Assembly (NCBI GenBank): GCA_002269645.1
Contig: NIVC01003182.1
Coordinates: 1 to 64,000 of the forward strand
Origin: Macrostomum lignano
Lineage: Eukaryota
Length of the DNA: 64,000 nucleotides
Direction: 5' to 3'
Part shown: positions 1-64,000 of the stretch, in pieces
How positions within the stretch are numbered: the first letter of the stretch is position 1
Layout of the letters: each line of letters opens with the position of its first letter
Notes under the pieces: model-generated
The model's database searches: none
What the model saw: only the letters and a program-made list of their open reading frames with translations
What the model was told of the DNA's origin: nothing
Made by a program: the position numbers and the translations under genes

Positions 1-88
1 CTCTTTTGTGCCTGTATGCTATTTGTTAGCCATATAAACATTTAATAAAACTGTATATACTCATAGTTCATAAAGAAACATTCTAAAT

Positions 89-280
89 AGAGGCAAGCAC
101 ATGGGTTCAGAACACCCTTAGATAGACACTCGCCCTCTACCACCGAAGTTGGATGTTCATGGTGGGCTTTAGCTGTTTAATGTACAACACTCAAGAGTAG
201 AGACATTGAGAAAGTTTAAAGTTTTGTTACCAATCTCAGCAGTCTACTTAAGGGTGTTCTGACCCCATGCGCTTGCCTCT
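89..280. mobile_element. Small MITE-like element with ~40-bp terminal inverted repeats
   Basis: agaggcaagcacatgggttcagaacacccttagatagac (from 89) is the near reverse complement of gtctacttaagggtgttctgaccccatgcgcttgcctct (242-280). No coding capacity. Confidence 0.7.
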
Positions 281-377
281 TATCTAGGGCCATCTAACTC
301 AGTTACCCATACTTACAATCTTTTTGGCCTATAGACTTTAAATAATTTACCATCTCTCTGAAAATATATTATTGCCT

Positions 378-433
378 TGCCTGAAGATGCCAATTGTTCG
401 GCGAAACATGTCGCGTGAAGATTGATTAATAAA
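378..433 (+). ncRNA. Penelope-type minimal hammerhead ribozyme motif (probably degenerate)
   Basis: CTGAAGA core (381-387), stem II gcc/ggc, GAAA, palindromic ACATGT stem III ending in a GTC triplet, then AATAAA at 428-433. Stem I pairing is only about 3 bp. Confidence 0.5.
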
Positions 434-2322
434 TTGTAATTTCGTAATTTTGTATTATCAAAGATAAAATGCAAATGTTCGCCTTTGCTTTCATTTTTCT
501 GACTTTCCTTAAATTTAAAACTAGGGCTTACTGACTGCTGTTAAGATGTTATTATCATGACAAAAGTATTGTAGTAAGATTCTTTTTTGTACTATATATA
601 ATATTTGGTAACTACAAGTCAATAGTTCAAAGGAATATAATAACCTATTATTATTACCACACTCTAGATAACTAGTAGCCTTTTTACAAAGTCTACTCCA
701 GAATTGGAATAAAATCCAATTCCAGAACCAGATTCGCTAAGAATGAAAAGCATCAAGTAAATTTTATTTAGTCAAAAATTACTTTAAACATTAAAAAAAT
801 TTTTCCAAGTTACTTATTTTTTTACCTTTGAAAGTTATATTTGAAGTTAAATTGACTTTAAATATTTTTCATTGTTTCCATAGAAATATGTAAACGAATT
901 GAGAAATTTTGTCAAACCAAATTCTAGAACCAAAGTAAGGTTCTGGAACCGATTCTGAAAATGGAATTGGCAAAATGAAAAGTATTGAACCAGTTCTAAA
1001 AATGGAATCAGGAATATGAAAAGCCTCTAGATCATGTAAAAGCACATTCAGAAATTCAGAAAATAGAATTTCTGAATCCAAAATACTTGGATTTCTAAAA
1101 TAGTGAGACCTTTTGGATTTCAATTGAATATTTGGATCTATCATTAATGCTAATGTGGCAAAGAAGTCTACCCTATGAGTTATCTATGGCCCAAAGGGAT
1201 GGTGGCCTGCAGCCTGATAGTTACTGAGTGGGAAGAATAGCAAAAAACATTTTTACTGTGTAGGGGTTACTTCTGTCTCTAATAATAATTTCACACTGTC
1301 ACCAAAAGCTATCACAGGGCTAATTTACTAATCTCTCAAGTGTTCTTCTTAGGTTGGTAGTTGCCACCAAGATTATTCAATTAATAAATTTTTATCAATA
1401 TTAGAATAATCTGAGAAATGTTTCTTAGAATAGGTCTGAGTATAAGTCTTTAAGTATCAGTCTTAGTATAAGTCTAAGGATAAGTCTAGGTATATGTCTA
1501 AGGATTAGTCTAAGTATCTACTTTTATTGGTAGCGTTCTTAGTATATGTATTGGTAGCATTCTTAGTATATGCCGAGTGGTCTACTATTGGCCTGGAATG
1601 TATTTCTCAGAATGATCTTCCTTGTAACCCTTTTGTAGTTAATTAAGTATCTGATTCTAGTCCAGTCCTTTAGGCATTCCCGAGATTAGAGGGTCACGGC
1701 CTTCTCAATACTGTATATGTATTCCCGAGATCTACTTTGTTTCACTTCAATCTCCTTGGTATTCTGAGTATCAGTAGTATCTGTGATATGATTAACTTCC
1801 ACTTCACTCTTTGAATCAAAAAATTTACTGTCTTGAAAAGATTTCTAAGTAACAGTTTAAGGCTCAACAAGTAGCGAGACTTGAGACTAATTTAGGAACA
1901 GGCAATCAGCCAGTTGGTGGCTCTCTGGCCAGATCCCGTCTATTTATACTATTTTAAGACTTGATCAATATTAATTTTGATATATGCAGTATTAAAACAA
2001 ATAGGGCTAAAATTAGTTTTCAGTTTAAAAATACATACAAATTTTACATGAATATTATTATTAAACGTTAGAAGATTAAAACAAATAATATGTGAATACT
2101 ATTCTTGAGTGATTAAACTCAAAATTATTATTGACAAAATTTATTTACAAAAACTATTATTATTACTATTAGTAGCATTAAGCGCTTGCACATTACTTAA
2201 TCTATTTTTTCTAAGGCAATAAGTATTCTTATATTTATAAGCATATTTTATTACTGCGACCAAAAATTCAGTTGGATAGTGCCACCAAATGAAGTATTGA
2301 ATGATCAAACTCCTAATTTTCC

Positions 2323-2725
2323 AAATAATTTCTGTCCTTTTCCAATGGTACCGTGGGAATAATTTTCTGCTTTTACGCATGGCACACTGACAAGATAGCT
2401 GCCATATCTTCTACATATATATGCTGTATATGAATAGTTTATAGCTTTTTAAAAGGGAATTTGAATTGAGGATACTAAGATGCTGTTGATCTGGATCAAC
2501 ACCACAACCAGCGTTTTTTGCATAAAAAAGTTATTTAATCTTTACTTCAATTAAACAAATTGTCAAGCAAAGTTATATTGTTATACTGCACTTAAACCGT
2601 AAGTACTAAACTAAATTATTTCCACGGCATATGTAGAAGATGGGGCAGCTATCTCGTCAGTGTGCCATGTGGATAAGCAGAAAATTATTCCCACAGTACC
2701 ATTGGAATAAGACAGAAATTATTCC
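2323..2725. mobile_element. MITE-like element with ~100-bp imperfect inverted repeats
   Basis: ttccaatggtaccgtgggaataattttctgc...catggcacactgacaagatagctgcc...cttctacatat (2340-2420) matches the reverse complement of 2625-2707. The match extends outward to about 2323 and 2725. Confidence 0.7.
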
Positions 2726-4976
2726 TACAATACCGTGGGAATAAGCACTGCCTATTAGGCAATTAGTTTAGCTAAATTCAAAAGAAAAATAATGTTGCAA
2801 ATGAAGCTACACTAGTACCATTATTTAATGGTACTAATTAATATCAATTAATTATTTCATTTTATCATTTATGCCTGTGCCACTGCCAGACTTATACCAA
2901 GCGTAGGTTAGGCTATTCTAAGTATAATGGACTATGGGAGGTAGCATGGACAGTTATCTTGTATATGATATTTTGTTTTAAAAAATATGAAAAAATTTGT
3001 TATAAATAGAAACCAGCTATAAGACAAAGCCAAATAAAGTATGTCTTTTCTGTTCTGATTTAGTCTGAGCAATATTTAAGTGGTCTCCAAATTATTCAAC
3101 ATTGGAAACAAAACTGATAATCAGCTTTAAGGCTAAGTATTTGCTCTCATGTTAGCCTACTTATTTTGAGTAGTAGATAGTGACATAGGAATAGCCCAAG
3201 GTTGGGAGAATTTTAGTGTTCCACTATAAGGAGGGTCCATGTACCATAGCTATCTATAGCTATAAGCAAAACTATGGCTTATTCCAATTCTCCATATTCC
3301 ATAGCCAAAGAGACTCCAATATTACTATATTCCCATAGTAGCCATAGCCATAATTTTCACAAAGTCTAGGAAACAAAATATTTTGAACCAGAAAGATAAC
3401 CTAGTAGTTAAACAATTGCAAATTAAGATAGAAAACAAAGAAAACACTTGATTGCCTTTGTAAGATTATATTTCATATTTTTACAAAGAGGAACAATACT
3501 TAATCACTACTGAAAGTATTACTGCTAAACTTTTTCACATTATTAAAAGTTAGTGTTTGCTAATATTTTATTGTACTTTATTAGGTACGAGCTATAAGTT
3601 AAGTTTCTAAGTCTATATATAATTTATAGTTTACCAAAGTATCTTTTTTACTTAACCTGTTTCTAATATTTTTTTAAATTAATAACTATGGCTATAGGAA
3701 TCTACAAAATATGATAGCAACTACCATATTTCCATAGTTGTAGCTGTAAGAGCAGCTATCTACTGTAGGCATATCTGTAGTTGTTGTAGGCACCTATTTT
3801 ACCATATTTGCCATAGGATCCCATAGCCATAGCCATAACTATGGCAAAATACTAGAGAATTTTCTCCATTCTTAGAGAACAAGACTTTTAGATTTAGAAT
3901 CTATAATATCACCTTAGAAGGCAGAATATCCACCCAAGGATAAGACCTCTAGACCTAGGGCAATAAATCTACCACTGTTAGATGTAACCCTCTGATCTCT
4001 CCAGTAATGAAGTGAAAGAATAAAACATAGTTTTAAGCCATAATACATAGGATAAGATAAAGTACAAGTGCCATAAGACCACTTAGGCCAAAAGTACATT
4101 TTTGCTACCGAATTTATATAATATGCTACTAGTAAATAGTATAATACCAAAAGTATATCAAGATACAAACAAAGAGGAATATGCCTTGAACAAAATTGGT
4201 GCCAATAGTAAGATAGCTTGATGGCATTAATGAAATTTCATTAAATAGAAAAAATACCCCTGTTACAATTTATAAGTACAAGACATATCAAAACATTAAA
4301 AACCAAAAGTTGTTGCATTATTATACAGCACAAATTCTAGAATTTAAACTGTGTTAGTTTTTACAAATTTTCTGTAGTATTTAAATTCTATGTTTTATCA
4401 AATACAATTAAGTTACATGGGACTTGTAATGGCACTCCAGAAAATCATGTGTAGTTGTTTTATGCCAGGCATTTATGCAAAAGCTAATATTTCTCTAGAC
4501 TTATGCTGGATATTTCTGGTAGCTTGTATATAATGAAACAGACTAATGGATATGCTTATACTTCTAATTTTATTAGTTGTCAGTTATCAATTTTTATAGT
4601 TCCACTATAGCTATAGTTATGGCTATTGGATTATTGGAAGTTATAAATACAGAGATGTTTTTAAAGAATACAGGTATGGTAATATATATTTCTAATATCT
4701 ATTTCCCATAGGCCTATCTAGTAATACCACTCGAATGAGACTTGAAAGACCATTGGAGCTATTGGTTTGATAGGATAAGGATGAATAAGTATTCAGAGTG
4801 TCAAAATGAGGAGAGATCCTCTTCCTTCTACCCTCCACTCCTCTTTAATCTCCTCTCTACCCTGACTGGTTCTATCTAAAGAGACACTTAATGGATGTCA
4901 AATCGATTTGCAAATAAATGTATCGAAGCGTCTGTCAGAAGGATTGTTCACAATAATTTACACTAAAAAACAATTT

Positions 4977-5828
4977 ATGAATTCGATTTCAAAATCAACT
5001 CGCTCTAGTCGAAGCCGATCGACTTTACGCAACAGCCATGGATTTGTCAGCTTAATTGATTCCGATTCAGATGACGAAGTAGATCCTTCGACACTTGAGC
5101 CGCAGCAAAGAATTGTCACGGTGCGTCCGAAGGCAGAAATTATTGATTTAACAGCAGCAACTGCAGTGCCAGAAGGTTCAGACGATTGCATTGTTATTAG
5201 TGACAATGAAAGCGACAATGACCTTGCCAATAATGCTGATGATGGTGAGGAAGCTGCTAGGAGAACAGCAGATTCCCTAGTTTGGATCGATCTGGACGCT
5301 AACGAACTTGAAAGCGACACAGATGACGATGACGACCTCATTGTAGTAGCGGCGACTCCGCCCGCGACTCGACAGATGAAACCGACATTGCCAGCCAAAC
5401 GGAAACTGCTGTATTGTCAGATTTGTAAATCGAACTTTTCGGATCCAATTCGAACTCATCAAGCATCGATTGCTCATCAGCTGGCTCTGATGCCTGATGA
5501 GGCAGCCGCTCCAGCCTCCGGTTCAACAGCTGACAGAAAATTGTGCGTAGCCTCTGGTCCAGCTTATCGGATGATGCTTAAACAGGGCTGGACACCCGGC
5601 AGCGGACTGGGTCGACATGGCCAGGGCCGTTCTCAGCCCATAGCAACCGTTGTCAAGCGGGACCGACTCGGTCTGGGCATGGCCGCTCCGAAAAGGAAGA
5701 AAAAGCAGATTCCGCAAAGCAACAATAGTTCTGCCGCCGAGCCTGCAGGCTCCGGTTGCAAAGCTAATTTTGAGCGAGATTTTCGACGATATATGAACGA
5801 CCCAGATTCCACTGCCTGGTTCCAATAA
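4977..5828 (+). CDS. GPANK1: G-patch domain protein, GPANK1-like C-terminal half (C2H2-like finger + G-patch) with acidic N-terminus
   Basis: Uninterrupted ORF with first ATG at 4977. Motifs: YCQICKSNFSDPIRTHQASIAH finger; G-patch AYRMMLKQGWTPGSGLGRHGQGRSQPIATVVKRDRLGLG; C-terminal FERDFRRYMN resembling the GPANK1 tail. No ankyrin repeats visible, so the symbol is tentative. Confidence 0.8.
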   Translation: MNSISKSTRSSRSRSTLRNSHGFVSLIDSDSDDEVDPSTLEPQQRIVTVRPKAEIIDLTAATAVPEGSDDCIVISDNESDNDLANNADDGEEAARRTADSLVWIDLDANELESDTDDDDDLIVVAATPPATRQMKPTLPAKRKLLYCQICKSNFSDPIRTHQASIAHQLALMPDEAAAPASGSTADRKLCVASGPAYRMMLKQGWTPGSGLGRHGQGRSQPIATVVKRDRLGLGMAAPKRKKKQIPQSNNSSAAEPAGSGCKANFERDFRRYMNDPDSTAWFQ

Positions 5829-6174
5829 TACAATGGTTCAACTACATTAGTCGTTCATTTTTTGCTTGTTATAATGTTATTGTATCTCAATTTTGTGCTA
5901 CAATCCTGTTACGATTGTTTATATGCTGGTTTAATATGTTTCAGTGTAACAAAAATATAAGACAAGAAAATCGTTTTTTATAATTATTAATCAGAATCTT
6001 TTATTAACTTTCTACACAATCTACTTGTTAGTAGTTTTGCATGGATTGTTTATTTAATTTTCTTACTAATCATTTTTCGATACATATCGGTATAGGCTTA
6101 TATTAACTTGTTTTAACAGTAGCGACAGTACAAGTAGGAAAGATTGGGAAACTTCTGTACGGGTCTTCCCGTTG

Positions 6175-7453
6175 CTATGACGACACTCCGCAATCTGCAA
6201 TAACCAGCAGTTTTGTGGGTCTTCCCGACGGGGTGCCCAGGTCTTCGGCTCGTTGCAGCACGTCCCAACCGGATGTTAGCTCGCCAAATACCACGTGACG
6301 ACCGTCCATCCACGGACAGGGGGCCAGCGTGATCAAAAACTGGGAGCTGTTCGTGTCGGGGCCTGAAAGTTGGGGCAGATCGATCGCTTTCGTTTCAGTG
6401 CTTCACGTCTCTTCTCACCCCTGTGTCTCCTATCTCGCTTCTGTGTCTCCCATCTCATCTCTTCCTTGTGTCTCTTATCTCATCACTTCCTTGTGTCTCT
6501 CATCTCATCTTTTCTCTGTGTCTCTTATCTCATCTCTTCCCTGTGTCTCCCATCTCATCTCTTCCCTGTGTCTCCTATCCTCTTCCCTGTGTCTCTTATC
6601 TCATCTCTTCCCTGTGTCTCTCATCTCATTTCTTCCCTGCGTCTCTCATCTAATCTCTTCCCTGTGTGTCTTATCTCATCTTCCCTGTGTCTTCTATCTA
6701 ATCTCTTCCCTGTGTCTCCTATCTCATATCTTCCCACTGTCTCCCATCTCATCTCTTCCCTGTGTCTCTTATCTCATCTTCACCCTGTCTCCCATCTTAT
6801 CTCTTCCCTGCGTCTCATCTTATCTCTTCCCTGCGTCTCTCATCTCATCTCTTCCCTGTGTCTCTCATCTCATCTCTTCCCTGTGTCTCTTATCTTGCCC
6901 CGTGTCTCCTATATTTTCTTACCCCCGTGTCTCCCATCTTATCTCACCCTGTGTCTCCCATCTCATCCCACCCCTATGTCTCGCATCTCACCTCACCTGT
7001 CTCCTCTCTTTTCAACCCCGTCTCCAATCTCATCTCACACCGGTGTCCTCATCTCTTTTCATCCCTGTGACTCCCCTGTCTCTCCCTCTCTTCTCACTCT
7101 TGTGTCTCCAATCTCATCCCACAATGCTCACCGGAGTTGGCCATGCTCAAAAGGCCTCTCCTATCGTGCCTGCCAGTGAGATCCTCATCGGGGAAATACC
7201 TGCCATAGATAGACCAGCCGCCAGTGCCGTTGCCAGACTGGAAGTCGCCAGCTTGTATAGCAAAGCCGGGTATGCACCGGTGGACCCGGCTGCCCCTGTA
7301 GCCCGAACAGCCGTTCTCGTGTCCAACGCAGAGGCTGGCAAAGTTCCGGCAAGTCAGGGGGACTTTCGTAGCGAATAGGCGGAATTCGAGTCGGCCGAGA
7401 GGCACTGAGTTGGCTTCGAGCCTCAGATAGCAGCTGGTTGTGCTGGACTGCAT
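6175..7453 (-). CDS. Cyclophilin-type peptidyl-prolyl isomerase, 2 exons
   Basis: Exon 1 7453-7132 (ATG...[27 protein letters not shown]...LLSMANS-G). GTGAG...TTTCAG intron 7131-6363, phase 1. Exon 2 6362-6175 ([28 protein letters not shown]...ADCGVSS*). AATAAA on the minus strand at 6005-6000. Confidence 0.93.
6405..7115. repeat. CT-rich degenerate minisatellite filling the cyclophilin intron
   Basis: Units of about 20-25 bp like tctcatctcttccctgtgtc repeated throughout the intron. Confidence 0.9.
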
Positions 7454-7609
7454 TCTGTGTGGCTGAGGGTGCAGACAGTAAGTTTTTGTGCCTCAAAGCC
7501 TCAATGCTTCATCTATAGAGCTCCAGGCGTTTGTTAGGCCTTTATAAATGTCTTTTAAAGGCCACACAGTTATTTAGCGTTAAAACACAGTCTAGCTTCA
7601 CGAGACAGC

Positions 7610-10010
7610 GTATTTAGCATGCCACAACACGTCTATTTAGCGCAACAACACAGTCTATTTAGCGCCACAACACAGTCTATTCAGCGCCACAACACAGTCT
7701 ATTTAGCGCAACAACACGTCTATTTAGCGCAACAACACAGTCTATTTAGCGCCACAACACAGTCTATTCAGCGCCACAACACAGTCTATTTAGCATGCCA
7801 CAACACAGTCTATTTAGCGCAACAACACAGTCTATTTAGCGCCACAACACAGTCTATTCAGCGCCACAACACAGTCTATTTAGCGCAACAACACGTCTAT
7901 TTAGCGCAACAACACAGTCTATTTAGCGCCACAACACGTCTATTTAGCGCAACAACACAGTCTATTTAGCGCCACAACACAGTCTATTCAGCGCCACAAC
8001 ACAGTCTATTTAGCGCAACAACACGTCTATTTAGCGCAACAACACAGTCTATTTAGCGCCACAACACGTCTATTTAGCGCAACAACACAGTCTATTTAGC
8101 GCCACAACACAGTCTATTTAGCATGCCACAACACAGTCTATTTAGCGCAACAACACAGTCTATTTAGCGCCACAACACGTCTATTTAGCGCAACAACACA
8201 GTCTATTTAGCGCCACAACACAGTCTATTTAGCGCCACAACACGTCTATTTAGCGCCACAACACGTCTATTTAGCGCCACAACACAGTCTATTTAGCGCC
8301 ACAACACAGTCTATTTAGCGCCACAACACGTCTATTTAGCGCCGCAACACGTCTATTTAGCGCAACAACACAGTCTATTTAGCGCCACAACACGTCTATT
8401 TAGCGCAACAACACAGTCTATTCAGCGCCACAACATAGTCTATTTAGCGCAACAACATAGTCTATTTAGCATGCCACAACACGTCTATTTAGCGCCACAA
8501 CACAGTCTATTTAGCGCCACAACACGTCTATTTAGCGCAACAACACAGTCTATTCAGCGCCACAACACAGTCTATTCAGCGCCACAACATAGTCTATTCA
8601 GCGCCACAACACAGTCTATTTAGCATGCCACAACACGTCTATTTAGCGCCACAACACAGTCTATTTAGCGCCACAACACAGTCTATTTAGCGCCACAACA
8701 CAGTCTATTTAGCGCCACAACACAGTCTATTTAGCGCCACAACACAGTCTATTCAGCGCAACAACACAGTCTATTCAGCGCCACAACATAGTCTATTCAG
8801 CGCCACAACACAGTCTATTCAGCGCCACAACACAGTCTATTCAGCGCCACAACATAGTCTATTTAGCGCAACAACACAGTCTATTTAGCGCCACAACACA
8901 GTCTATTCAGCGCCACAACACAGTCTATTTAGCGCAACAACACGTCTATTTAGCGCAACAACACGTCTATTTAGCGCAACAACACAGTCTATTTAGCGCC
9001 ACAACACAGTCTATTCAGCGCCACAACACAGTCTATTTAGCGCAACAACACAGTCTATTTAGCGCCACAACACAGTCTATTCAGCGCCACAACACGTCTA
9101 TTTAGCGCAACAACACAGTCTATTTAGCGCCACAACACAGTCTATTCAGCGCAACAACACAGTCTATTCAGCGCCACAACATAGTCTATTCAGCGCCACA
9201 ACACAGTCTATTCAGCGCCACAACACAGTCTATTCAGCGCCACAACATAGTCTATTTAGCGCAACAACACAGTCTATTTAGCGCCACAACACAGTCTATT
9301 CAGCGCCACAACACAGTCTATTTAGCGCAACAACACGTCTATTTAGCGCAACAACACGTCTATTTAGCGCAACAACACAGTCTATTTAGCGCCACAACAC
9401 AGTCTATTCAGCGCCACAACACAGTCTATTTAGCGCAACAACACAGTCTATTTAGCGCCACAACACAGTCTATTCAGCGCCACAACACGTCTATTTAGCG
9501 CAACAACACAGTCTATTTAGCGCCACAACACGTCTATTTAGCGCAACAACACAGTCTATTCAGCGCCACAACACGTCTATTTAGCGCAACAACACAGTCT
9601 ATTTAGCGCCACAACACAGTCTATTCAGCGCCACAACACAGTCTATTTAGCGCAACAACACAGTCTATTTAGCGCAACAACACAGTCTATTCAGCGCCAC
9701 AACATAGTCTATTTAGCGCAACAACACAGTCTATTTAGCGCCACAACACAGTCTATTCAGCGCCACAACACAGTCTATTTAGCGCAACAACACAGTCTAT
9801 TTAGCGCAACAACACAGTCTATTTAGCGCAACAACACAGTCTATTCAGCGCCACAACACAGTCTATTTAGCGCAACAACACAGTCTATTTAGCGCCACAA
9901 CACAGTCTATTTAGCGCCACAATACAGTCTATTCAGCGCCACAACACAGTCTATTTAGCGACTCAACACAGTCTATTCAGCATCTCAACACAGTCTATTC
10001 AGCGCCACAA
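7610..10010. repeat. 21-22-bp tandem satellite (aacacagtctatttagcgccac), ~2.4 kb
   Basis: Directly visible tandem array with a few recurring variants (ttcag/tttag, gccac/gcaac, cacgt/cacagt). Confidence 0.97.
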
Positions 10011-10864
10011 TACACTGTTATCGAATTAGCGCCAATGATCAGAACGAAACAATTCGTAAGCAATTCGAATTAATCTTACCTGAATAGATAATAATAAACT
10101 ATATAGTGCAGTTTGTACAGCATCTACTTAAACCTGTACTGGCCTCTTTAAGTCACTATATAGAAACTATTAAGCAAGGTTAATACGCTTGCAGCAAAGT
10201 GAAAGTCGATCCATGAGTGCAGAGAGCTTCAATAGGATTATCGGGAAATGTTTGATGAGGCGTTGACGCTGGCTGTTTGGCTGCAGGAGGAGCAGGGAAA
10301 CACGGGAAAGCTGGGGGTTGGAGCAAACATCGGTTGAGCTTCTCAGTCTGTACAACAGGCTTCCATGGCTTAACTATGTCTATAGTACGGGCTTTTTAGC
10401 TTCGGTTGTCATTGACAACGTATTTTCCATGCTTAAAGTATGCTGGGGCAAGGTAGACAAGAGCGGTGGAGGGAAGTTGCGACGGATTTATCGAATGGAT
10501 TGGGGAACAACTTGCATTACTGAATTGCATTGGGTTGTAGAGTTTTCATTTCAGCCCCGACAGACATTTTTTGAAGCAGAAAGCCAAGCTTGCTGTTTTA
10601 TCCATTGTCTGCGTGTCCTCAGCAATTACAAGGCGAATCGTTGAGGTTTTTGTGTGTTTTACAGCAGGCTGAATTCATTTTTATTGAAGAAAAACTATAC
10701 TTGAAATAGTAAGCATAATGCTTTATAACTGGCTGTAGGGGTTGTAGAGCATTCAGGACTCCGGCCTTTGGGTCACATGCGGCCCACAAAGCCTCTCTGA
10801 GTCTCTACCTGGGCCCCGGGTCCTTTGAAACTTTACAATAGCAACCCAGTCTGATTAAGATTTG

Positions 10865-11190
10865 TATCTTCTCAGCCTTCTCTTCTCTCCTCTCCTCTCT
10901 TCTCTCCTCCTCTCCTCTCTCTCATCCTCTCCTCTCCTTTCCTCTCCTTTCCTCTCCTCTCTCCTCTCTTCTCCGACATCTCAGAAACTCAACCTCATGG
11001 AGCCTTGACATCTCAGCAACTCAACCTCATTGAGCCCTCTCCTCTCCTCTCCTCATCTCTTCTCTCATCTCCTCTCCTCTTTCTTCTTTCCTTTCCTCTC
11101 ATCTCCTCTCATCTCCTCTCTTCTCTCATCTCCTCTCCTCTCTTCTCCTCTACTCTCTTCGCCTCTCCTCTCCTCTCCTCTCCTCTCTCC
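10865..11190. repeat. CT-rich low-complexity tracts (ctcct/ctctt)
   Basis: Two pyrimidine tracts, about 10865-10975 and 11035-11190. Confidence 0.8.
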
Positions 11191-11432
11191 CATCCTCTAG
11201 CCCGCAGTCATGCGCTGTTGTTGACTATACGCTCGTACGCGAGTATACGAAACATTTAATGCCTTCTCAGCCAAGATAAAGGAAGTTGCTGTCACCAAAT
11301 CTTGTACAACTAAACTCTCTTGTCTTATCTGATAAATGACAGGCACTGTATTTAATGTAGGCCAGCACAAGCCAACCTGCTCGCCTGCCTGACTAACGTT
11401 TTCAGGGCTGATTCAGAGCTGAGCTACAAAAA

Positions 11433-13368
11433 ATGTCTTCAAACTACACAGTGAACTGTCTGTTGGACTCTGTAGCCAAAACCTGCGGCGAAGGTCCCTT
11501 CTGGGAGCCGGTCACCAAAACTCTGTACTTTGTTAGCATCGCTGATGGTGAGGTTCACGTGTGGAGTGAGCCGAATAATTACCACAGCACCATCCAGGTG
11601 AGCGGAGCAGAGACCAGCCCAGCGTAAATTGCCTGGCTCTGCGTCGTTGTGGCGGACGATGTCCCCGAAGGCCTTGCACCAGGGTGTCCATACAGCCCTT
11701 CCTGAGAATATCTATTTCTTATTTTCCAGGTGGGTGAACAGCCTGGCAATTTCGTCAGCTTTGTCATCCCGTGCCAGAGTGGCGGCTTCCTAGCCGGAAT
11801 TAACAAGAGCATCGTGCACTGCGACTGGCAGGCTGGAGAGCTGAAACGTCGAGTGCTGCACGAAGTAGATCCTCAGGAGCCTATTAGGTGACTATTAACA
11901 CTTAGTTTAACTCAGAAACGTAAAATGCACATTCTATGTCCATAAACCAATCAATAAGTGACGAAATCGTTAGCGAATATACGCTTACTATTTTAATCAA
12001 ATTAATGCTCCGATAACGTCATCACAGTGCAGAGTCAAAAACTTCAGTATTTGCTGACGAAACTTCCGCAGGTTCAACGACGCCAAATGCGACCCGGCCG
12101 GACGCCTCCTGGCCGGCACGATGAGCCTGGAAAAAGAGGCTGGCTTAGTGATGAAGCCCGGTGCTGGCAGCCTGTTCGGCCTTGACCTGGACGGCTCCAT
12201 CAAGACGCTGGACACAGGATTCTCCCTTAGTAACGGCTTGGGCTGGCATGGCAACACGTTCTACTTCACCGACTCAGTCGCTCGAGTCATCTACGCCTAC
12301 GACTGGGACGCTGAGGCGTTCAGCATCTCGAATCGGCGAGTTGCCATCGACTTCTCGAAGCTGCCCGAGCAGGAGAAGCTCGGCGTGCCGGACGGTCTGG
12401 CTGTGGACGCAGATGGGCGGCTGTGGGTGGCCTGCTTCTTCGGCTCGCGGGTTCTGTGCCTGGACCCGCAGAGTGGCCAGGTGGTCAGCCAGATCCCCAT
12501 GCCTGTGCCCAACGTGACCTCCTGTTGCTTTGGGTCGGACGGAGAGCTGTTTGTGACCACCGCCAACCACTGGGGTGTGCGCGAGGGAGAGCAACCGCCT
12601 CCGCAGGTGGGTTAATTCGTGTATTTGCGGCTTTTGCGTCCCTTCATGTGTGTTATATTCGACGTGTCTTTCTTGAGGTGTCTATCGAGGTGTGTCATTT
12701 TTTAGTTGTGTCTGTGTCTGTGGAGGAGTGTCTTTGTCGATGAGTCTCTTTGTCGAGGAGTGTCTTTGTCGAGAAGTGTCTTTGTCGAGGAGTGTCTTTG
12801 TCGAGGAGTGTCTTTGTCAAGGAGTGTCTATGGAGGTTTTTTTTGTCGAGGAGTGTCTTTGTGGAGGAGTGTCTATGTCACGGTCACGGTGTCTATCAAG
12901 GAGTGTCTTTGTCACGGTGTCTATCAAGGAGTGTCTTTGTCATGGTGTCTATCAAGGAGTATCTTTGTCGCAGTGTCCATCGAGGAATGTCTATATCGAG
13001 ATGTGTGTTTGCCAAGGCTTGTCTTGTCGAGGAATGTCTTTGTCGAGGTGGATCTGTGTCGAGGAGTGTCTTTGTTACGGTGTATCTTTATCTAGGCGTG
13101 TCTTTGTAGAGGAGTGCCATTCTCTAGGTGTGTCTTTGTGTGTAAAATTAGGATTTAAAGGTTGTCTTAAAGGATTAAAAGGGTTAAACGAAATAATCTG
13201 AAGACACTACTAACTGACAAGTTGAGTACTGGCTGGTCGCATGTCAAACGTGAAGCTCCGCCGTCCCATCCGCAGGCCGGCAGCGTCTTCCGCGTCACCG
13301 GACTGGACCGAATTCGCGGAACGCCCAGCGTGATGTACAAAGGCAGCCTGCCCCTCATCAGCGATTAA
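11433..13368 (+). CDS. RGN: Regucalcin/SMP-30/gluconolactonase family, paralog 1 (4 coding exons)
   Basis: Exons 11433-11597, 11730-11887, 12072-12606, 13276-13368; all GT-AG and phase-consistent. Motifs GEGPFW, RFNDAKCDPAGR, SNGLGW, YFTDS, PDGLAVDADGRLWVA, VTSCCFG carry the metal-ligand E/N/N/D set. Confidence 0.92.
12640..13145. repeat. ~16-bp minisatellite (gaggagtgtctttgtc) in the last intron of regucalcin paralog 1
   Basis: Visible degenerate tandem array. Confidence 0.85.
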
Positions 13369-13837
13369 CTGCACCGCTAGAAATGTCCCGCTTAGACTAC
13401 TACTGATGAACATAATAATTACGAGCATAAACAATAAGTAGTGCGTATTTTATGCCAAATACTTGGATTTTTTATAACTTCACAGTCAAGTCATGCAAAT
13501 ATAGCCTAATGCTTTGTGATTTTCTCATTTTTATAGGAAAAACATGTTTATCCTATGTTTAGTGTTTCTGTTTTGAGTTGAATTCAACCAGGAAATTATT
13601 GATCGTTGAAGATCAACTTATTATAGGATTTGGATGCAAGTTCAATATATATATCTGTTGAGAAATGCACAATAAGCGCGTCTTTAACTGTGTTACCTTT
13701 CAAGACAACATTTATTAATACTTTTGCATATTTAGATTATTTGTGTCCTTAATAAATACTTAAAGTACTAGTTTAAACAAGTCCACCAGAATTGTGTCTA
13801 GTCAGGGGATCCTTTTTGACTTTTGACCACGGTTTAT

Positions 13838-14162
13838 GTTAGGGTTTAGTTTAGATTAGGTTTTTATGTTCAGGTTAGGTTTTCCATTTAGGTTAGGGTT
13901 TAGGTTGGGGTTTAGGGTTTAGGTTTATGGTTTAGGTCAGGGTTTAGGGTTAGGGTTTAGGGTTTTGGTTAGAGTTTATAATTTAGGTTGTGGTTTAGGG
14001 TTAGGGTTTAGGGTTTTGGTTAGAGTTTATAATTTAGGTTGTGGTTTAGGGTTAGGGTTTAGGGTTTTGTTTAGAGTTTATAATTTAGGTTGTGGTTTAG
14101 GGTTCAGGTTAGGGTTTATGGTTTATGGTTTAGGTAAGTTAGGGTTTATGGTTTAGGTTTAG
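13838..14162 (+). repeat. Degenerate interstitial telomere-like (TTAGGG/TTTAGG) repeat
   Basis: Runs such as gggtttagggttagggtttagg, with a 53-bp sub-block tandemly repeated about three times (around 13950-14100). Confidence 0.75.
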
Positions 14163-14596
14163 GACTCTCTGTATAAGCTCGTACTAATATCCACTAGCTT
14201 TGCAACAACTGACACAATTTTCCAATAATCTGTAATCAACGACTTGTTTTGATCAGTTCAAGTACTTCGCAGATCAAATTGTTTTTGACGCGCAGTGAAA
14301 ATTTTTTGAGAATTTAACGCATTACTAAAACCATAAAAAAGCAACTTTATGAAATTGTACTGTGGAATAGCAGCTGTTTGTTATAATGATAATTTTTGCA
14401 GGACCGCTGTGGCATCCTGCATATGCTTTCCGCGACATCGTCCCTCAGCCAGTCCGCTCACTTCTGACCTCATGAGTACAAGCTCACCAATATTGTACAG
14501 GCACGCACTCATAAACACGCTCACACGGTGTGTACAGTGGCGCTGATTTTCTAATCTTCAGACATGTACACTCTGTGCTTTGGCTGGGATGTGGGT

Positions 14597-14970
14597 TGTT
14601 TTTTATTTTTATTAGAGGCAAGGGCAGTGTGCACCCTGGCGCACTTCAAGCGACATTGTCGCACAACCGGCGAGAGGCATTACTGCCCATTCCGCCGACT
14701 CCCCTGAGCAGGCACACAAGCGCGCCAATACGAACGCAGTCATACGCACAGGCACACACTCACACAGGAGTGTACAGCGGCCCTGACTTTATTTATCGTT
14801 AGGCATGTCCACTTCACTGTGCCTTGGGGGTTGGCCCTCAAGGCCGTTAACTGCACGAGCAGAGCCAAGCCGAGATTCCAATTTAGCCCCAAATGAATGT
14901 GACTGCACTTGGAATCAAGCCTGGGCCGCTGGCACATCAAAACGCCGCGCCAGACCACTTGGCTACAGCC
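14597..14970 (-). mobile_element. tRNA-derived SINE, copy B
   Basis: Minus-strand A box TAGCCAAGTGG (14965-14955) and B box GGCTTGATTCC (14921-14911). Body is highly similar to 18171-18507. A-rich tail AATAAAAATAAAAAA near 14612-14598. Confidence 0.75.
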
Positions 14971-15395
14971 TAAGGGTATAAGGGTGTCTGAAAGTCAAAA
15001 TAATGAAACTTCAACCAAGCAGCAGGAACCCTGTTTTGCATACCTTTGTGTAAAATAATTTTCGAAGCCAAGCTTTATCTGCATTTTTGTCTCCAGGGTC
15101 CTAAGCATGTCTCAGATTTGGTTTTATCTGCATTTTTGTCTCCAGGGTGCTAAGCATGTCGCAGATTTGGTTTTATCTGCATTTTCGCGTCGCAGTTAAA
15201 GTCGCAGATTTAGCCACCACACCTATGAAAGCTAGTTGAGTCTTAAAGCCTTATCTAATCTGACTGAACAAGCGTTTCTATATGGGACTGTCTTGCAGAC
15301 ATTTTTCTCTGTATAAATTAATTCTTCATTGAATAGCAGTCGTGGTTCCATTAGCCAGCTATAGAGCTGATCAGGGCTTACTAAAGGTCATAAAA

Positions 15396-17294
15396 ATGCC
15401 TTCAAACTACACAGTAAACTGTTTGTTGGACTCTGTAGCCAAAACCGTAGGCGAAGGTCCCTTCTGGGAGCCCGTCACCAAGACTCTGTACTTTGTTAGC
15501 GCCTTTGACGGCGCAGTTCACCTGTGGAGTGAGCCGAATAATTACCACAGCACCATCCAGGTGACCGAAAAGCAGGGCAGCTGTGTCAGCTTCGTCATCC
15601 CCTGTCAGAGTGGTGGTTTCCTAGCTGGCATCAACAACACCATCGTGCACTGCGACTGGCAGGCTGGAGAGCTGAAACGTCGAGTGCTGCGCGAAGTAGA
15701 TCCTCAGGAGCCAATCAGGTGTGAATTAAATTGCGAATGAGCGAAAGCTTCATTGATGATTCACTGATATAACCATTGCTCAGATTCAACGATGCCAAAT
15801 GCGACCCAGCTGGCCGCCTCCTGGCCGGCACGATGAGCTGGGAGAAGGAGGCCGCCGTGTTGATGAAGCCTGAAGCTGGCAGCCTGTTCGGCCTTGACCT
15901 GGACGGCTCCATCAAGAGACTGGACACGGGATTTTCAATCAGCAACGGCTTAGGCTGGCATGGCAACACGTTCTACTTCACCGACTCGCTCGCTCGAGTC
16001 ATCTACGCCTACGACTGGGACGCTGAGGGGTTCAGCATCTCGAATCGGCGAGTTGCTATCGACTTCGCGAAGCTGCCCGAGCAGGAGAAGCTGGGCGTGC
16101 CGGACGGTCTGGCTGTGGATGCAGACGGGCGGCTGTGGGTGGCCTGCTTCTTCGGCTCGCGGGTTCTGTGCCTGGACCCGCAGAGTGGCCAGGTGGTCAG
16201 CCAGATCCCCATGCCTGTGCCCAACGTGACCTCCTGCTGCTTTGGGTCGGACGGAGAGCTGTTTGTGACCACCGCCAACCACTGGGGTGTGCGCGAGGGA
16301 GAGCAGCCGCCTCCGCAGGTGCGTGTTGTGGTTTTTACATGAAATCGATTGTGGGTTTGGGTTTGTTGTGTGAGTGCGTTCGTATGGTTCGGTTAGTTAT
16401 CTGTGTTTTTTGGATATGGGTTGTTTGGTCTTTGTTCAGTTTGTCTCTGTTGAGCTTGTGTTGTGCTTTGTTGAGTTTGTGTCTTTGTTGAGCTTGTGTC
16501 TGATGAGCTTGTGTCTGATGAGCTTGTGTCTGATGGGCTTGTGTCTTTGTTGAGCTTGTGTCTGATGAGCTTGTGTCTGATGAGCTTGTGTCTGATCAGC
16601 TTGTGTCTGATCAGCTTGTGTCTTTGTTGAGCTTGTGTCTGATGAGCTTGTGTCTGATCAGCTTGTGTCTTTGTTGAGCTTGTGTCTGATGAGCTTGTGT
16701 CTGATCAGCTTGTGTCTGATCAGCTTGTGTCTGATCAGCTTGTGTCTTTGTTGAGCTTGTGTCTGATGAGCTTGTGTCTGATCAGCTTGTGTCTGATGAG
16801 CTTGTGTCTTTGTTGAGCTTGTGTCTTTGTTGAGCTTGTGTCTGATGAGCTTGTGTCTGTTGAGCTTGTGTCTTTGTTGAGCTTGTGTCTGTTGAGCTTG
16901 TGTCTTTGTTGAGCTTGTGTCTGTTGAGCTTGTGTCTTTGTTGAGCTTGTGTCTTTGTTGAGCTTGTGTCTTTGTTGAGCTTGTGTCTGATGAGCTTGTG
17001 TCTGATGAGCTTGTGTCTGATGAGCTTGTGTCTGATGAGCTTGTGTCTGATGAGCTTGTGTCTGATGAGCTTGTGTCTGATGAGCTTGTGTCTGATGAGC
17101 TTGTGTCTGTTGAGCTTGTGTCTTTGTGACTCCCCCAGTCCGGGTTTAATATTCTGTGTTCGAAGTGTCGACTGCTCTGCTGCTCCGCCGTCCATCCGCA
17201 GGCCGGCAGCGTCTTCCGCGTGACCGGACTGGACGGAATTCGCGGAACGCCCAGCGTGATGTACAAAGGCAGCCTGCCCCCCATCAGCGATTAA
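15396..17294 (+). CDS. RGN: Regucalcin/SMP-30 family, paralog 2 (3 coding exons)
   Basis: Exons 15396-15718, 15784-16318, 17202-17294; phase-consistent GT-AG; same catalytic motifs as paralog 1. Confidence 0.92.
16440..17126. repeat. 15/18-bp minisatellite (gagcttgtgtctgat / gagcttgtgtctttgtt) in the last intron of paralog 2
   Basis: Visible tandem array with interleaved 15- and 18-bp variants. Confidence 0.95.
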
Positions 17295-17839
17295 CTGCAC
17301 CGCTAGAATTGTCCCTCTTAGACTACTACTGATAAACAATATATTTATAAGTAGGAAGTTTCGCATATTTAACGATTTACCAAATATCTTTATGTATTTA
17401 CAAGGCAGTCCTTATTTGTTATGATTGGATTAAAGCGTATGAAATGTATAAAATAATGAACCATTTTCTACACCACTAAAAATCGCTTGCTAATAAGCAA
17501 AATAACAATTTTAATAATCGAATTAATGCAGTTTTTGAAAAAATCTAATTTTACATGCATTGTTAAATTTCTAGTAGTCTGTAAGTTCCTTATGAAGAAT
17601 TTAAAACTGTTTTTTATAACTTTTAGTAGTTTCTTCCAAGGTCAGCATCAGCTTCAGAGGACCAACAACCCGTGATTTTAAATCACCATATATTGTTTAG
17701 TGTCACGGTTATTCTCTGCTCTAAAGTCTTATGTTAACTAGAAATGCGTTTTTCGAACCTCTAGATTGTTAATCCGCTGCCAAGTTGGTCAAAAATGATA
17801 AATTCGAAACCATTTCAGAGCTCGACATAAGCTATAAAA

Positions 17840-19906
17840 ATGTCTTCAAACTACACAGTGAACTGTCTGTTGGACTCCGTAGCCAAATCCCTAAGCGAAG
17901 GTCCATTCTGGGAGCCGGTCACCAAGACTTTGTACTTCGTCAGCATCTTCGAAGGTGAGGTGCACCTGTGGAATGAGCCGAATAATTATCACAGCACTGT
18001 CAAGGTGAGCGAGCAGCCTGTGAGCTTTGTCATCCCGTGTCAGAGTGGCGGCTTTCTAGCTGGGGCCGGCAAGAGCATCGTGCACTGCGACTGGCAGGCT
18101 GGAGAGCTGAAGCGTCGAGTGCTGCACGAAGTAGATCCCGAACTGTCGAACAGGTGGGTTGGCAGTGTGAGGGCGATGTAGCCTAGTGGTCCAATGCGGC
18201 GCTCTGATGTACCAGCAGCCGAGGCTCGATTCCAAGTGCAGTCACATTCATTTGGGGCTAAATTGGAATCTCGGCTTGGCTCTGCTCGTGCAGTTAACGG
18301 CCTTGAGGGCCAACCCCCAAGGCACAGTGAAGTGTACATGCCTAACGATAAATAAAGTCAGGGCCGCTGTGCACTCCTGCGTGAGTGTGTGCCTGTGCGT
18401 ATGACTGCGTACGTAACCGCGCGCTTGTGTGCCTGCTCAGGGGAGTCGGTGGAATGGGCAGCAATGCCTCTCGCCGGTTTGTGTGACAATGTCGCTAGAA
18501 GTACGCCGTCAAGACCGGTTCTCCACCAAGCGTCAATCCAATAGTTACGTTCGTTAAGCCACTAATTAAAGTTCGACTAACTGCTTTCGAGCAGCACAAA
18601 CGTTTCTCAAAAAGCCCGACGGGTCTTTTATGACGTCATCCTGTTAGCTAGTATAGTAGGTGCCCTGATTAGTTTACGACGACGTTAAAGACGTAGGATG
18701 ACGTCATGATGAGGCATCAAAGAGCTGTGATTAACTGACGAAACTTCCGCAGGTTCAACGACGCCAAATGCGACCCAGCCGGACGCCTCCTGGCCGGCAC
18801 GATGAGCCTGGAGACGAACGCTGGCGCCATTATGAAACCGAACGCTGGCAGCCTGTTCGGCCTTGACTTGTGTGGCTCCATCAAGACGATGGAGACGGGA
18901 GTTTCACTTAGCAACGGCTTGGGCTGGCATGGCAACACGTTCTACTTCACCGACTCACCCGTCCGAACCATCTACGCTTATGACTGGGACGCTGAGGGGT
19001 TCAGCATCTCGAATCGGCGAGTTGCTATCGATTTCTCAAAGCTGCCCGAGCAGGAGAAGCTCGGGTTTCCGGACGGTCTGGCTGTGGATGCAGATGGGCG
19101 GCTGTGGGTGGCCTGCTTTTACGGCTCGCGGGTTCTGTGCCTGGACCCGCAGAGTGGCCAGGTGGTCAGCCAGATCCCCATGCCTGTGCCCAACGTGACG
19201 TCTTGCTGCTTTGGGTCGGACGGAGAGCTGTTTGTGACCACCGCCAACCAATGGGGTGTGCGCGATGGAGAGCAGCCGCCTCCGCAGGTGCGTGTTGTGG
19301 TTTTTACATGAAATCGATTGTGTGACGGGCTCTGGGTGGGTTTGAATGGTTTTCTTGGTTCCCTGTGTTCTTTTTTGATATGTGTGTGTTTGTTGAGTTT
19401 GTGTCTTTGTTGAGCTTGTGTCAATCTTTGTTGAGCTTGTGTCGATCTTTGTTGAGCTTGTGTCTTTGTTGAGCTTGTGTCTTTGTTGAGCTTGTGTCTT
19501 TGTTGAGCTTGTGTCTTTGTTGAGCTTGTGTCTTTGTTGAGCTTGTGTCTTTGTTGAGCTTGTGTCTTTGTTGAGCTTGTGTCTTTGTTGAGCTTGTGTC
19601 TTTGTTGAGCTTGTGTCTTTGTTGAGCTTGTGTCTTTGTTGAGCTTGTGTCTTTGTTGAGCTTGTGTCTTTGTTGAGCTTGTGTCTTTGTTGAGCTTATG
19701 TCGATCTTTGTTCAGCTTGCGTCTTTGTTGAGCTTGTGTCTTTGTTAAGCTTGTCTCTTTGTTGAGCTTGTGTCTTTGTTAAGCTTGTGTGAAGCTTCAC
19801 CGTCCACCCGCAGGCCGGCAGCATTTTTCGCGTGACCGGACTCGACGGAATTCGCGGAACGCCTAGCGTGATGTACAAAGGCAGCCTGCCCCCCATCAGC
19901 GATTAA
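17840..19906 (+). CDS. RGN: Regucalcin/SMP-30 family, paralog 3 (3 coding exons)
   Basis: Exons 17840-18153, 18753-19287, 19814-19906; phase-consistent GT-AG; motifs SEGPFW, RFNDAK, SNGLGW, PDGLAVD. Confidence 0.92.
18171..18507 (+). mobile_element. tRNA-derived SINE, copy A, inside intron 1 of regucalcin paralog 3
   Basis: A box TAGCCTAGTGG (18179-18189) and B box-like GGCTCGATTCC (18223-18233). Body is the reverse-complement match of 14638-14970. Confidence 0.75.
19390..19790. repeat. 18-bp minisatellite (ctttgttgagcttgtgt) in the last intron of paralog 3
   Basis: Homogeneous tandem array of the same family as in paralog 2. Confidence 0.95.
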
Positions 19907-21674
19907 CTGCCGCTTGAAATGTCCCTCTTTGACTACTAGTAATCATGTATGTAGTGCATATATTGTGCCAAAAATTTATTTCTTCTAAAATTCCATACGT
20001 TTTGTTTAACGCACTCTGGTTTTGTTTCCATAGCGACGATCAACCACTTAAAAAATAAAATTCAGTATGTCTGCTCTGCGCTGCCACTAGGTGTAGCTTT
20101 GATAAAATATTTCAATTTTTTGTGACTGCTTTTTTGTATAGATGATTTCTAATTGAAAAATCCAGTAAAGACAATAGTTAAAAGCTAAAAGCTAAAATTT
20201 GAGGTGTGAGATTTTTCGCTTGGAGACACCTCAATGGACTGAGTCATTTTCGGCTGAAAACAGGCATAATACCTCTGCTCTGTTGATTTCGAATATTCGA
20301 ATGGACATTCTGGACTTGGCTTGCAAAAGCGTCGGTGAGGAAACGCAGTCGAATTTATAAAGTCGGAAGGGGTCACCTGGACTGGCGAGGGAGCGAAACT
20401 GCATGGCAGCAACGCGTCCAGGCTGTGGTCCGTTCCTTTGCTGGATCTGAACAAAGTCCAGACCACCTTCTCAACTGTTATTCACATGAACAGAAGGCCC
20501 GGCTACCACTGTCTGGTAGAGATCGCCGACTGTGACACCTTCAAGACCATGGGGATGCAGATTCTGGAATGGAACTACCTGGCTCCCAACTCCGCTCATT
20601 TTTCACCTCAAGTGTCGCTTGAATACCAATTGGGTACTGTCTGGCTGTGGACTGGAGTGGCAGCACTGGCAACCTGACCCAGTCCATTGACGTAGTTGAA
20701 TCGGCTATCGGCTTCAGCACCAACATGTTGAATGTGGACGATCTGCTCCCGAGTGTTCAAGTTTACCAACTAGTTCATATTTTACACTTGGACAGCGAAG
20801 GCTGAAGGTTGGTAAAAATTTTGCTCGTTCCTCAATATTTTGATCAATTAATCATCAATTAATGAATTCTATTGCTTGCTGAGTTTAATCCTAATTTCAC
20901 TAGGATTAATATTACAAACTCTGAGTAACCCTTGACAACGGACAATGGAAGGGTGAGCGAACCACGTACTGTATTCTTTCATCGGTAGGGATCATTGTGA
21001 GCAATATTACAGCAATACAATGTCAAGACACCTCAAATTTTGTTTTCTTAGGAGTAGACACACGTAATTTTATTAGTTTAACTTTGTTTTTCTGAGCTAT
21101 AATAGAAAAGTTAAGTTTTTTCTGGGGTCTAAAAATCGAATGACGAGTTTTCGAAATTAATTGCAGTTTTGTTAAAATTGAACGAAAACATTTTAACAGA
21201 ATATAAAGTTTCAAAAAGTTCAATTAGAATTAAAAGTCAATTAGGGTCAATTAAAGTCAATTAAAAGTCAATAAAATTATTTGAATCTGCAATAAAATTA
21301 AACTTGAATCTGCATCGTTTATTTTTGTCAGCCTAAGAGCCATTTAGATCTTTTATAGGACGTTGTCAACTAAAATATGTTTAGTTTGCATTTTTAGGTC
21401 TCTGACTGTTTTTACCCTGGCTGCCTCTAAGGCGGCTTTCTCGGGTTGTGCACAATCCAATTGGCCTAGCTCTCGCTAGCCCAATCCAAAAGTGTCCTCA
21501 CCGGAGGTGATGTACACAGCTAAAAATAGCCCTTCTTACTAGCAATCTTCGCCCCCCGTTTGGGGGGACATCTGGATAGAATCTCTGTTCTCTACAAGTA
21601 ACAAAAAGACATCCAAATAAAGCCTTTACAAAGACAACACAAAATACTCAAATGAAGTGCAATGCAAAAAGAAA

Positions 21675-21942
21675 TCATCCCAAGACAGCAAGCATCCCCC
21701 AGATAGCAAGCATCCCCCAGATAGAAAGCATCCCCCAGATAGAAAGCATCCCCCAGATAGCAAGCACCCCCCAGATAGAAAGCATCCCCCAGATAGCAAG
21801 CACCCCCCAGATAGAAAGCATCCCCCAGATAGCAAGCACCCCCCAGATAGAAAGCATCCCCCAGATAGCAAGCACCCCCCAGATAGAAAGCATCCCCCAG
21901 ATAGCAAGCACCCCCCAGATAGAAAGCATCCCCCAGATAGCA
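21675..21942. repeat. 21-bp tandem repeat (cccccagatagaaagcatc / cccccagatagcaagcacc)
   Basis: About 12 alternating units, visible directly. Confidence 0.95.
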
Positions 21943-23289
21943 TAGCCCTTCTTATTTCGTGCATTCCAATTAGTTTTTTGGCCCTCGGCCTTGGTTTAGG
22001 GGTGTACCTGGAGTGAGTGCGTACTCTGGACTGCAGTGTGGCAGAACGGGACTTGAGCCCCCGGTTGCACCCGCCCTGCAGGAAAGAAATGACCATTCAC
22101 AAAGGTGTACGGTAGAGCCCAGTAGCATGCCAGTCCTGAGGCTGAGCCCCTGAGGTTGTGTGATCCTCCCAAGTTTTATTCCCAATGTTTTATTCCCCGG
22201 TTTTATCTTGGCACTTGAGCCACCCAATTAGTTGGAGTTTATCGATTTCGCCTCGGTGAGCATGCTCCATAGCCTTGGTCAATCCGCTGGCTTCTCTGGA
22301 AGTTCCCTGCCTTTGTGTCTCTGGCTCTCATCCTGACAGTGGAATGGAGTCCTGGGTTGGATGTTCGTCCCGTACCGGAGATACCGGCTGAGTCCGGGTC
22401 CTCTTGCCCGGGGGCAGTGCCCCATTCCCGACCCCTTGGCCTGGCCCCCAGTATAGAGCTGGATAGATGACACCCTTGTGGCTTGCAGCCCTATAGGTAG
22501 TTGCTATATCCTGCCTGATAGGAGACTCGCCCTCGGATACAAGCCTTCCAGACTCACTCCAATAGCTAGCTTTGCTTCAGCAATGCTCCAATTGTTTAGA
22601 GCTGGGCAGTGAAAAAGCCTTGAGGCTCGCAGCCCTAGGGGTGGTTCTTGGCCCTCTGGTAGGAGACTCGCCCTTGGTAAATAAGCTGCCCAGACTCGCT
22701 CCAATTAATTTTAGCCTTTTCCGTAGACTTCGGTGTCTCATCGCTCTTTGACCGCTTTCAGTAGTAACCCAAGCTTTTTTCAATTCCAATTTTTCGCGCA
22801 CACCCAAAGACTTGTCTGCTGGGTGGGGGTCTGGGTGGACTCGGTCCTAACACCGTCCCTGATTCCACTTTTGGGTTGGCGGTGTCTTAGTCCATAGGCT
22901 TGGGTTAGTATGCTCCATTCTCTCCCCAGAGTCCTGAGCTCTGGTTCCAATAGTGGCCTCTCGGGCTTAAAGCCCCTGGTAGTATGGCCCACAGCAAGAT
23001 CCATGCGGCAGAGCCCCCTTAGGGCTGAACCGCGGGCAGCGCTTCTCCTCCCACCCCCGTTTAACAACAAACAAAAATATTTCCGATCACTCGCACCCAG
23101 GATGCTGTGATAAAAATGAGACTGCAATCGAGTATTCTTGATACTCGATTACACGATTGCTTGATCTGTTCCGGATTTGAAAGTAAATAAAATCTTTGAC
23201 GATAATTACACAGGTTCCATCTCTAGATTATGTCAGCTTGACTTCCGTCTTATTATTTCACTAATACTACTACTACTACTACTACTACT

Positions 23290-24055
23290 CAAGGACCACT
23301 AGAAGTTACCGTTGTATCAGGACGCAACACTCGTAAATATTGTAAAATTATTTGAAGGCTCGCTTGTTTTGCATGTATTTATCGGTACTTGCCTTCAAAA
23401 AAGCATCTATTCGACTTGAGTCGACTGTTTTAAAGAAGCATGCACTACATTTGAGCCTCAGAAGCTTCATACAATATGTGTATTTATAGTTTATTTAGGC
23501 TGTAATTAAATCATTATGCAACTCTTTTTAATATTTTCTAAGGTTTTATGCAGACAGCAGATACTGCTAGCAATATTACTATGACTAATACGAATACTAG
23601 TACTAATAGTGATAATACTGGTTTTTGATAGTGAAGTGACGCCTTTGCAGCCTACTGAACTCGGTACAGATTATTCGCTTTATAAAGCTTCCGAACTACA
23701 GAGTATATTGTATGGTCTGCTACTTTATCGAGACTAGGAAGCAATGGTTAAAATAACTGAAACTTAATTCATTTTGACTGCAATCAAATATTGCGTATTG
23801 CCGTTACTTAACTGTACGCCCGCCGCTCCTACATGTAGATATAGCGCCAAACTTTGCTTCATGTTAAAGAGAACAAAATTTCGAGCAACCTGGCGAAAAA
23901 ATTATCTTTCTAAGTGCAACCAGTCCGGAGTTATGAGCATTTAAAGTTTAGCTGCAATGCAAACAAGCAGGCCTTTTTGCAATTTTTGCATCGTAAATTT
24001 TGCAATATTTACGAGTGTTGCGTCCTGATACAACGGTAACTTCTAGTGGTCCTTG
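23290..24055. mobile_element. Non-autonomous DNA transposon (MITE), ~60-bp TIR starting CAAGG, 8-bp TSD
   Basis: caaggaccactagaagttaccgttgtatcaggacgcaacactcgtaaatattg at 23290 has its perfect reverse complement ending at 24055. Flanks ctactact / caactact match 7 of 8. Inserted in an (ACT)n tract. Confidence 0.9.
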
Positions 24056-24562
24056 CAACTACTACTACTATTACTCACTACTACTTACTACACTGCTAAT
24101 GCTGTACATGTAGTAATACTAACACTACTACTGCTGCTACCAATACTACTACTACTACGAGCTACATGTACTATACATGTACTCATGACATGCAGTGTCA
24201 TATAGGAAGTGCATTTATTTGTGCTCAAAATGAAGTATTACATTTCTTGGTGAATTTCTCACACAAACCATGACCTTAAATATCATCTGCAACCGATGCT
24301 CTATGCGGGCGAAACTGACAGCAATAATTTCTCAACAATCTTTCATATCTAAATAAATATTCGAGCACTTCAATTGTGCCAATAGCACCATTGCCATTGT
24401 CTTAATACAATGCATCTACGGAGTGACTGCCTGTCCATCAAAATGCAGTCGCACGGTTTGAAGTGAATGCAGCGGAATTTTCTATGCAGATGGGGCTCAC
24501 ATGGTTTCTTATATATTGGCGAGAGCGCAGGTCACAATTCTTTTAAACAAACTTATGGCACA

Positions 24563-27500
24563 ATGGGCAGCTCACTGAGCTTTTGCACTGTTTGTCACCA
24601 ACAGCCAACATCACGGTCTGTAACCATGGTTACTAATAATTACAGCGGTTCCGGAGCAGCTGATGCGGGCGTTGATGCAGCAATTTCAGAAACTGGCTCT
24701 GCAGGTGAGCGTTCATAAGTTTCCGACAATGTACATTGCGTTTCTCGACCTTTCGTATCGGATGTAGCTTTGGTAATAATTCTGATGTAGCTTTGGTAAT
24801 GATTCTGATGTAGTTTTGGTAATGATTCTGATGTAGTTTTGGTATTGATTCTGATGTAGCTTTGGTAATGATTCTGATGTAGTTTTGGTAATGATTCTGA
24901 TGTAGCTTTGGTAATGATTCTGATGTAGTTTTGGTAATGATTCTGATGTAGTTTTGGTAATGATTCTGATGTAGCTTTGGTAATGATTCTGATGTAGCTT
25001 TGGTAATGATTCTGATGTAGCTTTGGTAATGATTCTGATGTAGTTTTGGTAATGATTCTGATGTAGCTTTGGTAATGATTCTGATGTATAGCTTTGGTAA
25101 TAATTCTGATGTAGCTTTGGTAATGATTCTGATGTAGTTTTGGTAATGATTCTGATGTAGTTTTGGTAATGATTCTGATGTAGCTTTGGTAATGATTCTG
25201 ATGTAGCTTTGGTAATGATTCTGATGTAGCTTTGGTAATGATTCTGATGTAGTTTTGGTAATGATTCTGATGTAACTTTGGTAATGATTCTGATGTAGCT
25301 TTGGTAATGATTCTGATGTAGCTTTGGTAATGATTCTGATGTAGCTTGGTAATGATTCTGATGTAGTTTTGGTAATGATTCTGATGTATAGCTTTGGTAA
25401 TGATTCTGATGTAGTTTTGGTAATGATTCTGATGTAGCTTTGGTAATGATTCTGATGTAGTTTTGGTAATGATTCTGATGTAGTTTTGGTAATGATTCTG
25501 ATGTAGCTTCGGTAATGATTCTGATGTAGTTTTGGTAATGATTCTGATGTAGTTTTGGTAATGATTCTGATGTAGTTTTGGTAATGATTCCGATGTAGTT
25601 TTGGTAATAATTCTGATGTATGGCTTTGGTAATGATTCTGATGTAGTTTTGGTAATGATTCTGATGTAGTTTTGGTAATGATTCTGATGTATAGCTTTGG
25701 TAATGATTCTGATGTAGTTTTGGTAATGATTCTGATGTAGCTTTGGTAATGATTCAGATGTAGTTTTGGCAATGATTCTGATGTATAGCTTTGGTAATGA
25801 TTCTGATGTAGTTTTGGTAATGATTCTGATGTAGCTTTGGTAATGATTCTGATGTAGTTTTGGTAATGATTCTGATGTAGCTTCGGTAGTGATTCTGATG
25901 TAGCTTCGGTTGTGATTTTGGTGTAGCTTTGATAATGATTCTGATGTAGTTTTGGTAATGATTCTGATGTAGCTTCGGTAATGATTCTGATGTAGCTTCA
26001 GTAATGATTCTGTTGTAACTTTGGTAATGATTCTGATGTAGCTTTGGTAATGATTCTGATGTAGCTTTGGTAATGATTCTGATGTAGTTTTGGTAATGAT
26101 TCTGATGTAGTTTTGGTAATGATTCCGATGTAGTTTTGGTAATAATTCTGATATATAGCTTTGGTAATGATTCTGATGTAGTTTTGGTAATGATTCTGAT
26201 GTAATTTTGGTAATGATTCTGATGTAGTTTTGGTAATGATTCTGATGTATAGCTTTGGTAATGATTCTGATGTAGTTTTGGTAATGATTCTGATGTAGCT
26301 TTGGTAATGATTCTGATGTAGTTTTGGTAATGATTCTGATGTAGCTTCGGTAATGATTCTGATGTAGCTTCGGTAATGATTCTGATGTATAGCTTTGGTA
26401 ATGAATCTGATGTAGCTTTGGTAATGATTCTGATGTAGCTTTGGTAATGATTCTGATGTATAGCTTTGGTAATGATTCTGATGTAGCTTTGGTAATGATT
26501 CTGATGTAGCTTTGGTAATGATTCTGATGTATAGCTTTGGTAATGAATCTGATGTAGCTTTGGTAATGATTCTGATGTAACTATGGTTGTTATTCTGATG
26601 TAGGTTTGGTAATGATTCTGATGTAGCTTTGGTAATGATTCTGATGTATAGCTTTGGTAATGAATCTGATGTAGCTTTGGTAATGATTCTGATGTAACTT
26701 TGGTTGTTATTCTGATGTAGGTTTGGTAATGATTCTGATGTATAGCTTTGGTAATGATTCTGATGTATAGCTTTGGTAATGAATCTGATGTAGCTTTGGT
26801 AATGATTCTGATGTAGTTTTGGTAATGATTCTGATGTAGTTTTGGTAATGATTCTGATGTAGCTTTGGTAATGATTCTGATGTAGCTTCGGTAATGATTC
26901 TGTTGTAACTTTGGTAATGATTCTGATGTAGCTTCGGTAATGATTCTGTTGTAACTTTGGTAATGATTCTGATGTAGCTTTGGTAATGATTCTGATGTAT
27001 AGCTTTGGTAATGATTCTGATGTAGCTTTGGTAATGAATCTGATGTAGCTTTGGTAATGATTCTGATGTAACTTTGGTTGTTATTCTGATGTAGGTTTGG
27101 TAATGATTCTGATGTAGCTTTGGTAATGATTCTGATGTATAGCTTTGGTAATGAATCTGATGTAGCTTTGGTAATGATTCTGATGTAACTTTGGTTGTTA
27201 TTCTGATGTAGGTTTGGTAATGATTCTGATGTATAGCTTTGGTAATGATTCTGATGTATAGCTTTGGTAATGAATCTGATGTAGCTTTGGTAATGATTCT
27301 GATGTAGTTTTGGTAATGATTCTGATGTATTTTTGGTAATGATTCTGATGTAGTTTTGGTAATGATTCTGATGTAGCTTTGGTAATGATTCTGATGTAGC
27401 TTCGGTAATGATTCTGATGTAGCTTTGATAATGATTTTGATGTAGCTTTGGTAATGATTCTGATGTAACTTTGGTTGTTATTCTGATGTAGGTTTGGTAA

Positions 27501-30500
27501 TGATTCTGATGTAGCTTTGGTAATGATTCTGATGTATAGCTTTGGTAATGAATCTGATGTAGCTTTGGTAATGATTCTGATGTAACTTTGGTTGTTATTC
27601 TGATGTAGGTTTGGTTATGATTCTGATGTATAGCTTTGGTAATGATTCTGATGTATAGCTTTGGTAATGAATCTGATGTAGCTTTGGTATTGATTCTGAT
27701 GTAGTTTTGGTAATGATTCTGATGTATTTTTGGTAATGATTCTGATGTAGTTTTGGTAATGATTCTGATGTAGCTTTGGTAATGATTCTGATGTAGCTTT
27801 GGTAATGATTCTGATGTAACTTTGGTTGTTATTCTGATGTAGGTTTGGTAATGATTCTGATGTAGCTTTGGTAATGATTCTGATGTAGTTTTGGTAATGA
27901 TTCTGATGTAGTTTTGGTAATGATTCTGATGTAGCTTCGGTAATGATTCTGATGTAGTTTTGGTAATGATTCTGATGTAGTTTTGGTAATGATTCTGATG
28001 TAGTTTTGGTAATGATTCCGATGTAGTTTTGGTAATAATTCTGATGTATGGCTTTGGTAATGATTCTGATGTAGTTTTGGTAATGATTTTGATGTAGTTT
28101 TGGTAATGATTCTGATGTAGTTTTGGTAATGATTCTGATGTATAGCTTTGGTAATGATTCTGATGTAGTTTTGGTAATGATTCTGATGTAGCTTTGGTAA
28201 TGATTCTGATGTAGTTTTGGTAATGATTCTGATGTATAGCTTTGGTAATGATTCTGATGTAGTTTTGGTAATGATTCTGATGTAGCTTTGGTAATGATTC
28301 TGATGTAGTTTTGGTAATGATTCTGATGTAGCTTCGGTAGTGATTCTGATGTAGCTTCGGTTGTGATTTTGGTGTAGCTTTGATAATGATTCTGATGTAG
28401 TTTTGGTAATGATTCTGATGTAGCTTCGGTAATGATTCTGATGTAGCTTCGGTAATGATTCTGTTGTAACTTTGGTAATGATTCTGATGTAGCTTTGGTA
28501 ATGATTCTGATGTAGCTTTGGTAATGATTCTGATGTAGTTTTGGTAATGATTCTGATGTAGTTTTGGTAATGATTCCGATGTAGTTTTGGTAATAATTCT
28601 GATATATAGCTTTGGTAATGATTCTGATGTAGTTTTGGTAATGATTCTGATGTAATTTTGGTAATGATTCTGATGTAGTTTTGGTAATGATTCTGATGTA
28701 GCTTTGGTAATGATTCTGATGTAGTTTTGGTAATGATTCTGATGTAGCTTCGGTAATGATTCTGATGTAGCTTCGGTAATGATTCTGATGTATAGCTTTG
28801 GTAATGAATCTGATGTAGCTTTGGTAATGATTCTGATGTAGCTTTGGTAATGATTCTGATGTATAGCTTTGGTAATGATTCTGATGTAGCTTTGGTAATG
28901 ATTCTGATGTAGCTTTGGTAATGATTCTGATGTATAGCTTTGGTAATGAATCTGATGTAGCTTTGGTAATGATTCTGATGTAACTATGGTTGTTATTCTG
29001 ATGTAGGTTTGGTAATGATTCTGATGTAGCTTTGGTAATGATTCTGATGTATAGCTTTGGTAATGAATCTGATGTAGCTTTGGTAATGATTCTGATGTAA
29101 CTTTGGTTGTTATTCTGATGTAGGTTTGGTAATGATTCTGATGTATAGCTTTGGTAATGATTCTGATGTATAGCTTTGGTAATGAATCTGATGTAGCTTT
29201 GGTAATGATTCTGATGTAGTTTTGGTAATGATTCTGATGTAGTTTTGGTAATGATTCTGATGTAGCTTTGGTAATGATTCTGATGTAGCTTCGGTAATGA
29301 TTCTGTTGTAACTTTGGTAATGATTCTGATGTAGCTTCGGTAATGATTCTGTTGTAACTTTGGTAATGATTCTGATGTAGCTTTGGTAATGATTCTGATG
29401 TATAGCTTTGGTAATGATTCTGATGTAGCTTTGGTAATGAATCTGATGTAGCTTTGGTAATGATTCTGATGTAACTTTGGTTGTTATTCTGATGTAGGTT
29501 TGGTAATGATTCTGATGTAGCTTTGGTAATGATTCTGATGTATAGCTTTGGTAATGAATCTGATGTAGCTTTGGTAATGATTCTGATGTAACTTTGGTTG
29601 TTATTCTGATGTAGGTTTGGTAATGATTCTGATGTATAGCTTTGGTAATGATTCTGATGTATAGCTTTGGTAATGAATCTGATGTAGCTTTGGTAATGAT
29701 TCTGATGTAGTTTTGGTAATGATTCTGATGTATTTTTGGTAATGATTCTGATGTAGTTTTGGTAATGATTCTGATGTAGCTTTGGTAATGATTCTGATGT
29801 AGCTTCGGTAATGATTCTGATGTAGCTTTGATAATGATTTTGATGTAGCTTTGGTAATGATTCTGATGTAACTTTGGTTGTTATTCTGATGTAGGTTTGG
29901 TAATGATTCTGATGTAGCTTTGGTAATGATTCTGATGTATAGCTTTGGTAATGAATCTGATGTAGCTTTGGTAATGATTCTGATGTAACTTTGGTTGTTA
30001 TTCTGATGTAGGTTTGGTTATGATTCTGATGTATAGCTTTGGTAATGATTCTGATGTATAGCTTTGGTAATGAATCTGATGTAGCTTTGGTATTGATTCT
30101 GATGTAGTTTTGGTAATGATTCTGATGTATTTTTGGTAATGATTCTGATGTAGTTTTGGTAATGATTCTGATGTAGCTTTGGTAATGATTCTGATGTAGC
30201 TTTGGTAATGATTCTGATGTAACTTTGGTTGTTATTCTGATGTAGGTTTGGTAATGATTCTGATGTAGCTTTGGTAATGATTCTGATGTAGTTTTGGTAA
30301 TGATTCTGATGTAGTTTTGGTAATGATTCTGATGTAGCTTCGGTAATGATTCTGATGTAGTTTTGGTAATGATTCTGATGTAGTTTTGGTAATGATTCTG
30401 ATGTAGTTTTGGTAATGATTCCGATGTAGTTTTGGTAATAATTCTGATGTATGGCTTTGGTAATGATTCTGATGTAGTTTTGGTAATGATTTTGATGTAG

Positions 30501-33500
30501 TTTTGGTAATGATTCTGATGTAGTTTTGGTAATGATTCTGATGTATAGCTTTGGTAATGATTCTGATGTAGTTTTGGTAATGATTCTGATGTAGCTTTGG
30601 TAATGATTCTGATGTAGTTTTGGTAATGATTCTGATGTATAGCTTTGGTAATGATTCTGATGTAGTTTTGGTAATGATTCTGATGTAGCTTTGGTAATGA
30701 TTCTGATGTAGTTTTGGTAATGATTCTGATGTAGCTTCGGTAGTGATTCTGATGTAGCTTCGGTTGTGATTTTGGTGTAGCTTTGATAATGATTCTGATG
30801 TAGTTTTGGTAATGATTCTGATGTAGCTTCGGTAATGATTCTGATGTAGCTTCGGTAATGATTCTGTTGTAACTTTGGTAATGATTCTGATGTAGCTTTG
30901 GTAATGATTCTGATGTAGCTTTGGTAATGATTCTGATGTAGTTTTGGTAATGATTCTGATGTAGTTTTGGTAATGATTCCGATGTAGTTTTGGTAATAAT
31001 TCTGATATATAGCTTTGGTAATGATTCTGATGTAGTTTTGGTAATGATTCTGATGTAATTTTGGTAATGATTCTGATGTAGTTTTGGTAATGATTCTGAT
31101 GTATAGCTTTGGTAATGATTCTGATGTAGTTTTGGTAATGATTCTGATGTAGCTTTGGTAATGATTCTGATGTAGTTTTGGTAATGATTCTGATGTAGTT
31201 TTGGTAATGATTCTGATGTAGTTTTGGTAATGATTCTGATGTATTTTTGGTAATGATTCTGATGTAGCTTTGGTAATGTTTCTGATGTAACTTTGGTTGT
31301 TATTCTGATGTAGGTTTGGTAATGATTCTGATGTAGCTTTGGTAATGATTCTGATGTAGTTTTGGTAATGATTCTGATGTAGTTTTGGTAATGATTCTGA
31401 TGTAGTTTTGGTAATGATTCTGATGTAGTTTTGGTAATGATTCTGATGTAGCTTTGGTAATGATTCTGATGTAGCTTTGGTAATGATTCTGATGTAGCTT
31501 TGGTAATGATTCTGATGTAGTTTTGGTAATGATTCTGATATATAGCTTTGGTAATGATTCTGATGTAGTTTTGGTAATGATTCTGATGTAATTTTGGTAA
31601 TGATTCTGATGTAGTTTTGGTAATGATTCTGATGTATAGCTTTGGTAATGATTCTGATGTAGTTTTGGTAATGATTCTGATGTAGCTTTGGTAATGATTC
31701 TGATGTAGTTTTGGTAATGATTCTGATGTAGTTTTGGTAATGATTCTGATGTAGTTTTGGTAATGATTCTGATGTAGCTTCGGTAGTGATTCTGATGTAG
31801 CTTCGGTAGTGATTTTGGTGTAGCTTTGATAATGATTCTGATGTAGTTTTGGTAATGATTCTGATGTAGCTTCGGTAATGATTCTGATGTAGCTTCGGTA
31901 ATGATTCTGTTGTAACTTTGGTAATGATTCTGATGTAGCTTTGGTAATGATTCTGATGTAGCTTTGGTAATGATTCTGATGTATAGCTTTGGTAATGATT
32001 CTGATGTAGCTTTGGTAATGAATCTGATGTAGCTTTGGTAATGATTCTGATGTAACTTTGGTTGTTATTCTGATGTAGGTTTGGTAATGATTCTGATGTA
32101 GCTTTGGTAATGATTCTGATGTATAGCTTTGGTAATGAATCTGATGTAGCTTTGTTAATGATTCTGATGTAACTTTGGTTGTTATTCTGATGTAGGTTTG
32201 GTAATGATTCTGATGTATAGCTTTGGTAATGATTCTGATGTATAGCTTTGGTAATGAATCTGATGTAGCTTTGGTAATGATTCTGATGTAGTTTTGGTAA
32301 TGATTCTGATGTAGTTTTGGTAATGATTCTGATGTAGCTTTGGTAATGATTCTGATGTAGCTTCGGTAATGATTCTGTTGTAACTTTGGTAATGATTCTG
32401 ATGTAGCTTCGGTAATGATTCTGTTGTAACTTTGGTAATGATTCTGATGTAGCTTTGGTAATGATTCTGATGTAGCTTTGGTAATGATTCTGATGTATAG
32501 CTTTGGTAATGATTCTGATGTAGCTTTGGTAATGAATCTGATGTAGCTTTGGTAATGATTCTGATGTAACTTTGGTTGTTATTCTGATGTAGGTTTGGTA
32601 ATGATTCTGATGTATAGCTTTGGTAATGATTCTGATGTATAGCTTTGGTAATGATTCTGATGTAGTTTTGGTAATGATTCTGATGTAGCTTTGGTAATGA
32701 TTCTGATGTATAGCTTTGGTAATGAATCTGATGTAGCTTTGGTAATGATTCTGATGTAACTTTGGTTGTTATTCTGATGTAGGTTTGGTAATGATTCTGA
32801 TGTATAGCTTTGGTAATGAATCTGATGTAGCTTTGGTAATGATTCTGATGTAGTTTTGGTAATGATTCTGATGTAGTTTTGGTAATGATTCTGATGTAGC
32901 TTTGGTAATGATTCTGATGTAGCTTCGGTAATGATTCTGATGTAGCTTTGATAATGATTTTGATGTAGCTTTGGTAATGATTCTGATGTAACTTTGGTTG
33001 TTATTCTGATGTAGGTTTGGTAATGATTCTGATGTAGCTTTGGTAATGATTCTGATTTATAGCTTTGGTAATGAATCTGATGTAGCTTTGGTAATGATTC
33101 TGATGTAACTTTGGTTGTTATTCTGATGTAGGTTTGGTTATGATTCTGATGTATAGCTTTGGTAATGATTCTGATGTATAGCTTTGGTAATGAATCTGAT
33201 GTAGCTTTGGTAATGATTCTGATGTAGTTTTGGTAATGATTCTGATGTATTTTTGGTAATGATTCTGATGTAGTTTTGGTAATGATTCTGATGTAGCTTT
33301 GGTAATGATTCTGATGTAGCTTCGGTAATGATTCTGATGTAGCTTTGATAATGATTCTGATGTAGCTTTGGTAATGATTCTGATGTATGAGTTTATTGAT
33401 TCAATTTACGGGCGCCTTCGTCGGCGCGCTTGGAGACCAGTGCGAAGTGAAGTATTCCAACATCACTACTACTACGGAGTGGATCGTCGCGCACATAGTG

Positions 33501-35320
33501 CCGATCCCGAAGAAGGCAGGGACAACGTGGAAAGAAGACCACCGCGGGATCTCGCTGATGTCCTGCATCGCGAAGCTCTTCAACCGGCTGCTGCTCGATC
33601 GCCTGCAGTCTGTGCTGGACCCGTACGAGCTACTTGCGGTACGAGCAGAACGGATTTCGGCCGCAACGCGGTGCAGTGACACAAATTCTTGCACTCCGCC
33701 GAGTCATCGAGGAGGCGCGCATCCGCCAGTCTACTCTGATCATTGTCTTCGTTGACTTTCGAAAGGCGTTTGACTCGGTGTTGAGAGCCGCTCTTCCTTC
33801 GTCCTTCGAGCCTACGGGGTCACGCTGCAGCTAATCGACGCTGTCATGGCGCTGCATTGCGACACTCGAGCTGCTGTGGTGACGGCGGACGGCCGGTCTG
33901 ACCTGTTCGACACTTCATCAGGAGTTCTGCAGGGCGACACGCTTGCGCCGTTCCTCTTCGTGCTGCTGCTGGACTGGGTGCTTCGGACCGCACTCCCCTC
34001 GGCTGACGACGGCTTCCTGCTGCGCAGACGCATCGGTCACCGCCACAGCAAAAAGCGCCTGAGAGCGTTCTTTGGCTACGCCGACGACCTCGCCCTCCTG
34101 TCCTCTTCCGTTGAAGGCGCCCAGCGTCAAATCGACAGGCTGGTCGAGGTGGCATCGAGCGCCGACCGACATCACAGCGGACCTTACGTGCAGACGACCA
34201 AGCTCGCACGATGCCAGCGGTTGCCAGCGATGCCAACTCCGGCGGCGGCGAACTTGCCTGGGCGGCCTTCCGTTCGATCCGGGCCGTCCTCCAGTCCGAA
34301 GCGCTGCCCGACCGCCAGAGGGCTCGGCTGTGCCAGGCGGTGGTCGAAACCGTCGTCCTATATACAACGCCGAGACGTGGATGCTGACGGCTACGCTGGA
34401 GCGGCAGTTGGACTCGGCGAACTCTGATCAGGGCAGCTCCGTGCGGCTTTTTGAGCTGACGAGAGCGTCGGGACCGAGGCCCTGTACGGTCAGGCCAAGC
34501 TGCAGAGCCCGTCCATCATCCTTCAACTGGCGACTTTAACAGGCGGGCCACCAGTTAGTTGATCCGGGCTTAAGCCCTAAGCTTAGGGCTACTGCTCCCA
34601 ACTTGCTCAGGACGTTCTGTTGCTTGTAGGGCCTTGTAGGGCCAGTTCCAACGGGTCAGGCCCAAACTCATCGATACGCAGACTGTCTCCTGTGTGACGC
34701 CGGGGTGCCTGACACTACTAACGGGGCGGACTTCATCTGCTCTCAGGCTCTGCGGCTCTATACTGCCATCTGACGCACCGTGCTCTAACTGCAGTGACCT
34801 TGCATGTGGGGCTGCATGCGAAATTTGTTGTTGTTGTAGTTTTGGTAATGATTCTGGTGTAGCCGCCTCATCAACGTTGTTTCTTTCAGCAGACCAGCAG
34901 CCCTGCATCCTAGCGGTCTGCGAGTTGTTCAACCGAACCCAAAGCAGTCATGACAAATCTGTAGTAAATGCCAACGGCAACTGCAGCAGCGATGATTATG
35001 CCCACGGCGACACCAACAAGGAGCCTCTGCCGACGCTGCCACCTCCGAGGATTCTCGTATCGAGGCACACGCAGACCGTGTCAACACTGCTCGGTGTTCG
35101 TCTGCCAGCTGCTGTCGCCGTTGGCGGCTGGGCTCCGGATTTCAACAACAGGCGTTATAATAGTATTCATAGTAAAATCGCTTATAACAATAATAATAAC
35201 AAAGGTCGCAAGTTCGAATCCACAGCCGACAGTCGTCATCCGCTGCAACAGCCACGGATGTCGGACACGCCCTCGAGTGGCGAGTCCTGCTTCACCATCT
35301 CTGTGGCCTCGTCGATGTGA
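24563..35320 (+). CDS. Candidate 2-exon orphan gene (~190 aa) with N-terminal MGSSLSFC
   Basis: Exon 1 24563-24704 ends GCA G|gtgagc (phase 1). Exon 2 34890-35320 starts after ttctttcag|CA, completing GCA and staying open for 143 codons. No recognisable domain. Confidence 0.5.
24765..33388. repeat. 21/23-bp satellite (tttggtaatgattctgatgtagc), ~8.6 kb, with higher-order structure
   Basis: Continuous tandem array. A rare variant block recurs at 25881, 28332, 30735 and 31778. Confidence 0.98.
33390..34552 (+). mobile_element. 5'-truncated, frameshifted RTE-type non-LTR retrotransposon RT fragment
   Basis: Motifs spread across frames: DHRGISLMSCIAKLFNRLL, QNGFRPQR, FVDFRKAFDSV, GVLQGDTLAPFLF, YADDLALL, IYNAETWMLT. 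Confidence 0.9.
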
Positions 35321-35384
35321 ATAAACAGATTTGTGACTCGCGGTTCTAAGATGCGATCTGCGTGAACAGCTGTTTAAAGGTTAG

Positions 35385-35720
35385 AGGAGCGGGGAGTAAG
35401 GTGGGTGTTGAGGGGAAGGGAGTGAGGTGGGTATTCTTTAAAGGCAGGGAGTGACGTGGGTGTTCTTGAGGGGCAGGGAGTGAGGTGGGTGTTCTTGAGG
35501 GGCGGGGAGTGAGGTGGTTGCTCTTGAGGGGCGGGGAGTGAGGTGGTTGCTCTTGAGGGGCGGGGAGTGAGGTGGTTGCTCTTGAGGGGCGGGGAGTGAG
35601 GTGGTTGTTCTTGAGGGGCGGGGAGTGAGGTGGTTGTTCTTGAGGGGCGGGGAGTGAGGTGGTTGTTCTTGAGGGGCAGGGGGTGAGGTGGGTGTCCTTG
35701 AGGGACAGGGAGTGAGCTGT
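35385..35720. repeat. 28-bp tandem repeat (gggagtgaggtggttgttcttgaggggc)
   Basis: About 11 visible units downstream of the orphan ORF. Confidence 0.9.
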
Positions 35721-36339
35721 GGGTGGTACAATAAATCCAAAAATCAAACGAATATTTGTATCTGTTACTGCACTCTAAAAATCTTTTTAAAAATATTGTT
35801 TAATGTCGGTTTATTTCTATTGTATTATTATTGTTATTGTTAGTAGCCTTAAATGTGAATTTGGTAAACAGAAAAAAAATTTTTGTGTGCGCATTTGTAA
35901 AATATAGTCATTTATTTAACAACAAAAGAAACTATTGTTAAAAACACAATGAAATAAAATAATAAAGTAAAAAGCGACACGGAATGTGAGCACAATGTTT
36001 AGCGGATCTGTTTAACAAAAAACCTTTGACCTGATTGACATATACCAAGTGGAAAGTTGGCAATGAGACTCTTGAAGTAGTGAAATAAAAAAAGCAATCA
36101 TCTTTGGTAAACTTTTTTTGGAAGCGCAAAAACAATACAAAAAATTAGAACAAAAATCGTAGACTGAATTCCCTTCAAGTTAAAAAAGCTGTATTTAGCA
36201 ATATTTGTTATAGACTACTTACAGTATAAAGCGATGCATGCAGTATACTATATACCTCAGTGGTGGACAAGTTATCAAGGCCCCATTCTGAACTTTAAAT
36301 GAAGACTGGTTTTTGCTATTCTCTTTGGGCCTCATCTGT

Positions 36340-37185
36340 TGAGAGGGGAGAAAGAGGGAAAGATAGAGTGGAAAGAGCTGTGGTGTAGTGGGTGAGGGAG
36401 GGAGAGGGAAGGGTGGAGTGGGGGAGAGAGTTTGAGTGAGGAGGAGAGGTGGAGTGAGGAGGAGGGTGAGGTGGAGAGGGAGGGAGAGGTGGAGAACGAG
36501 AGGGAGAGGAGGAGAAGGAGAGGGAGAGGAGGAGAAGGAGAGGGAGAGGAGGAGGAGAGGGAGAGGTGGAGATCGGAGGGGGAGAGGTGGAGAAGGAGGG
36601 AGAGGTGGAGAAGGAGAGAGAGAGGAGGAGAAGGAGAGGGAGAGGAGGAGAAGGAGAGAGAGGTGGAGAAGGAGAGGGAGAGGAGGAGAAGGAGAGGGAG
36701 AGGAGGAGAAGGAGAGGGAGAGGAGGAGAAGGAGAGGGAGAGGAAGAGAAGGAGAGGGAGAGGAGGAGAAGGAGAGGGAGAGGAGGAGAAGGAGAGGGAG
36801 AGGAGGAGAAGGAGAGGGAGAGGAGGAGAAGGAGAGGGAGAGGAGGAGAAGGAGAGGGAGAGGAGGAGAAGGAGAGGGAGAGGAGGAGGAGAGGGAGAGG
36901 AGGAGAAGGAGAGGGAGAGGAGGGGGGAGAGGGAGGGAGAGGTGGAGAAGGAGAGGCCGAGAGGAGGAGAAGGAGAGGGAGAGGTGGAGATCGGAGGGGG
37001 AGAGGTGGAGAAGGAGGGAGAGGTGGAGAAGGAGGGAGAGGTGGAGAAGGAGGGAGAGGTGGAGAAGGAGAGAGAGGTGGAGAAGGAGAGGGAGAGGTGG
37101 AGATCGGAGGGGGAGAGGTGGAGAAGGAGGGAGAGGTGGAGAAGGAGGGAGAGGTGGAGAAGGAGAGGGAGAGGTGGAGTGAGAG
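36340..37185. repeat. GA-rich low-complexity array (gaggaggagaaggagagg)
   Basis: Purine-only tandem repeat abutting the AGPAT stop codon. Confidence 0.95.
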
Positions 37186-37209
37186 CAGAGCCAGGCCAGC
37201 GGGACCTGC

Positions 37210-38590
37210 TCAGTCAGCTTTGATCTCATTATCAGCCGCCGCGGACGCCACCTTGGCCGCCTCCTCGCTGAGTGGCCCATACTCGGCGCTCATGACGGCC
37301 CGGACTCGCTCGCTGAGGGCGGGCACGTCCGACTCCGTGAGGCCTTGGGTGGTCACGGGTTCGAGCACCCTGGCCAGCACCAGGCCGGGCGAGTCGAACC
37401 GGCGCTGACGCTTCGAGTAGAAATTTGAGTAGCTCGAAAAGACCACGGGCACGACTGGGACCTGCAGTGGTGAAAAATGAGTGCGAAATTAATGTCATTG
37501 TTAGATAGGGCTGTCAGAAAGTGCGCCAGAAATCTGTCAAATAGAGCGCGAGAAATCTGTCAGAAAGAGCGTCAGAAATCTGTCAGATATGGCGCATCAG
37601 CTGTGTCGATTGGTTAATTAATTGCTAAAAGTGCAAAAGAAACAGGGCTGTGAAGTGCACTGACCTGAGCCTGCACCGCCAGATGGAAGGCGCCCTTCTT
37701 GAACTCGCCAAATTCGCCGCCAGACTGTCGGGTGCCTTCGGGGAAAATCCATACGCGCAAACGGCTGCTGGCGTTAGCCAGACGGTCGCCAAGGCGACGC
37801 ATCTCGGCGATGGCGGACTGGCGGCCTCGGGAGACGAACACACAGCCACACAGCCAGCCAGCGAGGCCAAACCATCCAGCAAAGAGCAGGGACTTCTTGG
37901 CCACTAAAATGCATGGCGAGGGCCAAACGTGACTGATGCCTATCAGGTCCAAGCTGGACTGATGATTGGAAATGACTACGAAATTTCCAGGTAGGTCGCG
38001 GATTCGATTCTTGTCTAGAACTTGAACTCGAATGCCGAATAGTCTAGTGGTGAACCACATTAGCACCATGGGATACCTGGTGTATGTAGTGATGGCAGTT
38101 TGACTTTATATTTTGGTTTATGACCAAACAACTTATATTATCTTAAAAATAAATAACTAAGAAAATATATAAAAAATTCTTTTCTAATATAGGTTTCTTT
38201 CTGAAAAAACATCATTTTAGCTCAAACATTCAAAATGTACAAAATATTGCCATGGCTCATCTGTTCCATTTTTGCTTACAATTTTAATATATTTAATATT
38301 TAAAATTCTAAGGGGAACTATAGAGCCTCAAAAAACCCTAGTAAAAAGATAAAAGGTGGATATCGTTCTTAATTTAAAAAAATACTAAGAACTTACCTAA
38401 AATTTCTTGGATCCTTTGGTTTGAGCAAACTTGGAAATGTTGATAAAAATCCATGAGTAAAAAGGTGCAGGTAGTAAACTGCCATTTTAATTCTGTATCT
38501 GACAACTGAAGGAAGTCGAGGAAAAATTATGGCATAGAACAGATAGCCAGAGATGGTGATTCCGAAGGCGTAAATTAAGAACTCGAACAT
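37210..38590 (-). CDS. AGPAT1: 1-acyl-sn-glycerol-3-phosphate acyltransferase (AGPAT1/2-like, PlsC family), 3 exons
   Basis: Exons 38590-38397, 38076-37665, 37461-37210; phase-consistent. Motifs NHQSSLD (HxxxxD), FVSR, FPEGTR, FKKGAFHLAVQAQVPVVPV. AGPAT1 and AGPAT2 are not distinguishable here. Confidence 0.93.
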
Positions 38591-40289
38591 TTTTCTCACT
38601 TCCGTACGCCCGCGTAAGCGTAAACTCTTCTTAATAGATGAATGAAATACGGTTACACCCTACTAGGCTTAGGCTTATTCTTTTTATTGTGGTATGGTAA
38701 AAAGTAAATGAACTTTGGACAACAGCTAAAAACGTTAAGTCAAGATGTTATAAAATGGATCACAAAATGCCTTTTCTGCTCATTGAAAAATTCTATGCAA
38801 GTTGAACCAGTTTTTTAACTCACAGATGTGGTCTGCACTAATTATTAACCAATTAAAGGAGAGTATTTCAGAACACAAGCATGCGCGAAGTAAACAATTT
38901 CAGCAGTTTAACAAAATTCAGCCGAATATTAATTTAAAAAATATTTATTGCCATATGTATCTAATTTTTAAAAATAAAAAACTAGTTTTATGTGTTTCTA
39001 TGAGACATTTAATCTTATAATACTATATTTCACTTCTGATTCTGCGTCCGTACAGTTCCGTAAAAGTAAAAATTGAAAAATGGGTAGGATATTTAACAAG
39101 GGATGTATTTTGTGTTTAAAATGTTTTTAGGGGACCACCTAACAGAAATATAAAAATTGTATAAAAAATTACCAAATGGAACTACAACTTTCTTTTTTCT
39201 ACAAGTTTTGACTCCCAAGATTCGACTTTTAAAAAAATAATGTGATAGTGATTCGCTAGAGAAACGAGAGTACTTTAACCGTATTTAAAGCCAGCTATTT
39301 AAACAATCAGTTAAAAATAATAGCCTACGCATTAAATAATATAAGAGATCTTAGAAGATCGTAAAAAATATAATTAAATTGAAAAAAATAAAACTAGAGC
39401 TAATGCATTTAGTTGCAACACAAAGCTATCTCTAAAACAATAAGGCTATTTTGTTATACATTTTAAAAATCTTACGATCAGGCTTGAAAGCGAATAGGCA
39501 ATGGGGGGGGGCAAAAGCAAAGCTAACCGATGGTAGGAGGCCGACTTTAGAGTGGATAATAACAAAACAACAAGTCAAACGATCCACATAATTCAATAAA
39601 AATGTAGTTTAGGCCATGGCTAACAGCGAAAAGCTAACCGTAGCGTGAATATTAGCATATAAAAATTCCGTCGATAGTTGTCCGTAACTCAATTTGCATG
39701 GAACACAATACATGCATGTGCATATGTAGCTACTGTATTTTGAAGAAAATCATGATCACAAGTCACAACTTTCATGTACTCACGAGCTATTACGTTAATA
39801 TAATATAGCTTATTGACAGCTACCGAACAATTTCTGTCAGATAAGGCGCCAGAAATCTGTCAGATAGATCAGCTGTGTCAACTGATTGATTCACAAAATA
39901 AAAAAACGAGTGAATTTTTTACAATAGCTAATTTACACATGTATTGCGAATAGAAGGCTCGCTAAAAGTCTGCCAGCGATGCATTCGGTATATATTTTTC
40001 GTTAATACACTATGAAATAGCAAGAATTTCTGATGAAGCGCACAGGTTTGCACGTCAATTCTAACAGAAGGTATAATTTCAGAATACAAAAATTTCGTCA
40101 CAAAATAAGAACTGACAATTAATCCTCTTGTAAAACAACAACAACAGAACAATACACATTCCAACTCTAGGGAGCAGTAGAACACAATTGCACAAAAAAT
40201 TTAAAATGAAATAAAATAAATACTTGTACACAGACTTGGTTAAACATAAAAAAACTGTCGTATTTTATGACTAGATTGATACAGATTAG

Positions 40290-43161
40290 CTACTGACAGC
40301 CAAGTCCCGCAATCCTGATGCCCTCCTGTTCCAGCACTTCGCGAACAATTTCAAAATTATCAGTTCGAGTGTTGGCGATTCGACTGTTCAGCTCGCGAGC
40401 CGAGGTTAGGGCGGCCTGCGCGCGGAGAACGAAAATAAAATAATAATATTACCATGGTAGTTAGTAGTAGTAGTAGTAGCAATATTCTATCAGTGCTATC
40501 AGCACTCCTCACCCTTTTTCTCTCTAAACTGGATGGCAAATGAAGGTCAAAAGATGGCGCACTTGACGTCTGACTGGAGTTGCCAGCGGCTGGTCTGTGA
40601 AAACGAGAAACAAACAAATCAATACTTTGCATGCTGAGTAGCGTTACAGATAATAATCTGATAATAATTGATGAATTGAGAGACATTCCGTTTTAAAGAA
40701 GGCAGTAGATACGTACGAGTAGCTTAGGTAATGATTGAAATATACTGATTTAGAATCAATTGCACCTTTAAAGCCATGGATGGCATCTCACCAACTCTCC
40801 CCCATTGAGCCAATTGGCATCTCAGCAACTCCCCCATTGAGCCAATTGGCATCTCAGCAACTCCCCCAATGAAGCATGGCATCTCAGCAACTCCCCCAAT
40901 GAAGCATGGCATCTCAGCAACTCCTCATTGAGCCATGGCATCTCACCAACTCCCCCATTGAGCCAATTGGCATCACAGCAACTCCCCCAATGAAGCATGG
41001 CATCTCAGCAACTCCCCCAATGAAGCATGGCATCTCAGCAACCCCCCCCCCCCAATGAACCATGGCATCTCAGCAACTCCCCCATTGGCATCTCAGCAAC
41101 TCCCCCAATGAAGCATGGCATCTCAGCAACTCCCCCAATGAAGCATGGCATCTCAGCAACTCCTCATTGAGCCATGGCATCTCACCAACTCCCCCATTGA
41201 GCAATGGCATCACAGCAACTCCCCCAATGAAGCATGGCATCTCAGCAACTCCCCCAATGAACCATGGCATCTCAGCAACTCCCCCAATGAACCATGGCAT
41301 CTCAGCAACTCCCCCAATGAACCATGGCATCTCAGCAACTCCCCCAATGAACCATGGCATCTCACCAACTCCCCCATTGAGCCAATTGGCATCTCAGCAA
41401 CTCCCCATCGAGCAATGGCATCTCAGTAACTCCCCCATTGAGCAATGGCATCTCAGCAACTCCCCCATTGAGCAATGGCATCTCAGCAACTCCCCAATGA
41501 GCCAATTAGCATCTCACCAACTCCCTTATTGAGCCAATTAGCATCTCAGCAACTCCCCATTGAGCCATGGCATCTCAGCAACTCCCCCAATGAGCCATGG
41601 CATCTCAGCAACTCCCCATTGAGCCAATTGGCATCTCAGCAACTCCCCATTGAGCCAATTGGCATCTCAGCAACTCCCCATTGAGCCATGGCATTTCACT
41701 GCTCACATCATCACGTCCTGATCCACACTGTTAGTCCGACTGTGCGTTCTCAAGGAGCCGTAGGAGAAGCCCGAAGGGTTCCGACAGTGAGCTCCGGGTG
41801 CAGTAGCAGGCACCGCAGACGACTCCAATAGCATCGCAGTTGGTGCAATCAGATGATCGGCAGTTGCCAGGGCGATATCTGTCGAATCCAAAGGTTTAAC
41901 CGAGTTTGAACAGGTAGCAGAGGTTGCAGCTGCTGCTGTTGCAGTTGTCGCCATCGCAACTGATACTGAGGCGGCAACTCCATGCGGGTTATTGTTAGCA
42001 ACAGGCTGAGAGACCGCAGCAAGCCGGCGAACTCCCAGCCTCAGGGTGCTGTTATCCAGCCTCTGTCGCTGATTATACGGACTCAATATACAGCTGTGCT
42101 CGGCTGCTGTTGAGCAAGTGGAATCGGCCGCATTGCTGCCGAGTAGTTCGGTTAAATTGAGCACAGCAAAACCCAGCTTGGAATAAGATCGGCCGCCTCG
42201 CTCCTCTTTGCGAACCGAGACACGAAGCACGATGGGAGGCCCGGGGCCGCCCAGATGACAGGCAAATTCCATGGGACCCTGGTCTGACCAGGCCACCTGC
42301 AAGGGGGGGTCCAAGGCTAGTGTTACGAAGGAGTTATGACACTAATTAGTGTTATGAATGTGTTATGACACTGGCTAGTGTTATGAAGGTGTTATGACAC
42401 TAATTAGTGTTATGAATGTGTTATGACACTGGCTAGTGTTATGAAGGTGTTATGACACTAATTAGTGTTATGAATGTGTTATGACACTGGCTAGTGTTAT
42501 GAAGGAGTTATGACACTAATTAGTGTTATGAATGTGTTATGACACTGGCTAGTGTTATGAAGGTGTTATGACACTAATTAGTGTTATGAATGTGTTATGA
42601 CACTGGCTAGTGCTATGAAGGTGTTATGACACTAATTAGTGTTATGAATGTGTTATGACACTAGCTAGTGTTATGGTGTTATGACACTAATTAGTGTTAT
42701 GAATGTGTTATGACACTGGCTAGTGTTATGAAGGTGTTATGACACTGGCTAGTGTTATGAAGGTGTTATGACACTAGTGTTATCAATCAAGGTGTTATGA
42801 CAGTGGTTAGTGTCAAGCAGTAGTTTTGGTATGGCTGATTAGTTATAACTAGTTGTTTTTTAACCGAATACACTGTTCCATGAGTTATATGATGTAATTA
42901 GCTCGTACTAATTAATAATTAATGCCAGACAACGGACCAATAAAATATAAGTCACAAGCTGCTAACCTTATTGTCTCGAATCTCTCTACGGGTTGAGTAG
43001 GCGCAGAACCTACCGCCACTGAGCAGGCGCACCTTGGCAAACAGAACCCCATTGCTGAGGGTAACACCTTCAAGCTCAATTAGCTGCAGTTGAACTCGCT
43101 GCTTTCGGGGACTCCTGCCTTGACCTCGGCCACTCAGGCCGGGTCGAGAGCAGCAGAGCAT
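40290..43161 (-). CDS. FAM102A: FAM102/EEIG-family N-terminal C2 (NT-C2) domain protein, 4 exons, ~330 aa
   Basis: Exons 43161-42967, 42296-41707, 40594-40513, 40415-40290; phases 0, 2, 0 are consistent. Motifs NGVLFAKVRLLSGG, VLRVSVRKEERGGRSYSKLGFAVLNL, RLDNSTLRL, and C-terminal TRTDNFEIVREVL resembling the family TRxDxxxIV motif. Confidence 0.88.
40785..41697. repeat. ~28-bp minisatellite (ggcatctcagcaactcccccaatgaaccat) in FAM102 intron 2
   Basis: Visible tandem array with variants. Confidence 0.95.
42318..42815. repeat. 29-bp palindrome-containing tandem repeat (dimeric 58-bp period) in FAM102 intron 1
   Basis: gttatgacactaattagtgttatgaatgt alternates with gttatgacactggctagtgttatgaaggt. 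ACACTAATTAGTGT is a perfect palindrome. Confidence 0.93.
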
Positions 43162-43704
43162 GAATTAATATAGAAAAAAAACTGTTTTCTAATAATTTAA
43201 ATAAATTATGGAATGTTAACCTGGGCTTAACCCATGTGGTTAATCTGAAATTGGAAATTTATAAAGAAAATTTTGCATTTTTAATAATTATTGAGTAATG
43301 ATTTGACAGGTCAACTTAATATTGTTACATTGATATTTATACTATAGTATGGTATAATATAAATGCTAACTATATTATTATCATTATTATAATTGTCTTT
43401 TACTTATACTGACACTTTCAGTAGAGTAGTGGATAAATTATCTGTATAATATATAATTGATCACATGATATCTCTGGCTCTTTAATTAATCAATCATGCA
43501 ATTTTCTAGAGTTGATAGAGTATCAATTGTGTAGTTTTTCTAAAGTGACAAAAATATAAATAAAGCAACAGTGCACACCTGTCACATTACTTTCAACTAC
43601 AACTAGAAACTTCAAGCAACTGATAGAAGACTAAATCATATTATTCTTCAACATGAGAACTAAAAAATTATTAGACTCTAAACCATCAAGTCACCCTTTG
43701 AGAC

Positions 43705-43925
43705 TGCTATGGGGGTGTAGCCCAGTATTTATAGTTAAGTGCAGCACTCTGATGTGCCAGTGCAGTCACATTAATTTTGGGCTAAATTGGAATCTTTGCT
43801 TGGCTCTGCAGCTCTGCTTGTGCAGTTAATTCCCTTGAAGGCCAACCGCCAAGGCACAGTGAAGTGTACATGCCTAATAATGAATAAGTTAGGGCCACGC
43901 ACATACACTCCTGTGTATGTGTGAC
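43705..43925 (+). mobile_element. Degenerate SINE, copy C
   Basis: gtgtagcccagt...ctctgatgtgccagtgcagtcacatt...tgggctaaattggaatct...ggcacagtgaagtgtacatgcctaat matches copies A and B. The B-box region is deleted. Confidence 0.7.
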
Positions 43926-45142
43926 TAAGTAAAATTTTAACTTGAACTCCCATACCAACACATAGCTTAAGCAGCATTTTTTAAAATTTAATCAAAGATT
44001 GAGCTGAATACAATATTTAACATTAACCTTGCATTAAAATAATAAGGGCATTATATAAATAAGCATTGATTAATAAAAAAGTAAAGTATATAGACTTTCT
44101 TTATCTGCAAGAGATTGTAATGTTTCAGATCATAATGGCATCTGTTAAGATTGATAATGTATAATATGATACAATTATCAGAAGCATGTCATTTTTGCCA
44201 AATATACAAATTCAACCCCTTCTATCAAACAATATAGCTAGTATAGATTCATACAAAAAATCTATTTTATATCTGATTTAGATTAGACCTACATTATTAT
44301 ATTTTTAGCTTTAAAGCACATTTAAAAGTTTTTTAATAGTATTCTAAAAGATTCTTAAGTGATACTTGTCCATATGCTTCTTTTGACAAAATAGTTTAGC
44401 CTTAACCATAATTTCAAGTCCATTTTTATATTGTTCTTTTCTCTAAATGGGTAGAGTTTGTGATTAAAAAGTGGCTCATAAGTCATAAAAAATATAATAC
44501 AAGCTACTAAAATATAGATCTGTAAACATCAAGCATCTATAGAGTTATCATGCTGAACCATCTAATGAGTAAAAAGTACATTCCTATAAACATCTTTCCT
44601 GCATACCTGAAAAGAGAACAAAGTGCACAAATGCATCATTTGTAGGAATAGTGCCTAATTTTTAATATGGATAATGGAGTGATATCTAATCAAGGTGTAT
44701 CATTTATAGTGTTAACTGAAGTCAATATAACCAACAAGGGAACTTTTGGTCAAAGCTTCTTGCTATATCAATTGACAAATATAAGAAAACTTTTCAATGG
44801 AAATAATTTTGCTAGTTTAAAGGTGTTAGACACATTTTATCCTCTATTTTGCTGACTTTTATCCTCAGACCAATAATTTTATTGTATATTTTATATATTG
44901 TAGCATTTAAGCATATTAAGTTGAAAGAGCTCATGATAATAAAACTTGGAAATATAGGATAGAAGATTTTTGTTTGCTACTCATTGAGGTAGGCAAATCA
45001 ATCTAAGTACAAATCGCTATCTTTCAATTCACTAGAAGATTTTATTCTACTATGACTTTATTGCTAATGATGTAGTGTATTTGTTTTAAAAGACCTTCTA
45101 ATATAAGTATTAAATACATTATGAAGCATTTCTAGGAAATAT

Positions 45143-48100
45143 TGTGGTAGGTTGGTCTACCACTGGGGTGAATGACGGCAGGCCTCCAGTGCGGACAACG
45201 GCTGGCTACGACCAGCTCAACTCCATCGGATGACGATTGATGTCATATTTTTTTATTTTTGCTCCCCTGTTTGTTCCCCCAGTTGTCCCCACCTTTGCTC
45301 CCTCATCTGTTCCCTCCTTTGGCCCTTGTTGTTTTTTTGTTTCCAGTGGCCAGGTTTTTCTCATTTCCCATCGTTGTCCCTTCCTTTGTCCCATCCTCTG
45401 TCCCACCCCGTGGATCCTCCACGCCAATTTTTATATATTTATGTTGTCATTGGAGTCATTTTTTCTACGCTCGCTTGCTCGCTCCTCCTTTTCATTATCT
45501 ATGTTTGTAGTTTTTAGTTTAGGTTCATGTTTTAGTTTGTTAGTTTCTCCGTGGTTTGCTGTTTGCATCCATTTTGTTTAGTTCCTAGCTCTACTTTAGT
45601 TCTCTCAGCTCGCACTTGGCACAACCAAATCTATCTTGAGTAGTTCTAATATTTAACGACAGCAATAATAACGAATAATAATAAGTTCTCCAACAACAAT
45701 AATACATTTATTCAGTTGTTCCGAATCAAAGCCTTAAGTTTCTGATTGAGTCATTTGCCCGTGGGGTGTAAAATAACCAATCAGTCTCAACTCAAAGAAA
45801 GCTCTGAGACCCTCATTGTTCCGTAATACAAAATTTACGGTGGTGGCAGCGCTAATTTACTACTGGCAGTAACAAAACGAGCATTTTGACAGTCTACAAA
45901 TTTTACGGTGTCTGAGGACAGAATTTGAACAACCATGCTGCTAAAAGACCACTCGACTGCGATTATGACTACCCTCCCCCCAGAATTGAGGACCCCGGCA
46001 GACAGAGTAACCAAGGAGAAGAATCAGTGCATCAATTCAAGAAATTTTCCGGCTTTATGAGTGTCAAGACAATGCAGGCGGCGATTCAAACATGAAATCT
46101 GCCCCACCTCACTGGTGTCGACTAACAATTCAAACCACCGATTTCAAATACCCCCAATTCATAAATTTTATTTTCTTCTCCACCTCACCTCAATATCATA
46201 GTTCAAATCTGCGCGAAAAAGAAATCATTATTATTTTTGTTTTACTGTTGTGAGTTCAAATAATATTTCACGAAATAATTTTTGTTTAAAATACATTTCA
46301 CAACTAGTATAAATGGGAGCCCAGAATGGGCCTAAAGAAGTCAACCTGGGAGTAACCTGTCTTTTACTGCAAAATTGCGAGTTCTACTAAATCCTATTTG
46401 CAAAACTTAAAGACTTCTTCATTTCCTAGCGTAAAACCCCAATTGGGAGTATTGTTAGAAAACCGCTGAAAAGCGAGAGAATTGACTAAGAGTAGAAAGG
46501 ACTTATGGAGTAGCAGGAAAAGATCGCCTCAGGGCAGAAAAGGAGCATAAGCTGTGACCCTCTGATCCAGGGACCGCTCAGGCAAAAGGTACAGTACATG
46601 TACAACTGCTACCATTAGATAAGTAGACGCTACCAATATTAGTAGTACATTTATGCAAAAGTACATTAAGTAGAAAGACAGAAAGTTTAGCCCTATAACA
46701 GCTTAGTGGTAGTAAGTAAGATTAACAAAAAGATAATTAAAAAGGAAGAATCCCCTACGACAACTTTGGTGGCATAACGGTGGAATTTTCATAGAGAGCC
46801 AAAAGGCCTATTACAACTTTGGTGGCAATTAGTGGGATAGTTGGAGGACAGAACCAACCCATGTAACAACTTTGGTAACAGCGTAAAGGATCAGAGAAAC
46901 GGCGAGAATCGAATAGATCAGAGAAATGGCAAAACCTTAGGAGACTAGAGAAATAGCAGAACCTGACAAGATCAGAGATGGCCAACGCAAACGATGCGAT
47001 TGCGATGCTAGCTGAAGAGCTAAGAAACAGGTTAGAGTTAGGACCACAAAGGCATGTGAAAATCCATAAATTCACGCCAGGTCAAGATATTAGGATCTGG
47101 TTGACTGCCTTCGACCAGCGCTGTGAAGCTGAGGGTATCGAAGAGGATAACCGGAAGCAAGAGCTTCTCGCAAACCTCGACCTGGCTACTGCATTCGCAG
47201 CAGTTCAGCGTTTGAACCTCACAGATGATCTGGAGTACGAAGAGGAAGGCTGAACAGGAAAGACTGGAAGAGATCATTAGGAAGCAGAAGTTCGAGATTG
47301 AACAGCAGAGAGCTTTGCAGGAGCTAAGAGAAGAGAAGATGCAGAATAATCAGCAGCAGTTTTCGCAGAATTATTCGTACGCTCAGGCAGCTAGGCAGTA
47401 TCCTCAGAGATACCAGCCGCAGCAGCCGCAGCCCGTTCCGCCACAGTATGGCAATGGAGCGCAGGCGCGACAGCAAATGTTCGCCCGGCAGCAGCACCCA
47501 AACCAGGGTCAGCCGAGACAACAGCCACAGACTTGCTATAACTGCGGGAAGATCGGCCACATTGCAAAGCAGTGCAGAAGTGCCAAGCAGAACGCTCAGC
47601 AGATGCAGAACTGCCCGAATAACCAGGGAAACTGAGAAGCGAGCGTCGAATAACGAGGCCACGTCCCTCTAGCGAAATCCAGAGCAAAATTCAGGCCTCT
47701 GAATTTGTAAATAATGCGTACAAAGTTAATAAGCAGTACAAGTACAAATCATGCGAAAATTATAATAAGTTTAGAAAACCCAACAAAAAACATGCGAATG
47801 CACATACAGTACCGAATGTAAATACTACGCGTGCACCTGATTGCTTACCCAAGAAAAGTACTCCGAAGCCAGAAGAGTACGTCAAGTTGAATGAAAGTGC
47901 AGAAGAAGAGACAAGTTTAGATGCCGGCACAGCGAAGAAAGGCTGAGAAGCAGTCATTGACGGAAAGATTCGCAAGCAGAATATTCGCTTTCTGTTAGAC
48001 ACAGGAGCCGGTCGTAACTTTCTAAGTAAAAGTACTTGGAGAAGAGTATGTAGAGAACAAGAGATCAGGCCATCTGATCAAAGAGTGATCACATTCGATG

Positions 48101-51100
48101 GATCAATTGTGCGAATCGAAGGAGAAGTGACAATAAAGATAATGTTCGGAGAAGTAGAAATTGTGACCGACTTCCTGCTGTGCAACCATGAGTGTGATTA
48201 TATCCTAGGAATGGATTTCTTTATGAGAGTATGAGCTTTGACAAAGGAATGATGATTTTAAAAACCGGAGTTTGCATTCCGATGCAGTTTACTAAATTGC
48301 CGGTACGAGTGTGCCGAGTCTACTGTCACGACAAGGTAGTTGTGCCAGCCTATAGTGCTTTAAGAATACCAGTCAAACTAGCTAAACGAGCAGAAATGAA
48401 CTTTGGTATGCCAATGATGATTGAGACCACTAAAGGACATATCTCAGTAAAAGATGACACACTGGATATGGTTCCAACCTTATTAACGATGAGTGATGGA
48501 ACTGGTGTGGTAGAAGTGATTAATAGGCAGAACAACGACATAGTAATTAGGAAATCAGCAATGGTAGGCATTGCCAAGCCATTGAAAGCCGAAGAATTAA
48601 CATACTTTGTTATTAAGAATGACACCGGACAAGTTAAATCCGCAAAATGCGCTGAAACTGCTGACACTGATGAATGGATTCAGGAGATTAACATCTCAGA
48701 TGAGCTATCATCAGAACAGAAAGAAAAGGTAGTCGAGCTGCTGAAAGAGAATAGGGAAGCATTCTCACAGACAAGCTAGGAGATGGGCCTCACTCATCTA
48801 GTGACCCACGAAATCTCGCTGAAGGATACGACGCCAGTCAGAATACCTACTCGCAGAATACCACCACATCTGCAGAAGCAAGTAGACGAACAGTTAGACG
48901 ATATGCTCGCTAAAAATTTAATAAGGCCGTGCTATAGCACTTATTCGACGCCATTAGTAATAGTGCCTAAGAAAGATGGAACGATTAGGATTGTCAGTGA
49001 TTTCAGAGTCTTGAACTCTCGAGTTAACTATTATCTGTATCTGTTGCCAAATATTCAGGAAACTTTCTCTTATCTAACGGGAAGTCAATATTTCAGTAGT
49101 TTAGACTTAAATTCAGGTTATTGGAAGGTATCAATTAAGGAAGAGGATAAATTTATGACAGCATTTTCTACTTTGACTAGGGGACAGTTCGAGTATCAGG
49201 TCATGGCGCAGGGACTATCTAATGCACCTGGAACATTCCAGAGACTAATGAACCTAGTATTGATGGGGATTCAACATAAATTCGCCATGTCGTACATAGA
49301 CGACATAGTAACTTACTCAACAAAATTAGAGGATCACCTGGATCACCTACGAGAAGTGTTCCAGAGACTAGTAACAGCCGGATTAAAATTAAGGCCGAAG
49401 AAATGTAACCTATTTCAGAAAGAGCTTAAATATTTAGGACACATAGTTGGTAGAGAAGGAATTAAGACAGATCCAGCTAAGATAGAAGCAATCCAGTCAT
49501 GGCCGACGCCTAAGGACGTTAAAGAATTAAGAAGCTTCCTAGGTCTTTGTAACTATTACTCTAGGTTCGTGAAAAATTATGCGAAGGCAGCGCACCCGCT
49601 CTTCCAGCTAACTAAGAAGGGAATTCAGAATTTTAAAGAGAAGTGGACTAAGAGCCATGATGAGGCCTTTGCGCTACTAAAGCAGAAAATGACATCAACC
49701 GAAGTCTTAGCTTACCCAGAGTTTACAGACAAGGAAGAAGTTTGAATGGTGCTTGACACTGACGCGAGTGATGACAGAATTGGGGCCTGCTTAGGTCAGA
49801 TACAATCTGATGGAGTTGAAAGGCCCATCGCGTACTTTAGCAGAGCCATGAAGGAATCAGAAAAGAGGTATCCAATCACAAGAAAAGAATTGCTAGCATT
49901 AGTTGACGGAATGAAACACTTCCGATTCTATCTCATCGGAAAGAGATTCCTGGCAATAACAGATCATCGCGCTATTCTGTGGCTACTTTGCCAGACTGAA
50001 GCGCAGGGAATCCTCGGTAGATGGATCGAGAGATTAAGTGAATTTCAGTATGACATTGAACACCGCAGCGGTGCTAAACACACCAATGCAGACGGACTAT
50101 CCAGACGACCCGCAGAAAGATTAGAAAACAATTAGGAGACTAAGGCAGAAAAGTGCACTGAAGCTGAGACAGGTCCAGTACCTCCTACCATTACGGTAAA
50201 CCGAAGTCAGACTAATATCTCAAACTGTAAGCACCAGAGCTGTCAGACTGATCCAATTAGAGAAGAAGTAGAAGACGATGAAGAGTACGAAGATGCAAGA
50301 GAGTATTTCGAAGATGAGGAAGAGTATTAGGATGCTAGTGATTATTTCGCTGATGATGAAGAAGTATATGAGGATGCGGAAGAAAACATTAGTGAGACCG
50401 CTTGTCAGAAACTCCTAACCGACTATCTCTTCGTCCCGCTTAAGAAGGAGCAGCTGACATCAGCTCAGCAAGACGACCCTTCTATGAGGACGCTGATAGC
50501 CTGGAAGGAGCAGAGTATCGAAATTGCCAGAAGATGCGACTAGAGAGTTGAAGCAGATGTTAAAGTTCTATAAGCAGATGAAGCTAGAAGATGAGTTATT
50601 GACCATAGATGAAGACGGGACACGAAAGGTCGTGTTGCCAGAGAATATAAAGAAAGAGGTATTCCGGGAGTTGCATGATAGTCCTCTCGCAGGTCACCTA
50701 GGTCGTGATAAAACACTTCAGCGCGTACGCAATCGATTTTGGCGACCAGGGCTAGCAACTGCAGTAGAGAAGTATATTTCGGAATGTATTTCTTGTTTAG
50801 AGAGTAAGGCAGGAAATAAGGTGAAGGCGCCAGTGCAGTCCTTTCCAATATGCGAGCCGTTTCATAGAATTCATATTGACCTGATTGGGCCGATCTCAAA
50901 AGAGAGTCGAAGAGGTCATCGCTACGTACTAACAGTAGTAGATAGCACCACTCGGTTCCTGTTTGCATTTCCAGTGCGAAATCAGAAATTGGATACAGTG
51001 ATTAAGATCATACAAGAAAGGATCTTTAGCGAATACGGACAATGTCAGTGGATCCACACTGACAACGGCAAGACATTCGTCAGTCGTCAGTTCCAAGCAT

Positions 51101-52278
51101 TTTGTAGGATGTATGCATGGCATCAAGCGTACATGCACTACACTGTATCACGTGCAAAGTAACGGACTAGTCAAAAGATTCAATAAGCAGATAAAGTTAA
51201 TAATAACTTGTCTAGTAGAGAAAGATCATTCCAATTGGGATTTGCTAATTCCCACAGCTTTGGTAGCTGTGGGCACTAGTGTGAACCAGACCACTGGATT
51301 CACCCCACACTACCTGCTATTTGGTAGGGAGGCAGATCTTAGGATAGACACTAGACAGTATTATTCGAAGGCCAAAGCAGTATCACGATTATCTGAGCTA
51401 TGTGCTAAACCATGCTGAAAGGCTCGAAGAAGCACAGAAACTCGTGCAGAAGAAGCTAGAGACGGTAAAGGACCGTAGAGAGGAGGACAATGCTGAGAAC
51501 AAGCCACCAAAGCATGTACCGGTTGGATGCCTCGCATTCATTAACAATTCGCAATTACACAGTGAAGAAAGCCATAAATTTCACCGCAAGAAAAGAGCAG
51601 CATTCAGAGTCCTTGCAAGACTTTCCAAAACAGTATTTTGAGTAATATTTCGGGCAAACACGAAGATGCAGTCCAGTTTTTCAGATATACAATTGAACTC
51701 CCTGCAGCTCCATAGACCCGTCGATCACACCTCTCCAAGTCAATCTTGAGTTAATACCGCAAAGAATATATATTGCAAGCTAGAATGGACGACGATTTAG
51801 ATAATTTCTAAAAGGATTTGCTGGATGACTCCATGGATGAATTAGCCGCCGCCGCCGCAGCAGACCAGCCAGCTGAATGGCCAGCTGAGCCTCCAGCGCA
51901 GCCTCCAGCGCTGCCAGTTCGACCTCCAGACCAGCCGGCTGAGCCGCCAGCTGAGCCACCAGCTGAGTCGCCAGTACCGTCAGCTCGGCCACCAGCTTCA
52001 TCAGCAAATCAGCCTGCAGCAACGTATGCGCCATCAACCAACCGATCGGCACCTGACATTGAGGAGGCGCCATTGCGAGCTCCAACAAGACCGAGAGTCC
52101 TATCAGGAACAGGCAAGTGACCGCCGGCCGCTGAACAATCATCAATTCCAGCCAAGAGGGCCGCTCTTCTGGATGCTCAAGCAAAGGCACCAATCAAGTC
52201 CTTGGTCGTAAGACCATGCGCCGAAGAAGAGTGGCGCACCTTTCAGCTTAAGACTTAAAGACTTCTTCATTTCCTAGC
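45143..52278 (+). mobile_element. Decayed Ty3/Gypsy LTR retrotransposon lacking a visible 3' LTR
   Basis: Candidate 5' LTR TG...CA 45143-45830 and PBS-like TGGTGGCAGCG at 45841. Gag remnants 46978-47635 with CCHC (CYNCGKIGHIAKQC). Protease FLLDTGAG near 47990. RT 48783-49745 (YIDD). RNase H 49746-50135 (LDTDAS). Integrase ~50520-51420 (HHCC, HIDLIGP, TDNG). Multiple stops and frameshifts. Confidence 0.92.
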
Positions 52279-52939
52279 ATAAATAAATAGTATAAATAGT
52301 AAATAGTATATATAATAAATAAGTAATAAATAATATATATAATAAATAAAATTCTTTAGTAGACAAATTTAATAAAATGCCTCAGATATAATCATAATAA
52401 GTTTTTCCTAACAAATTTTATAAGCTTGATAGGCATAGCTGCTTAACATATATTATTTCACTAATAATAATGCCAAAGTCTAGCTACCACTAACACTAAG
52501 CAAATATACTAAATTCATTACCCAGAATGTATGCATACAATTATAAATAGGTAGGCCTAGTTTTATTATCTTGTTGAGAACTTTCATTTTCTAATAGAGC
52601 TTCCAATGTTTATATTGTAGGGGTATTTACTTATATAAGATTGGCTTTCACTGATTCAGTGTAGAATTTAGTAAAAATTTTATATATAGTATATGGATTT
52701 CACTTGCTTTATATTCTAATAATGTCATTGAATTTTAAGATAAAAATATTTATTTAGGCCTATTATTTAATCAAAATACACCAATCTGTATATTACTATG
52801 CAATGCAATGCGTAGGCCTAGCCATCATAAGGATTATAATTTATACATAATTAATTTGGAAAACAAAATAATTGGCAACTATGAAGTTGCATTAATAAAA
52901 TTATTTTGACTGGATAGGAAATAGCATTACAAAATAAGT

Positions 52940-53672
52940 CATAATGGGTGCTGACTAGTTTGGTGACAAAAAAATTTGGCGACAGAGATTCATTATGAAC
53001 TAATTTGGCAAAAGCAAATTTGGCAACAATCAAAGCAAATTTGGCAACAATTAATGAACGAAAAACAATTCATATGATTTGGATAATTCCTTTTATAGAA
53101 TAGTATTCTGCAGATTAGCTTTCCTTTTTTAACTAAGTTTGTTTATCTATCATAATTTATTCTTATTGAGTTTTGTTTTTTCCAAGAAATTTTGTTAATT
53201 TTATGCTGAGCAGGCCTCGTAAGCAAAAACCTTTAGGACTTGGAAAAAATGAGAAAAATGATTTTCTTGTATGTCTAATAAGGTCTTTCTATTGTTTACA
53301 ATTTTGGGAAAAAATTGCAAAATATGCCATGCAAATAAAAATAGAAAAATTAAAATATGTCAAGTGGCCCCCATTTACCACTCACATTTCTCAAGATGTG
53401 GGATTTCCAATTTAACAAAACACTTTTTTGGTTACTTCAACACGCTTATAATGTGCGCATTTATTTCACATTTTTTAAACTTTCATGTGTATTGTAAGAA
53501 AGCCTTTTTACATGTAATTTGCTTTAACTTGTCTTTATAGACTAGCTATGAAAAAAATGTGTCACCAAATTTGCCTAGATTGTTGCCAAATTCGCTTTTG
53601 CTTTGCCAAATTAGTCTATTTAGAATCTCTGTCACCAAATCTATTTGTTGCCAAATTTGCATGCATCCGTCA
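52940..53672. mobile_element. Foldback/MITE-like element with ~110-bp imperfect TIRs built from aatttggcaaca sub-repeats
   Basis: tttggtgacaaaaaatttggcgacagagattc...ctaatttggcaaaagcaaatttggcaacaatc matches the reverse complement of 53560-53670. Confidence 0.7.
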
Positions 53673-56600
53673 TAATAGGGGCCTAAATTATATTAAATAA
53701 GAATGAATTAGTTAGGGCCTAGGCCTAGGGCCTATTCAAGTATTCCCTATTCAATATAAAAAGATTTACAAATTTTAAAGGATTAATGGCTAAGCCTGAC
53801 ATTTTAATTGCTGCCATGACAAAATCTGCAAAAGCAATATTATATAGGTCTATTGAGAATTTATTATAAAAAGCAGCAACATCAAGTTACTATCATAGAT
53901 CATAGATGCAGTGTTAGAAAGATGCTCATTGCTCAAGCTCAACTTAGGCCCTAGTTTAAATAGTATAAAATAAAAGTTTGGTGACATAGATTAGGGCCTA
54001 CAGCTATAGCCAGGCCCTAGGCTAAGGGAAAAATGGTGAGATAAATATGCAGAATATTTGGCTCTTAACGACTAGATCTAGATCTACAGATCTAGATCTA
54101 GATCTACAAAGGTGTAGGGCCTACTGTACACCCTATTCATGAACGCATAAAATTCAAAAAGCAAAACTATTTAAATAAACAACAAACTTTTTTGTCATTT
54201 CTTTTATTTCCTGTGCATTTGAGTAGGGCCTATACTTTTTCAAAGCATTCTTCTGAAAAGCTACGAGCATACGCCAAGTAAGCGAAATTTCTAAGAAACT
54301 GTCATTTTAAATTTATGGATTTCTAACTCCCACGGTCGACAGCAATTAGATTCAGCAGTTGACTTTTAACAACTTGCAGTGCAAATTCTATTATTTTTTC
54401 TTTAAAAAAAACCAACAGGATTTTTGTGCCACAGATGAGGTTTAAAAGTGCATTCTGTTCTTAACCAAGACAAGAGAGTCATTGAAATGTGTTAGTTCCA
54501 TTGATGGAGCTATAATTGCTGGCGAAGGCGGAGAGAAATCCTCGCAAAATTTATTTTTAGTCTGCAATGACAGGCCGGGAAATGGCTGTTTATTTCACTG
54601 CTTTTTACTATTCAAGTCACCAATTCAGCTTCATCACTTCTTTGATGAGGTCGTAACGACTCAAGCTGCAGAAAGCTGCAAAAATGCGCATAAACAATTG
54701 ATCACGGGTTCATTGATCTGAAGTAATTTTAAGCATTAGCAGCAGAGCATTGGCAGACGCTGCACTGCCAATATCTGCCATGCAGGTTGCAGGATGAATG
54801 CGAGCATATCATTTCGATTCTGCGGCACTACCATACATTACAGTAGTTTATAATGTCTTGAGTTCAATTCGATTATTTTAGAAATCGAGAAGCTATTTTT
54901 ATTGTGCGAACCAATTGCGCGAATCGCTTGCGTGCATGGTAGGGTTTTGCACATAATATTATGAGTGTAAAATGTAGAATGCAAGCTATAGCTATACATG
55001 TAAATACTATCACGTACACAGTAATTCAGTGTTCTGTTGTTGAATTAACGAACGCAAAAACAAGATAGATAATTATCCGGGCGCTCGGTGGCACCAAAAG
55101 AAGGGGCTTGGCCAATAGGAGGGCGGCTCGTATATTTATGCACGCGGGGAAGGAAAGTTCTAGAAAGACCGGGGAAGGAAACTTCTGGAACTATGCGTAA
55201 ACAAGTCCGCGGTGGAAGTTTCTAGAAACGCTGTCCCCGAACTACCCCTACGCATCGCATGCCTTTGCAATACACAACATTCTTCCCCTCCTTCAAGGAG
55301 TCCAACAGTCCCCAAGCTTCACTTTAATCAGTCCCAGCGGCAGTTCATGAAGCGTATCGGCGGGTGCCTGGCTCGCTCAGATCGGCGGGGCGCTGCTGTT
55401 CTTGCCGGAGGCTCCGCCGCCGGTGCCGCCGGTGCCGCCGTGCCGGCTCCGGTCGTTGGCGCCGAGTCCACCAGTGGGTCGAACCGCTCTCTCGGCTGCG
55501 CCGGGTGCGGCGTTCGGATCAGCCGCTGCTGGTTCCATCTGGTGCCGTCGCTGAGCTCGACCGCGTGGTGTCCCGCCTGACGGAGCACTTGTAGTGGCCG
55601 TGAGAGGCGGGTACCCAGCTTGCCCTTCTTGGTGGGCCGTCGGATTCTCACCCACTCGCCGGGGTGGAACGTCTCGGGGCGGGCCCTTCGCCTGGCATCG
55701 GTGTAGGCCTTGATCCGCTGCTGCCGCGCCTCTATTTGCCGCCGCAGTGCCTGAGGCGTCGCCTCGGTCGTTGTCATTCCCCCTCCGGGAGACAGCATGG
55801 TGATCGCGGTGCGCCACTTCCGACCCAGCATGAGCTCGGCCGGTGACTTGCCCGTCAGGCTGTGCTTGGAGCTCCGGTAGGCAGACAAGAAGTTGGTCAC
55901 GGCGTCTTGAAACGGCCTGTTCTCCGCCATGGCCGCTCTGATGCTGGCGAGTAGCGACCGATTGAGACGCTCCGTCTGGCCGTTGGTCTGCGGATGGTAG
56001 AGGCTGGTCTTGACGTGCCGGATGCCCTGCTCGGCCAGGAAGTCCGAGAACTCGCTCGATGATGCCGTCCTTCTCTATCTTGTCGAGTTCGGCACCGACC
56101 TGCTCCTGTCGCATGAGGGGCAGGCGGCGGAGTGGCTGCTGGACGGGTCGCACTGCTGGGTCGACCTTGGGCTGGTGTACAGCGCCGGCGCAGCATCCTA
56201 TCGCACCGCTGAAGGTCGTTGGGTACCGCGCCTGCAAGTCTGCCGTCAAGTCGCTGACCTCCGCGATTCCGGGCGGCTGCCCGCTAAGGTCGACTCGGAA
56301 GCCCAGCTTCTCCATCAGGTCTCTACCGACGATGTTGTCGCCGCCTGGCGCAACGAAGAACCGGTGCTGCATCGCCTTGTCGCCGTAGCGCACCTCCAGC
56401 TCGGTGACACCACTTAGCTGGATTGGCAGTCCGCCGTAGGCACGCAGCTTCGTCGTAGTGGGAGAGGTGACTGCACCTGAGATCCGGTCGGCGGTCTGTC
56501 GGGACAGCAGCGATACCCTTGCGCCGCAGTCCACCATCAGGCTGACAGCGGTCCTGTCCGGTCCGAGTTCCAGCGTCGCCCGGACCTCCCTGTCGCCACC

Positions 56601-57684
56601 CGGCACTGCGTAGACTGTGATCACCTCGTCCGCGGCATTGACAGCAGCCTGCTGGCTGCGACAGCAACTCCGGAAGTGGTTCTTCTTGCCACAGGCGTCG
56701 CATGTCTTGCCCTTGGCCGGACAGGGGGTCGTCGGTCCGTGGTCTCGCCCACAGCGTGTGCAGGCGCCGCCGGGTTTGGCCGTCCTGCCAGCTGGTGCTG
56801 GGCGGTGCCTCCCCTTTGCAGCGACCTTCTGGCCCCTCGGCTGTCGGATCGATTGGACGGCTGCCGTGCTCGAGGTTGATGGCGCCATCGCCTTGGCTTC
56901 TTTGGAGGCTTCCTCGATGGAGACCGCGATGCTGAGTGCTTTCGCCAGGTTGAGGTCCTCCACCTTCTCCGTCAGCAGCCTCTCTCGGATTCTGGGGTTA
57001 CTGGTCTTCTCAGCCAGCTGGTCTCTGATGAGATCGTCCTGTATTGCGCCGTAGTTGCACAGCTCCGTCAGCTCCCTCAGGGCTGCCACGAAGGTCTTGA
57101 CGTCCTCGCCGGGTAGCTGCTGGCGCTGGCGGAAGCGATATCTGGCTACCATCACGTTGGGCTTCTCGCCGAAGATCTTCTCGAGCTCCGCCTTAGTTGC
57201 TGCGAACGTGTCGTTCTCCTTGATTGCTTGGCGTGCTCGAGCAACCCGCTGACCTTCGAATCCAAGCAGATGGAGCAGAAGGCTCCTCTTCAGCGGTTTC
57301 GCCTCTTCCTTCCCTTCGGGCTCCTTGAATTGGGCCGCCTCGTAATAAAATTCAAAGGCCTCAATCCATCGGCTCCATGGTACTGTCGGTGATCCGCAGT
57401 TCGCCAGGAAGGGCGTGGGTGCAGGGATGCTAGCCGCCATCCTCGTCGCCAATGTTCTGTTGTTGAATTAACGAACGCAAAAACAAGATAGATAATTATC
57501 CGGGCGCTCGGTGGCACCAAAAGAAGGGGCTTGGCCAATAGGAGGGCGGCTCGTATATTTATGCACGCGGGGAAGGAAGGTTCTAGAAAGACCGGGGAAG
57601 GAAACTTCTGGAACTATGCGTAAACAAGTCCGCGGTGGAAGTTTCTAGAAACGCTGTCCCCGAACTACCCCTACGCATCGCATG

Positions 57685-58624
57685 TAGGGATTCCAATCCC
57701 GGGATCCCGGGATCCCGGGATCCCGGGATTGGGGCCAAAAATCCGGGATTTGAATCCCGGGATTTTTTTGGGAATCGAATCCCGGGATTTTTAATCCCGG
57801 GATTGCAAAAGACCGGGATCGGGATCCCGGGATTTCAAGGCCTTAATCCCGGGATTGGTCCGGGATTAGAACGACCTTTCAATGCCTAAATTAGATAATT
57901 TAAAGTCTAAACGTTTATTTGAATAATAAAACATTTATTTGTTTTTGCTGTTTCTCAATGAAACGTTAAACATTTGCAAAGCTCCTGTCCTAATTGAGCT
58001 AAAAATTGTTAATGTGAACTGTAAATGATAGATAATTTTAACTTTTTTTCGTTTTCTACCACGAGACGAGACTGAGGGCCTTTTCATATTGCTTGCTCTG
58101 GTTCCAGAACAAGAACCAATTTGTGAAGTATAAACTTTTTGTCTCCATAACTAGAGGGAGATACGTGCTATAAAGTTTTTATTATTGAATGACAGTCGCC
58201 AAGAAGAAAGTGAAAAATTGTGCTAAGTGAGGCTGTTAAGGCAGTCAAATATTAACAGAGTTTAATAGTTATACTGCTGTTTTTCTTCGAATTCCGAACC
58301 AATTCTGGTTCTGGAATTGGTAATATGAAAAGGCCCTGAGACTCTGAGAGTCGCGAGACCATGACTACTGCACGCGGCACGCCGCACAGTCCGTCTAGCA
58401 ATTTAGGGATTCCAATCCCGGGATCCCGGGATCCCGGGATTGGGGCCAAAAATCCGGGATTTGAATCCCGGGATTTTTTTGGGAATCGAATCCCGGGATT
58501 TTTAATCCCGGGATTGCAAAAGCACCGGGATTCCGGGATTTTGAATCCCGGGATTTCAACAGCATCGGGATTTCGGGACTATTCAATCCCGGGATTGTAA
58601 AATGTCGGGATTTTGGAATCCCTA
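57685..58624. mobile_element. hAT-type MITE (TIR TAGGGATTCCAA, 8-bp TSD ATCGCATG) inserted in the LTR
   Basis: TSD at 57677-57684 and 58625-58632. Dense subterminal atcccggg repeats. A second internal copy of the left end starts at 58385. Confidence 0.93.
58074..58337. mobile_element. Small MITE nested inside the hAT MITE
   Basis: 16-bp inverted repeat agggccttttcatatt (58075-58090) / aatatgaaaaggccct (58322-58337), flanked on both sides by gagact. Confidence 0.65.
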
Positions 58625-59670
58625 ATCGCATGCCTTTGCAATACACAACATTCAGCACATAATGTAAATTCTCGAAATTTAACAAATGTATTTAAAATTT
58701 AAGCAAATCCGGCTTTCTCCGTCTATGTACGTACACGTACGTGGTGAATGATATGCAACAAAACAATGACGTGTAATTAATTTAGCTAGAAATTCGGCAC
58801 TCGATCGACAGACACTAAGCGACACTAAGCGTAACCCTGTACCGAATATTGTTATTTTGTTATAAAAAGGTACGAGCTAGAACCATATTTATTTCTTTGA
58901 TGGCTATAAAGAAAGAAATTTAGAAAATTAGAACTCATAATGATTAATCAAAATATATCTACTAAAGAACTATAATAAGTGCTTTTTGAAAAGCGGCGCA
59001 TTTACTTAATAGACAGGGTCCATAAAAATCGGACAATAGACAATTTTGCATTGTGCTTACCACTTAAAAAAACACTATTGAATGGAGTGTTCAAGTGTTG
59101 AACTTAATTCGCTTTTTTATTTTTGCCAGCTAGTAAGGCACTATATTATAAACACGCGAAACAATTAACACCTAAAAATTTATATGAATAATCTGCGACT
59201 AGACATACAAACAGAACCTTACACAGACTTATAGTATAAGCAGAAGAAATAGTTTAAGTCAGAAAATTATAATATAGACAGCAATGCAATTTTAAATATC
59301 TACTGAAAGTAGCAAAGTGTGCGTGTAAGCATTTAGATTACAGTAAGTAAAGCATTAAAAAAGGGTGCAAAAACCACTGTCTCATATGCTGGTACAACTA
59401 AAAATATATTTATTTGCATAGCTATCTTTTTGTCTGAGACAGGAAATCCATAAAAACGTTACAAGTTTAATATGAGTTAGTAAGGACGGAATGATATCGA
59501 AGAATTGTTATCAATTCGAATGTTTAATTACACTAAAATCTGGAAAAAAATTATAGGCGGGTATTTGTATCACTAAAATTTAGTAGATCGAAGACAGGCA
59601 ACAACACAAACAAAATTTATAGTTTTTATAGTTGAACTGGTCAATATAAGACACTGCTACTCTCTGCTCA

Positions 59671-62482
59671 CTACTGCTGCTTGATGTGCTTAGCGTGCAT
59701 ATCCTGGGCCACCTGGTACACGTGGCTAATGTCCGGCCTGGCGTCCGGGTTGGAGCTGATCATCGTCACCACCAGTTCGCGGAGCTGAGAAGCAAAAATC
59801 AGGTTTTGCTAGCTCTACTTCAGATAGAAAATTTTAATCAAGAATTCTACGGAATAACGAAAACTATTTGCATACTACTATTAGCATTTTCTAATCTTGA
59901 TATCTGTAAAAAGATAATTGTTCGCCTCTGAGCAGATTTTTCTTTTTACCTCGTTCGAGTAGATATCAGCGGGCAGCGGTGGATAATCGCACTGTTCGAT
60001 TTTTTTGCACAGCGAATACAAATTCATTTGCTCCCCATAGAACGGGCTCTGCAACGCGGCCATCTCGTACAGCAGGCAGCCGAGGGACCACATGTCCGAT
60101 TTGAAATTGTAACCAGTCTCGTGGATCCGCTCCGGGCTCATGTAATAGGGCGTACCGACTGCGGGAGAACAAAATATTACACATATTCAGCTTCGTAAAA
60201 ATGTGTTTTTGAAACATATCGCCCGAATAAAAATATGATCTTGTATAGTATGAACTTCTGGTGGTTCTTTGGATAAATATCGCCAGTGATAATATTTATT
60301 TTTAATACACATCGCCAGCGATAATTATTATTTTGGATACCTATCGCCAATCATAAGAATTAATTTCGATACATATCGCCAACGATAATAATTAATTTCG
60401 ATACATATCGTCCAAGTTGAAATCGTAATTAATAATTCTAATTTACCAAGCGAATGGGCGTTGGTTGTCTTGGAGCTGAAGAACCGGCCAAGACCCAGGT
60501 CGCCCAGCTTCACCTGACCAGTGGCCGTGATGAAAACGTTGGCCGGTTTGATGTCTGAAAATCGTATTTTGATTAGCCATTTAACAAAAATCGAGATGAT
60601 ACTACTAACTACTGTAAGTAGCGAAAAATACTCGTAGTAGCAGAATAGTCTCCGAACCTCTGTGCATAATTCTTTTAGAGTGCATGTGATCCAGGCCGCT
60701 GCAGATTTGCACAAAATATTTCCAAATTGTTCTTTCAGGAATCAGCCGTTGCTGCTTTTTGAAGTGCTGGAAATGAGGAATTCAAACTGAAATTACGATT
60801 ACTGTGCATATATATTTATTTATTAATCTATGAAACATACATGCGCAACCTCCAAAATTCGGTCGGCCATGCGACCTAGTTTTAACAAAAATGCGACGTA
60901 GTTTTTGGCCAAAAATGCGACTTACATGTAAAAAAACACTAACGCTAAGTTAACGCAACTTTGGGTAAACGACAGGAGTAACTATGACTGTCTTATAAGG
61001 TCAAAATGCCTCGTCAGCTACTTAGTACTATTACTTTGGTATTTTTTTTTGGGTGGGCATTTTTGCGACTTCCTTGGTTGGCCGCCAAATCGGTCGGCCG
61101 GATCGGCCGACTGTTGCGCATGTATGCTATGAAATAAAAATAAAAATTACGAATTAAACGAAAAATGAACAGTCGACCAATTTACAAATCAGTGAACTAA
61201 ACAGAATTGCTCTATTTGCTCTATCAATTTTTAATCAATCTATTATTGTACCAACCCGCTAATCAATTCAATCAATTAATCAGTCACTCGATTGGTCAAC
61301 AAAACAACTAAATAATTAGTTTAATGATCAGTGAATCGTACAAATAATCAGTCAATCACTTAACCATTCAATCAACTAATCAGCCAATTGACCAATCAAT
61401 CAATTAATCAGCCAATCAATCAATTAATTGATCAACCAATCAATCAGCAAGTCAATAAACCAATAAACCAATCAGCAATCAATCAATTACTCAACCAGCC
61501 AGTCAATGAATCAATGAATCAACTAATCAGCCAATCAATCAATTAATAAACTAATCAATCAGCCAATCAATAAACCAATCAGTCAATCAATCAGCCAATC
61601 AATTAATTAATCAACCAATCAATCAATCTACTAATCAACTAATCAATCAGCCAACCAACAGATCAACCAATAGATCAAAAAAGAAACCAGCAAATCAACT
61701 ATACCATGAATCAGTTATCCAATCAAACGCAAACCAGAACAAACTTCTCTAGGATAAAGAAGAAGTACTCTGTCAGCGCAATCACGAACCCTGATCATTC
61801 GCGATAGGTCGCCAGCGTCAGCCAACTCCAGCACGATGTTGAGCTCGTTGTTCTCAATGAAGGAAGCCAAGTAGCGAATGACATTCGGGTGGTCAAGTTG
61901 CTGAGGGAATAGAATGAATGGGGAATCTTCTAAGCATTGCAAGCACTCACTATTTCCAGGTACACAACCTGATACATTTCACGTGTGAATATTGTAATAT
62001 TACAGTAATGGCATTCCTCAGAAATTCCTCCTAAAGTTGTTAGAGAGGCTTAGCAATACAAGTAGTGTAGAAATTTTAAAGTTTTGTTTCAACCCTTCCA
62101 TAGTGGGTATGGGCATTAACCCCTTCCACAGTGTCTTTTTGGTGGTACCATACCTTCAAAAGATCAATTTCCTTGATGCAGTCTTGCCTAGCCTTGGCAT
62201 CCATCATTTCAAAAATCTACAAGATAATAAAATTGAAGAAGGCAGATTAGAGAAACACAAAAGTTAAATAAAACTAATTAAACCATTTTAGCATTGCTTA
62301 GCAGTTATAAATAATTTTACCTGAACTTTTTTCAATGCAATCACACAGCCATCTTCTTTGCAGATTGCCCGCCAAACTTCACTAAATTGGCCCTTGCCAA
62401 TTTTCTTGTCAATATTAAACTTGTCTAGTGAGCCATATTTATTCTGAGGATCATAGCTTGGCACTGTGAAATCAACTTCCAT
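59671..62482 (-). CDS. NEK7: NIMA-related kinase NEK6/NEK7-like, 7 exons, ~291 aa
   Basis: Exons 62482-62321, 62216-62154, 61900-61790, 60766-60658, 60554-60447, 60158-59950, 59784-59671; all phase-consistent. Motifs [71 protein letters not shown]6 versus NEK7 is not resolved. Confidence 0.95.
60836..61126. mobile_element. Small MITE-like element in a NEK intron
   Basis: Perfect 14-bp inverted repeat catacatgcgcaac / gttgcgcatgtatg, which can be read as TIR CATGCGCAAC with a TA duplication. Confidence 0.55.
61210..61690. repeat. Degenerate (AATC)n microsatellite in a NEK intron
   Basis: aatcaatcagccaatcaatc pattern over about 480 bp. Confidence 0.85.
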
Positions 62483-64000
62483 GCTTGTGATATGAACTAT
62501 GAAATTTAGAAATTAGAGTGCAAAGACAAATAAATAACTAGAAAAATACAAGAAAGAATAAATAAAAGTGGTAAAGCAAATCTTTGATTTAAGTCTTTTA
62601 GAGCCCTAGTTTAGTCTTGCCCTATCAAAAAATACATAAATCATACTTTATATCATGATCAGAGTGCATGATGTTAAAGTAAAAAATATGAAAACTATAA
62701 AAAGTTATGCATAATATTTTAATGTATCCAAAAAATCCTTTATTTCAATCTTTAGGGATTTTTTAGATTTTGAAAAAGGTTTTTAATATATTATATTTAA
62801 AACTAGATTAAAATGTAGTCTGTTGTTTATATATTACATAATTTTATGTTATTACCCATACTCCTAAAGATCATAAAGATGCTATTTTGTAGGAAAAATT
62901 CTTGCATGCAACAAGGTTTTAGGCAGTTTAGTACCATGTACATGGTATACAGCAAGGAGTCAGAAAAGTTTTTCTTAGGGGTCAGATGTCATCACAATTG
63001 TGATCACAATTTTGTGACTTCACTACCATTTTTTTCACAATTGTGATTTCCTTGAAACCCATTCACGACAGTCGTGAATTTCTACTTTATTACATTTTTA
63101 TTAGAAGTATAACTTTTCTACTTGGTTTACCAAAATATGTGAACAAAAATGTGTAAGAGTAATAAATTTTAAATTTGTTGACTTGACAGCATTACCGAGT
63201 AGCTATTATCAATTTATAAATATTTCTTTTCTTGTTTTGTTATTTTCAACACTTGTAACTTACGAGCTCAAAATATGTGTATGCAAATATAAATTCATGA
63301 TCACAATCATGATCACACCTGACTTTGAAAATTTCACAAAATTTCAGGCCCGACCAAAATTTTCTGCTTGTCCAACCTCTAGTTTTTCTAGCATGTTTTG
63401 CAAAATAACGCATTTTATTATCATCAGAGCTATGAACTTGCCACTACAGCTGTGGCTCACTAGGATTTTTTAGGCTTTTAAAAATATTGTGATACTTTTT
63501 ATTTTTAAAATGATTATACTACAATAACAATAAAATACACAATGTTTCTATTATTGGAATCCAAAGGTAATATATTTTTATTATAGTCACTATAATATAT
63601 AAGCATTTCTATAAGTGTTGTTTATCTGCTGTCTCTTGTTAAAAAATTTGAATAGTTCATTGGACTTGGACATTGTTTCATAGAATCAGACTTGGAATCT
63701 CTGTCTGTCTGCCTTTCATAGCCCAACCCCCCCCCCCCCTGGTCTATTGGCACACACCTGGTAAATTGATCTAACCCTCCGCCTCCTGCATGCAGCATGC
63801 CAACCAAAAAAAATTGCATGCATAGTGCATACTAGGCTAAAATCTTTAATTTTAAAATCATTCTTGGTTCCTTGCTAAAACTAGGGCCTAACAGAATGCA
63901 CAATTAGCAAGAAATCTTTAATGAAGTAAACAAACATATTTTATTTTATAGATCGGCCAGGTTAAGCCTTATATAGAATATAGCCTAGTATATGTCTATA

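What the first reader, a model, noticed from the sequence alone, without database searches (positions are those of the whole stretch)
11590..11750. Paralog-specific 132-bp intron flanked by a duplicated splice-site segment: possible intron gain caught in the act
Seen: regucalcin paralog 1 has an intron (11598-11729, in-frame TAA inside) that paralogs 2 and 3 lack. Both junctions read TCCAGGTG (8-bp direct repeat). The intron start gtgagcggagcag and the next exon start gtgggtgaacagcct both resemble the uninterrupted coding sequence of paralog 3, gtgagcgagcagcct. Established: insertion with duplication of an AG|GT proto-splice site (break repair, tandem duplication or introner elements) is a proposed route of intron gain. 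Inference: a recent gain rather than loss in the other two copies.
Basis: partly seen in the sequence, partly recalled or inferred. Interest (0 to 1): 0.75.

Follow-up and report, generated by a model that had tools for sequence, protein, structure and literature searches.

The report
Paralog-specific intron in flatworm regucalcin
One of three tandem regucalcin genes of the flatworm Macrostomum lignano has an extra, genuinely spliced 132-bp intron that was probably gained after the genes duplicated, but it is already fixed, not caught in the act, and its loss from the other two copies cannot be excluded.

Summary
The window is Macrostomum lignano contig NIVC01003182.1 (assembly Mlig_3_7). It carries three tandem regucalcin/SMP30 genes. 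Paralog 1 has a canonical GT-AG intron at 11598-11729. Paralogs 2 and 3 lack it. Both junctions read TCCAG|GTG. Removing the segment restores an intact 316-aa reading frame, and transcript-derived GenBank models splice it exactly.

"Caught in the act" is not supported:
- Two other assembled copies of paralog 1 also carry the intron. It has diverged there as much as other non-coding DNA (96% identity).
- The older intron C, shared by all three paralogs, has an equally long junction repeat (TCCGCAG|G).
- The longer "duplicated segment" scores only one match above 28 control introns.
- The intron interior matches nothing I could search: no second copy, no terminal inverted repeats, no Rfam or protein hit.

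Five other bilaterians share an ancient phase-1 intron exactly 4 nt downstream of this phase-0 site. Relationships among the paralogs are mosaic, so counting events gives little help.

My estimates:
- Gain at an AG|GT site after the triplication: about 0.55.
- Older intron lost from paralogs 2 and 3 through junction microhomology: about 0.3.
- Ancient intron that slid 4 nt: about 0.08.

The parts
11433..11597 (+). Regucalcin paralog 1, coding exon 1 (M1-Q55); ends ...ACCATCCAG
   Evidence: Translation and tblastn. RNA-derived model P0002 has the junction STIQ|VGEQ.
11598..11729 (+). Intron A: 132 nt, GT-AG, phase 0, present only in paralog 1. The first 100 nt are 63% GC; the last 32 nt are 31% GC and pyrimidine-rich, ending in CAG.
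   Evidence: In-frame TAA at 11625 and TGA at 11703. The L006/L007 copies carry it as a 133-nt intron spliced in model P0124.
11593..11600 (+). Left copy of the 8-bp junction direct repeat TCCAG|GTG (5' splice junction)
11725..11732 (+). Right copy of the 8-bp junction direct repeat TCCAG|GTG (3' splice junction)
11730..11887 (+). Paralog 1 coding exon 2 (V56 to the first 2 nt of R108)
11888..12071 (+). Intron B (phase 2), shared by all three paralogs. The position is absent from five outgroup bilaterians.
12072..12606 (+). Paralog 1 coding exon 3
12607..13275 (+). Intron C (phase 0), shared by all three paralogs and flanked by its own 8-bp junction repeat TCCGCAG|G. Contains a minisatellite.
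13276..13368 (+). Paralog 1 coding exon 4, including the stop codon
15396..15718 (+). Paralog 2 exon 1, uninterrupted across the site homologous to intron A (15560|15561, CAG GTG)
   Evidence: Identical to annotated protein P0122.
17840..18153 (+). Paralog 3 exon 1, uninterrupted across the homologous site (18004|18005, AAG GTG)
   Evidence: Identical to annotated protein P0121.

Best explanation
Segment 11598-11729 is an ordinary U2-type GT-AG spliceosomal intron in the first of three tandem regucalcin (SMP30/gluconolactonase-like) genes of Macrostomum lignano. It must be spliced out to give the 316-aa protein, and it is.

Shown:
- The gene is intact.
- The intron is spliced in transcript-derived gene models on three contigs.
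- It is absent from paralogs 2 and 3.
- It is present in all assembled copies of paralog 1.

Inferred, as the most likely history:
- About 124-132 bp of unrelated, GC-rich DNA was inserted at a CAG|GTG proto-splice site of paralog 1. This happened after the triplication but before the assembled haplotype or homeologue copies diverged.
- The insertion was probably filler DNA captured during double-strand-break repair.
- A short target duplication (TCCAGGTG) accompanied the insertion, so an AG|GT junction existed at both ends and the insert could be spliced out at once.
- The donor of the inserted DNA is unknown.
For: Intron reality and splicing:
- the ORF is restored by removing the segment and stops if it is read through.
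- proteins P0002 and P0124 carry the junction STIQ|VGEQ. P0124 maps exactly onto L006/L007 with a 133-nt GT-AG intron.
- (PMC5730564): the GenBank annotation of Mlig_3_7 derives from RNA-seq and transcript assemblies.

Gain rather than loss:
- The intron occurs only in paralog 1.
- In the 165 nt upstream of the site, informative positions group paralogs 1+2 by 6:1:0. There, loss would need two events.
- Paralogs 2 and 3 differ at many positions around the site, so there is no recent conversion tract between them.
- The position (phase 0) is not the ancient bilaterian one (phase 1, 4 nt downstream).
- This lineage has clearly acquired introns. Positions B and C are absent from five outgroups, and all three Macrostomum introns sit at AG|G(T). 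Two of the only five AG|GT sites in the CDS are occupied.
- The intron body has exon-like 63% GC, against 35-45% for introns B and C.
- An 8-bp exact junction repeat is present.
Against: - No closer outgroup gene structure was available. The outgroup P0001 is known only as a transcript.
- Paralog relationships are mosaic: informative sites split 14:14:9. The neutral 5' flank of intron C groups paralogs 2+3 (76% versus 45-48%). One loss in a 2+3 ancestor is therefore possible.
- An ancient conserved intron lies only 4 nt away.
- The junction repeat is no longer than that of the older intron C. The extended duplication is barely above controls.
- Microhomology also predicts loss (PMC3698931).
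- No donor sequence or second copy was found.
Confidence: 0.55

Rival explanations
1. The intron predates the triplication, as a Macrostomum-lineage intron like B and C. It was then precisely deleted from paralogs 2 and 3, either once in a common ancestor or twice. The likely route is microhomology-mediated end joining between the TCCAGGTG repeats, or conversion by a spliced cDNA.
For: - An 8-bp junction microhomology is what favours precise intron loss (PMC3698931, PMC3020277).
- The intron is short.
- The 5' flank and minisatellite of intron C group paralogs 2+3 against paralog 1, which allows a single loss.
- This lineage lost at least three ancestral introns from this gene.
- All three intron sites read AG|G(T) in the outgroup mRNA P0001. 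That is compatible with an intron being present there.
Against: - Around the site itself, paralogs 2 and 3 are the most divergent pair, and no informative site groups them in the first 165 nt.
- Two independent exact losses of the 5'-most intron are needed if paralogs 1+2 are sisters there.
- The exon-like GC content of the intron body suggests a young intron.
Confidence: 0.3
2. Intron A is the ancient bilaterian first intron (phase 1, alignment position 64.1). It was retained only in paralog 1 after sliding 4 nt upstream, and was lost from paralogs 2 and 3.
For: - Lingula, Owenia, Lineus, Saccostrea and Diadema all have a phase-1 intron 37 nt after the conserved aromatic residue. Paralog 1 has its intron 33 nt after that residue.
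- A 3-4-residue length difference sits immediately downstream, as would be expected if the splice sites had shifted.
Against: - The phase differs (0 versus 1). A 4-nt shift of both splice sites that still re-encodes Val-Gly needs several coordinated changes.
- The other three ancient introns are all gone from Macrostomum.
- Two of the five AG|GT sites in the CDS lie within 5 nt of ancestral intron sites, so the closeness is expected under gain at a proto-splice site.
- This history also needs losses in paralogs 2 and 3.
Confidence: 0.08
3. The insert is a copy of an introner-like or MITE-like mobile element that carries or creates its own splice sites through target-site duplication.
For: - The 8-bp direct repeat is a typical target-site-duplication length.
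- The AT-rich, pyrimidine-rich 3' tail looks like a ready-made acceptor region.
Against: - No other copy was found in the 64-kb window or in two 22-26-kb related loci.
- There are no terminal inverted repeats.
- There is no exceptional structure: fold z = -1.2.
- No paper in the library links Macrostomum with introners.
Confidence: 0.05
4. The segment is not a functional intron. Paralog 1 would then be a pseudogene disrupted by an insertion, or the segment would be an assembly artefact.
For: - The GenBank model P0002 for the window copy is flagged partial. It leaves the genomic reading frame after about residue 167.
Against: - The genomic ORF is intact across all four exons.
- The same intron is found in three independently assembled contigs.
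- Transcript-derived models splice it.
- Exons are more conserved than introns between the copies.
Confidence: 0.02

Closest known systems
Recent intron gains flanked by short direct repeats and attributed to double-strand-break repair (Daphnia populations, Li et al. 2009 Science, cited from my own knowledge; model reviewed in PMC3020277)
   Same: A short new intron at an AG|GT site. It is flanked by a short exact direct repeat (8 bp), its interior is unrelated to the host gene, and it is absent from close paralogous sequences.
   Different: - There is no presence/absence polymorphism here: all three assembled copies carry it.
- The gain is not polarised by a close outgroup.
- The repeat overlaps the splice consensus and is matched in length by an older intron in the same gene.
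Microhomology-mediated intron loss (van Schendel and Tijsterman 2013, PMC3698931)
   Same: Exon-intron junctions share microhomology, which is the feature found to raise the chance of precise genomic deletion. Short intron.
   Different: The observed state is the intron-bearing copy. Loss in paralogs 2 and 3 is only inferred and needs one or two events. No deletion footprint can be seen.
Introner elements / introner-like elements (Micromonas, Aureococcus, fungi; e.g. PMC4457414)
   Same: Insertion model in which a target-site duplication supplies one splice junction. Similar size range.
   Different: No multicopy family was detected in the DNA available. There are no terminal inverted repeats and no conserved structure.
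Tandem duplication of an AGGT-containing exon segment (Rogers model of intron gain)
   Same: AG|GT at both junctions. The first ~13 nt of the intron resemble the start of the next exon.
   Different: The model predicts that the whole intron is a copy of adjacent exon sequence. Here the interior has no significant similarity to the flanking exons on either strand.
Conserved bilaterian regucalcin intron 1 (phase 1)
   Same: Lies within 4 nt of the same place in the protein alignment.
   Different: Different phase and nucleotide position. The remaining ancient introns are absent from the Macrostomum genes.

Membership tests
U2-type GT-AG spliceosomal intron | GT at the 5' end, AG at the 3' end, pyrimidine-rich tract before the acceptor | tested here: met
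   gtgagc...tctatttcttattttccag
U2-type GT-AG spliceosomal intron | Removal restores a reading frame colinear with homologues; retention truncates the protein | tested here: met
   316-aa protein colinear with paralogs 2 and 3 and with P0001. Read-through hits TAA at codon 10.
U2-type GT-AG spliceosomal intron | Spliced in transcripts | tested here: met
   Transcript-derived GenBank models P0002 and P0124 carry the spliced junction. P0124 maps exactly with a 133-nt intron on L006/L007. Annotation method: PMC5730564. Raw RNA-seq reads were not inspected.
Regucalcin / SMP30 (Pfam PF08450 SGL) | SGL domain; full-length similarity to annotated regucalcins | tested here: met
   PF08450 is precomputed on the window's gene models. 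35-47% identity to animal regucalcins over more than 90% of the length.
Introner / introner-like element | Many near-identical copies forming introns in unrelated genes | tested here: inconclusive
   No second copy in the 64-kb window or in L006/L007. The whole genome could not be searched with these tools.
Introner / introner-like element | Terminal inverted repeats inside a target-site duplication (DNA-transposon type) | tested here: not met
   An 8-bp direct repeat is present, but no terminal inverted repeats. The only inverted repeat is an internal 13-mer paired with exon 2, and the intron's reverse-complement similarity to exon 2 is at chance level (p = 0.25).
Intron by tandem exon-segment duplication | Intron sequence homologous to adjacent exon sequence along its length | tested here: not met
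   Smith-Waterman against shuffled sequences: p = 0.9-0.99 on the + strand against exons 1 and 2. No hit to paralog exons or at protein level.
Ancient conserved bilaterian regucalcin intron 1 | Same position and phase in the coding alignment | tested here: not met
   Outgroups: column 64, phase 1. Paralog 1: column 63, phase 0, a 4-nt offset.
Recent (segregating) DSB-repair intron gain | Presence/absence polymorphism among alleles or very close copies | tested here: not met
   All three assembled paralog 1 copies have it, at 96.2% identity. Population data were not available.
Recent (segregating) DSB-repair intron gain | Short direct repeats flanking the insert | tested here: met
   TCCAGGTG x 2. 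Not specific: intron C has 8 bp too.

The most novel reading that the evidence does not exclude
Macrostomum regucalcin has replaced all four ancient bilaterian phase-1 introns with three lineage-specific introns at AG|G(T) sites. Two of these are flanked by exact 8-bp junction repeats. Intron A would be the youngest product of an ongoing intron-gain process in M. lignano, based on break repair or target duplication. If this holds genome-wide, this hidden-polyploid, paralog-rich flatworm would be a metazoan system in which recent intron gains can be dated between paralogs and their donor sequences traced.
Probability: 0.2. Interest if true: 0.65.

Novelty: new member of a known kind. Interest (0 to 1): 0.33.

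Why it matters
Well-polarised, recent spliceosomal intron gains in animals are rare, so each clean case informs the debate on how introns arise. This case is not yet clean. It does come with a useful framework: three tandem paralogs, several assembled copies, transcript evidence, and an outgroup map showing complete turnover of intron positions in this gene. Sister-species genomes that already exist can resolve it. If their orthologues lack an intron at this position, that would support a gain dated to after the triplication at a defined proto-splice site, only 4 nt from where an ancient intron once stood. If they carry it, the case illustrates precise intron loss helped by junction microhomology in tandem paralogs.

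Tried and rejected
- Other copies of the 132 bp: blastn-short in the window found only chance matches of 12 nt or less.
- Tandem or inverted duplication of flanking exon: Smith-Waterman with shuffles gave nothing significant. The best value was p = 0.012, uncorrected over 14 tests, for the minus strand against exon 1. The intron's reverse-complement similarity to exon 2, whose best alignment is the AAATTGCCTGGC/GCCTGGCAATTT inverted match, is at chance level (p = 0.25).
- RNA gene in the intron: no Rfam hit at E <= 1. Fold z-score is -1.2.
- Coding origin of the intron body: six-frame comparison to regucalcin, codon-usage scoring and Pfam gave nothing apart from one sub-threshold Pfam hit (Defensin_2, E = 0.029, below the curated cut-off), which I read as chance. 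An exhaustive HMMER search of the best frame returned only two repeat-inflated spurious hits, P0266 and P0267.
- Closer outgroup gene structures: two further protein searches found no genomic fragments from other Macrostomum species and no annotated flatworm homologue. Spliced window proteins could not be looked up directly. One fish protein was not on record, and another fish locus was truncated and could not be solved.
- Species of origin of P0001: the SRA run number appears in no paper in the library.
- Literature: no paper in the library links Macrostomum with intron gain or introners.
- Clean paralog tree: rejected. Informative sites and non-coding flanks give conflicting groupings, which points to gene conversion or a near-trichotomy.

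Full report
**Identity of the locus.** The window is eukaryotic. A full-length protein search with paralog 1 found Macrostomum lignano as the closest named source (P0002, BOX15_Mlig017631g2) and animal regucalcins at 35-47% identity, all with Pfam PF08450. The contig that encodes P0002 is NIVC01003182.1 of assembly GCA_002269645.1 (Mlig_3_7). Its positions 1418-22517 are 100% identical to window 1418-22517, so the window is the first 64 kb of that contig.

**The observation.** tblastn with paralog 1 finds three tandem regucalcin genes on the + strand. Exon maps that reproduce intact proteins:

| Gene | Exons | Protein |
|---|---|---|
| Paralog 1 | 11433-11597, 11730-11887, 12072-12606, 13276-13368 | 316 aa |
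| Paralog 2 | 15396-15718, 15784-16318, 17202-17294 | 316 aa, identical to GenBank PAA52789 |
| Paralog 3 | 17840-18153, 18753-19287, 19814-19906 | 313 aa, identical to PAA52790 |

- The DNA alignment shows a 132-nt block, 11598-11729, present only in paralog 1.
- The block begins GT and ends with a pyrimidine-rich tract plus CAG.
- Read-through meets TAA at 11625 and TGA at 11703.
- TCCAGGTG is present at both junctions.

**Is it spliced?** The GenBank annotation of Mlig_3_7 was produced from a genome-guided transcriptome built from RNA-seq, StringTie/TACO and de novo transcripts (PMC5730564).
- The model for the window copy (P0002) and the model for two other contigs (P0124) both read ...HSTIQ|VGEQPGNF..., which is the spliced form.
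- P0124 maps exactly, codon for codon, onto L006 (NIVC01001538.1) and L007 (NIVC01002209.1). The intron there is 133 nt, GT-AG, at the same place.
- At 133 nt, retention in those copies would also shift the frame.

Paralog 1 is therefore an expressed, intact gene and the segment is a working intron. I did not see raw reads.

**Not "in the act".** L006 and L007 carry the same three-gene cluster.
- Their paralog 1 copies carry intron A with 4 substitutions and 1 indel relative to the window (96.2% identity).
- That matches intron B (97.3%), the upstream 200 nt (97.0%) and the 3' part of intron C (95.9%). Exons 2 and 3 are 99.3% identical.
- The intron is thus at least as old as the split between these assembled haplotype or homeologue copies, and it evolves like neutral DNA.
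- Paralogs 2 and 3 on those contigs also lack it.

**Where does the 132 bp come from?** I found no source.
- There is no second copy in the window.
- There is no significant similarity, on either strand, to the flanking exons, paralog exons, intron B or the upstream region. This rules out the simple tandem exon-duplication model.
- There are no terminal inverted repeats, no Rfam family and no unusual folding.
- There is no protein-level similarity to regucalcin and no significant Pfam hit (one sub-threshold Defensin_2 match, E = 0.029). An exhaustive search of one frame gave only repeat-inflated spurious hits.
- One compositional hint remains. The first 100 nt are 63% GC, like exon 3 and unlike introns B (35%) and C (45%). 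The last 32 nt are 31% GC and pyrimidine-rich. That fits a young insert of exon-like DNA, but it is weak evidence.

**How special is the junction repeat?** I measured exact junction repeats for 29 introns whose boundaries I solved exactly.

| Intron | Junction repeat |
|---|---|
| A (paralog 1 only) | TCCAG\|GTG, 8 nt |
| C (all three paralogs, so older) | TCCGCAG\|G, 8 nt in paralogs 1 and 2; 7 nt in paralog 3 |
| B | 4-5 nt |
| 22 outgroup introns | 2-6 nt |

- In a 20-nt junction-to-junction alignment, intron A scores 12, tied with intron C of paralog 1. The next best scores are 11.
- Its intron-start versus next-exon-start score is 8/13, against at most 7/13 elsewhere.
- Intron A is therefore at the top of the distribution but is not an outlier.
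- The 12/13 match of the intron start to paralog 3 GTGAGCGAGCAG partly reflects the 5' splice consensus (GTGAG).
- It also depends on choosing paralog 3, whose AGC codon is probably derived. Paralog 1 (GGT) and the outgroup transcript P0001 (GGC) both encode Gly there.
- Junction microhomology does not polarise the event either. It is expected after gain by break repair, and it also raises the probability of precise intron loss (PMC3698931, PMC3020277).

**Outgroup intron positions.** I solved exact exon maps for regucalcin genes of Lingula anatina, Owenia fusiformis, Lineus longissimus, Saccostrea echinata and the sea urchin Diadema antillarum.
- All five share four phase-1 introns at alignment positions 64.1, 137.1, 212.1 and 267.1. 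These introns date at least to the bilaterian ancestor.
- The Macrostomum genes have none of 137.1, 212.1 or 267.1. They have B at 122.2 and C at 315.0, which no outgroup has.
- Intron A lies at 63.0, exactly 4 nt upstream of the ancient 64.1 site and in a different phase.
- Measured from the conserved aromatic residue with no intervening gaps, the intron is 33 nt downstream in paralog 1 and 37 nt downstream in Lingula, Lineus, Saccostrea and Diadema. Owenia has a one-residue insertion there.

It is not met, but only narrowly.

Two considerations reduce the weight of this closeness:
- A 4-nt slide of both splice sites that still encodes Val-Gly needs several coordinated changes.
- The paralog 1 CDS has only five AG|GT sites, after nt 61, 120, 165, 323 and 732. 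Sites 165 and 323 hold introns A and B. Two of the five (165 and 732) lie within 5 nt of ancestral intron sites (169 and 727). A new intron restricted to proto-splice sites would therefore often land beside an old site.

**Polarity among the paralogs.** P0001 is a 311-aa protein found only on ~1.0-1.2-kb contigs of the Logan assemblies of runs SRR28338163-7. Their length, flanking untranslated sequence and uninterrupted coding region suggest they are transcripts.
- It is an outgroup to all three paralogs. Third-position differences are 0.40-0.45, against 0.15-0.20 among the paralogs. Its gene structure is unknown.
- Among the paralogs the signal is mosaic. Parsimony-informative sites split 14 (1+2): 14 (1+3): 9 (2+3).
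- In the 165 nt upstream of the intron site the split is 6:1:0 for 1+2.
- The 3' half of the gene is nearly identical between paralogs 1 and 2, which suggests gene conversion.
- The 5' flank and minisatellite of intron C group paralogs 2+3: 76% against 45-48%.
- Intron B's acceptor region groups paralogs 1+3.

"One gain versus two losses" is therefore not secure, because one loss on a short 2+3 branch is conceivable. Against that, paralogs 2 and 3 are the most divergent pair around the site itself and share no informative change there. This argues against a shared loss or a recent conversion between them at this spot.

**Verdict on mechanism.**
- Shown: a canonical, spliced intron specific to paralog 1, fixed in all assembled copies.
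- Gain after the triplication at the CAG|GTG proto-splice site, confidence about 0.55. This is the most likely history. The insert is unrelated GC-rich DNA with a short target duplication, as expected from double-strand-break repair.
- Older Macrostomum intron precisely lost from paralogs 2 and 3 via its junction microhomology, about 0.3. This is the main rival.
- Retention of the ancient intron with a 4-nt slide, about 0.08.
- An introner-type element, about 0.05. It remains untested at genome scale.
- A pseudogene or assembly artefact, about 0.02.

**Novelty and interest.** Presence/absence of an intron among paralogs, and the gain and loss mechanisms considered here, are known kinds of event. 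I found no publication on this case, so I class it as a new member of a known kind.

The more interesting by-product is the complete turnover of intron positions in Macrostomum regucalcin relative to a map conserved across bilaterians. All three lineage-specific introns sit at AG|G(T) sites, and two have 8-bp junction repeats. That pattern hints at an active gain process in this lineage, but with n = 3 it is only a lead.

The existing M. cliftonense and M. hystrix assemblies (PMC10468722) can settle gain versus loss, and a whole-genome blastn of the 132 bp can address where the insert came from.

Noticed in passing
window 11433-19906 compared with L008, L009, L010, L012, L013: Complete turnover of intron positions. 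Five bilaterians share four phase-1 introns (alignment positions 64.1, 137.1, 212.1, 267.1). The Macrostomum paralogs have none of the last three. They carry lineage-specific introns at 122.2 and 315.0, plus 63.0 in paralog 1.
   Followed up: yes
window 12599-12607 and 13268-13276; also 16311-16319/17194-17202 and 19281-19288/19807-19814: Intron C, shared by all three paralogs, is flanked by its own exact junction repeat TCCGCAG|G (8 nt in paralogs 1 and 2, 7 nt in paralog 3). Intron B's acceptor in paralogs 1 and 3 also ends TTCCGCAG. This is either a species-specific acceptor motif or a recurring signature of how these introns arose.
   Followed up: partly
window 12690-13110, 16472-17123, 19383-19790: Each paralog's intron C holds a related but fast-diverging minisatellite with 15-17-nt units containing TGTGTCT. 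The paralog 2 and 3 arrays align at about 85%. The paralog 1 array does not align with either.
   Followed up: partly
window 11433-19906: Relationships among the three paralogs are mosaic. The 3' half of exon 3 and exon 4 are nearly identical in paralogs 1 and 2. Intron C groups 2+3. Intron B's acceptor groups 1+3. This indicates gene conversion among the tandem copies.
   Followed up: partly
window 14638-14967 and 18177-18507 (inverted): A ~330-bp dispersed repeat, 92.7% identical between the two copies. One copy lies in the paralog 1-paralog 2 spacer. The other is inverted inside intron B of paralog 3 and accounts for most of that intron's extra length. Possibly SINE-like.
   Followed up: no
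window ~13830-14165: Degenerate interstitial array of telomere-like GGTTTA/GGGTTA (TTAGGG-type) repeats just downstream of paralog 1.
   Followed up: no
window 7611-10014 and 24761-33387: Two large satellite arrays: a 22-bp unit x ~110 copies, and a 23-bp unit x ~370 copies (8.6 kb) with strong GC skew. Several further minisatellites lie at 6.4-7.1, 21.7, 35.4, 36.4-37.2, 40.8-41.7 and 42.3-42.8 kb.
   Followed up: no
window 11418-12517 (GenBank model P0002): The annotated CDS for the window's paralog 1 is flagged partial. It leaves the genomic reading frame after ...SIKTLDTG (about residue 167) and could not be mapped with canonical introns. The genomic ORF itself is intact, so this is probably a transcript-mapping or annotation artefact.
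   Followed up: partly
L006 13974-14295: On contig NIVC01001538.1, exon 1 of paralog 2 has a 2-nt length difference that breaks the frame. This is a pseudogenised copy or an indel error of the long-read assembly. The GenBank model there spans 5.6 kb, across the paralog 1 and paralog 2 genes.
   Followed up: no
window 5007-19906: UniProt models from the older ML2 assembly fuse the three paralogs, and in one case the upstream G-patch gene, into single proteins of 908-1142 aa. GenBank locus names place paralogs 2 and 3 in one transcriptional unit (Mlig000748 g2/g3). This fits the polycistronic, SL-trans-spliced units described for this species.
   Followed up: no
window 10860-11200: A long CT-rich (CTCCT/CTCTC) microsatellite block lies immediately upstream of the paralog 1 promoter region.
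   Followed up: no
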